Assembly: GCA_021790115.1 (NCBI GenBank)
Contig: JAJYIM010000002.1
Coordinates: 14,804-78,803, forward strand
Reading direction: 5' to 3'
Origin: Actinomycetes bacterium
GTDB taxonomy: Bacteria > Actinomycetota > Thermoleophilia > BMS3ABIN01
DNA: 64,000 bases
In this document: one piece after another, positions 1-64,000 of the stretch
Layout of the letters: each line of letters starts with the position of its first letter
Position numbering within the stretch: the stretch's first letter is position 1
Made by a program: the position numbers and the translations under genes
Notes under the pieces: model-generated
Database searches by the model: none
Told to the model about the DNA's origin: nothing
The model's input: only the letters and a program-made list of their open reading frames with translations

Positions 1-675
1 AAGGCGGTTGTGGCGACTCGTGATTACACGGACGCCAAGTACCTGGTGATGGCAACCAGGAACGGCATGATCAAGAAGACGGCTTTTCAGGAATACAACA
101 CGGTGCTTAAATCCGACGGCATCATCGCCATCAACATCCGGGCGGGCGACGAGCTGATCGCCGTCAGGCACTCGGCCGGCAGTGAAGACATCCTGCTGGT
201 AAGCGAAGGCGGCCAGGCCATCCGTTTTAATGAGTCTGAGACCAGGTCGACGGGGCGTGCCACCAGCGGCGTCAAGGGAATGAAGTTGCGAGGCGGGGAC
301 CGGGTGCTTTCCATGAACGTGGCCCGCGATGACGCCGACCTGTTTGTTGTTACCGACGGCGGGTACGGCAAGCGCACGCATATCAGCGAGTACCCGCGCC
401 ACAAGCGCGGCGGCATCGGCGTCAAGACGATAAAGCAGACCGAGTCAAAGGGCGGGCTCGTCGCCGCCCGCGTCGTGCGCGATAACCACGAGCTGGTGCT
501 CATCTCCGAGCAGGGCGTCGTTATCCGCATCCCCGCCCAGGATGTCTCCGTCATGGGGCGGGCCACCCAGGGCGTGCGGGTAATGAACCTGCGCCGGGGC
601 GACCGGTTAAGCGCCGTGGCCCGGGTGGTCTCCAGCAAGTCGGGCGCCCGGGAGGAAGAGATCGAGGCGGAGTAA
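1..675 (+). CDS. gyrA: DNA gyrase subunit A, C-terminal beta-pinwheel domain (5' end lies outside the window)
   Basis: Translation shows GyrA C-terminal repeat motifs (MATRNGMIKK..., VKGMKLRGGDRV, GVRVMNLRRGDRL) and an acidic tail. The ORF continues to the window edge. Confidence 0.85.
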   Translation, partial: KAVVATRDYTDAKYLVMATRNGMIKKTAFQEYNTVLKSDGIIAINIRAGDELIAVRHSAGSEDILLVSEGGQAIRFNESETRSTGRATSGVKGMKLRGGDRVLSMNVARDDADLFVVTDGGYGKRTHISEYPRHKRGGIGVKTIKQTESKGGLVAARVVRDNHELVLISEQGVVIRIPAQDVSVMGRATQGVRVMNLRRGDRLSAVARVVSSKSGAREEEIEAE

Positions 676-847
676 GCCGCCCGGCCCCAATGCGAACAAT
701 CGTTTGAGATAGATTTTGCTCCCAAAGCTGCCGCACCGCTGCTTTAGTTTTTCTCCGATCAAACGCTAATGAAAACGCCTTCAATGCCGAAAAAGTTGGC
801 AACGCACGGGCAGTTTTTGTCAATTGTGGCAACCGGGAAGGTGAGCA

Positions 848-1507
848 ATGAGAGCCAGGCAGTTGGGATTTCTTGCAGCTTCGTCTTTGTTGATGGCCGT
901 TTTCCTGCTTGCAGGCAGCTTTGGCCACAACGCCAGCGCCGACGCCTACAGTGTCGGCACCAACGCCTACACTATCGGCAAGGTTAGTGTGAATCCGAGC
1001 ATCGCCATTCCCGGCACTTCCGTGTCACTGACCGGCACGGGCGAGCTTATCAACGCCCAGCTGCAGGTGTCGATGGGCGGTAAATATTCCGATGGCCAGA
1101 CCTACGTGGCGATTCTGGGCACGGCTCCGACCGACAACCTGGGCAACTGGTCGTTTAGCTTCACAGTTCCCAGCAATGTCAAGCGCCTCAGTGATAACGC
1201 CACTATTCCCATCTTCACTGCAGGCTGGCCCGTGGGCGGCACTGCTATCGGCACCGATGGGGGCTTTTATAGTTCTTACAATTACCTGGACGTAAATGCG
1301 AATTCTCAACAGACAAGCACGGCGCCTGCGCCAACAAGCACAAACACCACGCCGACTTCATTTGTCAGCGCCGGCTCTTCAAATACCGGCAGCGGCGCCA
1401 GCCTTCCCAATACGGGCGCAAGGGTGATGGCCCTTGCTCTGGCCGGGATCAGCCTGATCAGCTTTGGCGCCCTGGCCCGGCAGCTGAAGCGTGAGAGATC
1501 GCAGTAA
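848..1507 (+). CDS. LPXTG-anchored cell-wall surface protein (sortase substrate)
   Basis: N-terminal signal peptide (MRARQLGFLAASSLLMAVFLLAGSFG), Thr/Ser-rich linker, then LPNTG, a hydrophobic span and an RQLKRERSQ tail. Confidence 0.7.
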   Translation: MRARQLGFLAASSLLMAVFLLAGSFGHNASADAYSVGTNAYTIGKVSVNPSIAIPGTSVSLTGTGELINAQLQVSMGGKYSDGQTYVAILGTAPTDNLGNWSFSFTVPSNVKRLSDNATIPIFTAGWPVGGTAIGTDGGFYSSYNYLDVNANSQQTSTAPAPTSTNTTPTSFVSAGSSNTGSGASLPNTGARVMALALAGISLISFGALARQLKRERSQ

Positions 1508-1635
1508 GATCACCGGCCGGCTTCCCGCGGCAATCCTCCATTTATGATAATCTGGTGTGCGGTCCTGCCCGGCCGCTGTTAAATCAACCCAATTTTGCTA
1601 CTGTTTTGGATGCAAGGCAGTGCGCCACTTTTTAA

Positions 1636-2076
1636 ATGATGGGACTAACTCGCGAACAAATCAAGGAGATCATCCCGCACCGCGATCCGTTCCTCTTTCT
1701 GGACGAGGTCACGGAGCTGACGCCCGGCGAGCACGTGCTGGCTCTGAAACACCTGCGCGGAGACGAGCCGTTCTTCGAGGGTCACTTTCCCGGCCGGCCG
1801 ATTATGCCCGGCGTCTTGCAGGTGGAGGCGCTGGCGCAGGCAGGCGCGGTTGCGGCCCTGTCGCTCCCTGAAAACCGCGGCAGGCTGGTGCTGTTTGCCG
1901 GCATTGACGGCGTGCGCTTCAAACGGCCGGTGGTGCCGGGCGACACCCTGCAGCTGGAAGTAACAATGACCAGGATGCGCGGCGCTATCGGCAAAGCGGA
2001 AGCCAAAGCCTCCGTAGGCGGCGAGCTTGCCTGCCGCGCCGGCCTGACCTTCGCCATCGCTGAGCGGGGAGCCTGA
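1636..2076 (+). CDS. fabZ: 3-hydroxyacyl-ACP dehydratase FabZ
   Basis: HRDPFLFLDEV...GHFPGRPIMPGVLQVEALAQ hot-dog fold signature. Confidence 0.9.
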   Translation: MMGLTREQIKEIIPHRDPFLFLDEVTELTPGEHVLALKHLRGDEPFFEGHFPGRPIMPGVLQVEALAQAGAVAALSLPENRGRLVLFAGIDGVRFKRPVVPGDTLQLEVTMTRMRGAIGKAEAKASVGGELACRAGLTFAIAERGA

Positions 2077-2078
2077 GC

Positions 2079-3071
2079 TTGGCCGGCCGCCGCGCCAAAA
2101 TACACGCGGTCGGCACATATGTGCCGGAGCGGATAGTTACAAACGATGACCTTTCACTAAACCTGGACACGTCGGACGAGTGGATCTCCACGCGCACCGG
2201 CATCCGCGAGCGGCGCATCGCCTCCGATGCGGAGGCCGCCTCCGACCTGGGTGCCGGGGCGGCCCGGCGCGCGCTTAAGGCAGCAGCCGTGTCCCCGGAC
2301 CAGCTGGACCTGATCATCACTGCCAGCCTCTCGCCCGACATGTTGTTTCCGGCGACGGCTTCGCTCATCTCCGGCCTGATCGGAGCCGGCGCCGCCGCGG
2401 CTTTTGACCTGTCGGCGGCCTGCACCGGCTTCATTTACGCTCTGGCCGTAGGCGAGTCTTTCATAGTCTCCGGCCGCGCCGAAAAAGTGCTTGTGATAGG
2501 TGCAGATGCGGTGTCCAAAATGATAGACTGGAGCGACCGCGGCACCGCGGTGCTTTTTGGCGATGCCGCCGGCGCGGTGCTGCTGGGTCCGGCCGCTGAG
2601 GGGGAGGAGGGCATTATTGGCTTCGATCTCGGGAACGACCCCGCTGGCGCCGGCGAGCTGAGTTTGCCTGCGGGAGGCTCACGGCTGCCTGCCAGCGAAG
2701 AAACGGTGGCAGGCGGGCAGCATTTCCTGCGCATGAACGGCCCGGAAGTATTCCGGTTCGCCACCAGGATAGTTGCCGCGTCTTCGCGCCGGGTGGTGGA
2801 GCAGCACGGACTGCGGATGGAGGACATCGACATTTTCATTCCTCACCAGGCCAACATCCGCATCATTGATGCGGCCGCCCGCAAGCTGCGCATTGCGCCG
2901 GAAAAAGTTTTTTCCAACATTGAGCGCTACGGCAACACTTCCTGCGCCTCCATTCCCCTTTGCCTGGACGAGGCGGAGCGCCAGGGCCGGCTGAAAAGGG
3001 GAGACTTGGTGCTAATGACAGGCTTTGGCGCCGGGCTCTCGTGGGGCTCGTGCATAGTCAGATGGCAGTAA
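2079..3071 (+). CDS. fabH: 3-oxoacyl-ACP synthase III FabH
   Basis: KAS III motifs: AACTGF active-site Cys, HQANIRII, GNTSCASIP. About 330 aa. Confidence 0.85.
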   Translation: MAGRRAKIHAVGTYVPERIVTNDDLSLNLDTSDEWISTRTGIRERRIASDAEAASDLGAGAARRALKAAAVSPDQLDLIITASLSPDMLFPATASLISGLIGAGAAAAFDLSAACTGFIYALAVGESFIVSGRAEKVLVIGADAVSKMIDWSDRGTAVLFGDAAGAVLLGPAAEGEEGIIGFDLGNDPAGAGELSLPAGGSRLPASEETVAGGQHFLRMNGPEVFRFATRIVAASSRRVVEQHGLRMEDIDIFIPHQANIRIIDAAARKLRIAPEKVFSNIERYGNTSCASIPLCLDEAERQGRLKRGDLVLMTGFGAGLSWGSCIVRWQ

Positions 3072-3177
3072 AGCGGACGCTGGACGCTGGACTCTGGATA
3101 AAAGCAAAACCCAAAAAACAAAATTAACTTGACAAATGGGAAATAATCGTTAAAATGTTTTTTGAGCTTTGAGCTTT
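3072..3177 (+). promoter_or_regulatory. Intergenic repeat/promoter cassette: (GGACGCT)2-GGACTCT-GGAT heptamer array, AAAACCCAAAAAACAAAA tract, TTGACA(3129-3134)-N16-TAAAAT(3151-3156), then a (GAGCTTT)2 repeat
   Basis: Read directly from the sequence. Same architecture as seven other copies in the window. Confidence 0.55.
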
Positions 3178-4140
3178 ATGCCCAACAGAATCTGTGACAT
3201 ATTTGATATCGACCATCCCATCCTCCAGGGAGGGATGACCTGGGTCAGCGACGCCTGCCTGGCCGCGGCGGTTTCCAACGGAGGCGGCCTCGGCATTATC
3301 GGCGCCGGCGCCATGCCGGCCCGGTTGCTTGGCGAAGAGATCAGGAAGGCGCGCCAGTTAACAGAGCGCCCTTTTGGGGTTAACCTGATCATGATTAACC
3401 CGGAGTTTGAGCAGCAGCTGGAGGTGGTCCTGGCCGAGGCGCCGCCGGCGGTGACGCTGGGCGCAGTGAAAAACACGTCCGTGATCCCCCTGATGAAGGA
3501 GAAGGGGATCAAGGTGGCGCCCGTGGTGGCCGCCGTGGCGATTGCCCGCCGCTGCGAGGAGCAGGGGGCGGACGCCATCATTGCCGAGGGCTCGGAGTCC
3601 GGCGGGCACATTGGCGACACGACCACCATGGTGCTCGTGCCGCTGGTTTCCAGGGCAGTCGGCGTGCCGGTGATCGCCGCCGGCGGCATCGCCGGCGGCG
3701 CGGGAGTGGTGGCCGCCTTTGCGCTGGGGGCTGAGGGAGTTCAGCTTGGCACCCGCTTTGTCTGCGCAGAAGAATGCCCGGTGCACGAGGCTGTGAAGCA
3801 AAAATTCATGAAATCAGGCGACAGGGCAACGGTAGTGACTGCCCGCTGCGTCGGATATCCGGTGCGAACAATAAAAAACAAGCTATCCGGCTTGTATGAT
3901 CAGTGGGAAAGGAAGTACATGGCCGGCGAGTGCACTGCCATGGAAATTGAGAACCTGGGCCTGGGCAAGCTGCGCGAGGCCATGCGGGAAGGGAACGTCA
4001 GGGACGGCTCGATGATGGCCGGGCAGAGCGTCGCCCTGGTGGACAGGGTGCAGCCGGCGGCAGAGATCATTGCCGAGATCGTGGCCGAGGCGGAAGCCGC
4101 CGCAGCCCGCCTGGGCTCGCAAATGGCGCTCAGCCGGTGA
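3178..4140 (+). CDS. fabK: Enoyl-ACP reductase II FabK (FMN-dependent, nitronate monooxygenase family)
   Basis: DHPILQGGMTWVSDACLAAAVSNGGGLGIIGAG matches the FabK N-terminus. ATG at 3178; the ORF-track start at 3169 is a TTG. Confidence 0.85.
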   Translation: MPNRICDIFDIDHPILQGGMTWVSDACLAAAVSNGGGLGIIGAGAMPARLLGEEIRKARQLTERPFGVNLIMINPEFEQQLEVVLAEAPPAVTLGAVKNTSVIPLMKEKGIKVAPVVAAVAIARRCEEQGADAIIAEGSESGGHIGDTTTMVLVPLVSRAVGVPVIAAGGIAGGAGVVAAFALGAEGVQLGTRFVCAEECPVHEAVKQKFMKSGDRATVVTARCVGYPVRTIKNKLSGLYDQWERKYMAGECTAMEIENLGLGKLREAMREGNVRDGSMMAGQSVALVDRVQPAAEIIAEIVAEAEAAAARLGSQMALSR

Positions 4141-4146
4141 GGTGCA

Positions 4147-5061
4147 GTGGGTAAGCTGGCGCTGGTCTTTCCCGGCCAGGGTTCTCAGAAGCCGGGCATG
4201 GGGGCCGATCTGGCCGTTGAGTTTGAGGCTGCCGCAGATATCTACCGCAGGGCCGGCGAGACAGTCGGCTGGCATGTGGCCGATGTTTCTTTTAATGGAC
4301 CCGAGGCAAAGCTGAACCAGACCGGCTTTGCCCAGGTGGCGCTCTATGTCAACAGCATGGCGGTGATGGGGGTTTTAAAACAGCGGGGCGTTATGGGGGA
4401 TGTCGTCAGCGGGCACAGCCTGGGCGAGTACAGCGCCCTGGCGGCGGCAGGAACCATCAGCTTTGAGGAAGGGCTTGAACTTGTTGAGGCGCGGGGAATG
4501 GCAATGGCCGACGCCGCCCGGGAGCGGCCCGGACTGATGGCTGCCATCCTTGGTCTTGATGATGTGGCCGTCGAGGCCATTTGCGCTGAAGCGGGCGATG
4601 TTTGGCCGGTAAATTACAACTGCCCCGGGCAGGTAGTGGTTAGCGGCCTGGCGCAGTCGGTGCGAAGGGCAATGTCGAAGGCCCTGGATGCCGGCGCCCG
4701 CAAAACCGTGGAGTTGCCGGTAAGCGGCGCTTTCCATAGCCCCTATATGCGCAACGCGGCCGGCGAGATGAAGGAGCGCCTGGCGGGAGCTCTGTTTAAG
4801 GATCCGCAACCGCCTTTTTTTTCTTCAATTAGCTGCCGTTACGAGACGGCCGCCGGTCTTGCCGGGCTGCTCGTAAGCCAGATTGTCTCCCCGGTTCGCT
4901 GGCGCCAGGCTGTAGAGGCGATGATCGCGGACGGCGTGGACAGGTTTCTGGAGGTTGGAAACGGGAAAGTCTTAACTGGCCTCATCAGGAGGATCAACCG
5001 CGATGTCGCCGCCGCCAGCGTTTCCGATCCAGCCGGCCTTGAAAACGCAAACAGGATTTAA
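4147..5061 (+). CDS. fabD: Malonyl-CoA:ACP transacylase FabD
   Basis: ALVFPGQGSQ and GHSLGEYSALAAAG motifs. Confidence 0.9.
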   Translation: MGKLALVFPGQGSQKPGMGADLAVEFEAAADIYRRAGETVGWHVADVSFNGPEAKLNQTGFAQVALYVNSMAVMGVLKQRGVMGDVVSGHSLGEYSALAAAGTISFEEGLELVEARGMAMADAARERPGLMAAILGLDDVAVEAICAEAGDVWPVNYNCPGQVVVSGLAQSVRRAMSKALDAGARKTVELPVSGAFHSPYMRNAAGEMKERLAGALFKDPQPPFFSSISCRYETAAGLAGLLVSQIVSPVRWRQAVEAMIADGVDRFLEVGNGKVLTGLIRRINRDVAAASVSDPAGLENANRI

Positions 5062-5064
5062 TCG

Positions 5065-5823
5065 ATGGAGATTGGACAAAACGGACTCTCCGGCGAGGTT
5101 GCGCTCGTAACGGGCGCTTCGCGCGGCATCGGCGCCGCCGCCGCTGAGGCGCTGGCCCGGGCGGGGGCCGACGTGGCGCTGAACTACAAGCAAAGCCGCC
5201 AGGCGGCGGAGGCTCTCGCGGAGCGGCTTGCTGTTAGCGGCGTCAAACTGCTGCCGGTTGCGGCAGACGTCGGCGACGCCGGCCAGGTCGGCGCCATGAT
5301 GGAAAAAATTGAAGCCGGGATGGGACGGGTCTCCATCCTGATCAACAACGCTGGCATCACCCGCGACTCGCTGCTGATGCGCATGAGCGGGGAGGACTTT
5401 GACACCGTTATTGCCGCCAGCCTCAGGGGCGCTTTCCTTTGCAGCAAGGCTGTTGCCCGGGGGATGATGAGGGCACGCCGCGGTGTTATCATCAACGTCT
5501 CCAGCGTCATTGGCCGCCGCGGCAACGCCGGCCAGGCGAACTACGCCGCCGCCAAAGCGGGCCTGATCGGGCTGACCAAGTCGCTGGCGCGGGAGCTGGG
5601 GCCGCGGGGCGTGCGCGTCAACGCCGTCGCCCCGGGCTACGTTGAAACAGACATGACCGCAAAGCTGCCTGATAGTATGAAAGAACAAATTGTCAAAAAC
5701 ACACCGCTGGGCCGGCTGGCCGCCCCGCAAGACATTGCCGGGGTGATTGCCTTTCTGGCCTCGCCGGCCGCCGCTTATATCACCGGCGCTGTCATCCCCG
5801 TTGATGGGGGCCTGGGAATATAA
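5065..5823 (+). CDS. fabG: 3-oxoacyl-ACP reductase FabG (SDR)
   Basis: TGASRGIG Rossmann motif, NNAG, and YAAAKAG catalytic motif. Confidence 0.9.
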   Translation: MEIGQNGLSGEVALVTGASRGIGAAAAEALARAGADVALNYKQSRQAAEALAERLAVSGVKLLPVAADVGDAGQVGAMMEKIEAGMGRVSILINNAGITRDSLLMRMSGEDFDTVIAASLRGAFLCSKAVARGMMRARRGVIINVSSVIGRRGNAGQANYAAAKAGLIGLTKSLARELGPRGVRVNAVAPGYVETDMTAKLPDSMKEQIVKNTPLGRLAAPQDIAGVIAFLASPAAAYITGAVIPVDGGLGI

Positions 5824-5826
5824 AAA

Positions 5827-5977
5827 CCTGATGGTGGATGGCAGATGGTGGAAGATCGTTGGCAAAACACAAGGATTAAAACGGTCAAAATTTTAATCGA
5901 ACAATTCAATAGCGGCTTAACGAAAGGAAGAGCTTTTAGTGGTTAATCCACCATCCACCATCCACCATCCACCATCT
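5827..5977 (+). repeat. Inverted heptamer-array element: left arm GATGGTGGATGGCAGATGGTGG (5829-5860), right arm (CACCATC)x4 (5946-5977). It occupies the position where acpP normally sits between fabG and fabF.
   Basis: The arms are reverse complements of each other. The right arm overlaps the 5' end of the fabF ORF. Confidence 0.6.
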
Positions 5978-7210
5978 GCTTTTAGGCGCGTGGTTGTCAC
6001 CGGCATGGGCATCATCTCTCCCCTGGGAAACGGGGTGGAAGAATACTGGGACGCCCTTGCCACCGGCCGGTCCGGAGTGGGGCCGATCACCCAGTTCGAC
6101 GCCTCCCGCTTCAAGGTGCGCATCGCCGCCGAGGTGAAGGGGTTTGAGCCAACCGGTTACGTGGACCGCAAAAACGCCCGCCGCATGGATCGCTTCTCGC
6201 AGCTGTCTGTGGCGGCCGCGCGGACGGCGGCCGAGCATGCGGGCCTGGACGTGGCCGCCGACGCTGAGAATGTGGGCGTGCTGGTGGCCAGCGGCATTGG
6301 CGGCGTCAAGACCTTTGAGAAAGAGACGGCCGTGCTGCTGGAGAAGGGGCCGGACCGGATCAGTCCATTTTTCATTCCGATGGAGATAGCCAATATGGCT
6401 TCCGCCCAGGTGTCGATGCACCTGGGAGCCAGGGGGCCGGTAAGCACGGTATGCACTGCCTGCTCTGCTGCGGCCAATGCCATCGGCGACGCTTTTGAAA
6501 TCATCAGGCGGGGCGCCGCCGACGTGATGCTGGCCGGAGGCAGCGAAGCGGCGGTGACGCCGGTCGGCATTGCTGCTTTCGCGCAGATGGGCGCACTGTC
6601 GGCCCGCAACGACGAGCCCGAGAAAGCCAGCCGCCCCTTTGACCTTGAGCGCGACGGCTTCGTGATGGGAGAAGGCTCGGCCATCCTGGTGCTGGAGGAG
6701 AGGGAGCGCGCTCTTGACCGCGGCGCCCGCATCTGGGCCGAGGTGGCCGGTTACGGCATGACCGGCGACGCCTATCATATGAGCCTGCCGGAGCCCAGCG
6801 GCGAAAACCAGGCCCGGGCGATGCTGGCGGCGCTCGCCGAAGCAGGGCTTGAGCCTGCCGATATCGACTACATCAACGCCCACGGGACGTCAACCCCTCC
6901 GGGTGACGCTATCGAGACCAGGAGCATCAAGATTGCTCTTGGCGGCCATGCCCAAAAAGTGGCGATCAGCTCCACCAAGTCAATGATGGGTCACTGCCTG
7001 GGCGCCTCGGGAGCCCTCGAGGCGGCGGCCTGCATCCTGGCAATCGACCGGGGCGCTATTCCGCCGACGATAAATCTGGAAAACCCGGATCCGGAGTGCG
7101 ACCTGGACTATGTCGCCAATGCCGCCCGCAGGCGGCAGGTTGCCGTGGCGGCTTCCAACTCATTTGGGTTTGGCGGCCATAACGTCACCCTGGTGTTTAA
7201 AGCTCCCTGA
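5939..7210 (+). CDS. fabF: 3-oxoacyl-ACP synthase II FabF
   Basis: KAS II family (VVVTGMGIISPLG, active-site CTACSAAANAIG, HGTSTPPGD, GHCLGASG). GTG 5939 is preceded by AAAGGAAG. The first 16 codons (PPSTIHHPPS) are encoded by the heptamer repeat. An alternative start is GTG 5990. Confidence 0.9.
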   Translation: MVNPPSTIHHPPSAFRRVVVTGMGIISPLGNGVEEYWDALATGRSGVGPITQFDASRFKVRIAAEVKGFEPTGYVDRKNARRMDRFSQLSVAAARTAAEHAGLDVAADAENVGVLVASGIGGVKTFEKETAVLLEKGPDRISPFFIPMEIANMASAQVSMHLGARGPVSTVCTACSAAANAIGDAFEIIRRGAADVMLAGGSEAAVTPVGIAAFAQMGALSARNDEPEKASRPFDLERDGFVMGEGSAILVLEERERALDRGARIWAEVAGYGMTGDAYHMSLPEPSGENQARAMLAALAEAGLEPADIDYINAHGTSTPPGDAIETRSIKIALGGHAQKVAISSTKSMMGHCLGASGALEAAACILAIDRGAIPPTINLENPDPECDLDYVANAARRRQVAVAASNSFGFGGHNVTLVFKAP

Positions 7211-7220
7211 GGCGGTTTAA

Positions 7221-8174
7221 ATGGCGCAACGAGTTTCGGTTAACATCAGCCGCCGCAACGGAGCCTCAGGGGGGGCCGAGAGCTGCCCCCAGTGCAAGCA
7301 GTTGCTCAGCGCTGTTGAGCTTAGGGACAACTACAGTGTCTGCCCCAACTGCGGCAATCACTTCCGCCTCAGCGCCAGGGAGCGGGTGGCCATGCTTGCC
7401 GACAGCGGCACCTGGAACGAGATTGCCGCGGGCCTGCGCTCAGCCGACCCGCTGCAGTTCTTTGACCTCAGGCCTTACAGCGAGCGCCTTGAAGAAGCCG
7501 AGTACGACACCGGCCTGGGCGAGGCGATGATCGTCGGCAGCTGCCGCATTCACAAGATGGACGCGGTGCTGATGGTGATGGATTTCAGCTTTATGGGCGG
7601 CAGCATGGGAAGCGTTGTCGGTGAGAAATTCTGGCGGGCCTGTGAAGCGGCCATCGAAAACCGCTATCCGCTGGTGGCCGTCTGCGCATCCGGGGGCGCC
7701 CGCATGCAGGAGGGAATTCTCTCGTTGCTGCAAATGGCGAAAACAACCTGTGCCGTGGAATTGCTGTCGGAAGTGCCGGTGCCCTTCATCTCAATTTTGA
7801 CCCACCCGACCACAGGCGGCGTGCTGGCCAGCTTCGCCACCCTCGCCGATGTCATCATCGCCGAGCCGGGGGCGCTGCTTTCCTTCTCCGGGCCCCGCGT
7901 GATTGAGCAGACAATCAAGGAAAGCCTGCCGGACAATTTTGGCCTAGCCGAGTCCAATTTAAACCACGGCCAGATTGACATGATCGTGCCGCGCAGTCAA
8001 CTTAAGGACCGGCTCGTGCAGATTCTGGGGATGCTGGAGGGGGGTGTCGCCTGTGCCCTTGAGCCCCTTTGGGAGGAAGAAGCGGGCCGTCCAGGACGAA
8101 GAGGGCCGCTTGCAGGGGCGCTTGGCAGAATTAAAGCGTTTGCCAACGCTCCCTGGCGTTCACTTAAAAGATGA
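7221..8174 (+). CDS. accD: Acetyl-CoA carboxylase carboxyltransferase beta subunit AccD
   Basis: N-terminal zinc ribbon CPQCKQLL...CPNCGNHF and a carboxyltransferase domain. Confidence 0.85.
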   Translation: MAQRVSVNISRRNGASGGAESCPQCKQLLSAVELRDNYSVCPNCGNHFRLSARERVAMLADSGTWNEIAAGLRSADPLQFFDLRPYSERLEEAEYDTGLGEAMIVGSCRIHKMDAVLMVMDFSFMGGSMGSVVGEKFWRACEAAIENRYPLVAVCASGGARMQEGILSLLQMAKTTCAVELLSEVPVPFISILTHPTTGGVLASFATLADVIIAEPGALLSFSGPRVIEQTIKESLPDNFGLAESNLNHGQIDMIVPRSQLKDRLVQILGMLEGGVACALEPLWEEEAGRPGRRGPLAGALGRIKAFANAPWRSLKR

Positions 8175-9042
8175 GATAGCCAAGATTACCCACCGGCTGC
8201 GGGATCTGGGCTTAAGCCGGCAAGTGGACAAGGCCGTGTGGGACAAGGTTGAACTGGCCCGCCATGCCCAGCGGCCGTACACGCTGGATTATATCCATCA
8301 CATGTTTCCCGGGTTCATCGAGCTAAGCGGTGACCGCTGTTTCGCCGATGATGCGGCAATCGTGGCCGGCCTGGCCGCCTACATGGGCCGCACGATCATG
8401 GTTATTGGTCATCAAAAAGGCCGCGATCTTGCCGCCCGGACGCGGCGCAACTTTGGCATGCCGCGCCCGGAGGGCTACCGCAAGGCGCAGCGGCTGATGA
8501 TCCTGGCCGACAAGTTCGGCATTCCGGTTTTTACCATGATTGATACTCCGGGAGCTTTTCCAGGCGTGGCTGCCGAGGAGCGCGGCCAGGCGGGCGCGAT
8601 TTCGGCGGCGCTGCTTTGCATGGCCCGCCTGGACGTGCCTACCGTCGCCGTCATCATCGGCGAAGGCGGCAGCGGCGGCGCCCTGGCGCTGGGCCTGGCC
8701 GACCGGGTGCTGATGCTGGAAAATTCGATTTATTCGGTGATCTCGCCGGAGTCATGCGCCGCCATTCTCTGGAAGGATTCCAGCGAGGCGCATCTGGCTG
8801 CGCAGACACTCAGGCTGACTTCCTCCCAGGTGGCGGACCTGGGGGCTATCGACGCAGTGCTGCCGGAGCCGCGCGGCGGAGCGCACCGCGATCATGCCGG
8901 CGCCGCTCATATTGTCAAGGAAGTGCTTGAGGACAACCTGCGTGAGCTGGAGGCAATCCGCCCGCTGGACAGGAAGCGCGAACGTTTCGCAAAGTTCCGG
9001 CGCATGGGCGTCTGGAAAGAGAACGGGCTGACGTTATTTTAA
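8044..9042 (+). CDS. accA: Acetyl-CoA carboxylase carboxyltransferase alpha subunit AccA (start uncertain; may be the TTG near 8119 after GAAGAGGG)
   Basis: ARHAQRPYTLDYI and GEGGSGGALA motifs. Overlaps the accD 3' end. Confidence 0.85.
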   Translation: MSPVPLSPFGRKKRAVQDEEGRLQGRLAELKRLPTLPGVHLKDEIAKITHRLRDLGLSRQVDKAVWDKVELARHAQRPYTLDYIHHMFPGFIELSGDRCFADDAAIVAGLAAYMGRTIMVIGHQKGRDLAARTRRNFGMPRPEGYRKAQRLMILADKFGIPVFTMIDTPGAFPGVAAEERGQAGAISAALLCMARLDVPTVAVIIGEGGSGGALALGLADRVLMLENSIYSVISPESCAAILWKDSSEAHLAAQTLRLTSSQVADLGAIDAVLPEPRGGAHRDHAGAAHIVKEVLEDNLRELEAIRPLDRKRERFAKFRRMGVWKENGLTLF

Positions 9043-9065
9043 GGGCTGGCTGCTTAGGGCTTATC

Positions 9066-9112
9066 CCAGTAGGCGTATTCTACTGCGGCCGGCTGCAAAG
9101 GCTTTGGCATAG
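9066..9112. repeat. Partial copy of the MITE-like palindromic element (CTGCGGCCGGCTGCAAAGGC ... ATAGATTCT)
   Basis: About 40 nt are near-identical to 48738-48770, plus a terminal AGATTCT. It lies between convergent accA and ORF 9117-9695. Confidence 0.5.
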
Positions 9113-9116
9113 ATTC

Positions 9117-9695
9117 TTAGGCCGCTCGGCCGTCGCCCTCATCTTTCTCACTGAACTGGCGGTAAGCAAAATAGCCGGCGATTTCTCCCGCAACCAGCGT
9201 ATCGCCGAACCTGTTTATCGCCATCACGGCGCTTCGCAGCTCTTCCGCCTGCTTGGCGGAGTTCGGGGACACGTGATTAAAAATCGTTTCCTCAAGAGCT
9301 GTGCGGAAGCTGCTGGCATGGGTGACCAGGTCAGGGAGGCAAAAACCGACCGCCGTGCGGCGATAGGCGTCGTCCTGGGCCGCCTGGCGGGCGCGGTGCA
9401 GGATCTGGGAGTACTGGTACTCTTCGGAGCCCATTAGCTCCACAGCCAGCCCCAGGAAAGAGACGGCAACGGCGCGGCCCATAGGGGTACCCAGCATCTG
9501 CTCAAAGTCTTCGGCAACATGGCCGTGATAGGCCGCGAGCCAGCGTTGCAGTACCTCCTGCTGGTTTTCTCTAAGCGCACTGGCAAAAGTGAGCGAACTC
9601 ATGGGAAACAATCCGAAACTAGTTTGGCTGCATTTGCTCCCTAGAGTGTTTATCGGAGCCAAAAACGGGGTGCTTAATGAAAGGGTGCGGCGCAA
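9117..9695 (-). CDS. Hypothetical protein (no confident family assignment)
   Basis: 192-aa ORF directly downstream of larB on the minus strand. Codon usage matches its neighbours. Confidence 0.4.
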   Translation of the reverse strand: MRRTLSLSTPFLAPINTLGSKCSQTSFGLFPMSSLTFASALRENQQEVLQRWLAAYHGHVAEDFEQMLGTPMGRAVAVSFLGLAVELMGSEEYQYSQILHRARQAAQDDAYRRTAVGFCLPDLVTHASSFRTALEETIFNHVSPNSAKQAEELRSAVMAINRFGDTLVAGEIAGYFAYRQFSEKDEGDGRAA

Positions 9696-9719
9696 ACCCG
9701 CGCGGCATTGGTTAGACTC

Positions 9720-10499
9720 TTACCCGGTCGGCGGAGCCGCCTGGTTTGCTATCAGCGCCGCCGTGGCGCCGGCGCCGACGCCATTGTCGATATTGACAAC
9801 GGCAAGCCCGGGACAGCAGCTTTGCAGCATGGCCAGCAAGGCGGTCACACCTCCGCCTCCCAGGCCGTAGCCAGACGAAGTGGGGAGGCCGATCACCGGC
9901 ACCGGCACCAGGCCGGCAACCACGGAAGGCAGCGCTCCTTCCATCCCTGCGGCCACCACCAATGCGGCTGCGCCTGCCTCCATCATCTCACTCAGCGGCC
10001 CGGCCAGCCGGTGCAGCCCGGCCACGCCCACGTCGTATGCCGTTACTGCCTGGCAACCCATTTCTGCCGCGACAATGCGCGCCTGCTCGCACGCCGGCAC
10101 ATCGGCTGTGCCGGCCGAGAGGACACCGATCTTGCCTCCGCCAGCCCGCGGCTTAAGCCCCTTTTTTGCCAGCACAATGGTTTTGGCCTCTGCGCTCTGG
10201 GCGGCGATCATCCCGGCGAACCGGGACTCAAGCGCGGCCTGCTGCTCCCCGCTTAGGGAAGCGACGATTGAGCGGCCGCCGGCTTCAACAAGCGTGCTGC
10301 AGATTTCAAGCAATTGCCCAACCGTTTTACCGGGAGCAAAGACAATCTCCGGCACCCCCTTGCGCTGAAGACGCCCGGTGTCGAGCCTGGCGAACTCGCC
10401 AACCGCCAAAATTCCTGCCAGCGGCAGCCGCGCCTGCGCTTCGTCAATGCTGATCTTGCCTTCGGCAAGCTGCCTCAGGATCTCACGCTGGGTTTCCAC
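9720..10499 (-). CDS. larB: LarB-like PurE-family carboxylase (nickel-pincer cofactor biosynthesis / AIR carboxylase-like)
   Basis: GVPEIVFAPGKT, IGVLSAGTADVP, and a Gly-rich PurE-like fold (VAAGMEGALPSVVAG). Confidence 0.7.
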   Translation of the reverse strand: METQREILRQLAEGKISIDEAQARLPLAGILAVGEFARLDTGRLQRKGVPEIVFAPGKTVGQLLEICSTLVEAGGRSIVASLSGEQQAALESRFAGMIAAQSAEAKTIVLAKKGLKPRAGGGKIGVLSAGTADVPACEQARIVAAEMGCQAVTAYDVGVAGLHRLAGPLSEMMEAGAAALVVAAGMEGALPSVVAGLVPVPVIGLPTSSGYGLGGGGVTALLAMLQSCCPGLAVVNIDNGVGAGATAALIANQAAPPTG

Positions 10500-11337
10500 T
10501 CTTTCCTTCCAAAATCCTGGCGGCGTTGCCGCCCATAATCGCGCCGGTTTCGGCTGCGCTTAAGCCGGCGGCTTCGATCTCGCGGCGGCACCTCAGCGGC
10601 GATAACAGCGGGAAGTCGCTGCCAAAAAGGATCTTCTCCGGCCCCAGGATAGAGACGGCCACCTTGAAGACCTTTGCGTCGTAAAGGAAAGGGCTGGCCG
10701 CTGAGTCGTAATAGGCTCCAGCAAGATCGCTGCGCACCTCGGGCATAAGCTCGTAGAACGGCAGGCCGCCGCCCCAGTGGGCAAACACAAGCTTCAGCCC
10801 GGGAAAGGTGCGGGCAAGCGCGTAACCCTTTTCAGGTGTGGTCCCGCTTTTGCCCTTGTAGCCATGCCCGACCGGCTCGCTTAAGTGAATTAGCATGGGC
10901 ACGCCGTGCTGCTCGGCAAGTTTGGCCAAGGGTCTCACGGCGCCGGTGTCGGCTAGGTCGAAACCCTGACTGTCTGGAACCAGCTCGCCGATGCCCTTTA
11001 ATCCCAGCCCCAGGCAGCGCTCGATCTCGGCTGCCGCCCCCGGAGACAGCGGCGGCGCGTTGGCGAAGCCGGCGATGCGGCCAGGCCAGCGCCCGGCAGC
11101 CTCGGCCAGGTACGAATTGCTCTTAACGCAAAGGTCAAGGCTGCGGAAGGGAAAGCCCAAGACTACCGCCCGGTCAACGCCCGAGCGGTCCATTTCTTCT
11201 ATTAATTCTTTCGCACTTGCCATGCGCGCTGCCGGATCGCGGTAAAGCTTGGCAAACCAGTCTTCTTCAGGCATAAGACGGGCGCGGTCGGCAATCATCT
11301 CCGGCGGAAAAATATGAGTATGGAAATCGATGATCAT
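10483..11337 (-). CDS. Amidohydrolase-2 family metal-dependent hydrolase/decarboxylase (TIM barrel)
   Basis: MIIDFHTHIFP N-terminus, HWGGG, FGSDFP. Overlaps the larB start by 17 nt. Confidence 0.7.
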   Translation of the reverse strand: MIIDFHTHIFPPEMIADRARLMPEEDWFAKLYRDPAARMASAKELIEEMDRSGVDRAVVLGFPFRSLDLCVKSNSYLAEAAGRWPGRIAGFANAPPLSPGAAAEIERCLGLGLKGIGELVPDSQGFDLADTGAVRPLAKLAEQHGVPMLIHLSEPVGHGYKGKSGTTPEKGYALARTFPGLKLVFAHWGGGLPFYELMPEVRSDLAGAYYDSAASPFLYDAKVFKVAVSILGPEKILFGSDFPLLSPLRCRREIEAAGLSAAETGAIMGGNAARILEGKSGNPA

Positions 11338-11473
11338 GTGGCCAGTATACTATTGGAGTTGGGAGAGCAAGAAAGGGGCGGTGGCGACGGCGACCCAACT
11401 GCTCTCAGCGCAGGGCGGCCCCGCCCGGTCCATGATTTTATCCAAAGTCTAACATCCAAAATTCAACGTCCGG

Positions 11474-12436
11474 TTATACCGGCGCCTTGAAATCCAGGCA
11501 CTCGCTGCCCTCGTAGATCTTGACTGCTTCATCAACCGGGTAATCGGCCAGAGTGATTGCCGAGATGGCGTCGCACATCCGCACCGCCTCCTCCAGGGGT
11601 TTTTGATGGATGTTTCTGCCGGTGGCGTTGCCGATGGCGCCGCTGATGTGAATCTGGTCGTGCAGCCGCTGCAGGAAGCTGCGCGCATCGGTGGACGAGC
11701 CGCCTGCCGCCACCACGTGCGTGCGCCCGGCCGCCACCACCGCTTCCTTGAAGATCTCGCTTGACTCCTGGCCTTCCGCCTTTGGATAGTTGACCTTGAC
11801 GAAGTCAGAGCCGAGCGTCAGGGCGACGCCGGTGGCGCCTGCGATCAGGTGCGGGTCTTTCTCGTCGGCCACGTTTTGGCCACGCGGGTAGATCCAGAGG
11901 ACGCTCAGCAGGCCGTGCCGGTGGGCGTCGTTGACAAGACGTGCTGCTTGTGACAGCATCTGCGGCTCGTAGGTGCTGCCCAGATAGATGGTGTAGCCGA
12001 CGGCCCTGATGTTGAGGCCCGATTCTTCCTTGAGCCTGGCCACCCGGTCGACGTCGAGCCACAGGTTGCTAAACGGGTCCATGGTGGCTGTTTTTACCAG
12101 ATTGGTCTTGGAATTGAGCTTGACAAGATAGTCGATCTCGCAGTAATCGTTGCCGTAGCGGGCAATCATACCGATCTGGGTCGCGTAGACGCCAATCGTT
12201 CCCTGGCGGGCGATCAGGAACATATGCTCCGGATCGGCGTCGTCTTCCGGTATCTGCCCCAGCTCGTACTTGCCAACGAAATCCTTGTTCAGGTGCTCCA
12301 CCTTCTGATCGCCGGCAAACAGCATCAGCCGGCCGGTGCCCTTGGTCATGGCGGTGAAATTCTCCACGTACTGCTCCCTCATTGCAGCAGGCACGTCGAG
12401 GGGTATTTGCACGTCCAGTCCGTCAACCATTCCCAA
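11474..12436 (-). CDS. Class I fructose-bisphosphate aldolase, DhnA/FbaB-type
   Basis: GDQKVEH..., LVKLN..., TIYLGS, and the YPRGQNV segment align in my reading with the E. coli FbaB/DhnA signature segments. Confidence 0.65.
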   Translation of the reverse strand: MGMVDGLDVQIPLDVPAAMREQYVENFTAMTKGTGRLMLFAGDQKVEHLNKDFVGKYELGQIPEDDADPEHMFLIARQGTIGVYATQIGMIARYGNDYCEIDYLVKLNSKTNLVKTATMDPFSNLWLDVDRVARLKEESGLNIRAVGYTIYLGSTYEPQMLSQAARLVNDAHRHGLLSVLWIYPRGQNVADEKDPHLIAGATGVALTLGSDFVKVNYPKAEGQESSEIFKEAVVAAGRTHVVAAGGSSTDARSFLQRLHDQIHISGAIGNATGRNIHQKPLEEAVRMCDAISAITLADYPVDEAVKIYEGSECLDFKAPV

Positions 12437-12619
12437 ACTCCTTTCACCAACTAAAGTTTAATGACAGGGAACAACCTGTTGAAACAGGCTTTAAGGATAT
12501 TTTATCCGGCGGCCAAAATCCAATATGCCCGCGCTTTTTGTATAATATGCGCGTTCACTTATGGCTAAACTTGCTGCCGCCACAGCCGCGGGCATGGCTG
12601 CGCGGTCAAGCGAAAGTCT

Positions 12620-13873
12620 TTGATATTGGAGTCAGTAACCGAAAAAGCAAGGGAAGCGCGCCGGGCCCTGCCCCAAGTGGCCGCACTGCCGGCCGAGGTC
12701 AAGAACGCGGCGCTTGTGGCCATGGCGGACGCCCTGGAGGAAGGGCTGCCCGAGATTGAGGAGGCCAACGCCAAAGACCTCGGCGCGGGAAAGGCCAAGG
12801 GGCTCACCAGCGCCATGCTGGACCGCCTGCTGCTGGACAGGCCGCGAGTCGTCCTGATGGCCAGCAACCTGCGCGACATCGCCGGCATGGCCGATCCGGT
12901 GGGAGAGGTAATTAAATCATGGACCGCGCCCAACGGCATGAAGGTGTCCCGGGTGCGAAGCCCGATCGGCGTCATTGCCATCATCTATGAAGCCCGGCCG
13001 AATGTGACTACCGAGACCGCGGCCTTAAGCATCAAGGCGGGAAACTGCATCATTCTGCGGGGCGGCTCGGAAGCGATCCATTCCAACCGCGTGCTGGCCG
13101 GGCTGATGGCCGGCGCCGGCGCTAGGAACGGCATGCCGCCGGGGGCCATCCAGTTTGTCGACACCACCGACCGGGCTGCGGTCGGCGAGTTGTTGGGATT
13201 GGCGGGCCTGATTGACCTCGTGATCGCCCGCGGCAGCCAGCGGCTGATCGAGGCGGTCACGGAGAAATCGAAGATACCGGTGATGAAGCACTACCGCGGC
13301 CTCTGCCACATTTACGTGGAGGCGGCCGCAAACCCGGGGATGGCCGTCAGGATTATCACCAACGCCAAGGCCAACCGGCCCAGCACCTGCAATTCGGTGG
13401 AGACCGTGCTGGTCGACGAAGCCGTTTCCGCCAAAGTGCTGCCGCCGCTGGCCGAGAGCCTGGCCGGCGCCGGTGTGGAGGTCCGCGCGGACGAGCGGGC
13501 CCGGCGGGTGATCCCGGCCTGGGCGGCCGCCACCGAGGCGGACTGGGATGCTGAGTACCTAGACCTGATCCTTTCGCTCAAGGTTGTGGCCGGCTTCGAT
13601 GAGGCTGTCGTCCACATCCGCAGGCACCATTCCGGTCTTGCCGACGCCATTGTCACCGAGGACAGCCGGGCGGCCGAGCGTTTTCTAGCCAGCATTGACA
13701 GCGCCGCCACCTACTGGAACGCTTCCACCCGCCTGACAGACGGCCTCCCCTTCGGCATCGGCCCTGCCAGCGGCATCAATACCGACCGGGTCTACCCCCG
13801 CGGCCCGATGGGGATCGAGGAGATGACCGGCTCCCGTTACGTTATCCGGGGCAGCGGCCAGATCAGGGAGTGA
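12620..13873 (+). CDS. proA: Gamma-glutamyl phosphate reductase ProA
   Basis: Aldehyde dehydrogenase fold with the ProA-specific N-terminus and a catalytic Cys region (NASTRLTDG). Confidence 0.9.
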   Translation: MILESVTEKAREARRALPQVAALPAEVKNAALVAMADALEEGLPEIEEANAKDLGAGKAKGLTSAMLDRLLLDRPRVVLMASNLRDIAGMADPVGEVIKSWTAPNGMKVSRVRSPIGVIAIIYEARPNVTTETAALSIKAGNCIILRGGSEAIHSNRVLAGLMAGAGARNGMPPGAIQFVDTTDRAAVGELLGLAGLIDLVIARGSQRLIEAVTEKSKIPVMKHYRGLCHIYVEAAANPGMAVRIITNAKANRPSTCNSVETVLVDEAVSAKVLPPLAESLAGAGVEVRADERARRVIPAWAAATEADWDAEYLDLILSLKVVAGFDEAVVHIRRHHSGLADAIVTEDSRAAERFLASIDSAATYWNASTRLTDGLPFGIGPASGINTDRVYPRGPMGIEEMTGSRYVIRGSGQIRE

Positions 13874-13895
13874 GGCAGGCTCCCAGAAGCCAGGC

Positions 13896-13960
13896 GCAGG
13901 CATCTCCGGATCGCCGCGCCGGGCGCGGCGATCCGGAGATGCCTGCGCCTGCAACTTTTT
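13896..13960 (+). terminator. Perfect 25-bp palindrome (GGCGCAGGCATCTCCGGATCGCCGC ... revcomp) followed by TGCAACTTTTTG
   Basis: Read directly. Sits 23 nt after the proA stop. Candidate intrinsic terminator with an unusually long stem. Confidence 0.5.
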
Positions 13961-14155
13961 GCTAAAATAAGCATGAGCTAATTAACCGGCTTTAATCACC
14001 GGACCGACCCCGCCACCATCTTCATCACGATCTTCTCCGGACCCCAGCCGGTAAAGATTACGGCGGCCGGGTCGATATCAAAGGTGGGAAAACCCCGGGG
14101 CGGGCGGAGGCCTTTCCCGTTCTTTCCACAGGGCAGACATGCAGACAAAATTAAC

Positions 14156-17100
14156 ATGAACTGGCTAAAAGGGTTCTTTGGCATTTTCACAAGCCGGCTG
14201 GGGCTGAAGTTCTTCCTGCCCCTGTTTATCATTGTTGCTGTCATGGTAATTCCCATCCTCTTGTACTTCCACTATGAAAGCAACGCCGACATTGCTGCCC
14301 AGTCCGCCCTTGTCAGCAGCGAAAAGGCAACCGCGAGCGTGGCGGCAATTGATAGCTCCGTCAGGCAGGAGATGCTGGACGTTCACGAGGTTCTATTGGG
14401 CTATTACCGGGGCGGGCCCGTCAACCGCCAGTTTGTCACGGATTTTAACGCGGCCGCCGCCGTTGCCAGAAGCAATCACCAGGTGGCGGCCCAATATGCT
14501 TCAAGCAAGAGCGAAAAAGACTCGCTTAGTGAATGTACGGCTCTTAACGGTCAGTTCAAAGCCATTTTCCTCAACCAGGTGTTGCCCCTAACCGGCAGGG
14601 CGGGAGCGAACCTGGCGCCCCTGGAAGGCGAGCTTGACGGCATCTACAACAGGATGCTGGCGGTTCATCAAAACCTGGCCGGCTCGTTCAGGGCCGACCG
14701 GGACGCAACGATCCAGTCCCAGAAAGCTGGCCGGAAATCCGTTGAGAGCTGGGGTTTTGTTGCTGCCATCGCCGGAGCCCTTTTAGGACTGATGGCGGCT
14801 GGCATGTTGGCAAAGCGGCTGCTGGTTCCCATCAAGAACATGGCGGCTGGAGCAAAAAAAATTTCCGAGGGCGATCTTAAACAGCGGGTGCAGGTGAAAG
14901 GCCGCGACGAGATGGCAAGGCTGGCGGATTCATTTAACTTTATGGCCCGGTCGCTGGAGCGGCAGATAATGAAGCTGGAGCAGGAAAAAACGCGCATCAG
15001 GGCTGTTCATCAGAGCATTAATGACGGCATCATCGTGGTGGACTCAACGGGCGTCATTATCTTCACCAACCCGGCCGCCGAGGCGGCGCTGGGCAGGATT
15101 GCCGCCGAGCTTGAGGAGAGCAGCGACACCGGCGTTCCAGGCATCAATGAAATCTTAACCAGCGAGGTAGACCCCGGCAGGATGGTAAAGTGCTGGGAAG
15201 TGAAGGCATGCACCCACCCGGAGTGCTCCTCTTATGGCAGCAGCGATTTAAGATGCTGGCTTCAGTGCAGCACGCATTGCCACAACCAGATTCAGGGAAC
15301 GTTTAAGCAGAAGCGGGACGCCTGCGAGCGCTGCGACGTATTCTATCTCAATGCCGTCCAGACTCTGGATGTAGACATTGAAGGCCGCCACTACAGCGTG
15401 GAGGCCGTCCCCATCCTCGACGACGAAGGCCAGGAGGACGGACGCACCGTCGTGCTGCATGATATGACAGAGTTGCTGGAGTCCAACAAGGAGATGAAAC
15501 AGCGAAGCATGGAGCTGGCCGCGCTCCACGAGATTAGTGAGGCTGCCTCCACCTCTCTGAAGCTTGATGAGGTGTTGGATGCTGCCCTGGAAAAGCTGCT
15601 TGCGGCCTTTGACAGCAGCGCTGCCGGGATTCACCTGCTAAGCCCCTCGGGCCGGGATCTGGAGTTGGTAGCCCACAGCAACATCTCCCCGGAGGTCCAG
15701 CAAGCGCTCAGGCTCCCGCCAAAAGGAAGCAGCATTGCCTGGCGGGTGGTGGAAAGCCGGGAGGAAGTGATTATTAACGACGTCAAGCAGGAAAAAAACA
15801 TGCTGCCGGTCATTGTGGCTGCCGGGTACCGGTCGGCCATGGGAGTGCCCCTGGTTGTCAATGAGAAGGTGATCGGCTGCCTGATTTTGGTGAGTTCCAA
15901 GCCGTCTTTCTATTCCGCGCGTGATGTGCGGCTGCTTAAGCTGGCCAGCACTGCCATTGGCGTAGCGGTGGAGAACTCCAATCTGTTCGATGACGTCTCG
16001 CGCGCCAAGTCCCAGTGGGAGGCTACCTTTGACAGCGTTTCTGAAGGAATCATCGTTGTCGACAGCGGCCACATCATCAAGCGGATGAACAAGGGGGCGG
16101 CGGCGATCCTGGGCGGCAGCATGAGCGACCTTGTCGGCCGCGAATGCCATGAAGTCATCCACGCCGCCCGCATCGTGCCTGCGGATTGCCCCATGTCCCG
16201 GGCGGTGCAAGGACTGGGGCCGATGCACTGCGAGGAAGAGACCGGCGACGGCCGCACTTTGGCGCTCACTGTTGATACGATGTTTGATGAGGCAGGCCAG
16301 GTAATTGGCGCCGTCCACTTCATCCGTGACATCACAGAGATAAAGCGCATGCGCCAGCAAATGCTGCAGTCGGAGAAAATGGTCGCCGTGGGCCAGTTGG
16401 TATCAGGAGTCGCCCATGAGATCAACAATCCGCTCACGGGCGTGATCGGCTATGCGCAGCTGTTGCTGTCCCAGGACCTGGGCGAGAAGGCCAGGGCGGA
16501 CGCCGAGGCCATTTACCGGGAGGCGGAGCGGGCCACCAAAATTGTCCGCCACCTGCTTTCTTTTGCGCGTCAGCACACCCCCGAACGGATGGTCATTGAC
16601 GTCAATGCCGTCTTGAAGGACTCCATCGAGCTGATGGCGTATGACATGCGCGTCAACAATATCAAGGTTGAAACCAGTTACGGCAATAAAGTTCCCGCCA
16701 CCGTGGCCGACCCGCACCAGCTGCAGCAGGTGTTTCTTAACCTGATCGCCAATGCCGAGCAGGCGATGCTGGCATGCCGCGGCTCCGGCGTGCTGAAAGT
16801 CTCCACCCGGAAGGCGGCCGGCATGATCCGGGTTGTCTTTGCCGATAACGGGCCGGGAATTCCGGAAGAGCTGCACGACCGCGTTTTCGAGCCGTTTTTC
16901 ACCACCAAGGATGTGGGCAAGGGAACGGGCCTGGGCCTGAGCATCTGTTACGGCATCTTGGAGGAGTTGGGCGGCGGCATCTGGGTCGAGTCAGGCGAAG
17001 GGCCGGGGGCGGCGCTGGTGGTGGAATTGCCGGTCGTCCCGGCGCCCGTGCAGGTTGAGGACGAGGTGCAGCCGGAAAAACCGGCGGCCCGGCTGGGCAA

Positions 17101-17467
17101 GGTGCTGCTGGTTGACGACGAGGCCGGCATCCGCGACGTCATGACTGAGACGCTGCGCAGCGCCGGGCACGAGGTGGACGCGGCCGGAAACGGCGAGGCG
17201 GCGCTAAAAATGCTGAAGAAAAAAGACTACGACTGCATTGTCAGCGACGTGAAGATGCCCGGCATGGATGGCCCCACCCTGTACCAGGAAGCCAAAAGGA
17301 TGGACCAGCGGCTGGGCGAGCGTTTTATCTTTATCTCCGGCGATTCCGTGGCTCCCAAGACAAGGACTTATTTATCCCGCGTCGGCAATCCCTGCCTGGC
17401 CAAGCCTTTTAACCCGGATGATCTGGAAGAGCAACTGCAAAAGATGCTCAGCCGCATCAAGCGCTAG
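14156..17467 (+). CDS. Hybrid sensor histidine kinase/response regulator (2 TM, HAMP, PAS, Cys-rich insert, GAF, PAS, HisKA, HATPase, REC)
   Basis: [17 protein letters not shown] (HisKA), [12 protein letters not shown] (HATPase), and a C-terminal REC ([12 protein letters not shown]...[14 protein letters not shown]). Likely start is ATG 14156 (MNWLKGFFG); the ORF track starts at 14084. Confidence 0.85.
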
Positions 17468-17497
17468 GCGTTTCCGGGCCCGCGCGGGCGCACACAT

Positions 17498-18559
17498 CTA
17501 GGGCACAACATCAATGCGGCCCGTATCATCCTCCGCTTCGATGACGCCAATGCGGGCGGCCGTGATTGCGCCCGCCTGCCTCAGCGCCTGCTCAAGTCTG
17601 TCTGCCTTACCCGGCGGGCATGAGATCAAAAGTCCGCCCGAGGTCTGGGCGTCGGCCAAAAGCAGCCTTTCCGCCTCTGTGATGCCGGCGTCGAAATTAA
17701 CGAAGCGGCGCGCGTATTCAAGGTTCTTCTTGCTGCCGCCCGGTGCGGCGTCCAGGTCAGCATCAATCAAGTCCCGGGCGGCCTGGATTACCGGCACCGC
17801 CCGGGCGTGAATACGGGCGCCCATGCCGCTGGCCCGCGTCATCGCGGCCAGGTGCCCCAGCAGGCCGTAGCCGGTGACGTCTGTGCAGGCGCTGATGCCC
17901 ACAGCCACCATTGCTTCCGCGACCTCCTTGTTTAAGGCGCTCATTACTTCTACCGCCCTGCGGATGGCGCCGCCGCCGGCGGTGCCACGTTTGATGCCCG
18001 TCGTGACAATGCCAATCCCCAGGGGCTTGGTTAAAAAAAGGACATCCCCTGCCGCGGCGGTTGAGTTGTGGACGACCTTGGCAGGATCGATGACGCCGGT
18101 GACAGCAAGGCCGTACTTGGGCTCGCGGTCATCCACCGTGTGGCCGCCGATGATGGCAACGCCTGCCTCGCGCGCCTTGTCGGCGCCGCCCTTCATTATC
18201 CGGGAGAGAATCTCCAGCGGCAGCTGCTTGGTATGAAAGCCGGCAATGTTGAGCGCAAACAGCGGCCTGGCGCCCATGGCGTAGATATCGCTGAGAGCGT
18301 TGGCCACGGCAATGGCTCCGTACTGGTAGGGGTCATCGACCACCGGCGTGAAATAATCGACGGTCTGGATGATTGCCAGATTATCGGAAATCTGGTAAAC
18401 AGCACAATCGTCACCGGTGTTGAAACCCACCAGCACGCGCGGGTCTGTAATTGGCGGCAGCTCTGTGAGAATGGCCTGCAGGTCCGACGGACTTATCTTG
18501 CAGGCTCAGCCGGCCCCATGCGCCAGGCGGGTGAGGCGGATCTCTTCATCTGCGTTCAT
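17498..18559 (-). CDS. selD: Selenide, water dikinase (selenophosphate synthetase) SelD, selenocysteine-containing. In-frame TGA (plus-strand tca 18506-18508) is read as Sec.
   Basis: The ORF track starts at MLVGFNTGDDCAVY, which is mid-SelD. Extending upstream gives MNADEEIRLTRLAHGAG-U-ACKISPSDLQAILTELPPITDPRVLVGFNTGDDC, which is the SelD G-x-G-(C/U)-x-x-K active-site motif. ATG at 18559. Confidence 0.8.
18474..18505 (-). ncRNA. Putative bacterial SECIS hairpin immediately 3' of the selD UGA (mRNA GCCUGCAAGAUAAGUCCGUCGGACCUGCAGGC)
   Basis: 7-bp stem GCCUGCA/UGCAGGC enclosing an inner GUCCG/CGGAC stem. Starts 1 nt after the UGA. Confidence 0.5.
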
Positions 18560-18616
18560 TGCGCTTTCTCCCTTAGAGTTTTATATCTAAAAGGCTCTTG
18601 ACCAGATTGCAAGATT

Positions 18617-19156
18617 TTATCCACGGTTCAGACAGGCGACCCGGCAGGAAAACTCGAGTGCCGAAGTGTAGGCCAGCGCTTCGGTGAGCGTCCGGCCCAC
18701 CGTGTAGCTGCCATGGCCACGCACGAGGGCCGCCACCCGCGTCTGCAATATCTGCGGCAGGCGGCCGGAAGCATCCTCCGGCTTGACGACGGAAATGTCG
18801 CGCAGGAAGACGGAGCCTTCCAGATCCAGTGGCGAGATAATATCATTTTTTAGCGATGCGGCAACGGCGTGGACGGGATGGGCGTGAATCACCGCCATCG
18901 CCGGCGTGAACCTGTAGATCAGCTGATGCAGTGGCGCGTCCCGGGAGGCGTCGCTGGCGATTCGGTCCGGCTCCTCCCGGAGGGGGATCTCAATCAAGTC
19001 TCCCGGCGACAGGCGGCCGAGCATGGCAAAGTGAGTTGTGGTCACGATGCGGCCCTGATGCCTGACACTGATATTGCCGCCATGGGAAGTTGTGAGTCCC
19101 TGGCCAACCAGGTCTTCTCCCACCTGGCGGAACTGGCTGAGAACGTTGTTCGCCAT
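18617..19156 (-). CDS. Class II aldolase/adducin-family protein (fuculose-phosphate aldolase / MtnB-like)
   Basis: TTSHGGNISVR, AVIHAHPVHAVAAS, GHGSYTVG motifs. Confidence 0.7.
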   Translation of the reverse strand: MANNVLSQFRQVGEDLVGQGLTTSHGGNISVRHQGRIVTTTHFAMLGRLSPGDLIEIPLREEPDRIASDASRDAPLHQLIYRFTPAMAVIHAHPVHAVAASLKNDIISPLDLEGSVFLRDISVVKPEDASGRLPQILQTRVAALVRGHGSYTVGRTLTEALAYTSALEFSCRVACLNRG

Positions 19157-19262
19157 CCGGCTGCCTCCGTGAGAGCTAACATAGCAGAAATTTCCTCAAT
19201 CCCCAACCATTCAAACTCCTGTGCCCGTGGGGCGCCCGCCGGCATGCCCTGTGAAACAGAAG

Positions 19263-20282
19263 TTAGCGCAGCGCGGCCGCCGCCTGCTCGGGGGCGACAA
19301 CGTTAACCCAAACACCCGCGCCCAGCTCCAGCCCGCCCGGGGTTGTCAGGCGGGGCAGCACCTCAATGTGCCAGTGATAGGGCCGCGACTCGTCCCGCAG
19401 CGGGTAAGTGTGGATCCAGTAATTAAACGGCGGGTCGTCCAGGCGCTGCTGCAGGCGCAACATGACCTCGGTAAACAGTTCTGCCAGCTCATCAAGTTGC
19501 CCGCATTCCTCAAATTTGGTCTGGTGTGTCCGGGGGACGATCCAGATCTCGTATGGCAGGCGGGAAGCAAAAGGGCAAAAAACAACAAAGTTTTCCGCCG
19601 CCATCACAACCAGGTCGCCTTTTTCTTCCACCTCTTTGATCATTTGGCAAAGGATGCAGCCTGCCGCCGGGCCGGCAGCGGCAAAGCCATCCAGCTCGGC
19701 GTCAATTGCGGGAGGAATGAACGGCAAGCCAAACAATTGCGAGTGGGGATGCTGAAGCGACGAGGCGGCGCCGCGCCCGTGGTTTCTGATGATGTGGACA
19801 TAGCTGGTGCGGCCCTCTTTTTTCAAGGCCAGGATTCGCTCCCGGTACATCCCCAGCATTTCCCGGACCTGCGGGGCGCCGATCTCCCAGGGGGCCTTCC
19901 CGTGCACGGGAGTGTCCACAATCACTTCACTTCTGCCCAGGGCCGGACGCCGGCCGGCAGAAGATATGCGCCCGGCGCTGGCCTGAAGAGCGCCGCTGGC
20001 AAGAATAGGAAACTTGTTGGGCAGGGTGCGGACGCTCCAGCCGGGGCAATCCCTGCCTCCGCCACTGCGCTTGGCGCAGATCTCTGGAGGAGTCAGCTCC
20101 TCGCGGCCGGGGCAAAGGGGGCATTGCTGGAGCTGTTGCCGCTCTGTTTCCGGAGAAGGGACGGACGGAACGGGAGCATGGGGGCGGCTGCCGCGCCCGG
20201 CTGCCAGGATCACCCATTCGCCGGTAATCGGGTCGCGCCTGAGTTCAGGCCGGGGGGGCTTTGGTAGAGTTTCGTCAGGCAC
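19263..20282 (-). CDS. GalT-family HIT nucleotidyltransferase (galactose-1-phosphate uridylyltransferase-like)
   Basis: Zn motif CPLCPG, active-site HPHSQ, and HWHIEV. Likely GTG start at 20282, overlapping the stop of the upstream small ORF by 8 nt (GTGCCTGA). Confidence 0.7.
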   Translation of the reverse strand: MPDETLPKPPRPELRRDPITGEWVILAAGRGSRPHAPVPSVPSPETERQQLQQCPLCPGREELTPPEICAKRSGGGRDCPGWSVRTLPNKFPILASGALQASAGRISSAGRRPALGRSEVIVDTPVHGKAPWEIGAPQVREMLGMYRERILALKKEGRTSYVHIIRNHGRGAASSLQHPHSQLFGLPFIPPAIDAELDGFAAAGPAAGCILCQMIKEVEEKGDLVVMAAENFVVFCPFASRLPYEIWIVPRTHQTKFEECGQLDELAELFTEVMLRLQQRLDDPPFNYWIHTYPLRDESRPYHWHIEVLPRLTTPGGLELGAGVWVNVVAPEQAAAALR

Positions 20283-20595
20283 GGTCCCGGGCAAACGGCT
20301 CCAGCGTCCACTCGCCGGTGTTGGCGTCCCGGGCAAGATCGTAACTGCGGCCGTCATGGGCGTACACGCGGAAAATGGTCTTGCGGCGGCGCCCATGCTC
20401 CGCTTCTTCCTGCCAGGTTTTTTTGACCGAAAGCACGGTCAGGCGGCGGCCGTCAAGCTCGAAGGCGCGCGGCCTTTCTTCTCCTTTAAAGCCGGAGTAA
20501 CTGTGAACAACGAGCGGCGCGGCCTTTTTCGCCGGTTTGCCGGCCCCGGCCTTTGGGGCATCCCTGCCATCACTGTCTGGTTTTTGAATGGGCAT
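20275..20595 (-). CDS. Hypothetical small basic protein (106 aa), translationally coupled to the GalT-like gene
   Basis: Open frame. Its stop overlaps the GalT GTG start. Confidence 0.4.
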   Translation of the reverse strand: MPIQKPDSDGRDAPKAGAGKPAKKAAPLVVHSYSGFKGEERPRAFELDGRRLTVLSVKKTWQEEAEHGRRRKTIFRVYAHDGRSYDLARDANTGEWTLEPFARDRA

Positions 20596-20926
20596 GAATG
20601 ATTGCTTGGCGTGGACTCCCGGATGGTTCGCCTGCGCCGTTTATTATATACCCTGGCGCCGGCGACCTGAAGGACGGGCGACGAAGCCGCCAGCCAGGGG
20701 GGATAAGTTATGCTATTAACCTTTGCGGTTGCGGCTGTTTTGGGGTTGCGGGGACCTACCGGTTCGTGGAAACTAACATGAATAAAAAATAGACACAACA
20801 ACACAGGCCCCCGGGGAACCCCAGTTTTTATGTTATCAGTTATCTTGATATTTTACATCAAACTTTGGTTGTAATCGAAAGCACGGGAAGTTGTATTTTT
20901 TGCAGACGCCGTAAGCTACCGGTTCG

Positions 20927-22144
20927 TTACCACAGCTGCTTTGTTTTAAAGGCACCGATCAGAATGCCGGTGGCCGCCATTCCTGCTACGGCTCCGAACA
21001 GAAATGGCGCGAACGAGCCGACGCTGCCCCATAAAAGGCCGGCTATCAAGCTGGAGAGAAAGGTCAACAAACCGGTGGTAGTGTGGTAAGTTCCAATGGC
21101 GGTGCCGCGCATGTTCAAGGGGGCCATGTCGGCCGCAAACGCCTTGCCGACTCCTTCTGTCATCGCCATGTAGAGCCCGTAAACAGCGAACAGCGGCCAT
21201 ATCATTATCGAGCTCCTTGCCAAAGCGAAGCCCAGGTAGACCAGGGAAAAGACGATAAAACCAGCGGCAATCATGCGCCGGCGGCCAATCCGGTCTGACA
21301 GCGAGCCGGCCGGCATGGAAAAAATACTGTAGACCAGATTGTAGATCACGTAGGCGAAGACGGTGGCAAAGGCAGTAAGGCCCAGGTCGCGCGCCCTTAA
21401 AATGAGGAAGGCGTCGCTGGAATTGCCCAGCGCAAAGACTGCGCTTGCCAGCAGAAACATTTTGAACTTGCGGTCAAATTGTGAGATGGAAAGCCGCGGC
21501 GCCTCCTCTTGAGGATGCGGCCGACTTCGCTCGCGCACCAGCAGCAGGCTGGCGACGCCAAGGACGGCAGGAATTGCCGAGAGCAGAAAGATGGCGCGGT
21601 ATTTCTCCCCGATCAGCCCAAGGGCGGCCAGCGCCAGCAGGGCGCCCAGCGCCGCGCCGGCGGTGTCGGCCGCCCGGTGAAAGCCAAACACCCGCCCGCG
21701 GCAGTCAGGCTCACAGGAATCGGCGATAAGGGCGTCGCGGGGAGCGCCGCGGATTCCTTTTCCGAGGCGGTCGCCAAAGCGGAGCAGGAGGACGACAGGC
21801 CAGACGGTTGCGGCCGCCAGCAGCGGCTTGGACAGCGCCGATATCCCGTAACCAATGATCGTCAGGGGCCGCCGCCGGCGCATCCGGTCCGACAGCCAGC
21901 CAGAAAATATTTTCAGGGTGCTGGCGGTGCTTTCGGCTATGCCTTCGATCAGGCCCACCACCAGGAACGGCGCCCCCAGGACCGATGTCAGGAAGAGCGG
22001 CACCAGCGGATAGATAACCTCGCTGGAAAGATCGGTAAGGAAGCTGGTGACGCCGAGGATAAAAACATTGCGGCTGATGCCGGCAAACAGGGCTCTATTA
22101 CCGGCGGGCTCGCTGGTCGTTCTTTTATTGCGTAGCTTAGCCAA
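20927..22144 (-). CDS. MFS transporter
   Basis: 12 predicted hydrophobic spans, an MFS motif (SDRIGRRRMI), and a duplicated-halves topology. Confidence 0.75.
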   Translation of the reverse strand: MAKLRNKRTTSEPAGNRALFAGISRNVFILGVTSFLTDLSSEVIYPLVPLFLTSVLGAPFLVVGLIEGIAESTASTLKIFSGWLSDRMRRRRPLTIIGYGISALSKPLLAAATVWPVVLLLRFGDRLGKGIRGAPRDALIADSCEPDCRGRVFGFHRAADTAGAALGALLALAALGLIGEKYRAIFLLSAIPAVLGVASLLLVRERSRPHPQEEAPRLSISQFDRKFKMFLLASAVFALGNSSDAFLILRARDLGLTAFATVFAYVIYNLVYSIFSMPAGSLSDRIGRRRMIAAGFIVFSLVYLGFALARSSIMIWPLFAVYGLYMAMTEGVGKAFAADMAPLNMRGTAIGTYHTTTGLLTFLSSLIAGLLWGSVGSFAPFLFGAVAGMAATGILIGAFKTKQLW

Positions 22145-22253
22145 GGCTATTTATCCATCTTGCTTGGGCAAGGCTGGGAAAGTTATTCCATCTGAACGTT
22201 TTTTGATCAACAAAATGGGAAGTGGCATACGGGATTATAACAGCCAAGGCCGG

Positions 22254-22487
22254 TCAGGAGGTGCCGGTAAAAATGTAGTTGACTAAAATGTAGCCAATTG
22301 TCAGCGTGATTGCGAACATAACGGCGAAAGTGAAAACCCCCGTCCGCAGCGACGAAGCCAGCGGCGCTTTACCGTCAGGATAATGGCGCCGGTACTCGTT
22401 GTAGGTAATCAGGAAGGCCATCAGCCCGGCCAGGAAGCCAAAAATGAGGCCAAGCACGATAAACAAGACCAATAAATTTGACTGCAT
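22254..22487 (-). CDS. Small membrane protein (77 aa, two hydrophobic helices)
   Basis: ORF preceded by a reverse-orientation heptamer cassette. Confidence 0.4.
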   Translation of the reverse strand: MQSNLLVLFIVLGLIFGFLAGLMAFLITYNEYRRHYPDGKAPLASSLRTGVFTFAVMFAITLTIGYILVNYIFTGTS

Positions 22488-22489
22488 AG

Positions 22490-22570
22490 TTAAATTGACG
22501 TTTTTTTGTTACCACATCCGGCTTTTGGTTTATCCAGCATCCAGAGTCCACCATCCACCATCCGCTTTAC
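22490..22570 (-). promoter_or_regulatory. Reverse-orientation copy of the heptamer/A-C-tract cassette. On the minus strand it reads GGATGGTGGATGGTGGACTCTGGATGCTGGAT-AAACCAAAAGCC.
   Basis: The plus strand shows ATCCAGCATCCAGAGTCCACCATCCACCATCC. This is the reverse complement of the arm at 61149-61180. Confidence 0.55.
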
Positions 22571-23265
22571 GGCATCCCCGCATTCTCGAGGATGAAAACA
22601 AGCTCATCAATTACCCTTTGCTCCAGCGGCAGGGCGCGCAACTTGGCCACCGCCGCCCCCACATTGTAGTCCACCCGCTTCAACTCAACCTGCCCATCTT
22701 CAAGGACGGCGTAGCTGGCGGCGGCGATGCCGTCGCGCGGCTGGCCGATGCTGCCGACGTTGACCAGCAGCCGCCCGCTCACCTGGCGCGTAAAAGGTTT
22801 ATGCGTATGGCCCATCAGAACGATGTCGGCGCCGGCTACGCTTCCTTCCTCGTCCAGCTCGCTGTCTGGTGTTTCCGGCGTTACATATTTAAAGAGATGG
22901 TCGCTGGGGGCGGCGTGAACGGCAAAGACGCGCCGGCCGCCGCTTTCCAGCGCCAGGCTGGTTTGTGCCGACCCGGTCCAGGAAAGCTGCTCCGCGTCAA
23001 GCGCCTGCCACATGTACTTACGGGTCGCCAGGGAAAGGTGCAGGTAGGCCTGGCCGCAGCCGCAGTCCACCCGGAAGGCGACGGCATTGTCGTGGTTGCC
23101 GCGCACGCGCATGGCGCTGCGCTTGCGCAGCCAGTCAATACAAGACACCGGATCAGGTCCGTAGTCAACGACGTCGCCGAGGAACAGAACGGCATCAAAG
23201 GACTCGCTGATCGCCTCAAGCGCGTCGATGTTGGCATGGATGTCGGAGAGTACAAGAGTCCGCAT
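22567..23265 (-). CDS. Metallophosphoesterase (YfcE/MJ0936-like)
   Basis: LVLSDIHAN, GDVVDYGPDP, RGNHD, GHTH motifs. Confidence 0.7.
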   Translation of the reverse strand: MRTLVLSDIHANIDALEAISESFDAVLFLGDVVDYGPDPVSCIDWLRKRSAMRVRGNHDNAVAFRVDCGCGQAYLHLSLATRKYMWQALDAEQLSWTGSAQTSLALESGGRRVFAVHAAPSDHLFKYVTPETPDSELDEEGSVAGADIVLMGHTHKPFTRQVSGRLLVNVGSIGQPRDGIAAASYAVLEDGQVELKRVDYNVGAAVAKLRALPLEQRVIDELVFILENAGMP

Positions 23266-23325
23266 GGCTACAGAGCCATTCTGATCGATCGCAGTTTGTC
23301 ACAAGAGCCCATCATCGGGAAGATT

Positions 23326-24639
<1,314 letters not shown>

Positions 24640-24660
24640 TTGCTCGAAGCCATCTAATCT

Positions 24661-25481
24661 TTAGGGAATGGATCCGACACCCATGGCAATTGCATAAAAT
24701 ATCGGGATGAAATCGGTCGAAACAATGCTGCCTTCCTGGAGGTGATAACCAATGAGGGCAAAATCCGCATAACCGGCGGCAATGCATCCAGCTGCTGCCA
24801 TGTACAACCAGTATGAACTACCGTAGCCTTTGGCTGACAAGCCGACCGGTTTCTCTAAATCATGCGGCTTTGGGAAATAATGCCGGGCGACAAAAAGCGT
24901 CGTCATGGATAGAATTGCCGATACCAAAAGCAGGCTGTAGCCCAACCTGTAGCTACCATTCATAAGCAATATCAAAGACATGACCAATGGGCCCAGGGTT
25001 GCTCCCGCTTGGTCGAGCGCTTCGTATAGACCGAAGGCCCAGCCATGTCCAATATGGCCGCCGCTGTAAGACAACATGGCTTCAACCGGCGGCTTGCGCA
25101 TCGCCCGCCCGGCCCGTTCGGCAATCACCAAAGCTGCTGCCATCGGCAAGTTGCCGGCCAACGCCAGAGCCGGCACGGCGATAAGATTAATTGTGTAGCC
25201 TACAATTATGGTCAGCCAGTACCGGCCCGTCCGGTCAGCAAGAAAACCAAACATAGAACGCAGTCCATAGCCGGCGAGTTCACCAAAACGGCGGTAAAAC
25301 CTACGACGGCGGCCGATGCTCCCAGCGTGGCCAGAAACTGGCCGTTGATACTGTGGGCGGCTTCATGGGTAAAATCAGCAAACAGACTGGTGATACCGAT
25401 AACCACCACAAATCTGAAAGCCGTTTTAGCTAACAGACGGGTGTGACCCTCCACCTGGCTGCCTTTCGAGATCAAGCCCAC
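24661..25481 (-). pseudogene. MFS transporter split into two ORFs (25212-25481 N-terminal TM1-2, 24661-25254 remainder) and truncated
   Basis: Two overlapping ORFs in different frames. Their products are consecutive MFS segments. About 290 aa in total, against about 400 expected. Confidence 0.5.
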
Positions 25482-25632
25482 CAGCGCTGAACAAGTTAGA
25501 TTTCAATGTGGATATCGCCGGTCGACTTCGGCAAAACCTGCGCAATAAGCATGGGCCAGAGGCAGGCGCTTCATTGCGGCTTTGAGCTATGATTGACGGA
25601 GTATCGTCCATTAAGAACTGATATGTTGCTCA

Positions 25633-27786
25633 TCACCATGACGCTTGAATTAAATACATAACCAACACGGCCGCCAGCGCCGCCAGCGCATAAGTGGCGT
25701 AAGTGTTAAGCCTGCCCTGGTGCAGATATGCCAGCGCGCGTGCAACCCGCAATAACGCCGCCCTGACAGGATGGAAAACCAGTTTGTCTACAGGATGGGT
25801 GCGCTCCTGTTCACGCAGGATGGCGGTGCGGAAATGCCTGGTCACCGTCTCACGGGTATCCTCTACCGTTGTGGGCCTAAAGACAGCGTCGAACACCACC
25901 CGCACGGGATTGGAAAAACCAGTGGCTGTGTAAGTCATTTCCGGCAGCAGTCGCCGTATGCCCCCATCCCAGCGTTTTCGCTGCCTGAGCTTGCGTCTGC
26001 GTGTCAGCCAAAGGCGAATGACAACATAGGTCCCCCCCAGCAGCACGATCAGAGCAACTGCCATGTAAGAAGTGGACATGGCAAACACCACCGGGTTTTC
26101 CTCACCTCCACGGTGAAGCACTACCAGTCCCCGGCCGGGCAGAAAGCTCTGCCCTATCTGGGCGCCAAGATCGTGGAAGTCCTTTACAAACGTGGAAGGC
26201 AAGGCGCTGTGCGCCGGGTCCGAGGCGAAAAAGGGCGGCACCAGCGCGTCAGATGCGCTCGCTCCGGCCAAGGGGGCAACCGCCGGACTGAGTGTCGGAA
26301 TCACATATGTCGGCAACAGGCCAAATCCGAGGCAGAGCGCGGCAAGAATGAACATCGGCGCAAGCGTGCCGGCCCTGGCTTCCAAGAGTTGCCGGTTTTC
26401 ATTAAGGCGACGCATTCCCAGAAACCCCATGGCAAAAACCCTGACAAAACAGGTGACCGCCAGCGCCGCCGTCAGCGCCAGGCCGGCGCCGGCAAGGGCA
26501 AACACCAGTTTCACGGCTGCCGATGACAGTTCCGTCGAGCGCAGCATCGTCTGCAGTGTCAGCCATTCACTGACAAACCCGTTGAAGGGCGGCAGGGCCG
26601 AGATGGAGAGCGTACCGACCAGGAACGCAAGCGTGGCAAGCGGCATCCATTTGATCAATCCACCAAGATTGTTCAGATCGCGAGTGCCGGTTTGTTTTTC
26701 CACCTCGCCAACGCCGAAAAACAGCAGAGTCTTAAAAAACGAATGATTGATTAAATGATATAGCGCTGCCACAAACGCAATTGCCGCCGGGATTGGATGA
26801 TTCGTGGCAACGAAGACCATGCCGGCGCCAAATCCTGCAACAACGATGCCAACATTTTCAATCGAGCTGTGTGCCAGGATAACCTTAAGATCATTATCTG
26901 TGGTTGCATAAAGGATACCCACCAGCGCTGTAAGCGTTCCAATGACAAGCGCCACCAAGCCGGGCGCGGCATCAGTAGCCGGCATCAAGCCGGCATTTAC
27001 GCGCAGAATTCCGTAAAGGCCAAGATTTAAAGTAGCGCCGGCCAGCACAGGTACAAATGCCCGCGAGGCTGCTGTATAGGCGCGCGGCAGCCAGAAATTC
27101 ACAGGGACCAGCCCTGCTTTGACACCAAAGCCGAAAAATGTCAGCAAGAAGACCGCCCATCTGAGTCCGGAGCCCAAGCCGGGTGAGGTCCCCTGAATCG
27201 CGGAAAAATCAAGCGAGCCTGCGCCGGCCGCAAGTAAAAGAAAACCAAGCACTGCCGCGAGCGTGCCGGCCTCACCCATGGCCAGCAAGAGGAAACCAGA
27301 GTTTGCCTTGCCATCTTCCTGCTGCCGGGAAGCTACAATGAGCAGATAAGAGAAAATTGACATCGCTTCCCAGGCGAGCAGAAACGACAAAGCATCGCCG
27401 GCGATGAAAACGAGACCGATGGCGGCATAGAGCGCCAGCAGCAGCACTGTAAAAAGGCTACCGTTGGAAATTGCTCCTCGTTCCAGATGAGAGCTGGCAA
27501 AGATCGAGGCGGGGAAAAGCACCAGGCCCGTAACCAGCAAAAACACCGCCGATAGCTGGTCGATACCAATGGTCATCCTTCCAAGGTTGGGAAGCTCCCA
27601 CAGCGGCTGGAGGAAATTCTCACCGGATATGAGCGTACTGCTCCCTGCCAGCATCAATGCAATTGCGGCCAGGCAGCCTGTCACGGCAAGTATGCTGCCC
27701 TGACGCGTCCGCGGCATGGCCACCGCCAGCAGCGCCCCGGCGCCGCAGAGAGACAGGAAAGCAATAATGAAGGCCTGCGTCATCAT
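25633..27786 (-). CDS. Complex-I NuoL / HyfB / MrpA-like antiporter subunit of an Ehr/group-4-hydrogenase-like membrane complex
   Basis: 717 aa, polytopic, with NuoL/ND5-family conserved segments. Its ATG overlaps the upstream stop (ATGA). Confidence 0.7.
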   Translation of the reverse strand: MMTQAFIIAFLSLCGAGALLAVAMPRTRQGSILAVTGCLAAIALMLAGSSTLISGENFLQPLWELPNLGRMTIGIDQLSAVFLLVTGLVLFPASIFASSHLERGAISNGSLFTVLLLALYAAIGLVFIAGDALSFLLAWEAMSIFSYLLIVASRQQEDGKANSGFLLLAMGEAGTLAAVLGFLLLAAGAGSLDFSAIQGTSPGLGSGLRWAVFLLTFFGFGVKAGLVPVNFWLPRAYTAASRAFVPVLAGATLNLGLYGILRVNAGLMPATDAAPGLVALVIGTLTALVGILYATTDNDLKVILAHSSIENVGIVVAGFGAGMVFVATNHPIPAAIAFVAALYHLINHSFFKTLLFFGVGEVEKQTGTRDLNNLGGLIKWMPLATLAFLVGTLSISALPPFNGFVSEWLTLQTMLRSTELSSAAVKLVFALAGAGLALTAALAVTCFVRVFAMGFLGMRRLNENRQLLEARAGTLAPMFILAALCLGFGLLPTYVIPTLSPAVAPLAGASASDALVPPFFASDPAHSALPSTFVKDFHDLGAQIGQSFLPGRGLVVLHRGGEENPVVFAMSTSYMAVALIVLLGGTYVVIRLWLTRRRKLRQRKRWDGGIRRLLPEMTYTATGFSNPVRVVFDAVFRPTTVEDTRETVTRHFRTAILREQERTHPVDKLVFHPVRAALLRVARALAYLHQGRLNTYATYALAALAAVLVMYLIQASW

Positions 27787-28538
27787 TCGCCGGTCGCGTT
27801 GGCTTGGGAGGACCCGGGCTGCAGATCAACCGGAGGTTTGCGCCCGGCAGCCACCAGCAGGCCATGCAGGATCGCCAGCGGCGGCGGCGGGTTACCCGGC
27901 ACCTCCACGTCAACCGGCAATATGTCGGTTACGCCCTCGGAGCAGGTAAAACTTTCCGCAAACACCCCGCCAGAAAGCGCGCAGACGCCGGCAGCCACTA
28001 CCCGCTTGGGTGTCGGTATGGCGTTGTAAATTTTTTGCAGCGCCAGGCTCATATGATCGGTCCCCGGACCCACCACCAGCAGCACATCTGCATGACGCGG
28101 TGTAGGTGTGATAAAAAATCCCAGCCTGTGGATGTTGTAATACGGGCTGCTGAGTTGCCTGACTTCGTTAAGGCATGAGCCACAATCACCGGCATCCACG
28201 ACGCAGATATTGATGGATTTCCTGAAAGCCGGAAGAAGATTCTTTTTCTGGTTGCTTTCAACTCCCCATTCGTAAGTTGAATCCCATCTTGCCGGCTGTT
28301 CGACCCCGCGAACACAGCGGTAGCAATGGATGCAGCGGTCCACATCCACATTCACCCGGCCGTTGATGATAGTGAATACTTGTGTGGGGCAGATATCCAC
28401 CAGCGCCCGGGCTGCGCCGGTATCCATCTGGCTGCTGACCGGCAGTCCGGGTGTGACGCCAGCGGCGGTTTCCGCATTGCGTGGGTACGCACTGGTTTTA
28501 ATTCCCGTGCGAATGCCTTTGATGACCCAGGGGCTCAT
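27783..28538 (-). CDS. Fused ferredoxin-like / NuoB-like small subunit, with degenerate cluster ligands
   Basis: N-terminal DICP...CIHCYRC, which is one [4Fe-4S] motif. The NuoB-like part has DCGSC and GVCALSGG, but the PGCPP position reads PGNPP. Confidence 0.6.
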   Translation of the reverse strand: MSPWVIKGIRTGIKTSAYPRNAETAAGVTPGLPVSSQMDTGAARALVDICPTQVFTIINGRVNVDVDRCIHCYRCVRGVEQPARWDSTYEWGVESNQKKNLLPAFRKSINICVVDAGDCGSCLNEVRQLSSPYYNIHRLGFFITPTPRHADVLLVVGPGTDHMSLALQKIYNAIPTPKRVVAAGVCALSGGVFAESFTCSEGVTDILPVDVEVPGNPPPPLAILHGLLVAAGRKPPVDLQPGSSQANATGE

Positions 28539-28569
28539 TTATTCGCCCTTTCTCTTTTCATTTTTTTCT

Positions 28570-30147
28570 TCACCTGTCGTTCTCGGCGACCGACAGGTCG
28601 AAGGTGGCGAGCATTATGGGAAAATCCTGAAATGCAAAATTTTCGACAGCGACGTGAAACCCGTGCCAGTTCGCAAATGAAGGCGGGGCGACGTGATAGC
28701 GGGTGACAAATCCGCGCTCATCGAGGCGCACCCAGTGAAACGCTGCTCCCCTGGGCGCTTCAACCCACCCCAGAGCTGCTCCCTCGCGAGGTTTGAACGA
28801 TTCCAGGACGCCACCTCCCGGCATTGCGGCAACAGTCTGTTCCATGATATGTACCGACTGCCTGCATTCGGAAAAAAGCACCCGCAGCCGCGCGTAGCCG
28901 TCGCCCTCCTGCTCGCTCGGCACCTCGAACCGAAATTGCGAGTAGCCAGAATATGGCTGTTCGCGCCGGAGGTCGTGAGCTACCGCCGAGGCACGCGCGA
29001 CCGGACCCAGCAGGCCGTAAGCAGCGGCGACCTGCTGCTGTACGTAGCCGACCTCCTCGAGGCGGTCAAGGAAACTGCTCGAAACACGGAGCTCCGTTTC
29101 AAGATTATCGAGTTGTTTCAGGACCGCTTGCGATTTGTTCAGCGCTTGGCGGCAGTCGTTGTCAGGCAGGTCCAAAAGCAATCCACCCGGGGCCAGCATG
29201 CCGAACAGGTAGCGATGGCCGGTAAGCTCTCCGGAGATACGTAACAGGTCTTCCTCGAAAATTCCCGCTTCGCTGGCGGCGACGGCGAGTGCCGTGGACT
29301 CGCAGATTTCCTGAATCGCGCCGGCATGCTGACGCAAACGTTCCAGCTCCGCCAGAAACACCCGCAGGCCTGCCGCCCGCGGCGGGATGTCAGCGGCGCA
29401 CGCCGTTTCGACAGCTTGGCAAAAGGCCAGTCCGTGGGCAAAAGCGGTTGTGGCCGCAAACCGCTCCGCTAGCAGCAGGACCTCGTCGGCCGGCTTGCCT
29501 TCGGCAATTTTTTCTATGGCGCGCCATTTGTAAAACAGGCGGGGCATGAAACGAATCACATCTTCCCCCACGGTTTCAAGCAGAAAGTGAACCGACTCGG
29601 TGACGCCCGAATACTTTGGACCCACCGGCATCACAAACGCGCCCGATTCCTGAACTATGCGGCGCGGCCGCCAGTCGGCTGCGGGTTTGCGATAGCGGAT
29701 AGCCATTTGTGGATCAAAATGATGCCGCATTGGGTCGACGTTTTCCTGCCAGGCGTCATCGTGCAGGATAAAATCGCCGAGACGGGGATGGCCTTCAAAG
29801 GTGAGTCCGAACATATCCTCGGCCTCGCGCTCGTGCCAGTCGGCGGCATGGACAAATTTGACTATGCTCGGGAAAGTCTCCTCAGAACAGAGGGCGCTCG
29901 CCAGGACATGGACCCAGCCGCTGCCGGCCCCGCCATAAAAAATGTAGCGCAACCGCCACGCTGCCGGCATTTCCTCAACGATCAAATTAGCAAAATTAAA
30001 GTCCTTATCAATGAAAAGCCAGCCGCATAACTCCGCCAGCGACGCACGGGCGCAGGTGATTTCGCACAAGTCGCTTCTGTCATCGTAACGGCACTTGGCA
30101 TGCCCCGCCCAGCGCTCTTTAACTTGTTCTTTCAGCCCAAGCTCCAT
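28570..30147 (-). CDS. NuoC-NuoD fusion, large-subunit homolog of group-4 [NiFe] hydrogenases, lacking all four Ni-Fe cysteine ligands (Ehr-type)
   Basis: Where the N-terminal RxCGxCxxxH motif should be, the sequence reads ERFAATTAFAH. Where the C-terminal DPCxxCxxR motif should be, it reads FDLSVAENDR. The rest is clearly NuoD/HycE-like (GPKYSGV..., EAPRGAAFHWV, PPSFANW). Confidence 0.65.
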   Translation of the reverse strand: MELGLKEQVKERWAGHAKCRYDDRSDLCEITCARASLAELCGWLFIDKDFNFANLIVEEMPAAWRLRYIFYGGAGSGWVHVLASALCSEETFPSIVKFVHAADWHEREAEDMFGLTFEGHPRLGDFILHDDAWQENVDPMRHHFDPQMAIRYRKPAADWRPRRIVQESGAFVMPVGPKYSGVTESVHFLLETVGEDVIRFMPRLFYKWRAIEKIAEGKPADEVLLLAERFAATTAFAHGLAFCQAVETACAADIPPRAAGLRVFLAELERLRQHAGAIQEICESTALAVAASEAGIFEEDLLRISGELTGHRYLFGMLAPGGLLLDLPDNDCRQALNKSQAVLKQLDNLETELRVSSSFLDRLEEVGYVQQQVAAAYGLLGPVARASAVAHDLRREQPYSGYSQFRFEVPSEQEGDGYARLRVLFSECRQSVHIMEQTVAAMPGGGVLESFKPREGAALGWVEAPRGAAFHWVRLDERGFVTRYHVAPPSFANWHGFHVAVENFAFQDFPIMLATFDLSVAENDR

Positions 30148-30170
30148 GTCTGCCTTATCTTGTCAAAGCA

Positions 30171-31649
30171 CTAGCGGCCTGAGTCAGCAGGTTCTGCAGC
30201 GGTTGCGGGATGTACATACAGTCCCAGCACCAGCACCGGAGCCGCAGACAGTATCATTGCAAGCCGGCAGGTGAACGGCAGGCGAAATTTGTGCTCAACT
30301 GTGTAATCATAAGGCGTATTTTGCATTACGCCATCATCTGGCAGACCAAATACCATCTGGTTGATTTTCAACATGACCCCAAAAAAGGCAATCAGGATGA
30401 AAAGAGACAGAAGGCCCATCGCCACATAATCAGTCTGCGACAGGCCGGCCCTGAGAATGGAAAGTTCACTTAAAAAAACTGCTAGTGGCGGCGCGCCGGT
30501 GATGGCCAGCCCGCCAAAAACCAAAGCGGCGCCAGTGAAGGGAGACCGGCGGATAAGTCCTCGCACAGAGGCGATTTTGCGTGTTCTCAGATTCAGCAAA
30601 ACGGCGCCCGCGGCAAAGAAACAAAATGATTTTGTTACGCTGTGGCTGATGATTTGTTGCAGGGCGGCGTAATCAGCGCCCGCCGCGCCTATCCCGACGG
30701 CCGTTAGTATTATGCCCATGTGCTCGACCGTGGAGAAAGCAAACATACGCTTGTAATCGCCGACTTGCAGCAGCAGGAATGCAGCCGTTCCGGCAGATAT
30801 CAGGCCCAGCACGATCGCCCAGGTAGTGGCGTGCGCGCCCGGCGTGGCCTGCATGATTGGAAACAGCCGCAAAATGACGTAAAGGATGGCCGAAGTTTCA
30901 ATGCCGGAAAGCAGGGCGCATACCGGCGAGGGCGCCTGGCTGTGCGCATCTGGCAGCCAGGTGTGCATAGGCACCAGCCCGACCTTTGTTCCAAGGCCGA
31001 TCAGGATCAGCAAAAACGCAACCTGCAGCAGTGCCGGTGGCATCCCGGGCCCGGCCTGGGCCAGCCCGCTCCAGGTAAAGGCGGCATCGCTGCCTGATGC
31101 CTGCAGGGCCGAGAACAGCAGCAGGAAACCGAAAAGCGCCATGCCCGCGCCCATAAGCGAGAGCACCACATATTTCCATGCTGCCTCCAACGCCTCGCGA
31201 GTATCCTCAAAGGAGACAATGAGTGCAGAAGTTAGCGTTGTCAGCGCTACCGAGATCCATACCAGTGTCGGCTCAGCGAGGATGGGAATGGCGAGCATGG
31301 AAAAAACAAACAAATTGAAATTGATGTAGTAAATTCGTATTTTACGGGGCGGGAAATTTCCATGCGCCATATAGCCCACGGAGTAAATTGCCGCTGTGGT
31401 ACCGATGAAGGCGACCAGCAGCAGGATGAGTCCGCTCAAGCCGTCAACGGAAACCCATTTCAGCAAGCCGATTCCGAGGGCCGATGTAACTATCTTGCCT
31501 GTTGAGACAAAGAGCGCCACCCGGACGGCCAGAACCAGAATTACGAGTGAAGAAACAACAGTGATGACGCCAGCCCAATATTGCTTGAGCGGAAGCAGAA
31601 TGAGCGCTGATGCAATTAATGGCATACCCAAAATAAAAGCGATGCTCAT
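30171..31649 (-). CDS. NuoN/NuoM / HyfF-like proton-pumping antiporter subunit
   Basis: 492 aa, about 14 TM, complex-I antiporter family motifs. Confidence 0.7.
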   Translation of the reverse strand: MSIAFILGMPLIASALILLPLKQYWAGVITVVSSLVILVLAVRVALFVSTGKIVTSALGIGLLKWVSVDGLSGLILLLVAFIGTTAAIYSVGYMAHGNFPPRKIRIYYINFNLFVFSMLAIPILAEPTLVWISVALTTLTSALIVSFEDTREALEAAWKYVVLSLMGAGMALFGFLLLFSALQASGSDAAFTWSGLAQAGPGMPPALLQVAFLLILIGLGTKVGLVPMHTWLPDAHSQAPSPVCALLSGIETSAILYVILRLFPIMQATPGAHATTWAIVLGLISAGTAAFLLLQVGDYKRMFAFSTVEHMGIILTAVGIGAAGADYAALQQIISHSVTKSFCFFAAGAVLLNLRTRKIASVRGLIRRSPFTGAALVFGGLAITGAPPLAVFLSELSILRAGLSQTDYVAMGLLSLFILIAFFGVMLKINQMVFGLPDDGVMQNTPYDYTVEHKFRLPFTCRLAMILSAAPVLVLGLYVHPATAAEPADSGR

Positions 31650-32347
31650 CCGGCCTCCTCGCTTCCCGCAGGCACAGATACGTTTTCCTTAAGATTGGCC
31701 AGCTCTCCCACCGCGGTCGTGCCAACATGCCTGTGGACTGCGCGCGTTAGCACGCCCATGATAAAAACAACGATCAGACCATCGGTGGCAATCGCCAGCT
31801 CCACCAGGAGCGGCAATTTCCGTGAGATGGCAATGCCGCTTAAAAAGGCGCCGTTTTCCATGGCCAAGATGCCAATCAGCAGCGGCACAGCTTCCCGCCG
31901 CACCGTGATTGTAAATGCTCCGAGCAGGAGGCCGGCTATGCCAATCGGCACGTTGGGACCTCGAAATTCAGGCGCTACCGCATTCAGCAACGGCTGCCCC
32001 AAAAAATAAGCCAGAATCACCAGCGCCAGTGCAATCAGGAGTGCCGTTGGGATATTCAGCGCCTGGTTAACTTCCCGGCGCGTGTAAACTTCCTCTGGAG
32101 CGGTCTTTTTCAGGAGCCAGGGAAGGATCAGCGGCTTGATGATAACGTTCACCAGGGCGACGCCGTAAAGGTGTTCCGATTGATACCTGAGGCCTAGAAA
32201 CAGGGCAGACAGGGCCAGCAAAATTGACTGGAAGATAAACAGGTTGAGGACGCCGCGGGTCTGCCGCATGGCTACAATTCCAAAGGCGGTCAGCAGAAAC
32301 AACCCGGTGACAAGCGCGTTTAAATTGTCAAGAAGCTGATCTGTCAC
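31646..32347 (-). CDS. HyfE-like small membrane subunit
   Basis: 233 aa with about 6 TM, placed where hyfE sits in hyf/ehr operons. Confidence 0.5.
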   Translation of the reverse strand: MTDQLLDNLNALVTGLFLLTAFGIVAMRQTRGVLNLFIFQSILLALSALFLGLRYQSEHLYGVALVNVIIKPLILPWLLKKTAPEEVYTRREVNQALNIPTALLIALALVILAYFLGQPLLNAVAPEFRGPNVPIGIAGLLLGAFTITVRREAVPLLIGILAMENGAFLSGIAISRKLPLLVELAIATDGLIVVFIMGVLTRAVHRHVGTTAVGELANLKENVSVPAGSEEAG

Positions 32348-32360
32348 AACTGTTTTCTTT

Positions 32361-33311
32361 TCATAGCAAAAAAACCTGAGCGATCATCGCCACTACGCAG
32401 ATTACAAAAGCGGCGCCTAAAAATTCCGAGATGCGAAACAGCCTCAACTTGGCAAGTGAAGACTCGATGACTACCAGCACGAGCAAAAGAGCGAAAATTT
32501 TCAGAAGCACCGCGGGAATAGCCAGCAATACAGCGCTTATTGTCTGCCCGCCGGCCAGGCCCCAAGGAGCCACCAGCACGTTGAGAAAAATGCACATGAG
32601 AACGAACAGCTTCATGGTCCCGCCCCATTTCACCAGGGCCAAGCCCCGCCCCGAGTATTCGAGCGACTTGGATTCATCGATCATCGCCAGCTCGAAATGG
32701 CCGGCCGGGTTGTCAACCGGGATACGCCCCCCTTCGGCCAAAATCAGTATCAGAAACGCCAGCAGGAGCAGCACATGGGTCGGCATGAAAAAATTGGTTG
32801 CCGGAGTAACCCATTTTTCCTGGACAATATAAGGAATTGTCGAGCCGGCAACAAATGACACGGTAAAAAACACGATCATGAATACCGGCTCCGCCAAAAA
32901 GCCAACCATCCGCGTGCGGCTTGCCCCCATGGGCCCATAAGGACTTGCCGTGTCAATCGCCGCGAGCGTAGCAAAGAATCCACCAAGCGCCAGCGCGAAT
33001 CCGCCGCCGATCATGTCTCCCATGAAGGCAAAAAAGAGCGGATAGCGCGTCAGCACTGGGATCAGCAAAGTTACGTAAATCGGAGTGATAAAGATCATGT
33101 AGGGGGTAAATCGGAAGATCCAGGAGCTTTCTTCCGAGACGATCTCGTCCTTATGAAAGAGCTTCCATAAATCGCGATAAGGCTGGAAGATGCTGGGTCC
33201 GTGTTTGGACTGCACCATTTCCTTTAAGCGGGTTGTCACGCCGGAAACAAGCGGCGAAAAAGCCAACACGACGAGCACCTGGATCAGATTGAACACGATC
33301 TTATTCGCCAT
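32361..33311 (-). CDS. NuoH / HycD-like membrane subunit
   Basis: 316 aa. N-terminus LIQVLVVLAFSPL...RLKEMVQSKHGPSIFQPYRDL is typical of HycD/NuoH. Confidence 0.7.
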   Translation of the reverse strand: MANKIVFNLIQVLVVLAFSPLVSGVTTRLKEMVQSKHGPSIFQPYRDLWKLFHKDEIVSEESSWIFRFTPYMIFITPIYVTLLIPVLTRYPLFFAFMGDMIGGGFALALGGFFATLAAIDTASPYGPMGASRTRMVGFLAEPVFMIVFFTVSFVAGSTIPYIVQEKWVTPATNFFMPTHVLLLLAFLILILAEGGRIPVDNPAGHFELAMIDESKSLEYSGRGLALVKWGGTMKLFVLMCIFLNVLVAPWGLAGGQTISAVLLAIPAVLLKIFALLLVLVVIESSLAKLRLFRISEFLGAAFVICVVAMIAQVFLL

Positions 33312-33435
33312 GAAGTTCCCAATACTCGAAGCCGATTATGACAATTCCCGGGAGATGCCCGCCGCAGGCCCGGGGAAGGCGGTCATGACCGCAGAAAACG
33401 AAATTGAATGACGGCAACGGCGTCCGCAATTCCAT

Positions 33436-35286
33436 TCAGCGCACCTTGTTGTTTATAGTCTTATGCTTTGCGGGCTCCGCTGCGGCGGCCTCTTCAATCC
33501 CGGCCAGCTCCTGCCTGGCCTGCTCGAACCCGAGCAGCCTGAGGCGCAGTTCTCCCTCGAACCGCCGCAGTTCGGCCTCGCTTTTTTGCTTGGCCTCGCT
33601 GCCGGCCAGCAGGGCCCGGCGGATGCTCTCCTCGGTGCCGTTGACCGTCTCGTCGAGACCGGTGCGGAACTGCTGCAGTGTGGCCTGGATCCTTTCGCTG
33701 AAGTCATGGCGCAGGCGGCCGCAGTGGCGGTCGATCTGCTTTTCCATCCGCTCCCGCGCTTCTTTCAGGATCAGGCGGTGGCCCAGCCGCCTCGGCATCA
33801 GCAGCGTCGCTGATTCCGTCATCGCCTCCAGCGAAACCTTGACATCCTCGTCCAGCTTGAACTGGAAGCGGGACTCGGCCGCCAGGGCCTCGTCGATGGC
33901 AAATGGCTCAATGCTGACGTCAAAGATGCGGGCGGAGATGTCAACCAGGCGGGCGATGATGCTGTTTGTGCGCGCCACCAGCCGGTTGATAATCTGCGCC
34001 AGCATCTCTTCCAGCTTCTTTTCCTCCTGCTCCTGGAAGTCGGTAAAAATATCACGGATGCGGTCGTGCACGTACCGGTCAAACAGCCGCGCCAGGGCGC
34101 GGTTGCTTTCTTTTTTGATTTTTTGATAATACGTGTTAACACTGGCCGCGGCAGCGCCTGTCTGGCCGGCCTTCAGTCCTTTTAAGTCTTCTTCCAGGAC
34201 CGTAGCGATCAGCTCCGCTGTTTCCGCCTTTAGCAGCCGGTTGCTGTCCTGGCGCTCCTGATTGATCTCCGCCTGCGCCGATTCGAACATGCGCATTTTT
34301 CCCTCCAGGTCTTGAAGCGGCTCGCTCAGGCTTTTTTGCATCAGTTGCGCGGAAAAAGCTTCCTGGGATATCAGGTTTCTGATTTTGCCGGTGGCCGAAA
34401 TCAAAAAAACCCGCCCCTTTTCCCCAAGCAGGAATCCATCCAGCATGTTTTCAAAAGCGGGCAGCCCGCTTTCCTCAAGCATGGCCGGGTTGGGCGCTGT
34501 CTTTCCTTCCAGAGCCTGCCTGGCCGACAGGGGAAAGATCTCCACGTTCTTGAGGCCGGCCTGCTCCTCGATTATCTGCCTGGTGAACTCAAGGGATTCC
34601 TGCCTGTCGGCGGCGCTGACCATGTCAACCTTGTTGAGCACGAAGAAGATTCTGGTGGCGTACCCCTTGAGGTCGCCGAGGAACTTAAGCTCCGCCGCCG
34701 TGATCGGCGGGTCGACGCTGATCATGAACACGGCCGCGTCCGCATGGGGCAGGTAGCGGTAGGTCGTGCCCGTATTGTGACCGTACACCGAGGCAACGCC
34801 GGGCGTGTCGATGATCTGGACGCCGTTTTTCAGGTATGGGGACGGATAAAGGATCTCAACCCTGCCAACATTTTTCTCGTTTTTGGGGTTGTGCTTTTCC
34901 GTGATATAAAGCGGCAGGTCGGCGGCGCCAATCTCCCGCCGGGAGCCGTCACTGAAGAAAACCTGTGTCTGCAGAGCCTCGCCAAACTTGATGATGGTGA
35001 TGATGGATGTCAGCGGAATGATCGCCGTCGGCAGCAGGTTTTCTCCCAGGACGGAGTTGATAAAGGTGCTCTTGCCGCGCTTGAACTGGCCGGCGACCAC
35101 CAGCGAAAATTCGTTGCCGGCGATTTTGCGGCCCAGCGCCGCGAGCGACTTTTTGGCCGCCTCGCTCCCGGCCGCGTCCTGGAGCCGGAACGGCACCTGC
35201 GCCAGGCGCTCTTTAAGTGTTGAGTAAGTATCAGGCACGACAATAAAAAAGCTCCCGCAGTCATCTGCAGAAGCCATAAGCCCCAA
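33436..35286 (-). CDS. Bacterial dynamin-like GTPase
   Basis: G1 GQFKRGKST, G3 DTPG, G4 NKVD, then a long helical stalk region. 616 aa. Confidence 0.75.
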   Translation of the reverse strand: MGLMASADDCGSFFIVVPDTYSTLKERLAQVPFRLQDAAGSEAAKKSLAALGRKIAGNEFSLVVAGQFKRGKSTFINSVLGENLLPTAIIPLTSIITIIKFGEALQTQVFFSDGSRREIGAADLPLYITEKHNPKNEKNVGRVEILYPSPYLKNGVQIIDTPGVASVYGHNTGTTYRYLPHADAAVFMISVDPPITAAELKFLGDLKGYATRIFFVLNKVDMVSAADRQESLEFTRQIIEEQAGLKNVEIFPLSARQALEGKTAPNPAMLEESGLPAFENMLDGFLLGEKGRVFLISATGKIRNLISQEAFSAQLMQKSLSEPLQDLEGKMRMFESAQAEINQERQDSNRLLKAETAELIATVLEEDLKGLKAGQTGAAAASVNTYYQKIKKESNRALARLFDRYVHDRIRDIFTDFQEQEEKKLEEMLAQIINRLVARTNSIIARLVDISARIFDVSIEPFAIDEALAAESRFQFKLDEDVKVSLEAMTESATLLMPRRLGHRLILKEARERMEKQIDRHCGRLRHDFSERIQATLQQFRTGLDETVNGTEESIRRALLAGSEAKQKSEAELRRFEGELRLRLLGFEQARQELAGIEEAAAAEPAKHKTINNKVR

Positions 35287-35407
35287 AGGGCGCTTCAGGC
35301 GAGCTTCATCGCCTCTTAAAATATGCTCTATTCAATAGGAAATATAACAATTTGACTGTTTCTGGGCAAGGCTTTTTTATTATCGCGGTCATAAACGAGT
35401 GATTATT

Positions 35408-36184
35408 CTACCCGCCGGTGGCGTAATGGATGATCATCTGGTCCGTGAGCCACTCAACCGGCGCCTTGTCGTCGGTAAGGATCTCGCCGCCCGGCTGGAC
35501 CGTTCTGATCTGCCCGGCGACCTGCCGGGCCAGGGCGGCTACCGGCGGCGGCATCAGCGCCTGGCGGCCCTCCGTGTCGGCGACCGCCGCAGGCATTTTC
35601 GTGGCAACCAGCAGCTGGTTGAACTCGCCGGCGGAAAAGGAATAAACCGTGGGGAAGACATCCCTCATGGTGGCGGCGATTGCATCCGCCAGGGCGCTGT
35701 CGCCGGGGACCTTGCCCACGTTTACCATCACTACTCCCTCAGCTGTCAGATGGCTGGCAGCCGTCTGGAAAAATTCGCGTGTTGCCAAGTAAAAAGGGAT
35801 GTAAGGCTGGCGAAAGGCGTCGAGCCCGATTAGATCGTAATGATTATTTGTAGTCATTAAAAAAGGACGGCCGTCGCCAACATGGATGCTGAGGTTCGCC
35901 TCATTCATGCCAAACAGCTTCCGGCCGATATCCACCACCTGGGGGTCGATCTCCACGCCGTCGACACGCACGCGCGGGTAGAAATGGATCAGCTGCCCCG
36001 GGATTGTGCCGGCGGCGCTGCCAATGCAAAGCGCCCTGAGTGGCGGCCGGCCGGCGCCAAACCAGGGCGCGAGCGAGAAGTAGCCCCAGTAGCCGCCGGT
36101 CATGACTTGACCGGGTTTGTAAACAGAGTGCACGGCCCAGCCCTCGTTGAGCATCAACTCGCGGCTGCCGTCTGTTTGCTGCAC
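35408..36184 (-). CDS. Spermidine-synthase-like (aminopropyltransferase fold) domain protein; likely the C-terminal half of a fused MFS/spermidine-synthase gene
   Basis: Rossmann GSAAGTIPGQL...VDGVEIDPQVVDIGRKLF methyltransferase/aminopropyltransferase-like motif. Confidence 0.55.
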   Translation of the reverse strand: MQQTDGSRELMLNEGWAVHSVYKPGQVMTGGYWGYFSLAPWFGAGRPPLRALCIGSAAGTIPGQLIHFYPRVRVDGVEIDPQVVDIGRKLFGMNEANLSIHVGDGRPFLMTTNNHYDLIGLDAFRQPYIPFYLATREFFQTAASHLTAEGVVMVNVGKVPGDSALADAIAATMRDVFPTVYSFSAGEFNQLLVATKMPAAVADTEGRQALMPPPVAALARQVAGQIRTVQPGGEILTDDKAPVEWLTDQMIIHYATGG

Positions 36185-36289
36185 TACCTGGATGTAGTGG
36201 TAGGGCGACTCGGTCTCGAAGATGCTGCCGGCGGTAGGTTTGATTGCGCCCGGGGGAATGGCCAGCGCCGCCAGGATTAGCAGCGGCGG

Positions 36290-36850
36290 CTAGGCTCCCA
36301 GCCAGCGGCCCAGCCCCGCCGCGGAGATACCCGCCAGGACCGCGGCGAACGCCAGCATCGTATCGCGAGTGCCGATCCAGGGAATCAGCAGGAAGACGGG
36401 CAGGAAGGTGCCGAGAATGCTGCCGATGGTTGAGAGGGCGTAAAGGCCGCCGGAGACATTGCCGGCGTTTTCGACCCTGGTCATGCTGAGGCGGATGGCA
36501 AAGGGGGCTACTGTCCCCAGAATTGTCACCGGCAGGGAGAACAAAAGCACGGTGACGCCGAATGATCCCAGGAAGGCGCCGGCGGAGACCTGAGCAATCC
36601 CCTGGATGGCCAGGCTCATGATCGGCTTGGCTACAAATGGCACAACGGCGCTGGCGGCCGCCGCCGCCAGCGTCAGGGAATAAAGCAGCCGCGGCCGTGG
36701 CCAGCGGTCGGCGATGCGCCCGCCCAGCCAGTAGCCTGCGGTCAGGTAAATGAGAATGAGCCCGATCAGGTTCGCCCAGATAAACAGCGAGTCACCGAAA
36801 TAGGGAGCCAGCAGCCGCGAAGCCGACATCTCCACCGCCATCGTGGTCAT
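36290..36850 (-). CDS. Polytopic membrane domain (about 6 TM); likely the N-terminal half of the same fused MFS/spermidine-synthase gene, separated by an in-frame TAG and a 105-nt gap
   Basis: Hydrophobic ORF ending at TAG 36287-36289. The next ORF follows in the same orientation. Confidence 0.5.
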   Translation of the reverse strand: MTTMAVEMSASRLLAPYFGDSLFIWANLIGLILIYLTAGYWLGGRIADRWPRPRLLYSLTLAAAAASAVVPFVAKPIMSLAIQGIAQVSAGAFLGSFGVTVLLFSLPVTILGTVAPFAIRLSMTRVENAGNVSGGLYALSTIGSILGTFLPVFLLIPWIGTRDTMLAFAAVLAGISAAGLGRWLGA

Positions 36851-36888
36851 GCCGCCGCTGAAGACAGTGATATAAAGGAGGGCCCGGC

Positions 36889-37359
36889 TCAGCTTTTTCC
36901 CTCCAGCTCCTTGCGGCGCGGCTCAGGCTCCCCGCCGCCGGCGGCTCCAAAACCTGCCTGGGCGGGGGCGTTTGTCCAAACCTGGAAGCTGCGTGTAGAA
37001 GCTGCTTTTTGCAGCCGTCTCCTCGCGTAGGCGCGCACCGGCCTCCGCGCCGGAGGAAGCAACAGCAGCAGCCCGGCGGCGTCGGTGATGTAGCCCGGCG
37101 TAATCAACAGGGCCGCCGCGGTCAGGATAAGCGCCCCGTCAATAAGGGCGTCCGCCGGGACGCGGCCGTTATTTATTTCTGCCTGGATTTGCGCCACGGC
37201 GCGGTAGCCCTCCCGCTTGGCCAGCGCCGCGCCACAAATGCTTACGAGGATTAGCAGCGCGATCGTGTAAAAGTAGCCGATCCGCGCGCCGATCTCGATA
37301 ATCACCAGCAGTTCCAGCAAGGGAACGGCAATAAATAGTATCAGCAGTTTCCGGAACAC
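36889..37359 (-). CDS. fxsA: FxsA-family cytoplasmic membrane protein
   Basis: LLELLVIIEIG...ALAKREG, a conserved FxsA core, and a charged C-terminal tail. Likely GTG start at 37359 after GGAGGGGG; the ORF track extends to 37608. Confidence 0.55.
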   Translation of the reverse strand: MFRKLLILFIAVPLLELLVIIEIGARIGYFYTIALLILVSICGAALAKREGYRAVAQIQAEINNGRVPADALIDGALILTAAALLITPGYITDAAGLLLLLPPARRPVRAYARRRLQKAASTRSFQVWTNAPAQAGFGAAGGGEPEPRRKELEGKS

Positions 37360-37487
37360 AGTTTCATTGTCCCCCTCCGCCGGGGGAAAAAACAAGGAAA
37401 CCGCCAGACGGGTCCGGCGGGGCGCGCCAGTGATTTGCCGATTAAGCCGGTGGGCGGCCGCCCACCGGCGCCAGACCGGGTGCGGGA

Positions 37488-37541
37488 GCACAGCCGGCTC
37501 GCTCGGCCTCGCTGCGAACAGCCCTTTGAGATAGATTCTTA
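37488..37541. repeat. Copy of the MITE-like element end (GCTCGGCCTCGCTGCGAACAGCCCTTTGAGATAGATTCT)
   Basis: About 50 nt are near-identical to 48858-48905. Confidence 0.5.
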
Positions 37542-37783
37542 CAACTTTTATAGGGCAAATATCATGCCAAAGTTGGATGAGGAAACTGCCGGGAATTGAT
37601 ATAATCAAATTGGGGTGCCCCGGTGCCAGGTTTGTTGTGCAAATTCCAGATTTGTATTAAATCGCTCCGCGAAAATCCCGGCGAAAGTCCCGGCGGTGCT
37701 CCGAAATCATTTTCCGTCCGGCGCAGATGATAAATTGCCTCCAGGCAACTGGGAGGGAAAGCCGGACAAGCGCGGAGGTTGAA

Positions 37784-39592
37784 ATGGACTCAGGCAGCTT
37801 AAAACAGAAGCTTGGCCGAGTTGACGGAAAAGGCTACAAAGCATACCGCCAGTTAAAAGGAAGGTATGATTTTCCCCGCTTCACCCTGCATATCGACCAT
37901 GTTCAATCCGACCCTTTTGCCGCGCCGTCGCGGATGCGCGTCAGGGTAAATCAGGCCGTTGCCAGGTTTGACACCAGCTTATTTAAAGGCAAGGTCCGCC
38001 GGGTGGCCCTTGAGGACTACCTCGCCAGGGCCTTTGCCAGGGCAATTGAACGGTTTGTCAAAGGAGATCGCGGCACGGGAAAATCGGGCCTTGTGGGAGT
38101 GGACCGGGGCGGCCAGGAGATCATCGAGCGGACTGCCGCGGTTATAAATGAGCGCTTTGCCGAGGTCAGATTTCTTGCCGGGCTACCCGCAGCCGGCAGG
38201 CGCTGCCTCGGGCAGGAGGCAGCGGCCATGCTTTTGGAGGAGGTTCCCCGCCTTGTTGAGGCAACGCTTTTCTATGAGGCTCTCGGCCGGCGGATGGTAA
38301 CTGCGCATGTTGAAGGCGCCGAAGACCAGGACTGGTTGCGCCGGCAACTGCCGGCCCTGGGCCTGGTTGCTTTTGTGGCTGACGGCGCCGTCCTGCCGCG
38401 GCAAAGCGGGATCAGCGACATGCCGCTCAGGCAGGGCCGGGTGCTCAAGTTCCAAAGCCCCGCCGGGCTGCGGCTTGCCATTGACCTTCCCCACCGTGGC
38501 CACCTGTCCGGAATGGGGATCCCGGAGGGCGTCACTCTCATTGTTGGCGGCGGCTACCATGGTAAATCGACCTTGCTTAAGGCGCTGGAGCGCAGCGTTT
38601 ACAACCACGTGCCGGGTGATGGCCGCGAGCTGGCGGCCACCCGGGGCGACGCGGTCAAGATCAGGGCGGAAGATGGGCGCCGGGTTGAGAAGGTCAATAT
38701 CAGCGCTTTTATCTCAAATCTCCCCTTTGATGTTGACACTTCTTCTTTTTCTACCGAAAACGCCAGCGGCAGCACGTCGCAGGCGGCCAACATCCTGGAG
38801 GCGTTGGAAGCGAGGTCAAGGCTGCTGCTCATTGACGAAGACACCTCCGCCACCAATTTCATGATCCGGGATAGCCTCATGCAGCAACTGGTCCTGAAAA
38901 AGAAGGAGCCGATCACACCATTTATTGATCATGTGCACAACCTAAAGAGCGAGCACGGGGTGTCCACGGTGCTGGTAATGGGCGGCTCCGGTGATTATTT
39001 TGGTGCGGCCGATACGGTCATTGCCATGGAAAATTATCTGCCCCGGGTGGTCACGGCCCGCGCCCGCGAGATAATTGCGCAGCGCAAGGACGTTCGCAGC
39101 GCCGAAGCCCCTGCCGGGTTCGGGCCCCTGACGCCGCGCCTGCCGCTGGCGCGCGGCATCGACCCCCGCCGGGGCGGCAAGGTAAAAATCAGCGCCAAAG
39201 GCCTGAAAGCCGTTTCATTTGGAAGAATAATGGTTGACCTGGCCGCCGTGGAGCAGATTGTTGATATTAGTCAGACTCGTGCTATTGGCTACCTGATCTG
39301 GTACGGACTGCGGCAGGGGTACTTTGACGGCGAGTCATCAATCACGGAGATTCTGGACCGCCTCATCGCCGATGTGGAGCGCTTTGGCCTCGAAGTGATT
39401 GCAGCGGGCGCCTCCCGGCAGCCGGCCCCTGGGCCAGGACAGGCAGAGGCCGGCGGCCGCGCCGCAGCGGCGTCCGGTCAAACCGCCCCCGGGCCGGCAA
39501 TTGGCGAGGAGCATCCCGGGGACTTCGCCCTTCCCCGCCGCTTCGAGATCGCAGCGATGCTAAACCGGATGCGAACGTTGCAAGTCAGATAA
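37784..39592 (+). CDS. Predicted ABC-class ATPase (COG3044 / ABC_ATPase family)
   Basis: Walker A GGGYHGKSTLL, conserved FTLHIDHVQSDPFAAPS N-terminal domain. About 600 aa. Confidence 0.7.
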   Translation: MDSGSLKQKLGRVDGKGYKAYRQLKGRYDFPRFTLHIDHVQSDPFAAPSRMRVRVNQAVARFDTSLFKGKVRRVALEDYLARAFARAIERFVKGDRGTGKSGLVGVDRGGQEIIERTAAVINERFAEVRFLAGLPAAGRRCLGQEAAAMLLEEVPRLVEATLFYEALGRRMVTAHVEGAEDQDWLRRQLPALGLVAFVADGAVLPRQSGISDMPLRQGRVLKFQSPAGLRLAIDLPHRGHLSGMGIPEGVTLIVGGGYHGKSTLLKALERSVYNHVPGDGRELAATRGDAVKIRAEDGRRVEKVNISAFISNLPFDVDTSSFSTENASGSTSQAANILEALEARSRLLLIDEDTSATNFMIRDSLMQQLVLKKKEPITPFIDHVHNLKSEHGVSTVLVMGGSGDYFGAADTVIAMENYLPRVVTARAREIIAQRKDVRSAEAPAGFGPLTPRLPLARGIDPRRGGKVKISAKGLKAVSFGRIMVDLAAVEQIVDISQTRAIGYLIWYGLRQGYFDGESSITEILDRLIADVERFGLEVIAAGASRQPAPGPGQAEAGGRAAAASGQTAPGPAIGEEHPGDFALPRRFEIAAMLNRMRTLQVR

Positions 39593-39756
39593 GAGGCGTT
39601 CAGAAAATGGCCGGCCGGCGTTGATGTTTACAAAGCGGGCAGGAAAGCCGGCTTCAATTCGGTTACAATAAAGTCATATTAAAAACGGCTTGCAGCATGG
39701 CAGGCAGGCCCGTAGGAACGGGGACGGCAGCCGGCTTGAGCACAGATCAGGAAAAA

Positions 39757-40428
39757 ATGCAGACCCTGGAAGAAAAGGAAGCCAGGAGCATCGGGATTTT
39801 AACCGAGGCCTTGAAACGCTTCGAAGGCAAGATTGCAACAACTTTTACCGGCGGCAAGGATTCTCTTACTGTGCTGCACATGCTGAAGCAGATCGGCGGC
39901 GGTAAGGTGCCCGTGCCCGTGCTTAACCTCGATACCACTGTCAAGTTCAAGGAAGTGCTGGAGTTCCGCGACCGCATGGCGCGCGAGTGGGACCTGGACC
40001 TGATCATTGCCACAAATCGCGAAGGGCTCAAAAAAATCAAGATCGCTGTGGACCACGAACAGTGCTGCCTGGTGATGAAGGCCCAGGCCATTGATGCGGC
40101 GGTTGCCGCGAAGGGCTGGAAGGCACTCATCACGGGCGTCCGCTGGGACGAGCAGCCCGCCAGGGCCGGCGAGGAATATTTCTCCGAGCGGCCGGGGCAT
40201 GTGCGGGTGCAGCCGGTTCTGCACTTTGGCGAGCTGGACATCTGGGATTATATTGGCAAATACAGGCTTCCTTACTGCCCCTTGTACGACCAGGGGTACC
40301 GCAGCCTTGGCTGCGAGCCCTGCACGGTGAAAAGCACCCGCCCGCGGGGCGACGGACCCGAGCGCGAGGGCCGCGCCCAGGAAAAGGAACAGATCATGGC
40401 CCAACTGCGCGACCTTGGCTATTTTTAG
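39757..40428 (+). CDS. Phosphoadenosine-phosphosulfate / adenylyl-sulfate reductase family protein (CysH-like, Fe-S type)
   Basis: P-loop TFTGGKDSLTV, a CC pair (EQCCLV), and SLGCEPCT. Confidence 0.7.
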   Translation: MQTLEEKEARSIGILTEALKRFEGKIATTFTGGKDSLTVLHMLKQIGGGKVPVPVLNLDTTVKFKEVLEFRDRMAREWDLDLIIATNREGLKKIKIAVDHEQCCLVMKAQAIDAAVAAKGWKALITGVRWDEQPARAGEEYFSERPGHVRVQPVLHFGELDIWDYIGKYRLPYCPLYDQGYRSLGCEPCTVKSTRPRGDGPEREGRAQEKEQIMAQLRDLGYF

Positions 40429-40473
40429 ATCTCCCAATTTCGGTGGCGGGCCCAGGGACGCGTTGATCGCCTT

Positions 40474-40746
40474 TTGTGTGCCCGCCGCCGTTGCTCCATA
40501 ACCACCAATTATTGGTTCATTATGGCAAGAAAGGCATGCATTTTGTTGATAGTTGTCTGGTCGGTAGTATGCGCCGCCGGCCTGGCGATATTTCTTTTTC
40601 AGATCCTGGGCCCCGGGTTTCAGGATGAAGGCGCCGGCCCGCCGGATGTTGCCGTCACAGTGGGGTTCTGGGTTTTGGTATGGTTCGCCCCGGTGCTCTG
40701 GCTCTTTTTAAAGGGGCGGGGACACTCCGGTGAGCCAGAAAGATGA
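40474..40746 (+). CDS. Small membrane protein, hypothetical
   Basis: 90-aa ORF with two hydrophobic helices. Confidence 0.3.
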   Translation: MCARRRCSITTNYWFIMARKACILLIVVWSVVCAAGLAIFLFQILGPGFQDEGAGPPDVAVTVGFWVLVWFAPVLWLFLKGRGHSGEPER

Positions 40747-40823
40747 GGCACTGGCAGGATCTTCCCAAACTGGATGCAGCGGTTGCTGGCGTCCTGGGCG
40801 CGGGGGCCGCTCCCCCCTTTACG

Positions 40824-41042
40824 CTATTGCTGGCCGCGGATCAGCTTTAGAACGGCCAGGCGCTCACGCAGGATCCGCTCGTGATCCTGTTCCCATCTGA
40901 CCAGTTGTTCGAACAGCGACCGCGTTTCCGGATCTTCAGCTGATTCGGCCCCACGGCGGTATTTCTCCGCGGCCATTTTCTCGTTCTCAATTGCTTCCTC
41001 GATTAGCTTGATCATATTCAAGGCTGCTCCTTGAGTCGGCAT
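40824..41042 (-). CDS. Small ferritin/rubrerythrin-like helical protein
   Basis: EEAIENEKMAAEKYRRGAE...EQLVRWEQDHERIL helical pair pattern. Its ATG overlaps the upstream stop (TAATG). Confidence 0.45.
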   Translation of the reverse strand: MPTQGAALNMIKLIEEAIENEKMAAEKYRRGAESAEDPETRSLFEQLVRWEQDHERILRERLAVLKLIRGQQ

Positions 41043-42685
41043 TAGCTCAGAGCTACCGTGAATATTATCATTGCCGCCAGCGCCAAGAGCAAAACCGCCG
41101 CTGAAATCCACAAACCCGGGTTTTTCATGGAACGGCGGTGGAGCGCCCGGGCCAGGAAGTGGGTGCCCGCGGCGGCGCCTGCTGATATGCCGCCGATGAT
41201 CAGAAGACGAAGGGCGGCGGGGATACTGTCAACCGTGTTCTGCCCGGCGATGCCTTCCCACGACTTGAGCACATAATAAAAGACGAGCACGAACTCCACG
41301 AACCCGGCGGCAACCTGCAGGGCCAGGCGCTCCTGCTGTACCAGGAGGCTGCGCGAAAGCAGTTCTTTTGTCTGGTTTTGAATAGCTGCCTCTTCTCCCG
41401 CCCTGAGCAGTTCCACCTGGGTTCTAACCACCTCAATGGCCGCCTGTGCGTTTTGACGCGAGAAGTTGAGCCGCACAGCCTCGGTATGGGCGTCCTCCAG
41501 ATCGGCGCTGAAGCCAGCCCGGTAATGCGACCCTATTTCGTCTTTGGCGCCGGGCCCTTTCTTAAGCTGTAATCCCAGCGCCGCATCCAGTGCCTCCAGA
41601 CCGTTTCGTAAGCGGTCTTCCGCCTGCCGCACCAGCAGCGCGTCTGTCGCCAGCATGCCAAACATTCGCGACAGGTGGGCGATATTGTCCTCCAGCCGGC
41701 CTGTTCCCGCCCCGTTTGTCACTGTCACCACCTGCTGATGCAGGATGGCCGCCACCTGCTTGTCAATTTGTGAGCGTTCATCTGCAATAGCGCGGCGCTG
41801 GTCGCTAAAGTGGCTGGCCTGCCGCCCCAATTTTTTGATAAACGCGTCAAGCTGCGGCAGCATGGTGGACAAGGTCAAGCCGGGCTCGGGGGAAGAAACG
41901 GCAAAGAAATCGCGTGACCTGTCACCGTGATCGATTGCGTTAAAAAGCAGCGGGCTGCCACTGGCTGCAACTGCCCGGTCAAGCTCACTGACCAGGATCC
42001 GCGTCGCGGGAACCGGGTGCCGGATCCTGATAGCGCCGGGCGCCGCACCGGCTTCGGCCGCCGGCTTCTTCCTGCTTGCCAACGTCCCGATGACATTAGC
42101 CAGCCGGGGGCCGGTTTCCCCATCTTCGTCTGTTACCAGCACGGTTGTTTCCCCGAACAGCGGGACGCCAAGCGCCCCGGCCCTGCCGCGGTCCGCATCG
42201 ATTGAGCGCAGCGCTGCCGGCCAGGCCTGCTGCGGTGGCTCAAAATCCACACGCCGGTAGAGGACCTCCACCACCGCTAAACCAGAGATCAAGGTCAGGC
42301 AAAAGTCCCGCTCAGAACGTTGCACCCGGTGTACTATCTGGCAACGCCCGGCGGCCTCACCGGCCGGGGCCGCCAGGTCCAGGGAATATGCTGCATTTTC
42401 AGGAGCGCCGCCAGCCGCCGCGGTCAAACTGCTCCAAAGCTTCTGCAAATCTGCCTCGTCTTCCTGAAGCAAATAAAAATAATGAGCTGCGATGACTTGC
42501 CGCGCCTGCTCCGGCATCAGACGCCTCCCGAGGTTTCGTGTCCCGGACGCTGACGATGATTCTATATCATCAGACCCGGTTGCGCCCCGCGCCTGCTTGG
42601 CGTCAAGGAGCTTGAACGACCCCTGCCACAAACGGCGCAGTTTTTCCCGGCAGCGCCCCGAGCGGGAGCCAATGAGCCTTTGCAT
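41042..42685 (-). CDS. Hypothetical protein with a C-terminal double-TM anchor (547 aa)
   Basis: Long open frame. Soluble N-terminal part plus two C-terminal hydrophobic helices. Confidence 0.4.
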   Translation of the reverse strand: MQRLIGSRSGRCREKLRRLWQGSFKLLDAKQARGATGSDDIESSSASGTRNLGRRLMPEQARQVIAAHYFYLLQEDEADLQKLWSSLTAAAGGAPENAAYSLDLAAPAGEAAGRCQIVHRVQRSERDFCLTLISGLAVVEVLYRRVDFEPPQQAWPAALRSIDADRGRAGALGVPLFGETTVLVTDEDGETGPRLANVIGTLASRKKPAAEAGAAPGAIRIRHPVPATRILVSELDRAVAASGSPLLFNAIDHGDRSRDFFAVSSPEPGLTLSTMLPQLDAFIKKLGRQASHFSDQRRAIADERSQIDKQVAAILHQQVVTVTNGAGTGRLEDNIAHLSRMFGMLATDALLVRQAEDRLRNGLEALDAALGLQLKKGPGAKDEIGSHYRAGFSADLEDAHTEAVRLNFSRQNAQAAIEVVRTQVELLRAGEEAAIQNQTKELLSRSLLVQQERLALQVAAGFVEFVLVFYYVLKSWEGIAGQNTVDSIPAALRLLIIGGISAGAAAGTHFLARALHRRSMKNPGLWISAAVLLLALAAMIIFTVALS

Positions 42686-42734
42686 CCACCCATCTGCTCG
42701 GAGATGTCTGTAAAATAATGGCTGGATACAGATA

Positions 42735-43334
42735 TTGGCTTTCAGGCGGAATCATATGCGCGCCAAGCATTACCGGAATCGGTTGACTATTTGTCCTTTT
42801 GGTGAACTTGACGAAGAGCTCACTGCTTTTCTGGCCGTATCGGCCGGCCGGGTGTTCGGTCTGGAGGCGTCGGTAGGGGGGACGCTGCCGGTGCCGGCAG
42901 CCGCGTGGACCCGCCGCCGGAGCCAGTACCGCTCCGGGAAAGTGCTGGCGGCCCTGGCGGGTGTGGCGCCGGCACGCGCCGGCCCCCGCCCGGTGATGCT
43001 GGGCGTCACGACCGTTGACCTGTTCACACCCGGCCTTAACTTTGTCTTCGGCGAGGCGGACCCGAAGGAGCGGGTTGCCGTGATTTCCCTCGCCCGCCTG
43101 GGCAGTAGCGGCGCCGGACCGCCCGGCGGCCGGAGCCTCCTGGGGGAGCGGATGCTTAAAGAAGCGGTTCATGAGCTGGGCCATGTTTTTGGCCTGGTCC
43201 ACTGCGGCGATCCTGCCTGCGTGATGCATTTTTCCAACGTCATCGGGGACACCGACCGCAAGGGGCCCGGTTTTTGCGCCCGCTGTCTCGCCCTCCTGAG
43301 TGAAAGCAGCGCTTTCACCGCAAAGGGTTTTTAG
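42735..43334 (+). CDS. Archaemetzincin-like zinc metalloprotease
   Basis: HELGHVFGLVHCGDPACVMHF...CARC matches HExxHxxGxxHCxxxxCxM...CxxC. Confidence 0.7.
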   Translation: MAFRRNHMRAKHYRNRLTICPFGELDEELTAFLAVSAGRVFGLEASVGGTLPVPAAAWTRRRSQYRSGKVLAALAGVAPARAGPRPVMLGVTTVDLFTPGLNFVFGEADPKERVAVISLARLGSSGAGPPGGRSLLGERMLKEAVHELGHVFGLVHCGDPACVMHFSNVIGDTDRKGPGFCARCLALLSESSAFTAKGF

Positions 43335-44182
43335 TAAAACGCTTCCAGCTCTTTCTCCACAGCCTTTGGCGAAAACGGCTGATGCACCAGCGGCTCCTTG
43401 CCGGCGATGACGGGGATTTGATCTTCCAGCAGGGGGCGCTTGTGCCTGTAGATGACACCGGTGGGGATTTTCTCCTGTTCAAGCGCCAGCCGGAATGCAG
43501 CCTCGCGGTCGCCGGGGTCATGGTCGGGGCCGAGGCGGTAGACGCGCTCGTGGTACCAGCGGAAGGTATTGAGCCTGTTGAATGTAACACATGGCTGCAG
43601 AATATCAATGAGGGCAAAGCCGCGGTGCTGCATGGCGGCAGCCATCATCTCGGTGAGGAACTGCACGTCCCCGGCATAGGCGCGGGCGGCAAAGCCGGCG
43701 TCCATGGCCACCGCCAGGGCGATCGGATTGAGCGGCTCCAGCAGCACGCCGAAAGGCTGGCTCTTGGTGACCATCCCGGCCTGGGATGTTGGAGAAGCCT
43801 GGCCCTTGGTGAGGCCATAAATCTGGTTGTCATGGACAAACAGCTTGACATTGACATTCCGGCGCATGGCGTGCAGGAAGTGGTTGCCGCCTTCGCCGTA
43901 GCAGTCGCCGTCTCCAGCAACGGCGACCACGCGCATGTCATGGTTTGCCAGCCGGATGGCTGTGGCGACCGGCAGCGGCCGTCCGTGCAGGCCATTGAAA
44001 ATATTGCCGGCGGTGTAGTGCGGCAGCTTGCTGGCCTGGCCGATGCCGGAAACCAGCACGAGCTGGTCCGGCTTCAACTCCAGCCTGATCATCGCGGCCT
44101 TAAACGCCTTGAGGATATTGAAGTTGCCGCAGCCGGGGCACCAGGCTGGCGTCTGGCCTGCGAAGTCTTCCGGGTCAGCCAA
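43331..44182 (-). CDS. 2-oxoacid:ferredoxin oxidoreductase beta subunit (TPP-binding)
   Basis: CPGCGNF and GDGD TPP motifs. Confidence 0.85.
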   Translation of the reverse strand: MADPEDFAGQTPAWCPGCGNFNILKAFKAAMIRLELKPDQLVLVSGIGQASKLPHYTAGNIFNGLHGRPLPVATAIRLANHDMRVVAVAGDGDCYGEGGNHFLHAMRRNVNVKLFVHDNQIYGLTKGQASPTSQAGMVTKSQPFGVLLEPLNPIALAVAMDAGFAARAYAGDVQFLTEMMAAAMQHRGFALIDILQPCVTFNRLNTFRWYHERVYRLGPDHDPGDREAAFRLALEQEKIPTGVIYRHKRPLLEDQIPVIAGKEPLVHQPFSPKAVEKELEAFY

Positions 44183-45935
44183 TCAGGGCCTCAACTTTCT
44201 CTACCAGCTCATCAAGCAGAAACGGGCGGCCGTCATATTTGTTGACCCTGTCGGTGAACTGATATCCTGTCTGGCTCAACAGCAGCTGGGCAAACTGGGA
44301 AGTGGCGTTGTTCTCGACGCAAAGGGTGCGGCCAGCCGCACGCAGCCGGGCCGGGTAATCGACTTTGTCCGTTCCCGGGAAGGGCCAGATCTCGCTCCAG
44401 TGCATCATGGCCAGGTTGTGCCGCTCTCTCAGGACATCGACAGCCTCTTTCATAACACCATACGTTGAGCCCCAGCCCGCCAGCAGTATCTCCGCTTTCT
44501 GGGGGCCGTAGAATAGCGGCGGTTCCATTTCCTGTCTAAGCAGCGGCAGCTTTTTTAGCAGCCGCTTTTCCACCATTCTTGTCCTGGTGGCGGCGTCTTC
44601 GATAATATGGCCCTCTTCGTCGTGCTCATCGCTGTCGGTAACCACCAGGTGGGGCGAGGCGCCGGGCTCGGCCAGCGGCGTAACGCCCGTCCCGGTGAAT
44701 GCGTGGCGCTTGTACTGCTTCAGCCCTTCGAGGTCGCCGGCCCGGAGCCGGTAGTCGGTATACTTGAGCCGGGCGGCGTCAAGCCCGTCAACCGTCCATT
44801 CGGCGTCGGTCAGATATGTATCGAAGAGAATAAGCGCGGGCACCTGGAATTTTTCCGCCAGGTCGAAAGCCTTGTTCGTCAGATAAAAAGCCTGCTCGGG
44901 GGTGCCGGGGGCCATGATCACGCGCGGGAACTCCCCGTGGGAGGCATTTAGCAAAAACAGCAGGTCGCCCTGTTCCGTCCTGGTCGGGAGGCCGGTGGCC
45001 GGAGCGGGCCGCTGGCCTATAAAGATGACGACCGGCGTCTCTGTCATTCCCGCCAGCGACAAGCCTTCCACCATCAGGGCGAAGCCGCCGCCGGCCGTCC
45101 CGGTCATTGCCCGCACGCCGGCATAGGAGGCGCCGATGGCCATGTTGATGGCGCCGATCTCGTCCTCGGCCTGTTCCACCACCAGGCTGTACTGCTTGCT
45201 CTTGGCGGCCATGAAATTAAGCACTCCCGTGGAAGGAGTCATCGGGTAGGCTGCATAAAAGCGGCAGCCGCTCATAAGCGCCCCCAGCCCCACTGCCGAT
45301 GCGCCTTCGATCAGCATCCGCCTGGGACCGTTTTTGCCCGCGGGAACGCTATAGGCGCACGTGGGGCAGTTATCCATGGCGAACTTGTGGCCGGCGCGGG
45401 CGGCAGCAACGTTTTTATCGCCTATTTCCTGCCCCTTTCGCAAGAACATTTGTGACAGCAACTCTGTCAGGGGACCGGCATCCATCCCGAGCATGCCCAT
45501 CACGGCGCCGGCCGCCGCCGCATTCTCCATCAGCCTGCTGCCGGCCACATCGGTTGCGATCTGGCGCCAGGGCACGTCCAGAAAATCCGGCCCATCTAGT
45601 TTTTGCCCAATTGCCCCGGAGTCATAGGCGACCAAGCCGCCGGCGTTTAGGTCGCCGTGGTGGATGTTCACCGTGTTTTGGTCCAGCGCCACCAGCATGT
45701 CAACCTTGCTTCTGGAGGAGCTGACCGGCCGGTCAGAAAAGCGGATCTGGTTGAAGTTATGGCCGCCGCGGATGCGGGACATGTAATCCTGATGGGTGAA
45801 GACATAACAGCCGGAGCGGACAAGCGCTTTGGCTAGGGCGCTGCTGATTGTCTGGATTCCCTGGCCCGCCTGCCCGCCGATCTTGATCGAGTAGTCCATG
45901 GCATTAATTTTCCAATTGGCCAAAGGGCTAAACAT
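44175..45935 (-). CDS. 2-oxoacid:ferredoxin oxidoreductase alpha subunit, with an N-terminal gamma domain
   Basis: KorA/PorA-PorG family; YPMTPST and EDEIGAI motifs. Confidence 0.85.
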   Translation of the reverse strand: MFSPLANWKINAMDYSIKIGGQAGQGIQTISSALAKALVRSGCYVFTHQDYMSRIRGGHNFNQIRFSDRPVSSSRSKVDMLVALDQNTVNIHHGDLNAGGLVAYDSGAIGQKLDGPDFLDVPWRQIATDVAGSRLMENAAAAGAVMGMLGMDAGPLTELLSQMFLRKGQEIGDKNVAAARAGHKFAMDNCPTCAYSVPAGKNGPRRMLIEGASAVGLGALMSGCRFYAAYPMTPSTGVLNFMAAKSKQYSLVVEQAEDEIGAINMAIGASYAGVRAMTGTAGGGFALMVEGLSLAGMTETPVVIFIGQRPAPATGLPTRTEQGDLLFLLNASHGEFPRVIMAPGTPEQAFYLTNKAFDLAEKFQVPALILFDTYLTDAEWTVDGLDAARLKYTDYRLRAGDLEGLKQYKRHAFTGTGVTPLAEPGASPHLVVTDSDEHDEEGHIIEDAATRTRMVEKRLLKKLPLLRQEMEPPLFYGPQKAEILLAGWGSTYGVMKEAVDVLRERHNLAMMHWSEIWPFPGTDKVDYPARLRAAGRTLCVENNATSQFAQLLLSQTGYQFTDRVNKYDGRPFLLDELVEKVEALIG

Positions 45936-46049
45936 TTTGCATGCAGGGGAGGGTCAAAAAAGGGCAAGGAACAATACTGCAGAACGGCTGAATATCAAAG
46001 GCAGGAATTCAGCGTTTTCAGTTTCGGCTATTGTTCCGCCGGCGGGAGG

Positions 46050-46604
46050 TCACCCAAACAGCTCGCTGTATTTAAACAGCGCCTCCAGCGGCAGCCGGCA
46101 GGCGCGGCTGATTTCCTCGGCGCCGCCTTCTTCGCGGTCGACAAGCGCGTAGGCGGCCGCCGGCTTCAGGCCCTCTTCGAGGCAGCTGCTGGCAGCTTGG
46201 ATGATGGAGCCGCCGCTGGTAACGACATCATCCACAACGGCGACTCCGGTCCCCGCCGGCAAGGAGCCTTCGATTTTCCTGCCGGTTCCGTGCTGTTTCT
46301 GCTCTTTTCTGACAATAAAGCCGAGAATGGGATAATCCAGCCGCCAGCTTGTCGCGACCACTCCGGCAACCAGAGGATCGGCCCCGATGGCGAGGCCGCC
46401 GATGGCGGCCAGCCGGGCCTGTCTCATTTTCTCGATCAGGAGGCCTGAAGCGAGGGAGAGGCCTTCCGGGTCGAGCGTGACGCGCCGGCAGTCAAAGTAG
46501 TGATCGCTATGTTTGCCGGACGTGAGCACAAAATCTCCGGTAAGGTAGGCTTTCTCGAGCAGCAAGGCCCGGAGCCGTTCCCGCATGGCTTCAATATTTG
46601 ACAT
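46050..46604 (-). CDS. pyrE: Orotate phosphoribosyltransferase PyrE
   Basis: FVLTSGKHSDHYFD and a PRPP-binding VAVVDDVVTSGGS motif. Confidence 0.85.
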   Translation of the reverse strand: MSNIEAMRERLRALLLEKAYLTGDFVLTSGKHSDHYFDCRRVTLDPEGLSLASGLLIEKMRQARLAAIGGLAIGADPLVAGVVATSWRLDYPILGFIVRKEQKQHGTGRKIEGSLPAGTGVAVVDDVVTSGGSIIQAASSCLEEGLKPAAAYALVDREEGGAEEISRACRLPLEALFKYSELFG

Positions 46605-46673
46605 TAAAACCTCCTGATTCTGGCATCGGCCCAAAGCCGTCCATCAAATACGAATTTTATCAGTTTTACAAAA

Positions 46674-46916
46674 TTGCGCACCGGGCAGGAGATTGGCCGG
46701 GCGTTAAGAAATACTCCCCAAACCAACCGGAGGTTGAAAATGAGAACTGACCGCGCCACCATTGTGGCCGCAATTCAAATTATCTTCGGCGTCATTATTT
46801 TCACCAGCGCCTGGTGGCTCACCAGCGACCAGCGTGTCACGGCCCTCTATATTTTCGGTTTTGTTACCGTGCTGTTGGGAATCGCAAGCTTTGGGCTGCT
46901 AACGGGGGAAAAGTAG
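46674..46916 (+). CDS. Small membrane protein, hypothetical
   Basis: 80 aa with two TM helices. Confidence 0.3.
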   Translation: MRTGQEIGRALRNTPQTNRRLKMRTDRATIVAAIQIIFGVIIFTSAWWLTSDQRVTALYIFGFVTVLLGIASFGLLTGEK

Positions 46917-46927
46917 CTTTTACGGAT

Positions 46928-47764
46928 TTAATTGGCGTAGCAATAAAGACATTGCGCTCCCGGGCAGCGCTGCGCGTAACTGCCAATGTCGATGCTGCGG
47001 GTGCAGCCGCACGCAGCCCGCTGCGCCCGGTCTTTTGCCGTAGAAGCGGGCCGGCCGTCATCGCGGAGGCCGCCCAGCAGGGAGGCGTCGATGCAGCGCG
47101 CCTTGGCGATTCCGGGCACCGCCAGCCAGGAGTCGTTTGAGCAGCTGGCCAGCCGCAAGCCCAAACCTTCGGCCTCGTCCGCCAGAATTCTGACGGCGGC
47201 CAGCTTCTCTTCCGGACCTGGATCGGCGAAAGGAACGCCTCCCCTGTTTGCCCGCCTTTGGCTCTTGTTGTACCAGTGGGCAAACGAGAACGTGCAGCCG
47301 GTAATTCCGAGATCTGCCGCAGCGGCCCCGAGGCGGGTAAACAAAGGCAGATTTGAGCGGAGCCGGCCGTTTTCCCGCCAAAAGAGCACCGGGTCAAAGC
47401 GCCAGTTTACCCGGGCGGCGCCAAATTCATTGACAATTTCTTTCATTTGTAGCATTGTCTGCTTCCAGCCGGGAATTCCCGACTCCCAGGCCGACTCGCC
47501 CAGGCCGGTGATGGTGAAATGAAAGAAAGGGTTAAATCCGTGGAGCCGCCTGATCAGCAGCCGCCGCCTGAACAGGGGCCCATAGTCTTTGGACCACAAC
47601 ACCAGCGAATGCACAGCTTCAGCGCTTAGGCTAACCGAGCGGACCGCGCCGCGGGGGGCCTTGAAAGTCAGCCCGCCCGCCGCCAGCTTTTCGTCCAGCC
47701 AGCCGGGATAGCAGCGGGGGATGTCCGTGCGGCGGGAGCAGCTGATTACCTGGGCTGGAGTCAT
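46928..47764 (-). CDS. DUF1848-family protein
   Basis: C-terminal CGCTRSIDIGSY...CPGAQCLYCYAN signature. Confidence 0.5.
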   Translation of the reverse strand: MTPAQVISCSRRTDIPRCYPGWLDEKLAAGGLTFKAPRGAVRSVSLSAEAVHSLVLWSKDYGPLFRRRLLIRRLHGFNPFFHFTITGLGESAWESGIPGWKQTMLQMKEIVNEFGAARVNWRFDPVLFWRENGRLRSNLPLFTRLGAAAADLGITGCTFSFAHWYNKSQRRANRGGVPFADPGPEEKLAAVRILADEAEGLGLRLASCSNDSWLAVPGIAKARCIDASLLGGLRDDGRPASTAKDRAQRAACGCTRSIDIGSYAQRCPGAQCLYCYAN

Positions 47765-47852
47765 TGGAGGGCTGGAGTCATTGGACTCAGAATCTATCTA
47801 AAATAATTTGCAGCTGAAATTCTTATTCTAACACCTGTGCCCGCTCCGCTCC

Positions 47853-47882
47853 GTTGACTCTGGTTTCAAGTTGCTTTATCAT
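47853..47882 (+). promoter_or_regulatory. Putative promoter for rplM-rpsI: TTGACT-N17-TATCAT
   Basis: Read directly. About 30 nt upstream of the rplM ATG. Confidence 0.4.
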
Positions 47883-47911
47883 CCATCCTTGTGCTTTTAT
47901 AAAGCCTGCTA

Positions 47912-48343
47912 ATGAAAACTTACGTAGCCAAACCTGCCAATATCAACCGCAAATGGTATCTTGTGGACGCCAAGGGGCAGCGCCTTGGGCGCCTGGCGAC
48001 GCAGATTGCCAACACGTTGAGAGGCAAGAACAAGCCCGAATACACGCCAAACATCGACACCGGCGATTTCGTGGTGGTAATCAATGCAGGCAGGATAGCG
48101 GTAACCGGACGCAAGCGGGAGAACAAGGTTTACTATCGTCATTCGGGTTATCCTGGAGGCCTGAAAGAACGCACACTGGCCGAAATGCTGGACAGGCGCC
48201 CGCAGGAGGTTATCCGGCTGGCGGTGAAGGGCATGATGCCAAAAAACCGGCTGGCCCGCGCCCAGCTGAAAAAACTTAAGGTATTCGCGGGCCCCACGCA
48301 CGATCATGAGGCCCAGAAACCGGAGGAGTTCAAGCTTGGCTGA
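47912..48343 (+). CDS. rplM: 50S ribosomal protein L13
   Basis: [21 protein letters not shown]-terminus. Confidence 0.9.
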
Positions 48344-48722
48344 GTACAAAGCAACAGGAAAACGCAAATCTTCCATCGCCCGCGTGATGCTGATGCCCGG
48401 TGATGGCAAGATCACGGTTAACAGCCGCCCAATTGATGAATTTTTTCCACGTCCGCGGTTGCGCACGGAAGTGCGGATGCCGCTGGTCACGACCGGGACC
48501 GAGAAGCGATTTGATGTAGTCGCCAACATTGCCGGTGGCGGGGTCAGCGGCCAGGCCGGCGCGCTTAAGCACGGCATCGCCAGGGCTCTGCTGGACGCAG
48601 ATGACTCGCTGCGAAAAGAGCTCCGCGTGGGCGGATTCCTGACCCGCGACTCCCGCATCAAGGAACGGAAGAAAGCAGGGCTAAAAAGCGCCCGCAAGCG
48701 TCCGCAGTTCTCGAAGCGGTAA
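48339..48722 (+). CDS. rpsI: 30S ribosomal protein S9 (TTG start near 48339)
   Basis: [16 protein letters not shown] ... [18 protein letters not shown]. Confidence 0.85.
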
Positions 48723-48726
48723 TAAG

Positions 48727-48961
48727 AATCTATCTCAAAAAGCATATTCTGCTGCGGCCGGCTGCAAAGGCGATGGGCGGCGTCCTCGGAGCAAAAAGTC
48801 CTCGACGTACCGCAAGGGTACGACTGCGGGCTTTTTACTCCTGCGTCCTTGCCCATCGCCTTTTCGCTCGGCCTCGCCACGAACAGCCTTTTGAGATAGA
48901 TTCTAAGAACCTATCTCAAAAGACTGCTTGTAGCAGAAGATGCCTTTTAAGATAGATTCCA
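48727..48961. mobile_element. MITE-like palindromic element cluster with four copies of a 17-nt terminus. It lies between rpsI and murF.
   Basis: Reverse-complement terminus AGAATCTATCTCAAAAAG at 48727. Forward terminus CTTTTGAGATAGATTCT at 48889, directly followed by CCTATCTCAAAAG (a 12-bp hairpin). Another copy reads TTTTAAGATAGATTCC at 48945. The interior has its own inverted repeat (GCGATGGGC...GCCCATCGC). Related copies lie at 696-714, 9066-9112, 37488-37541 and 47797-47815. Confidence 0.5.
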
Positions 48962-48969
48962 GGGAGCAG

Positions 48970-50466
48970 ATGGCTGTCTCGATCGCAGGAAAAACTGAAC
49001 AAGTGATAACGCTCACGGCACAAGAGATACGCCGGGCCTGCGCCGGAGAATTGCTCGCGGGCGCAGCCCAGACCCCGGTTACACGCGTGTGTACCGACAC
49101 CCGCGCTTCTTTAAGTGAATGCTTGTTTGTGGCCATAAGGGGGGAGCACTTCGACGGAAACGAATTTGCCGGCGAAGCGCTCCTGAAGGGCGCCACCGGA
49201 GTCGCGGCCGAAAGCGGGGCTGCCCGGCGGCTGGTGGCGGAGCTGGCCTTGGCCGGTGAAGGCAGCGCGGTCACCGCGGCGCCGGTGGTAATCGCGGTGC
49301 CGGAAACAGGAAGGGCGCTGAAGCAGATTGCCTCGCTGGTGGCGGCCCGCAGCCATGCGCAGGTGATTGGCATCACCGGAAGCACCGGCAAGACTTCCAC
49401 CAAGGATATTCTTTCCTGCCTGCTGAAACCGCAGTTAAATGTTGTCGCCAGCCGGGCGAGCTTCAACAATGAAGTGGGGGTGCCTCTGACCCTGCTGGCG
49501 ATCACTAATGATACCCAGGTGGCAGTCGTTGAGATGGGCATGCAGTCCCGCGGCGAAATTGCGGGGCTGTGTTCAATTGTCGCTCCCCAGATAGCCGTGA
49601 TCACAAATATCGGGCCGGCTCACCTGGAGTACGCCGGCAGCCTTGAGAATATCGCCCGCGGCAAGGCGGAGATTGCCCGCCGGCTGCCTCCCGGCGGCGG
49701 CCTCGTGCTGCCGTTTGGCGATCACCTGCTGCAGCAATTCCTGGAAGGGCTGAATGTGCGGCGGATAACCTTCGGTTTTGACCAGGCAGCGGATATTCAC
49801 CCGGCGGGCCCGGCACGGCTGGAAAACGGCCGCCTTTGCTGCACCATTGCCTGCCTTGGCGAAGAGCTTGACGTTTGTTTTAACTTCGATGCCAGGCATC
49901 AGTTGCTTAACGCCATGGCTGCCATCGGCGCTTACCGGCTGTTGGGGCTGCCGCTGGCCGGGGTGGCTGCCGCCGGCCGCGATGTCTGCCTTCCCAGCAT
50001 GCGGGGTGAGACGCTTTCCCTGCCCGGCGGCGGCATCCTGATTAACGATTGTTACAATGCTAACCCCATGTCAATGAACGCCGCCCTCGAGCACTTGGCT
50101 GCCGCGAGCAACGGCCGCCGCAGCGTGGCGGTGCTGGGAGATATGGCCGAGCTGGGTCCCCGGTCCCGGCAGCTGCACCGGCAGGTGGGCGCAGCCGCCG
50201 CAGCCCTGGGCATCGACTGCCTTGTTGCTATAGGCGAGCTGGCCGCCGGGTTCATCGAAGGCGCCCGCGGCGCCGGCGCCTTGGGGAAGCTCCATTATTT
50301 TACTGACCGCGAGGCGGCCATTTCAGGCGTGCGGGAGCTGATCCGGCCCGGTGATGCGGTCCTGGTCAAAGGTTCGCGCTGCATGAGATTGGAGCAGCTG
50401 AGCGGGCTGTTAACGGCAGGCGGCAAGGAGGGCGGCAAGACAAGTTCGCGGAGAGAAAGCCGTTAG
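48970..50466 (+). CDS. murF: UDP-N-acetylmuramoyl-tripeptide--D-alanyl-D-alanine ligase MurF
   Basis: Mur ligase motifs GITGSTGKTSTK and DCYNANP. The ORF-track start at 48940 lies inside the repeat; ATG 48970 is more likely. Confidence 0.85.
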   Translation: MAVSIAGKTEQVITLTAQEIRRACAGELLAGAAQTPVTRVCTDTRASLSECLFVAIRGEHFDGNEFAGEALLKGATGVAAESGAARRLVAELALAGEGSAVTAAPVVIAVPETGRALKQIASLVAARSHAQVIGITGSTGKTSTKDILSCLLKPQLNVVASRASFNNEVGVPLTLLAITNDTQVAVVEMGMQSRGEIAGLCSIVAPQIAVITNIGPAHLEYAGSLENIARGKAEIARRLPPGGGLVLPFGDHLLQQFLEGLNVRRITFGFDQAADIHPAGPARLENGRLCCTIACLGEELDVCFNFDARHQLLNAMAAIGAYRLLGLPLAGVAAAGRDVCLPSMRGETLSLPGGGILINDCYNANPMSMNAALEHLAAASNGRRSVAVLGDMAELGPRSRQLHRQVGAAAAALGIDCLVAIGELAAGFIEGARGAGALGKLHYFTDREAAISGVRELIRPGDAVLVKGSRCMRLEQLSGLLTAGGKEGGKTSSRRESR

Positions 50467-50468
50467 GC

Positions 50469-51440
50469 ATGTTTAAAATCCTGGCTGCCGGCCTGGCCTC
50501 GATGCTGATAACCCTCTTCTTGGGACCAAAATTCATTGCCTTTGTCAGGGAGAACGAATTCGGCCAGCAGATCCGCGAGGAAGGGCCCGAAGAGCATCAC
50601 CGCACCAAGAAAGGCATCCCCACCCTGGGCGGGCTGTTGATCGTCGCGGGCGTGGCTGCGCCTTTCCTGATTCTGAGCCAGCGCAGCGTTGCCGGCTTGC
50701 TGGTGCTGACTACGGCGTTTGGCTGTGCCGCAATAGGTTTTGCCGACGACCTGGCTAAAATCAGGATGAAGCGCTCACTTGGGCTGCGGGCGCGCGGCAA
50801 GGTGGGCCTGCAACTGGTGCTGGCCGTGGCGGTTGGCCTGGTCGCCGTCCATTACGGCGGCATGCAGGAATCGATCCGGCTGCCGCTGAGCGGGCACGTC
50901 ATCGGCGTCGGTTTTGCCTATTACTTGATTATATTTTTGGTTGTGGTAGGAACCTCCAATGCCGTTAATCTCACCGACGGCCTGGATGGCCTGGCAGCAG
51001 GCGCTGTGACGGTGACCATGCTCACCTACACGGCGATTGCTTTTCTCACCAACCAAATGGACCTGGGGATCATCTCCGCCTGCATCGGCGGTGCCTGCGT
51101 CGGTTTTCTCTGGTTCAATTCATTTCCGGCGGAGGTATTCATGGGCGACACCGGCTCGCTGGGCCTGGGCGGGGCGATCGCTGCCCTGGCGGTGATGACG
51201 CGGACCGAGCTTCTGTTGCTGGTCATCGGCGGCCTGTTTGCCGCAGAGGCGCTGTCGGTCATCATCCAGGTCCTTAGTTTCAAACTGTTCAAAAAGCGGG
51301 TCTTTCTGATGACGCCCATCCATCATCATTTCGAGCTGCTGGCCTGGTCGGAGACAAAAATCATCATGCGTTTTTGGATCATTGGCGCCATTTTTGCTTC
51401 CACGGGATTCACGATATTTTACCTGTCGGTGCCGCGCTGA
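50469..51440 (+). CDS. mraY: Phospho-N-acetylmuramoyl-pentapeptide transferase MraY
   Basis: NAVNLTDGLDGLA, HHHFEL. Confidence 0.9.
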   Translation: MFKILAAGLASMLITLFLGPKFIAFVRENEFGQQIREEGPEEHHRTKKGIPTLGGLLIVAGVAAPFLILSQRSVAGLLVLTTAFGCAAIGFADDLAKIRMKRSLGLRARGKVGLQLVLAVAVGLVAVHYGGMQESIRLPLSGHVIGVGFAYYLIIFLVVVGTSNAVNLTDGLDGLAAGAVTVTMLTYTAIAFLTNQMDLGIISACIGGACVGFLWFNSFPAEVFMGDTGSLGLGGAIAALAVMTRTELLLLVIGGLFAAEALSVIIQVLSFKLFKKRVFLMTPIHHHFELLAWSETKIIMRFWIIGAIFASTGFTIFYLSVPR

Positions 51441-51446
51441 ATAAGC

Positions 51447-51619
51447 GGATATTGGATCTTGGACTTTGGATTTTACCCGAGACCATTCGGCTATGCCTGG
51501 AGAGCTTGGTTTGAGCAAGGCGAGGGACGGCAGAATGTTTGAGCTAACAGGATGAGCAGTAAAAACAAAAAGCGGGACTTGACTCAATGTCCAAGGTCCA
51601 ATATCCAAAATCCAAAGTC
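51447..51619 (+). promoter_or_regulatory. Inverted heptamer-array cassette upstream of murD: GGATATTGGATCTTGGACTTTGGATTTT (51447-51474) ... TTGACT (51579-51584) ... reverse-complement arm TCCAAGGTCCAATATCCAAAATCCAAAG (51590-51619)
   Basis: Read directly. The arms are reverse complements about 115 bp apart. Confidence 0.55.
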
Positions 51620-53125
51620 TGGTTTGAGGGCAATTTGCTGATTGCCGGCGCCGCCCGTTCCGGCAGGGCGGCGGCGCTGCTGGCGCGCCGCCTGTTGCCA
51701 GACGCGGAAGTCGTGGTTTGCGATCAAAGCGGCCGGCCGGCGCCGGAGGAAGAGCTGGCGGCGCTGGCGGCGGCGGGGGTGAAGCTTAAGCTGGGCAACC
51801 AGGATGCCAGCCTGCTTGACGGCTGCGGCCTGCTGGTAAAGAGCCCGGGTGTGCCGGCTGAGATTCCCCTTATCAGGGAAGCGCGGCGGCGCGGCGTTGC
51901 TGTCTGGGGCGAGATCGAGTTTGCCAGCCGTTTTTTGCCGAACCCTGTTATTGGCATAACGGGCACAAACGGCAAGACGACGGCCAGCGAGCTGGTTGGC
52001 CATATTCTCAGGGGAGCCGGCTGGCGGTGCCGGGTAGCCGGAAATGTAGGCACGGCGCTTTCATCGCTTGCGGGAGTCGTTGACAAAGATGACATTATCG
52101 TGGTGGAGCTCTCCAGTTTCCAGCTGGAGGACATCGTGGACTTCCGCGCTCATGTCGCCGTGCTGCTTAACTTAAGCGAGGATCACCTGGACCGCCACGC
52201 CGACGCCGCCGGGTATTATGCCGCCAAGATGAGGATCTTCGGGGGGCAGGAAGCGGGAGATGTGGCTGTTCTTAATGCGGGTGATCCTGCCGTAGCGGCG
52301 GCGCGCATTTCCGGGCAGGCCGGCAAGGTCTGGTTTGGTGTTCATGATGGCGAAATTGCCGGCGGCAGGCAGGGGTTGCCGGCGTTGGCAGTTTTTGCCA
52401 GCGGTGGAGAAATCAGGGCGGACATGGATCAGCTTGGCGCCGCTGCCCGCAAGGTCAGGGCCCGGTTTGCGGCTGCTTCCCCAGCGCCTGCATCTTGCGC
52501 GGGCGGCAGGAAAGCCGCCGCCGCCGGCGAAGACTCGGGAGGAAGTTTTGCGAAGATTATTTCCTGGCCGGAAGCTTCGATCAAAGGCGAGCATAACCTG
52601 GAAAACTCGCTGGCGGCCGCGGCCGTGTGCCTCTCCGCGGGGCTTTCCCCGGCTCAGGTAGCCGCCGGCTTGAGAAGTTTTCCCGGAGTGCCGCACCGGC
52701 TGCAGCGTGTGGCCGAGGTGGGCGGCGTCACATACGTCAATGACTCCAAGGCCACCAATGTCGCCGCCGCGGTCAAGGCGCTGACCGCCTTTGACAATGG
52801 TGTTCATTTGATCTTGGGAGGCAGCCGGAAGGGGTGCTCTTTTGCGGGGCTGGCGCAGGCGGCCGCCACCGGCAAGGTGAAAGAAGTAATTGCCATCGGT
52901 GAGGCGGCGGCCGAGATCGCCACCAGTTTTAAGCAGGTTGATAAAACTGTAATGGTTGTTGATGGTTTGGAAGATGCGGTCAGAGCCGCGGCCGAGGATG
53001 CTGTCCCCGGCGATGTTGTCTTGCTGGCGCCGGCTTGCGCCAGTTTTGACCAGTACGGCAACTTTGAGCAGCGGGGAGAGCATTTTATCTCCCTGGTAAG
53101 TCAATTGAAGACGGAGGCAGGTTGA
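51587..53125 (+). CDS. murD: UDP-N-acetylmuramoylalanine--D-glutamate ligase MurD (the true start may be TTG 51635 after GAGGG)
   Basis: GITGTNGKTT and Mur ligase central/C-terminal domains. The first 16 codons of the ORF-track start are encoded by the heptamer arm. Confidence 0.85.
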   Translation: MSKVQYPKSKVWFEGNLLIAGAARSGRAAALLARRLLPDAEVVVCDQSGRPAPEEELAALAAAGVKLKLGNQDASLLDGCGLLVKSPGVPAEIPLIREARRRGVAVWGEIEFASRFLPNPVIGITGTNGKTTASELVGHILRGAGWRCRVAGNVGTALSSLAGVVDKDDIIVVELSSFQLEDIVDFRAHVAVLLNLSEDHLDRHADAAGYYAAKMRIFGGQEAGDVAVLNAGDPAVAAARISGQAGKVWFGVHDGEIAGGRQGLPALAVFASGGEIRADMDQLGAAARKVRARFAAASPAPASCAGGRKAAAAGEDSGGSFAKIISWPEASIKGEHNLENSLAAAAVCLSAGLSPAQVAAGLRSFPGVPHRLQRVAEVGGVTYVNDSKATNVAAAVKALTAFDNGVHLILGGSRKGCSFAGLAQAAATGKVKEVIAIGEAAAEIATSFKQVDKTVMVVDGLEDAVRAAAEDAVPGDVVLLAPACASFDQYGNFEQRGEHFISLVSQLKTEAG

Positions 53126-54414
53126 GCGGCAAGCCCGGAAAGAGGCCGGGCCGGAAATTCGGCGGCCGGATCAGGGGCGCGCGCCCGGCGCACCGGCCGG
53201 GCGGCACGACAGAATACTTTGTGCTGACTGTCCTGACGATGGTGCTGTTGGCGTTTGGCGTCGTGATGGTTTTTAGCGCCAGCTGGGCCAGTTCCTATCT
53301 GGGCGAGACCCACGACAGCTTATATTATCTGAAGCGCGAGCTTGTCTTTGCCGCTGCGGGCCTGGCGTTAATGTTTATCATGGCCCGCTTCGATTATACG
53401 CGCCTGCGGAAGCTGGCGCCTCTGCTGATGGCTGCTTCGCTTCTGCTGCTGGTTTTGGTATTAGTCCCCGGGATCGGTCACAAGATCAATGGCGCCCGCC
53501 GCTGGATTGGCGTCGGCATGGGTGGTTTCCAGCCGCAGCCGGCAGAACTGGCCAAGCTGGCGGTCATTCTCTATGTGGCGGCGGTGATGTCCGCCCGGCG
53601 GCTCCTGCTGAAGAGCTTAAGCGGAATGGCTCTGCCGCTGCTGGTGATGCCGGCCCTGGCCTGCGGCCTGGTGCTGGTCGAGCCGGATCTGGGGACAGCT
53701 TTAACTATATGTATTATCTTTGCTTCAATGCTGATCATTGGCGGCGTCCGGCTGCGGCTGCTGGCGCTGCCGGCGCTTGGCGGCGCCCTGGTGACGGGAT
53801 TATCTGTGCTGGTCTCTCCGCATCAGGCATCGCGCATCACTACTTTCCTTGATCCCTGGAAGCACGCCCAGGGTTCGGGTTACCAGATTATCCAGTCCCT
53901 GGTCGGCCTGGCTTCCGGCGGCCTCCTCGGGGTCGGCATCGGCAATGGTGTGCAGAAATTCGACTGGCTGCCGGAAAATCACACTGATATGATCTTGTCA
54001 ATCATCGGCGAGGAGCTAGGGCTGATCGGAGTGCTGGCGGTGCTGCTCTGCTTCGCTGTCCTTGCTTTTATTGGCTACCGCATCGCTCTCAAGTGCCGTG
54101 ACCCGTTTGGCAAGTACGTGGCAGCCGGGATCACGACCCTGATAGTAGGCCAGGCCGCCGTCAATTTCTGCGCCGTGACGGGAATGCTGCCGCTAACGGG
54201 CGTGCCGCTGCCGATCATCAGCTATGGTGGCAGCAGCCTCGTCGTCATCCTGGCAAACATAGGTATTTTGCTCAACATCGCAATCAATCCACGGAGTAGA
54301 ATTGCCGCTCCCGGCACAAGGAATTTCAAAGCAATTGAAGGTGGTAATCGCAGCCGGAGGAACGGCCGGGCATCTGGTGCCCGCGCTGGCTCTCGCCGAC
54401 GCGCTCACGGGTAG
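53122..54414 (+). CDS. ftsW: Peptidoglycan glycosyltransferase FtsW (SEDS family)
   Basis: SEDS motifs (GINGARRWIG, PQPAELAK, SDMIL). 10 TM. Confidence 0.85.
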   Translation: MSGKPGKRPGRKFGGRIRGARPAHRPGGTTEYFVLTVLTMVLLAFGVVMVFSASWASSYLGETHDSLYYLKRELVFAAAGLALMFIMARFDYTRLRKLAPLLMAASLLLLVLVLVPGIGHKINGARRWIGVGMGGFQPQPAELAKLAVILYVAAVMSARRLLLKSLSGMALPLLVMPALACGLVLVEPDLGTALTICIIFASMLIIGGVRLRLLALPALGGALVTGLSVLVSPHQASRITTFLDPWKHAQGSGYQIIQSLVGLASGGLLGVGIGNGVQKFDWLPENHTDMILSIIGEELGLIGVLAVLLCFAVLAFIGYRIALKCRDPFGKYVAAGITTLIVGQAAVNFCAVTGMLPLTGVPLPIISYGGSSLVVILANIGILLNIAINPRSRIAAPGTRNFKAIEGGNRSRRNGRASGARAGSRRRAHG

Positions 54415-55477
54415 GGGCGCCGGGGTTTCCTTTATCGGCACTGCCCGGGGGCTGGAGGCCAGTCTGGTGCCGGAGGCCGGCTACGAGCTTGACCAGGCTG
54501 ACTTGAGGGGCCTGGAGCGGCGGTTGTCACCCCGGTTTCTCCTTTTCTTCTGGTCGCTGTTTAAAGGCAGTTTTGACTCCCTGGCGATTCTCAGGCGCAG
54601 GCGGCCTGACGTTGTGGTCGGCGGCGGCGGCTATGTCAGCGCCGTGCCGGTTTTTGTGGCGGCTGTTACGGGCGCGCCTGTGCTGATCGTCGAGCTTGAT
54701 TCCCATATGGGATTGGCCAACCGCGTCCTTGCGCCTTTTGCCGGCCTTGTCTGCTTAAGCTTTCCGATCCCGGGAAAGACAGGGGAAAAATACGCAATCA
54801 CCGGGCGGCCACTGCCGGGAAGGCTGCTGACGGCCAATCCGGACGAAGGGAGGAGAAGGTTTAATTTAAACGGCGATTTGCCGGTGGTGCTGGTAAGCGG
54901 CGGCAGCCTGGGGGCAAAGTCCATCAACATGGCTTGCGCGGAGGCATTCGGGAGGGGCCGGCTGGAGCTGCAACTTGTGCACGTCAGCGGCAGGCGCGAC
55001 TTTGAAACTGTCAGACGCCTCTTGCAGGAGCAGGGTGCAGATCTGGAGAATTATCATTTGCTAGACTATACAAATGATTTACCCTTGGCGATGGCGGCAG
55101 CGGACCTGGTGGTAGGACGGTCCGGGGCGTCTGTGCTGGAAGTGGCGGCGCTGGGAAAGCCGGCGCTGCTTATTCCTTATCCCCACGCGACCGCCAGTCA
55201 CCAGCTTCATAATGCGCAATGGATGGCCGGCGCCGGCGCAGCCGAGGTTATCGAGGACAGCGAGCTTACGGGCAGCGTGTTCAGGGAGCGGGTGTTGGCC
55301 CTGCTGGATAATCCGGCGCGACTGCATCAGATGGCGGCCGCCAGCGCCGCCCTGGGCCGCCGGGACGGGGCCGAACGGATTGCAGACGAGGTGCTGAAAT
55401 TGAATAAGCGGATGCCGGATTCTGGAGCCCGGACGCTGGCCAGGACCAAAAAAGCAAATAAGCAACTTGATAAATAG
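54302..55477 (+). CDS. murG: Undecaprenyldiphospho-muramoylpentapeptide beta-N-acetylglucosaminyltransferase MurG
   Basis: AAGGTAGHLVPALA, GGSLGA. The ORF-track start overlaps ftsW by 113 nt and the true start is probably about 54340. The C-terminal tail (KRMPDSGARTLARTKKANKQLDK) is encoded by a repeat cassette. Confidence 0.85.
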   Translation: MPLPAQGISKQLKVVIAAGGTAGHLVPALALADALTGRGAGVSFIGTARGLEASLVPEAGYELDQADLRGLERRLSPRFLLFFWSLFKGSFDSLAILRRRRPDVVVGGGGYVSAVPVFVAAVTGAPVLIVELDSHMGLANRVLAPFAGLVCLSFPIPGKTGEKYAITGRPLPGRLLTANPDEGRRRFNLNGDLPVVLVSGGSLGAKSINMACAEAFGRGRLELQLVHVSGRRDFETVRRLLQEQGADLENYHLLDYTNDLPLAMAAADLVVGRSGASVLEVAALGKPALLIPYPHATASHQLHNAQWMAGAGAAEVIEDSELTGSVFRERVLALLDNPARLHQMAAASAALGRRDGAERIADEVLKLNKRMPDSGARTLARTKKANKQLDK

Positions 55478-55520
55478 AAAATAATCGTCATAATCTGCCG
55501 AACTTGGAACTTTGAACTCT
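55408..55520 (+). promoter_or_regulatory. Repeat/promoter cassette overlapping the murG 3' end: GGATGCC-GGATTCT-GGAGCCC-GGACGCT, an A-rich tract, TTGATA (55467-55472)-N16-CATAAT (55489-55494), then GAACTTGGAACTTTGAACTCT
   Basis: Read directly. Confidence 0.55.
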
Positions 55521-56900
55521 AGGCCGCGAAAACTTCATTTCATTGGCATTGGCGGCGCCGGCATGAGCGGCATCGCCCAGGTTGCTCACAGCCTTGGCTA
55601 TCAGGTCACCGGATCTGACCTGAAGCGCTCCCGCTTCACGCGCATGCTTGACCAAAGCGGCATCCCTGTCTCTTTCGGGCATGACCCGGCCCATCTGGGA
55701 GATGCTGACGCCGTCGTTGTCTCGACCGCTATCCCTTCTCAAAATGTGGAGCTCAGGGCTGCCCTGGAGCGGAAGCTGCCGGTTTATCACCGCGCCCAGA
55801 TGCTTGCTGAGCTGATGGGCATGAAGCGGGGCGTCGCCATCGCCGGCACGCATGGCAAGACCACCACCACTTCGATGGTCGCGCACGCCATGGAGCTGCT
55901 GGACCTTGAGCCGTCCTATGTGGTGGGAGGGGAGCTTAACGATGTCGGCAGCAATGCCCGCGCCGGCGCCGGCGACTGGCTTGTCGCCGAAGCTGATGAG
56001 AGTGATGGCTCCCTTCTTTTTCTGCATCCCGAAATTGCCGCCATCACTAATGTCGAGCTTGACCATCATTCCCATTACAGCTCACTTGACCAGATATTAC
56101 AGGTATTTGAGACATTCGTGTCGGCGCTGCCTGAGACAGGCGCCCTGGTGATCTGGGACACGCCGCTGCTGAAAGAGCTGGCTTTTGCCACAAAGGCCGC
56201 TGTTATTACTTATGGTTTAGACGACAGCGCCGATTACCGCGCCGGCAACATTCTCGTCACCAAGGAAGGGACCAGTTTCGACCTGGAATGTCCCGGCGGC
56301 AATGGACGCAGCCAGGTAGCGCTCTCGGTGCGGGGATCGCACAATGTTTTAAATGCGCTGGCGGCGCTGGCGGTCCTGGACCAGGTTGGCCTGAGGCCGG
56401 CCCAGGCCGCGCCGGCGCTGGCCAGGTTCACCGGCGCCGCCCGCCGCTTCCAGGTAAAAGGCGAGGCCGGCGGCGTCACTGTCGTTGACGATTACGCCCA
56501 CCACCCGACCGAGGTCAGGGCAACGCTGGAAGCCGCCCGAGCGGCAGGTTGGCAGCGGATAATCGGCGCATTTCAGCCTCATCTTTTTTCACGCACCCGC
56601 TATCTTCATGACGAGCTGGGGCGGGTGCTCAATCTGTGCGATCTTGCCATCGTTACAGATGTGTTTGGGGCCCGGGAGGAACCCGAGCCCGGCATTAGCG
56701 GCAAGCTGATCGTCGACTCAGCGCTCAAATGGGAGCCGGGGGCCGACGTCGCTTATATTCCTCGCAGCCGTGACATCGTGCCATTGTTGCTGCGCGAGCT
56801 TAAGCCCGGCGACCTGGTTGTTACCCTGGGCGCGGGCGACATCTTTAAAGTTGGCGAAGACCTGCTGGCGGCACTGGAACGGCAGGAGAGCCTTGTTTGA
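55512..56900 (+). CDS. murC: UDP-N-acetylmuramate--L-alanine ligase MurC (TTG start)
   Basis: HFIGIGGAGMSGIA, GTHGKTTTTSM. Confidence 0.9.
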   Translation: MNSRPRKLHFIGIGGAGMSGIAQVAHSLGYQVTGSDLKRSRFTRMLDQSGIPVSFGHDPAHLGDADAVVVSTAIPSQNVELRAALERKLPVYHRAQMLAELMGMKRGVAIAGTHGKTTTTSMVAHAMELLDLEPSYVVGGELNDVGSNARAGAGDWLVAEADESDGSLLFLHPEIAAITNVELDHHSHYSSLDQILQVFETFVSALPETGALVIWDTPLLKELAFATKAAVITYGLDDSADYRAGNILVTKEGTSFDLECPGGNGRSQVALSVRGSHNVLNALAALAVLDQVGLRPAQAAPALARFTGAARRFQVKGEAGGVTVVDDYAHHPTEVRATLEAARAAGWQRIIGAFQPHLFSRTRYLHDELGRVLNLCDLAIVTDVFGAREEPEPGISGKLIVDSALKWEPGADVAYIPRSRDIVPLLLRELKPGDLVVTLGAGDIFKVGEDLLAALERQESLV

Positions 56901-57831
56901 GGCAGGCTCCGTTGACAGCGAGGCCCGCGCCGGGCTGGAGCAGGCCGCAGGACGTCCGGGAGCCGCCGGCGTTGGCTTTGACAGGTTGATAACTATTGGC
57001 TGCGGCGGCCCTGCCGCCTTTTTCATTGAAGCCGACAGCACCGCCCACTTGGCGGCTATTCTGGCGGCGTCGTCGCAGCATGATCTTCCCTGGTTTTTGC
57101 TGGGGCGTGGTTCGAACCTGCTGGTGGCGGACGACGGCTGGCCGGGCGTAGTCATCCGGCTGACCGGTGATCTCAAGCAATGCCGTCGAGACGGAGACCG
57201 GCTTGATTGCGGCGCCGGCGTTTCATTGCCGGCGGCAGCAGCCGCCGCTCAGGCCGCGGCCCTTTCCGGCCTGGAGCCGCTGGCCGGTATCCCCGGCACT
57301 ATCGGCGGGGCAGTGGCCATGAACGCAGGCGCTTTTGGGACCACGATTGGTGATCTGGTCAGCAGGGTAGTAATTTGTTTTCCGGGTGAGACAGCGGTGC
57401 TTGACCAGGACAAGCTGGAATTTGGCTACCGGAGCGCGCGCCTGCCTGTCGGGGGCGTGGTAGCCAGAGCCGTGCTGACGCTAAAGCCGGCGCAGCCGGA
57501 TGACATCAAAAACACGATGCGCGAATTTAGCGGGCAAAGGACAGCCTCCCAGCCGGCTGGCGGCAAGACGTGCGGCAGCGTATTTAAGAATCCTCCCGTT
57601 GGGAAAAGCGCCGGTTTTCTGCTGGACCGCGCCGGCTGCAAAGGGGTCCGCAGCGGCGGCGCCAGTGTTTCCTCAACACATGCAAATTTCATTGTCAACG
57701 ATGGTGGCGCCAGCGCCGCCGACGTGCTTGACTTGATGAACAATTGCCGCCGCCGCGTTTACGACCATTACGGGATAGTGCTCGAGCCGGAGGTCGGGCT
57801 GCTGGGCATCAATCTGGATCCGTTGCCGTGA
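56893..57831 (+). CDS. murB: UDP-N-acetylenolpyruvoylglucosamine reductase MurB
   Basis: FAD-binding GGPA and GRGSNLLV motifs. TTG 56893 after GGAG overlaps the murC stop. Confidence 0.85.
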   Translation: MFEAGSVDSEARAGLEQAAGRPGAAGVGFDRLITIGCGGPAAFFIEADSTAHLAAILAASSQHDLPWFLLGRGSNLLVADDGWPGVVIRLTGDLKQCRRDGDRLDCGAGVSLPAAAAAAQAAALSGLEPLAGIPGTIGGAVAMNAGAFGTTIGDLVSRVVICFPGETAVLDQDKLEFGYRSARLPVGGVVARAVLTLKPAQPDDIKNTMREFSGQRTASQPAGGKTCGSVFKNPPVGKSAGFLLDRAGCKGVRSGGASVSSTHANFIVNDGGASAADVLDLMNNCRRRVYDHYGIVLEPEVGLLGINLDPLP

Positions 57832-58550
57832 GCGGCGGTGGTTTTCACTGGCCGTGGCGGTTGAGTTTTTTGCTGCTGTTGCTGCTGGCGGTTTGCCTCG
57901 CTGTTTTTTTCTGGTTGAGCCGGTCTTCGCTTCTGGCAGTCGAGCACATTGACGTTGATGGCAACAGCGCCACACCCACGGATCAGATACTGGAAAAAGC
58001 CGCCCCCCTGCTGGACGGGCGCAGTCTGCTCAGCTTTTCTTTTGCTGGCGTTGACGCTGCGCTAAAACAGCTTCCCTTTATAGCCGGGGTTGAGATCGAC
58101 AGGGATTTTCCCCACACGATTCACCTGCACATTTATGAGCGCCAACCGGTAGCCTGGCTGAAGACTGCTGATAAGTATTTATTGTTGTCAAGTGACGGCT
58201 ATGTTCTTGCCGCTGCGCCCGGACCCGGGCAGGATCTGCCGCTGTTGACAACCAAAGACCCTTGCAACTCTGAAGTTGGTCAACGCGCCGGTTGTGCCGA
58301 CGTCAGCACCGGCATCGACTTCCTGGGTGACGTGCCGGAAAATTTCAACCAGGAATTTAGCGAAGTCGCGGTGGCCGCTGGCGATATCAGCGCCAAGACC
58401 AAAACAAGCGTAAGTGTGCATTTCGGCTCGCTCGCGAACTACAGTCTCAAGTTTGAGGTGCTGAAGCAACTGATCGCCAGGGCGGCGGCCGCCGGCCAAA
58501 CGGTCTCGGTAGATGTCTCCGTTCCCGAGCGGCCCGTAACGAAAAGATAA
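57826..58550 (+). CDS. ftsQ: Cell division protein FtsQ/DivIB
   Basis: Single TM (LLLLLLAVCLAVFFWL) then a POTRA-like region. GTG 57826 overlaps the murB stop (GTGA). Confidence 0.7.
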
Positions 58551-58552
58551 AA

Positions 58553-58665
58553 CCGGATGGTGGATAGTGGATAAACCCAAAAAACCAAAACCCAAAAAAC
58601 CAGAACCTAACTTATAAACGGAAAATAATCATCATATCTTTTCGGAAACCAGAAGTCGGAAACCA
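58553..58665 (+). promoter_or_regulatory. Repeat/promoter cassette upstream of ftsA: GGATGGT-GGATAGT-GGAT, AAACCCAAAAAACCAAAACCCAAAAAACCAGAACC, TTATAA-N15-CATATC, then CGGAAACC-N6-CGGAAACC
   Basis: Read directly. Confidence 0.5.
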
Positions 58666-58678
58666 TTCCTAATCTGCA

Positions 58679-60019
58679 GTGAAAAAGAACAGTGAAAAAA
58701 AGGCAGGCAATGCCGGCAAGGGTGGCAGGCCAGGACGGGCGCCGGCCGGCTCTCCATTTCCCCCGGTCGTTGCCCTGGACGTCGGCACCACCAAAATAGC
58801 CTGCCTGATTGGCGAGCTTGATGGGCAAGGGAAGCTTGACAGAATTAGCGGCATCGGCAATGCGCCGGCGCAAGGAATGCACAAGGGAGTGGTTGTTGAC
58901 ATTGAAAATGCTTCGGAGTCTATTAGGGCATCGGTCGCGGCTGCGGCAGGAGCTGCCGGGGCGCCTGTGGACAGCGTCTTTGCCGGAGTGGCGGGCGCGC
59001 ATGTGGTTTCCCTGAACCGGCGGGTCTCCCTCATCAATCCCAATCCTGACGGGCGCGTGACCAAGTCGGAGCGCCAGGCGCTTCTAAAAAAACTGAAGCA
59101 GGTTGAAATGCCGCCCGATCTGAAGTTGATTCATGCGCTGCCCCGCCAGTATATTCTGGACGGCCAGGATGGCATCAAGCGGCCGGTGGGCATGTGGGCG
59201 AAGCGCATCGAGATGGACGGCCATCTCGTGTTCGGAGCCATCAGCTCGATTCAAAATCTGGTCGCGGCGGTGGAACGGGCCGGCCTTGCGGTTGCGGATA
59301 TTGTCCTGGAGCCATTGGCTTCCAGCCGCGCCTGTCTGAAAGAGCATGAGCTTCAGTCAGGCGTGATGCTGGTGGATATCGGCGGCGGCACGACAGATGT
59401 TGTCATATTTACAGCAGGCCGGCTTGTCCATTCAGCAGTTTTGCCCGTAGGCGGGAACCATATCACCAAGGATATATCAGTGGCGCTCAAGGTGCCGCTG
59501 GATGCTGCTGAGGCGATAAAGCTTAAGCATGGCCATGCCCAAAGCCATCTGGTTGAGGACATTGAGATGGCAAAGTTCCGGGTGGCCGTGCCGGGCGCCA
59601 CCCAGGAGAGAACGGTCACATTCTCAAAGAAATTTCTCGCCCGCGTCATCGAGTCGAGGGTGACAGAGATTTTTTCGCTTGTTCGTAAGCAGGCCAGGGA
59701 AAGCGGTTATCTCTCAAGCATTGCTGCAGGGATTGTCATTACCGGGGGGTCGAGCCAGCTTGAGGGTATTTGCGGACTGGCGGAGCAGGCGTTGTCGTAC
59801 CCCAGCCGGACAGGACTACCAAGTAATGCCGCTGCCATTATTGACATCCCCAGTAATCCCGTCTATGCTACCGCCGTAGGCTTGATTTTATATGGGAGCG
59901 AGCGTATTTTTAAGCGGGGGCCGAGCCGGCCGCCAGAAGTCTCTACCCGTCCTTTAGGGTTATGGGAAGAGGTTCTGGCCAAGGTTAAGGGTTGGTTTGG
60001 GCAGGAGAGCAAAACCTAG
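58679..60019 (+). CDS. ftsA: Cell division protein FtsA
   Basis: Actin-fold motifs VVALDVGTTKIACLIGE and DIGGGTTD. Confidence 0.9.
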   Translation: MKKNSEKKAGNAGKGGRPGRAPAGSPFPPVVALDVGTTKIACLIGELDGQGKLDRISGIGNAPAQGMHKGVVVDIENASESIRASVAAAAGAAGAPVDSVFAGVAGAHVVSLNRRVSLINPNPDGRVTKSERQALLKKLKQVEMPPDLKLIHALPRQYILDGQDGIKRPVGMWAKRIEMDGHLVFGAISSIQNLVAAVERAGLAVADIVLEPLASSRACLKEHELQSGVMLVDIGGGTTDVVIFTAGRLVHSAVLPVGGNHITKDISVALKVPLDAAEAIKLKHGHAQSHLVEDIEMAKFRVAVPGATQERTVTFSKKFLARVIESRVTEIFSLVRKQARESGYLSSIAAGIVITGGSSQLEGICGLAEQALSYPSRTGLPSNAAAIIDIPSNPVYATAVGLILYGSERIFKRGPSRPPEVSTRPLGLWEEVLAKVKGWFGQESKT

Positions 60020-60031
60020 ACCCTGGAGGTT

Positions 60032-61144
60032 TTGACTATTATGTTGGATCCTGGTAGCAGTTACCTGGCGGTCATAAGAGTAGTTGGCGTTGGCGGCGGC
60101 GGCACGAACGCCGTTAACCGCATGGTGGACGCGGGCCTGAAGGGCGTCGAATTCATTGCCGTAAATACTGATGCCCAGGCGCTGCTCATGTGCGACGCCG
60201 ATGTAAAGCTGCATATTGGCGGCAAGATCACGCAGGGGCTGGGAGCCGGAGCCGATCCGGAGGTCGGCCGCGAGGCCGCCGAGGAAAGCCGCGACGAAAT
60301 CCGTGAAGCGATCAAGGGCTCCGACATGGTGTTTGTGACCGCGGGCAAGGGCGGCGGCACCGGCACCGGCGCCGCTCCCGTTATTGCCGAGATCGCCAAG
60401 GAGCTGGGGGCGCTTACCGTTGGCGTGGTCACAAGGCCGTTTTCTTTTGAGGGAAAGCGCCGCAGCGACCAGGCCGAAGAAGGCATCCGCGCCCTGCGGG
60501 AAAAAGTCGATACGGTCATCATCATTCCCAACGACCGCCTGCTGCAGGTGGTTGAGAAGCGCACCTCCATCATCGATGCCTTCAAGGTCGCCGACGACGT
60601 CCTCCGGCAGGGCGTGCAGGGGATCACCGACCTTATCACGGTTCCGGGGCTTATCAACCTTGATTTTGCCGATGTCAAGGCAATCATGAGGGACGCCGGC
60701 TCAGCGCTGATGGGTATTGGCGTCGCCGGCGGCGAAAACCGGGCCGCCGAGGCCGCCAAGGCGGCCATTTCCTCGCCGCTGCTGGAAGCTTCGGTGGAGG
60801 GCGCAACCGGCATCCTGCTCAATATTACCGGCGGCCAGGATCTGGGCTTGTTTGAAGTCAACGAGGCGGCCGAGGTCATTTCCAGCGCCGCCGACGCCAA
60901 TTGCAATATCATTTTTGGCGCCGTCATTGATGACAGCATCAAGGACGAGGTCAAGGTCACTGTTATCGCCACCGGTTTTGACAAGCAGCCCGGCCATCTC
61001 GGCAGGCGCGAGGCTGCCGGCGAGCCGATGTTTAAAAAAACGGCGGCCGGCGAGCGCGGCCAGAATGACCAGAAAGATGTGCCGGGATTTGAGCTAAATG
61101 ACGATATCCTTGATATTCCGACTTTTTTGAGGGAGAAAGAATAG
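60032..61144 (+). CDS. ftsZ: Cell division protein FtsZ
   Basis: Tubulin signature GGGTGTG, NTDAQAL. Confidence 0.95.
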
Positions 61145-61148
61145 ATAC

Positions 61149-61270
61149 CCGGATGGTGGATGCTGGACTCTGGATGCTGGATTAAACCCAAACCCAAACC
61201 CAAACCCAAACCCAAAACTTAACTTGATAAATAGAAAAAATTCGTTATAATCTTTTCGGAACTCGGCAGG
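61149..61270 (+). promoter_or_regulatory. Repeat/promoter cassette upstream of pgeF: GGATGGT-GGATGCT-GGACTCT-GGATGCT-GGAT, (AAACCC)5, TTGATA (61224-61229)-N16-TATAAT (61246-61251), then TTTTCGGAACTCGG and the palindrome GGCAGGCAATTGCCTGCC (61266-61283)
   Basis: Read directly. Best-conserved copy. Confidence 0.6.
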
Positions 61271-61307
61271 CAATTGCCTGCCGGTTGTTTAGGCGCGGAC
61301 CGATAGC

Positions 61308-62144
61308 ATGAACAGAAATCAGTCCGTATACGATGGCATCAACAGCTACGGATCATTTGCCAAGGTCAACCCTGTCTTCAGGCTTCCGCTTGGCTGGCGA
61401 TTTGCCGGGGCCCCGGCGGGCACCAATATCTTTTTCACGATGAGGCACGGCGGCGTCAGCCGGCCTCCCTACGAGTCGCTGAATCTGGGATTCCATGTCG
61501 GCGACGATCATGCCCGCGTTTTGCAGAACCGCACCGCTCTGGCGGAAATGCACGGCATTGATCCGGGCGGCATCACTTCTCCCCGGCAGCGGCATACCGC
61601 CAGGGTGATGCTGCTTGAGCGTGACGGTCAGGTCGGCTCGGGGGCATTTGGCGAGCAGTCAGTTTTTGACCCTTGCGACGGCTTGATCACCACGCTGCGG
61701 AAAGCTCCCGTTTTGCTTCATTTCGCCGATTGCCTGCCGGTGGTGCTGGCCGCCGGCGGCGAGCGGCCGGTAGTGACAGTGCTGCACGCCGGGCGCAAGG
61801 GCCTGGTTGATGGCGTTGTCAAAAATGGCGTCGCGGTAATGACCGATCAATTCGGCGCCGGGCCGGACTCAATCACGGCGGCGCTGGGCCCGGCAATCGG
61901 TCCATGTTGCTATCAGGTCGGAGTTTCGATTGCGGGCGATTTTCAGGCGAGGTTTGGTCCGGAGAGCGTCATTGGCGCCAACGTTGACCTTGCCGCCGCC
62001 GCTATTATTGATCTGAAAAGCGCCGGCATCCCGCCGGACAACATCCATCTGCTCGATGCCTGCACCTGCTGCAACCATGACTATTATTCCTACCGGCGCG
62101 ACGGAGTCACGGGCCGCCACGGCGCCCTTGCCTGGATAGAATAG
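61308..62144 (+). CDS. pgeF: Peptidoglycan editing factor PgeF / YfiH-family (laccase-domain) protein
   Basis: HG..V, C.DAC.C.N.DYYSYRRDG C-terminal motif. Confidence 0.8.
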   Translation: MNRNQSVYDGINSYGSFAKVNPVFRLPLGWRFAGAPAGTNIFFTMRHGGVSRPPYESLNLGFHVGDDHARVLQNRTALAEMHGIDPGGITSPRQRHTARVMLLERDGQVGSGAFGEQSVFDPCDGLITTLRKAPVLLHFADCLPVVLAAGGERPVVTVLHAGRKGLVDGVVKNGVAVMTDQFGAGPDSITAALGPAIGPCCYQVGVSIAGDFQARFGPESVIGANVDLAAAAIIDLKSAGIPPDNIHLLDACTCCNHDYYSYRRDGVTGRHGALAWIE

Positions 62145-62150
62145 ATTAAG

Positions 62151-62285
62151 CGGATGGTGGATTCTGGATTCTGGATGCTGGATTAAACCCAAAACCCAAA
62201 ACCCAAAACCAAATAATAATCTTGATGAGTAGAAAATACTTGATATATTTTTTGGAACTCGGAACTCGGAACTCGGAACTCTGAT
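62151..62285 (+). promoter_or_regulatory. Repeat/promoter cassette upstream of yggS: GGATGGT-(GGATTCT)2-GGATGCT-GGAT, (AAAACCC)3, TTGATG-N16-TATATT, then (GGAACTC)4
   Basis: Read directly. Confidence 0.6.
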
Positions 62286-62288
62286 TAA

Positions 62289-63005
62289 ATGGCAGCCCGG
62301 CCAATCAAAACCTTGTCCCAGCTTGACCCAGAGCGGATCCGAGATAATTTGGCCATGGTCCGCTCTGAGGTTGCGGCTGCCTGCCGGCGCGCCGGCAGGG
62401 ATCCCCAGGGGGTTGAGATTGTCGCTGCTTCCAAGTATATCTCTGTGGACGGCATGGAGGCGCTGGCGCAGGCGGGCATCAATGTGGTCGGCGAGAACCG
62501 CGCCCAGGACCTGGTCGCCAAGCACGAGTGCTACGGCGGCCGCTTTACCTGGGATTTCATCGGCCATCTGCAGAGCAACAAAGTGCGCCAGATCCTGCCG
62601 CTGGTGCGGCTGATCCACTCAGTGGATTCCCTCTCCGCCGTGCGGGAGATCGACCGCCGCACGCCGGGCGGCATTACAACAAATGTGCTCCTGGAAGTCA
62701 ATATTGGCCAGGAGCGGGGCAAGTATGGTATCATTCCTTCCGAAGTTGACCGCTTCCTTGAGGAGGCTGCAAAATTTCCAAAGGTGAACTTCACCGGCCT
62801 CATGACAATGCCGCCGCCGGCGGCCGACCCCGAGGTTGTCCGACCCGCCTTCGCGGCCCTGCGCCGCCTGGCCTCCGAGCTCTCCCAAAAATGGCATGGC
62901 AAGTACAGCTTTGAGAATCTTTCCATGGGAACGAGCCAGGATTTCGTGGCCGCGGTCGAGGAAGGCGCTACAATTGTCAGGGTTGGCGGTGTACTGTACG
63001 GGTAA
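62289..63005 (+). CDS. yggS: PLP-homeostasis protein YggS (alanine racemase-fold, single domain)
   Basis: VAASKY, GENRAQDL, HFIGHLQSNK. Confidence 0.85.
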   Translation: MAARPIKTLSQLDPERIRDNLAMVRSEVAAACRRAGRDPQGVEIVAASKYISVDGMEALAQAGINVVGENRAQDLVAKHECYGGRFTWDFIGHLQSNKVRQILPLVRLIHSVDSLSAVREIDRRTPGGITTNVLLEVNIGQERGKYGIIPSEVDRFLEEAAKFPKVNFTGLMTMPPPAADPEVVRPAFAALRRLASELSQKWHGKYSFENLSMGTSQDFVAAVEEGATIVRVGGVLYG

Positions 63006-63198
63006 AGAGGTTCAAACAAGGGATAGGAAGGTCAAGGTAGAACAAAAACGAAAGGGAGTGGAGAATTAAGAAAGGGAGTCGAGCCGCAGAGGTCATATGG
63101 CGGCCAAGCAGATGCCGCGCTAACCCTCATGCTTCTCTTGATTCTCGACTCCCAAGTCTCAATTTGCACTGGAGGTGATTGCGATAGCTAACGGCAGC

Positions 63199-63717
63199 AT
63201 GTGGAACAAGGCACTTGTCTACTTCGGCCTGGCTGAGGATGACCTTGACAATGAGAGGGAATTTGACGAGGAAGAGGAACACTTGGCCGTGCACCGCGAG
63301 CTGGAAGAATCTTACCGGGAGCGTCCCAACGTCCGCAAGATCAACCGGAGAAAGCGCCGGGTTGATTATGATGATATCTATCCGGAGGAAAAAAAGGTGG
63401 CCCGGGTGAGGCCCCTCCGGGCGGCGGCTTCCCCAGCGAATGTGCGTGTGCATTTGATTTTGCCCAAGAGCTTCAACGACGCCCAGCAGGTGGCCGACAA
63501 GCTGAAGGCGGACGTGCCCGTCATCCTTAATCTTCAAGGCGTTGACAGGGAGCTGGCCAAGCGGCTGATTGATTTCTCCAGCGGCCTGACCTATGCCCTT
63601 GATGGCGGTATGCAAAGGGTGGCGGACAAGGTGTTTATGTTAACGCCGCGCAATGTTGACGTCTCTGCCGAAGAGAGGGCGCGTCTGATGGAGAAGGGAT
63701 TCTTTAACCAATCATGA
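63199..63717 (+). CDS. sepF: Cell division protein SepF (the start could also be GTG 63175)
   Basis: WNKALVYFGL.EDD N-terminus and the C-terminal SepF domain (PVILNLQGVD...GLTYALDG). Confidence 0.8.
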   Translation: MWNKALVYFGLAEDDLDNEREFDEEEEHLAVHRELEESYRERPNVRKINRRKRRVDYDDIYPEEKKVARVRPLRAAASPANVRVHLILPKSFNDAQQVADKLKADVPVILNLQGVDRELAKRLIDFSSGLTYALDGGMQRVADKVFMLTPRNVDVSAEERARLMEKGFFNQS

Positions 63718-64000
63718 CCGGGGGCAGCATCGGCCTGATAGGCTCAGGCAATATTGGCGCTGCATTTGTGAAGGGGTGGATCAGATCCGACCCGGCGATG
63801 GCCGGACGCATAACTGTGACCGACGCCCGCCCGGCGGCGGCGGAGAAGCTCGCCGCTGAGACCGGAGCCTCCGTAGCCGGCTCGAATCAGGAGCTGGCGG
63901 AAAGATCGGACCTGGTTTTGCTGGCGGTAAAGCCTGGCGACGTGGAGGCGGCCTTGAAAGATGCGGTGCCCTTGTTTGGCCGTGGGAAAGTGCTTGTTTC
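63714..64000 (+). CDS. proC: Pyrroline-5-carboxylate reductase ProC (3' end lies outside the window)
   Basis: IGLIGSGNIGAAF Rossmann motif, LVLLAVKP. The ATG overlaps the sepF stop (ATGA). Confidence 0.8.
   Translation, partial: MTGGSIGLIGSGNIGAAFVKGWIRSDPAMAGRITVTDARPAAAEKLAAETGASVAGSNQELAERSDLVLLAVKPGDVEAALKDAVPLFGRGKVLV

Follow-up and report, generated by a model that had tools for sequence, protein, structure and literature searches.

The intergenic region between ftsZ and pgeF (61149-61270) in the window, i.e. the whole stretch of 64,000 nucleotides that was analysed, is built exactly as an earlier note on this DNA had described it. Six nucleotides past the ftsZ stop codon (TAG, 61142-61144; all features of this locus lie on the plus strand) a heptad arm begins (GGATGGT GGATGCT GGACTCT GGATGCT GGAT, 61151-61182), which passes through a junction TTAAAC into (AAACCC)5.5 (61183-61216 together, with the hexamer repeat itself at 61184-61216); arm and junction make up what is here called element A. 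Element P (61210-61266, profile E=1.8e-9) consists of an A-rich upstream tract, a -35 box TTGATA (61224-61229), a 16-nt AT-rich spacer and a -10 box TATAAT (61246-61251), followed by CTTTTC and by GGAACTC at 61258-61264. This promoter is the best match (11 of 12 positions) in a promoter scan of the 50-64 kb part of the window, and transcription is predicted to start near 61258. Between element P and the pgeF start codon (ATG, 61308) lies a GC-rich hairpin followed by GGTTGTTT (61263-61284), and a hairpin with a T-run occurs at the equivalent position before pgeF in two sister species (L036 and L037) as well as in an outgroup (L039). Since hairpin and T-run (61263-61290) are situated just 3' of the predicted pgeF start, P would be unproductive at this locus if they act as an efficient terminator. 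In cis the focal arm lacks a sequence to pair with; possibly it represents half of an element, or a site that a protein binds or that pairs in trans.

The sequence recurs unchanged in an NCBI MAG contig, differs by 2 bases in 12.7 kb from an ENA assembly, and is matched by a Logan unitig over the flanks compared; the repeats and cassettes are not an assembly artefact. The gene names given earlier (fabH, fabK of the NMO family, fabD, fabG, fabF, murD, murC, ftsA, ftsZ, pgeF and yggS) were confirmed.

Two separable elements at gene boundaries

Element A ("arm") has the general form CGGAYNN (TGGAYNN)n TGGAT(T)AAAC (AAACCC)n, is G-rich on the sense strand and starts 1-20 nt past a gene end. Element P is a conserved sigma-70-type promoter of ~75 nt (about -57 to +15), composed of an A-tract, TTGAYA, a 16-nt AT-rich spacer, YATAAT, a T-run and (GGAACTC)n. 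Both are present far above chance: 15 YGGAYNN arrays of at least three units were observed in 81 kb versus 0.005 expected from shuffles, 23 matches to GGAYNNTGGAYNNTGGA with at most one mismatch versus 0.23 expected, and 3 matches to the 25-nt promoter core with at most three mismatches versus 0 expected. Position 1 of the heptad is a pyrimidine in 159 of 160 units, though the search pattern left this position free, while the NN positions carry only 0.07-0.25 bits. Most arrays lie in intergenic gaps or overlap a gene end or start, and most sense arms in the clade loci begin 1-20 nt after a stop codon, with one beginning 5 nt past the 3' end of a tRNA-Ile. The arrays thus have the features of heptanucleotide simple-sequence repeats of the LSSR/STRR type, i.e. 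head-to-tail 7-nt units that are more frequent than chance allows, mostly intergenic, with the G-rich strand sense just after a stop or antisense just before an ORF, and with a unit number that varies among species. All 15 arrays are in co-directional gaps, which is not significant, because the window has few convergent or divergent ones.

Besides the focal locus, four sites in the window carry the full series of heptads, A/C repeat, promoter, second repeat and start codon (fabK 3072-3178, murC 55408-55520, ftsA 58553-58665 and yggS 62151-62285, all on the plus strand). Past the pgeF stop, four and a half heptads with (AAAACCC)3.7 (62152-62210) precede a P copy (62208-62288, E=1.2e-7) with TTGATG (62222-62227), a 16-nt spacer, TATATT (62244-62249) and TTTT, after which the leader (GGAACTC)4 (62254-62281) leads to the yggS ATG at 62289. 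Past the ftsQ stop, element A (GGATGGT GGATAGT GGATAAAC and an A/C-rich repeat, 58555-58607) is followed by a P copy before ftsA (58601-58665) with degenerate hexamers (TTATAA ... CATATC, E=0.013) and then by CGGAAACC twice; the orthologue of this P copy in L037 is intact (TTGACA-16-CATATT). The arm before murC is itself degenerate (GGATGCC GGATTCT GGAGCCC GGACGCT, 55410-55441) and lies inside the MurG ORF, which reads through it to a TAG stop (55475-55477) within the promoter spacer. Its P copy (55455-55520, E=5.4e-8) has TTGATA (55467-55472), a 16-nt spacer and CATAAT (55489-55494), followed by GAACTTG GAACTTT GAACTCT, within which murC starts with TTG (55512). Past the fabH stop, finally, GGACGCT twice, GGACTCT and GGA (3075-3098) precede the P copy before fabK (3117-3178, E=2.8e-7; TTGACA at 3129-3134, a 16-nt spacer, TAAAAT at 3151-3156, GTTTTTT), with (GAGCTTT)2 as leader and the ATG at 3179. 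Outside the window there are further full cassettes, close by before recF (L161 3080-3258) and in L001 (14336, 16937 and 18569), and in nine cassettes the array lies at about -75 to -110 relative to P.

The earlier note had counted eight cassettes plus one degenerate copy, all with the same order of modules. The repeats are real, but only five of the nine sites carry P (that at ftsA in degenerate form). Element A occurs alone 3 nt past the stop of a metallophosphoesterase gene (22567-23265, minus strand; arm 22533-22563 within the site 22488-22566) and, degenerate, 2 nt past the stop of a DeoC-family gene (11474-12436, minus strand; arm 11441-11471), while the fabF and murD sites are promoter-less hairpins. 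Given these arms without P (22533 and 11441 on the minus strand, 5830, 51447, and L001 15731), A and P are separable; in relatives, heptad arms moreover follow a tRNA or flank tRNAs as inverted arms, so the idea of one indivisible cassette had to be given up. The explanation that we favour, and hold as a whole to be somewhat probable, is that the ftsZ-pgeF locus is the junction of two lineage-specific intergenic repeat elements, which fill gaps between housekeeping genes in an uncultured actinobacterial lineage and are apparently undescribed and partly understood.

Both elements are present at orthologous intergenic regions of L036 and L037 (PgeF 74-77% identical), with different unit sequences and counts, whereas the outgroup (L039/L040, 60% identical) has zero arrays and an intrinsic terminator after ftsZ. 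At ftsQ-ftsA, where the window and L037 have ~125 extra nt that carry P, stop and start overlap in L036 and no more than 3 heptads are present. The family is dispersed with a genome-specific flavour: L003 and L031 have three near-identical arms apiece, and arms of the window at unrelated loci are 88-91% identical versus 38-73% for orthologous arms, a comparison that sets the best of 13 against a single orthologue. This flavour fits past dispersal or gene conversion. Orthologous copies nevertheless keep locus-specific features (CATATY at ftsA, TATAATCTTTTCGGAACTCGG at pgeF, T-rich NN at mraY-murD), which points to vertical descent since the species split.

It is improbable, in our estimate, that the repeats are merely neutral products of slippage, i.e. 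heptanucleotide microsatellites under weak selection, to which promoter likeness and position are incidental. The period of 7 is indeed common to unrelated units in the same intergenic regions (GGAYNNT, AAAACCC, GGAACTC, CGAAACG, GAGCTTT and CCACAAC), the unit counts differ among species, and an excess of heptanucleotide repeats is known from some bacterial genomes, where it is attributed to polymerase slippage (PMC4679880, citing Mrazek 2007; PMC4692102). The arms, however, begin and end at defined points, and their strand and position with respect to genes are fixed; YGGAY persists, and NN varies, across species in which the flanking PgeF is no more than 74-77% identical; P keeps its hexamers and the length of its spacer; and the murD hairpin (see below) is retained in three species even though the units differ.

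Outside the clade, TGGAYNN arrays are widespread in metagenomes, on contigs with a GC content from 32% to 71%, but none of 171 such arrays (in 120 metagenome loci) is followed by the pattern of A/C tract, promoter and GGAAC. A profile made from 12 P copies recovers 5 more, all at cassette positions; in 902 kb of other DNA, the outgroup among it, no match reaches E<1. The order A+P and the P profile were found only in this clade.

Element P as a predicted promoter

Four of the five window copies of P match the sigma-70-type consensus at 9-11 of 12 positions with a spacer of 16 nt, the ftsA copy being degenerate, and every copy faces the next gene, the start of which it precedes by a predicted leader of roughly 10-50 nt. 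Between the pgeF orthologues of the window and L037, the -35 region, the -10 box, the discriminator and GGAACTCGG are identical, while about half of the 11 variable positions of the spacer differ. L037 conserves the promoters of pgeF and ftsA, L036 those of pgeF, yggS and murC; hexamers, T-rich discriminator and the predicted first transcribed bases are kept at orthologous sites of the sister species. A standard promoter (TTGACA-17-TAGATT) upstream of dsrM shows that a TTGACA-type consensus is in use in this organism. In silico, the claim that several fab, dcw and division genes share a near-identical sigma-70-type promoter, oriented to the downstream gene and with a fixed 16-nt spacer, is thus supported, and P is predicted to be a promoter of the housekeeping sigma factor, which forms part of the same explanation to which, taken as a whole, we give a little more than even credence. 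With its UP-like A-tract, near-consensus hexamers at fixed 16-nt spacing, T-rich discriminator and leader of GGAACTC-type heptads, P would give individual genes in the fab, dcw/division and dnaN-recF clusters their own transcription start, and slippage of the leader heptads would alter the length of the 5'-UTR over evolutionary time.

The promoter cassettes fold weakly (z -0.8 to +1.8), the focal one worse than 195 of 200 shuffles, and an Rfam scan of the window and L001 at the gathering score gave no match at the cassettes, its only match being a fluoride riboswitch elsewhere. Hidden terminators or riboswitches were therefore rejected, as the cassettes have no RNA structure. No supported consensus structure was found in the sepF leader.

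A different role for the A/C tract would be that of an insulator, in which the G-free (AAACCC)n loads Rho and P restarts transcription, so that each gene becomes independent. The tract is untranslated, lacks G and lies directly past gene ends; the cassettes are unstructured and have no intrinsic-terminator hairpin, where the outgroup has an intrinsic terminator past ftsZ; and the 78 nt that follow the arm rank among the top 1.5-3% for C minus G at ftsA, pgeF and cobQ. This Rho-loading (C>G) signature is inconsistent, however, being present in only three of eight cassettes: the other five have no C>G excess (C minus G from -1 to +7, 41st-83rd percentile). The C-rich tract is moreover only 20-35 nt long, a rut site being ~70-80 nt of C-rich, G-poor untranslated RNA, and in relatives (AAACCC)n also occurs as its reverse complement upstream of a tRNA, within an inverted arm. 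We regard the insulator as no more probable than neutral slippage.

The earlier note had also raised copy-number-tunable (phase-variable or rheostat) promoters, in which gain or loss of units switches or grades expression within populations. The leader heptads before pgeF number 1, 4 and 6 in the three species, and in Haemophilus influenzae the expression of hmw is graded by 7-bp repeats that lie between promoter and start codon (PMC12721329, PMC8262952). Yet the repeats stand upstream of -35 or downstream of the predicted start site and not between -35 and -10, a spacer that always measures 16 nt; the genes have essential housekeeping functions; and NCBI, ENA and Logan assemblies of the population agree in their counts, which is a weak test because these may derive from the same or related samples. 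Of all the readings weighed here, this one seems to us very improbable.

Inverted arms, predicted helices and tRNAs

At two sites in the window that had been taken for promoter cassettes, fabF (5830-5977) and murD (51447-51620), there is no promoter, and a sense arm is instead predicted to form a hairpin with an inverted, C-rich heptad arm. Between fabG and fabF, the 5' half is the sense arm past the fabG stop (5830-5858, plus strand) and the 3' half an inverted arm (ATCCACC)4.4 ending in ATCTGCTTTT (5944-5977, plus strand), which covers fabF codons 2-13; no promoter lies between the arms, and the hairpin has a predicted dG of -55.9 kcal/mol (z -6.7). Between mraY and murD, the sense arm past the mraY stop (51447-51474, plus strand) faces an inverted arm over the murD start codon and the first 11 codons (51586-51620, plus strand). 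This hairpin is kept in three species (z -3.1 in the window, -2.6 and -3.5 in the two sister species) with differing units, and the inverted arm is translated and conserved at the protein level in MurD. The coding overlaps reported earlier are real, in that the MurG ORF runs through an arm and the MurD and FabF N-termini are encoded by inverted arms.

In the relatives, a C-rich arm ending in CCGCTTT abuts the 5' end of all four tRNAs in the clade loci (these loci were chosen for arms, and two of the four are the fetched matches themselves), and past the CCA end of three of the four follows AAAACCGGA... The predicted folds pair the leader of the tRNA with its trailer in blocks of 3-6 bp at the conserved cores (tRNA-Ile, tRNA-Ala and tRNA-Glu), and inverted arms in relatives are predicted to pair via UGGAU/AUCCA mini-helices in which NN remains unpaired. 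Outside the clade, none of 5 tRNAs in the 120 metagenome loci abuts an array.

Following these predictions, element A would act as a transcribed gene-end arm (YGGAYNN heptads, TTAAAC, (AAACCC)n), the UGGAY cores of which pair with the AUCCA of inverted arms, with NN looped out, so that a sense and an inverted arm form a long interrupted or perfect helix. Such helices may bracket tRNAs in the relatives, while those in the window may close the intergenic region and occlude the first codons of fabF and murD. The likeliest role there would be that of a processing stalk, or of a coupling of translation to the upstream gene. Processing stalks are known as the leader-trailer helices that flank the rRNA in bacterial operons, and in relatives the flanks of tRNA-Ile, tRNA-Ala and tRNA-Glu are likewise predicted to pair and so enclose a stable RNA; unlike in the rRNA stalks, the helices consist of repeated 3-6 bp blocks with NN looped out, and the same type of arm also occurs past protein genes. 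Interrupted helices of this kind are poor classical RNase III substrates. Pairing in mini-helices with NN looped out would explain a conserved YGGAY with free NN, but 13 of the 15 arms in 81 kb have no inverted partner nearby, so that, for lone arms, pairing accounts for the kept YGGAY only if something further is assumed, such as a partner in trans, a protein or a recent dispersal.

The inverted arms at two window sites are also what lends a MITE-like appearance to the family, and a mobile promoter-delivery element, in which the cassette (or A and P separately) is non-autonomous and inserts past gene ends, would account for the dispersal with a genome-specific consensus, for P copies at unrelated genes that share a 25-nt core with 0-3 mismatches, and for presence that varies by species (no P at ftsQ-ftsA of L036). 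Against this, the promoter cassettes lack terminal inverted repeats, and no target-site duplication was seen: at the inverted arms, the flanks are complementary (AAAA/TTTT) and extend the inverted repeat. Nor was a transposase linked to the elements. The inverted-arm sites are conserved in three species and partly translated, in the case of MurD with conservation at the protein level, and the locus-specific features of orthologous copies indicate vertical descent. Such a mobile element is therefore unlikely, and the MITE-like reading of the geometry is not supported.

Conservation of YGGAY with free NN is also what a binding motif would look like, and the heptads might be double-stranded DNA sites upstream of P for an oligomeric regulator that would polymerise along the 7-bp repeats and co-regulate growth and division genes. 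Their position in the nine cassettes and the coherent gene set (fab, dcw, recF and dnaX) are in line with this, and operators of 7-bp heptads have a precedent in those of the omega repressor of pSM19035. However, arms also occur without a downstream promoter, after a tRNA and inside coding starts, their strand follows the upstream gene and not a promoter, their cores pair with inverted arms in predicted RNA helices, a spacing of 7 bp places successive sites on different faces of the DNA helix, and no candidate protein was identified. A shared regulator of the GGAY repeats is possible, but RNA pairing with inverted arms explains the conservation equally, and as a full account of the arrays an operator seems slightly less likely to us than a mobile element.

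Several further readings of the arms were dropped. Replication strand does not explain their orientation, because minus-strand genes carry sense-oriented arms. With four full units, GGATGNT supplies an ATG whose frame ends at the TAA of GGATTAAAC (giving MVDxGxWMLD*), but a mini-ORF fails for GGAC-type arms, for other unit numbers and for arms after tRNAs. The arm end GTGGATAA resembles the organism's DnaA box TTATCCACA (oriC region), which was treated as coincidence, because only the terminal unit matches. As for the G-quadruplex suggested in the earlier note, the arms have only GG runs and not the four or more runs of at least three G with short loops, and many would need loops of 5 nt (as with GGATATT and GGACTTT); it is not supported, though a fold of two tetrads might still form.

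Relation to known repeats and implications

Intergenic heptanucleotide arrays have been described as GGGAATC in Xanthomonas and GGGGAYT in Nostoc (Rehm et al. 2015, PMC4692102), and as TAACTGA in Beggiatoaceae (MacGregor 2015, PMC4679880); the rule given in PMC4692102, which the present arrays follow too, is that the G-rich strand is sense within ~50 nt past a stop or else antisense shortly before an ORF, in most cases where neighbouring genes are co-directional. The arrays found here resemble them in their 7-nt units, short tandem runs, strongly intergenic position and association with housekeeping genes, as well as in the occurrence of singlets and inverted pairs, the type being preserved between species while the lengths differ. 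They differ in that the units are degenerate (YGGAYNN) with GG instead of GGG or GGGG runs, which weakens the rationale for a G-quadruplex, and in that the arms run between defined ends (CGGA... and ...TGGATTAAAC), are joined to a repeat of a second type, come in a fixed order with a conserved promoter element, and bracket tRNAs in relatives. The cyanobacterial STRR are further intergenic heptanucleotide repeats.

REP/BIME and REPIN sequences of Enterobacteria and Pseudomonas are short, dispersed, extragenic repeats at gene 3' ends in operons, and are transcribed. Like these, the elements described here are modular mosaics of singlets and hairpin-forming inverted doublets with a genome-specific consensus, but the REP unit is palindromic, whereas the arms are tandem heptads without self-complementarity, and REPs carry no promoters. 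The Correia elements of Neisseria are dispersed intergenic repeats that can supply promoters and whose transcribed hairpins are cut by RNase III, and the BOX elements of Streptococcus pneumoniae are modular with a variable number of internal subunits. The small, dispersed, intergenic nature is shared with both, the promoter with the Correia elements and the modular build with BOX. Correia elements, however, have terminal inverted repeats and a TA duplication, neither of which is present here, and BOX subunits are ~45 nt and not 7 nt long; there is no sequence similarity to either and no match to an Rfam family in the window and L001. In having heptanucleotide repeats between promoter and start codon, here (GGAACTC)n, the loci resemble the 5' region of hmw1A/hmw2A of Haemophilus influenzae, but those are adhesin contingency loci with length variation at the strain level (PMC12721329, PMC8262952), whereas here the genes are housekeeping genes and no variation was seen among assemblies.

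A bolder reading, which we entertain with low confidence, is that YGGAYNN arms are a functional gene-boundary signal and not junk microsatellites, with UGGAY every 7 nt as a pairing or recognition code; the arms would bracket tRNAs, close intergenic regions over the next start and be coupled to a dispersed promoter. The GC spread of the contigs that carry such arrays might then point to an undiscovered oligomeric RNA- or ssDNA-binding factor, or to a self-propagating hairpin element with arms built from repeats.

An intergenic excess of heptanucleotides has been noted since ~2007 and characterised in Xanthomonas, Nostoc and Beggiatoaceae, where no function was found, and it can now be tested on a defined anatomy: the arms have defined ends, the kept core and free NN match the pairing with inverted arms, tRNAs are bracketed in relatives, and a helix is predicted to occlude the murD start in three species. 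A strongly conserved cell-division cluster has here been re-wired with copies of one promoter element, which affects gene calling and operon prediction in these MAGs, where several N- and C-termini are encoded by repeats. The compact, reusable set of promoter and leader may also serve the genetics of uncultured Actinomycetota.

Two elements at gene boundaries

With every intergenic gap listed and a promoter scan run over the sites, a promoter is present at only five of the nine sites that the earlier note had described as copies of one cassette (fabK, murC, ftsA, where it is degenerate, pgeF and yggS). At 22533(-) and 11441(-) there is a heptad arm alone, 2-3 nt past the stop of a minus-strand gene, and at the fabF and murD sites, where the scans found no promoter, a sense arm past the upstream stop is combined with an inverted arm over the first codons of the next gene. 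Because of these promoter-less arms and the uneven presence of the promoter, two elements are distinguished: element A, the heptad arm, CGGAYNN(TGGAYNN)n TGGAT(T)AAAC followed by (AAACCC)n-type repeats, and element P, a sigma-70-type promoter with the alignment consensus ...AAAAAA..AAA...ACTTGACAAATAGAAAATAATCG.YATAAT.TTTTTGGAACTCGGAACTC. Full cassettes (A and P together) are also present just beyond the window, where one precedes recF and others follow divIVA, rluD and cobQ. The feature is real and statistically robust: the heptad pattern gave 23 matches versus 0.23 expected, arrays of at least three units numbered 15 in 81 kb versus 0.005 in shuffles, and the 25-nt promoter core recurred three times at up to three mismatches versus 0 expected.

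In the ftsZ-pgeF gap, from the ftsZ stop (61142-61144) to the pgeF ATG (61308), the proposed module layout can be read in place: 4.5 GGAYNNT heptads (61151-61182), TTAAAC and (AAACCC)5.5 (61183-61216), TTGATA-16 nt-TATAAT (61224-61251), CTTTTC and then GGAACTC (61258-61264), and a GC-rich hairpin (61263-61284). An NCBI MAG contig has the identical sequence, an ENA assembly has 2 mismatches in 12.7 kb over the region, and a Logan unitig agrees over the flanks compared, which means that the site is not an assembly artefact. The arm (61151-61216) is a lone one, without a partner in cis. A caveat here is that the hairpin with its T-run (61263-61290) directly follows the predicted start of P. In all four species a GC-rich hairpin with T-run lies 20-30 nt 5' of the pgeF start (61263-61290 in the window; ~9950-9975 in L037 and ~9960-9985 in L036, the sister species; ~9945-9975 in the outgroup L039), 3' of the cassette promoter wherever a promoter exists, and could serve as the ftsZ terminator, as an attenuator or to stabilise the 5' end.

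Reading frames run through some arms. Where an arm has four full units, the TAA at its GGATTAAAC junction shares the frame of the ATG in the first GGATGNT, giving 10 codons (MVDxGxWMLD or MLDSGxWxLD) at 61153-61185 and 62154-62186, and at 14338-14370, 14384-14416 and 16939-16971 of further cassette-bearing DNA (L001); this fails for other unit numbers and for GGAC-type arms. At 55400-55477 the MurG ORF runs through a heptad arm and an A-rich tract to a TAG within the promoter spacer and so gains a tail of ~25 residues, whereas the L036 orthologue ends at TTG TAG right before the arm, which suggests that the present genome has lost the stop or carries a frame error.

A dispersed promoter family

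Element P behaves like a promoter, as predicted from its sequence. Its hexamers match 9-11 of 12 consensus positions, nearly every copy has a 16-nt spacer, A+T amounts to 68-86% between -35 and -10 (versus ~60% G+C for the genome), and all copies point toward the downstream gene. When 12 copies were made into a profile, it picked up five more, all at cassette positions, and nothing at E<1 in a further 902 kb of fetched DNA. Between orthologous sites, the hexamers, discriminator and first transcribed bases are conserved and part of the spacer changes. Since other promoters of the organism (e.g. the one ahead of dsrM) have ordinary spacers of 17 nt that contain GC, P is a distinct, dispersed sub-family. 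The shared promoter family of the earlier note is borne out, whereas its single indivisible mobile cassette and its phase variation are not. The leader heptads do vary in number among orthologues (GGAACTC once in the window's genome and four times in L037, CGGAACC six times in L036); phase variation and neutral slippage would each explain part of the data, but each fails a specific test.

The gene identities named earlier hold, and the upstream flank carries dnaA, dnaN, recF, gyrB and gyrA, so that the window adjoins the replication origin and most cassette genes lie on the presumed leading strand. In the DNA directly to the left (L161), positions 1-9153 form the origin region (parA, dnaA, dnaN, recF, dciA, gyrB, gyrA). 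The parA-dnaA gap contains perfect DnaA boxes (TTATCCACA), the dnaN-recF gap a complete cassette of two arms and a promoter (3080-3258), and the gyrB-gyrA gap a (CCACAAC)3 heptad run (7292-7359). The A and P elements are concentrated in fab, dcw/division and origin-proximal clusters; no arm or P copy was found in the 24 kb of mostly minus-strand genes at 23000-47000, where GC is partly reduced (0.54-0.58).

Other features of the window are a fluoride riboswitch ahead of a minus-strand gene (RF01734, 35261-35322(-), 44.5 bits versus a gathering score of 34), and a REP-like dispersed repeat, unrelated to the heptad arms, with CTGCGGCCGGCTGCAAAGGC and TTTGAGATAGATT / AATCTATCTCAAA motifs (676-847, 9043-9116, 48723-48939). 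The sepF leader (63006-63174) shares a conserved block, GAACAAGGG..CAAGGTAGAACAAAAACG.AAGGGAGTGGAG, with the orthologous gaps in L036, L037 and L039, for which RNAalifold gave no supported consensus structure and Rfam no family match.

Arm position and predicted pairing

Sense arms begin 1-20 nt past stops in most cases, and in a relative one begins 5 nt past the CCA end of a tRNA-Ile, from which it follows that the positional rule concerns gene or transcript ends rather than translation termination. A Rho insulator covers part of the data but does not pass its specific test consistently, as the C>G excess that it calls for shows in only three of eight cassettes. In related MAGs a C-rich inverted arm abuts the tRNA 5' end: all four tRNAs at the clade loci (tRNA-Ile, two tRNA-Ala and tRNA-Glu; L030 3739-3888, L030 939-1260, L023 1328-1477; (-)) are preceded by such an arm ending ...CCGCTTT(T/A), and three of the four are followed, right after the CCA end, by a G-rich AAAA(A)CCGGA... 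arm. In the predicted folds, leader and trailer are joined by short helices of 3-6 bp, formed by the UGGAU/AUCCA cores while NN loops out, and the tRNAs are enclosed (z -2.5, -4.3 and -1.3). This matches the unit statistics, in which 159 of 160 units have a pyrimidine at position 1, though the search pattern left that position free, and the NN positions carry almost zero information. A DNA operator array also accounts for some of the observations, but fails its specific test.

Folding likewise pairs the fabG-fabF arms (dG -55.9 kcal/mol, z -6.7) and the mraY-murD arms (dG -62.8 kcal/mol, z -3.1); the murD helix recurs with different units in L036 (z -2.6) and L037 (z -3.5), and translation of its inverted arm yields a conserved extension at the N-terminus. 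The promoter cassettes fold as unstructured. Element A is thus best described as a gene-end arm predicted to pair with inverted copies. Anatomy, enrichment, conservation and predicted pairing are documented, while transcription, action at the RNA level and the role of lone arms are what we infer.

In the mechanism favoured here, P would be an internal housekeeping promoter that lets single genes within the fab, dcw/division and dnaN-recF clusters start transcription on their own, and A a transcribed arm whose function would be realised on pairing with an inverted arm. Paired arms may enclose a tRNA, in a role like that of a processing stalk; alternatively, they may close the intergenic gap across the start codon of the next gene, where a ribosome terminating 5-10 nt ahead of the 5' arm would melt the helix and couple translation.

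Distribution and known relatives

In two species with PgeF 74-77% identical, both elements occupy the same gaps of the syntenic dcw/division cluster, with unit turnover and occasional loss; in the 60%-identical outgroup they are absent and an ordinary terminator follows ftsZ. Other MAGs of Actinomycetota have this architecture too. Arms are 74-91% identical between unrelated loci within a genome versus 38-73% for orthologous arms between genomes, which points to dispersal or gene conversion, although the best of many candidates is there set against a single orthologue. A MITE explains part of the data, yet it fails a specific test.

TGGAYNN arrays are widespread, with at least 120 stretches of 32%-71% GC in a metagenome scan. 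Among the metagenome matches listed, 26 of the 171 arrays have an inverted copy no more than 250 nt away, none has the A+P order, and the P profile matches no locus. A different arm family occurs in contigs of ~62% GC (L042, L043, L044, L078, L080, L119, L137, L146, L153): (GGATGCT)n and inverted arms around a core with TTGTCAAGGGG..GGGCGGGCGGATCC, framed by CCCACCCACC/GGGTGGGCGGG. Its right arm has T where strict complementarity to GGATGCT requires C, so that G-U pairing is kept on this strand, which may point to a hairpin at the RNA level.

REP/BIME/REPIN, Correia and BOX elements are alike in logic, but the A and P elements lack their defining features, and no Rfam family matches. The closest class is the intergenic heptanucleotide arrays described, with function unexplained, in Xanthomonas/Nostoc (PMC4692102) and Beggiatoaceae (PMC4679880), which share the positional rule, the mix of singlets and inverted pairs, and length changes between species. 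In contrast to those, the units here are degenerate with a conserved 5-nt core, arm ends are defined, a second repeat is attached, the association with one conserved promoter element is fixed, and tRNAs are bracketed in relatives. The feature belongs to a known but unexplained kind of repeat.
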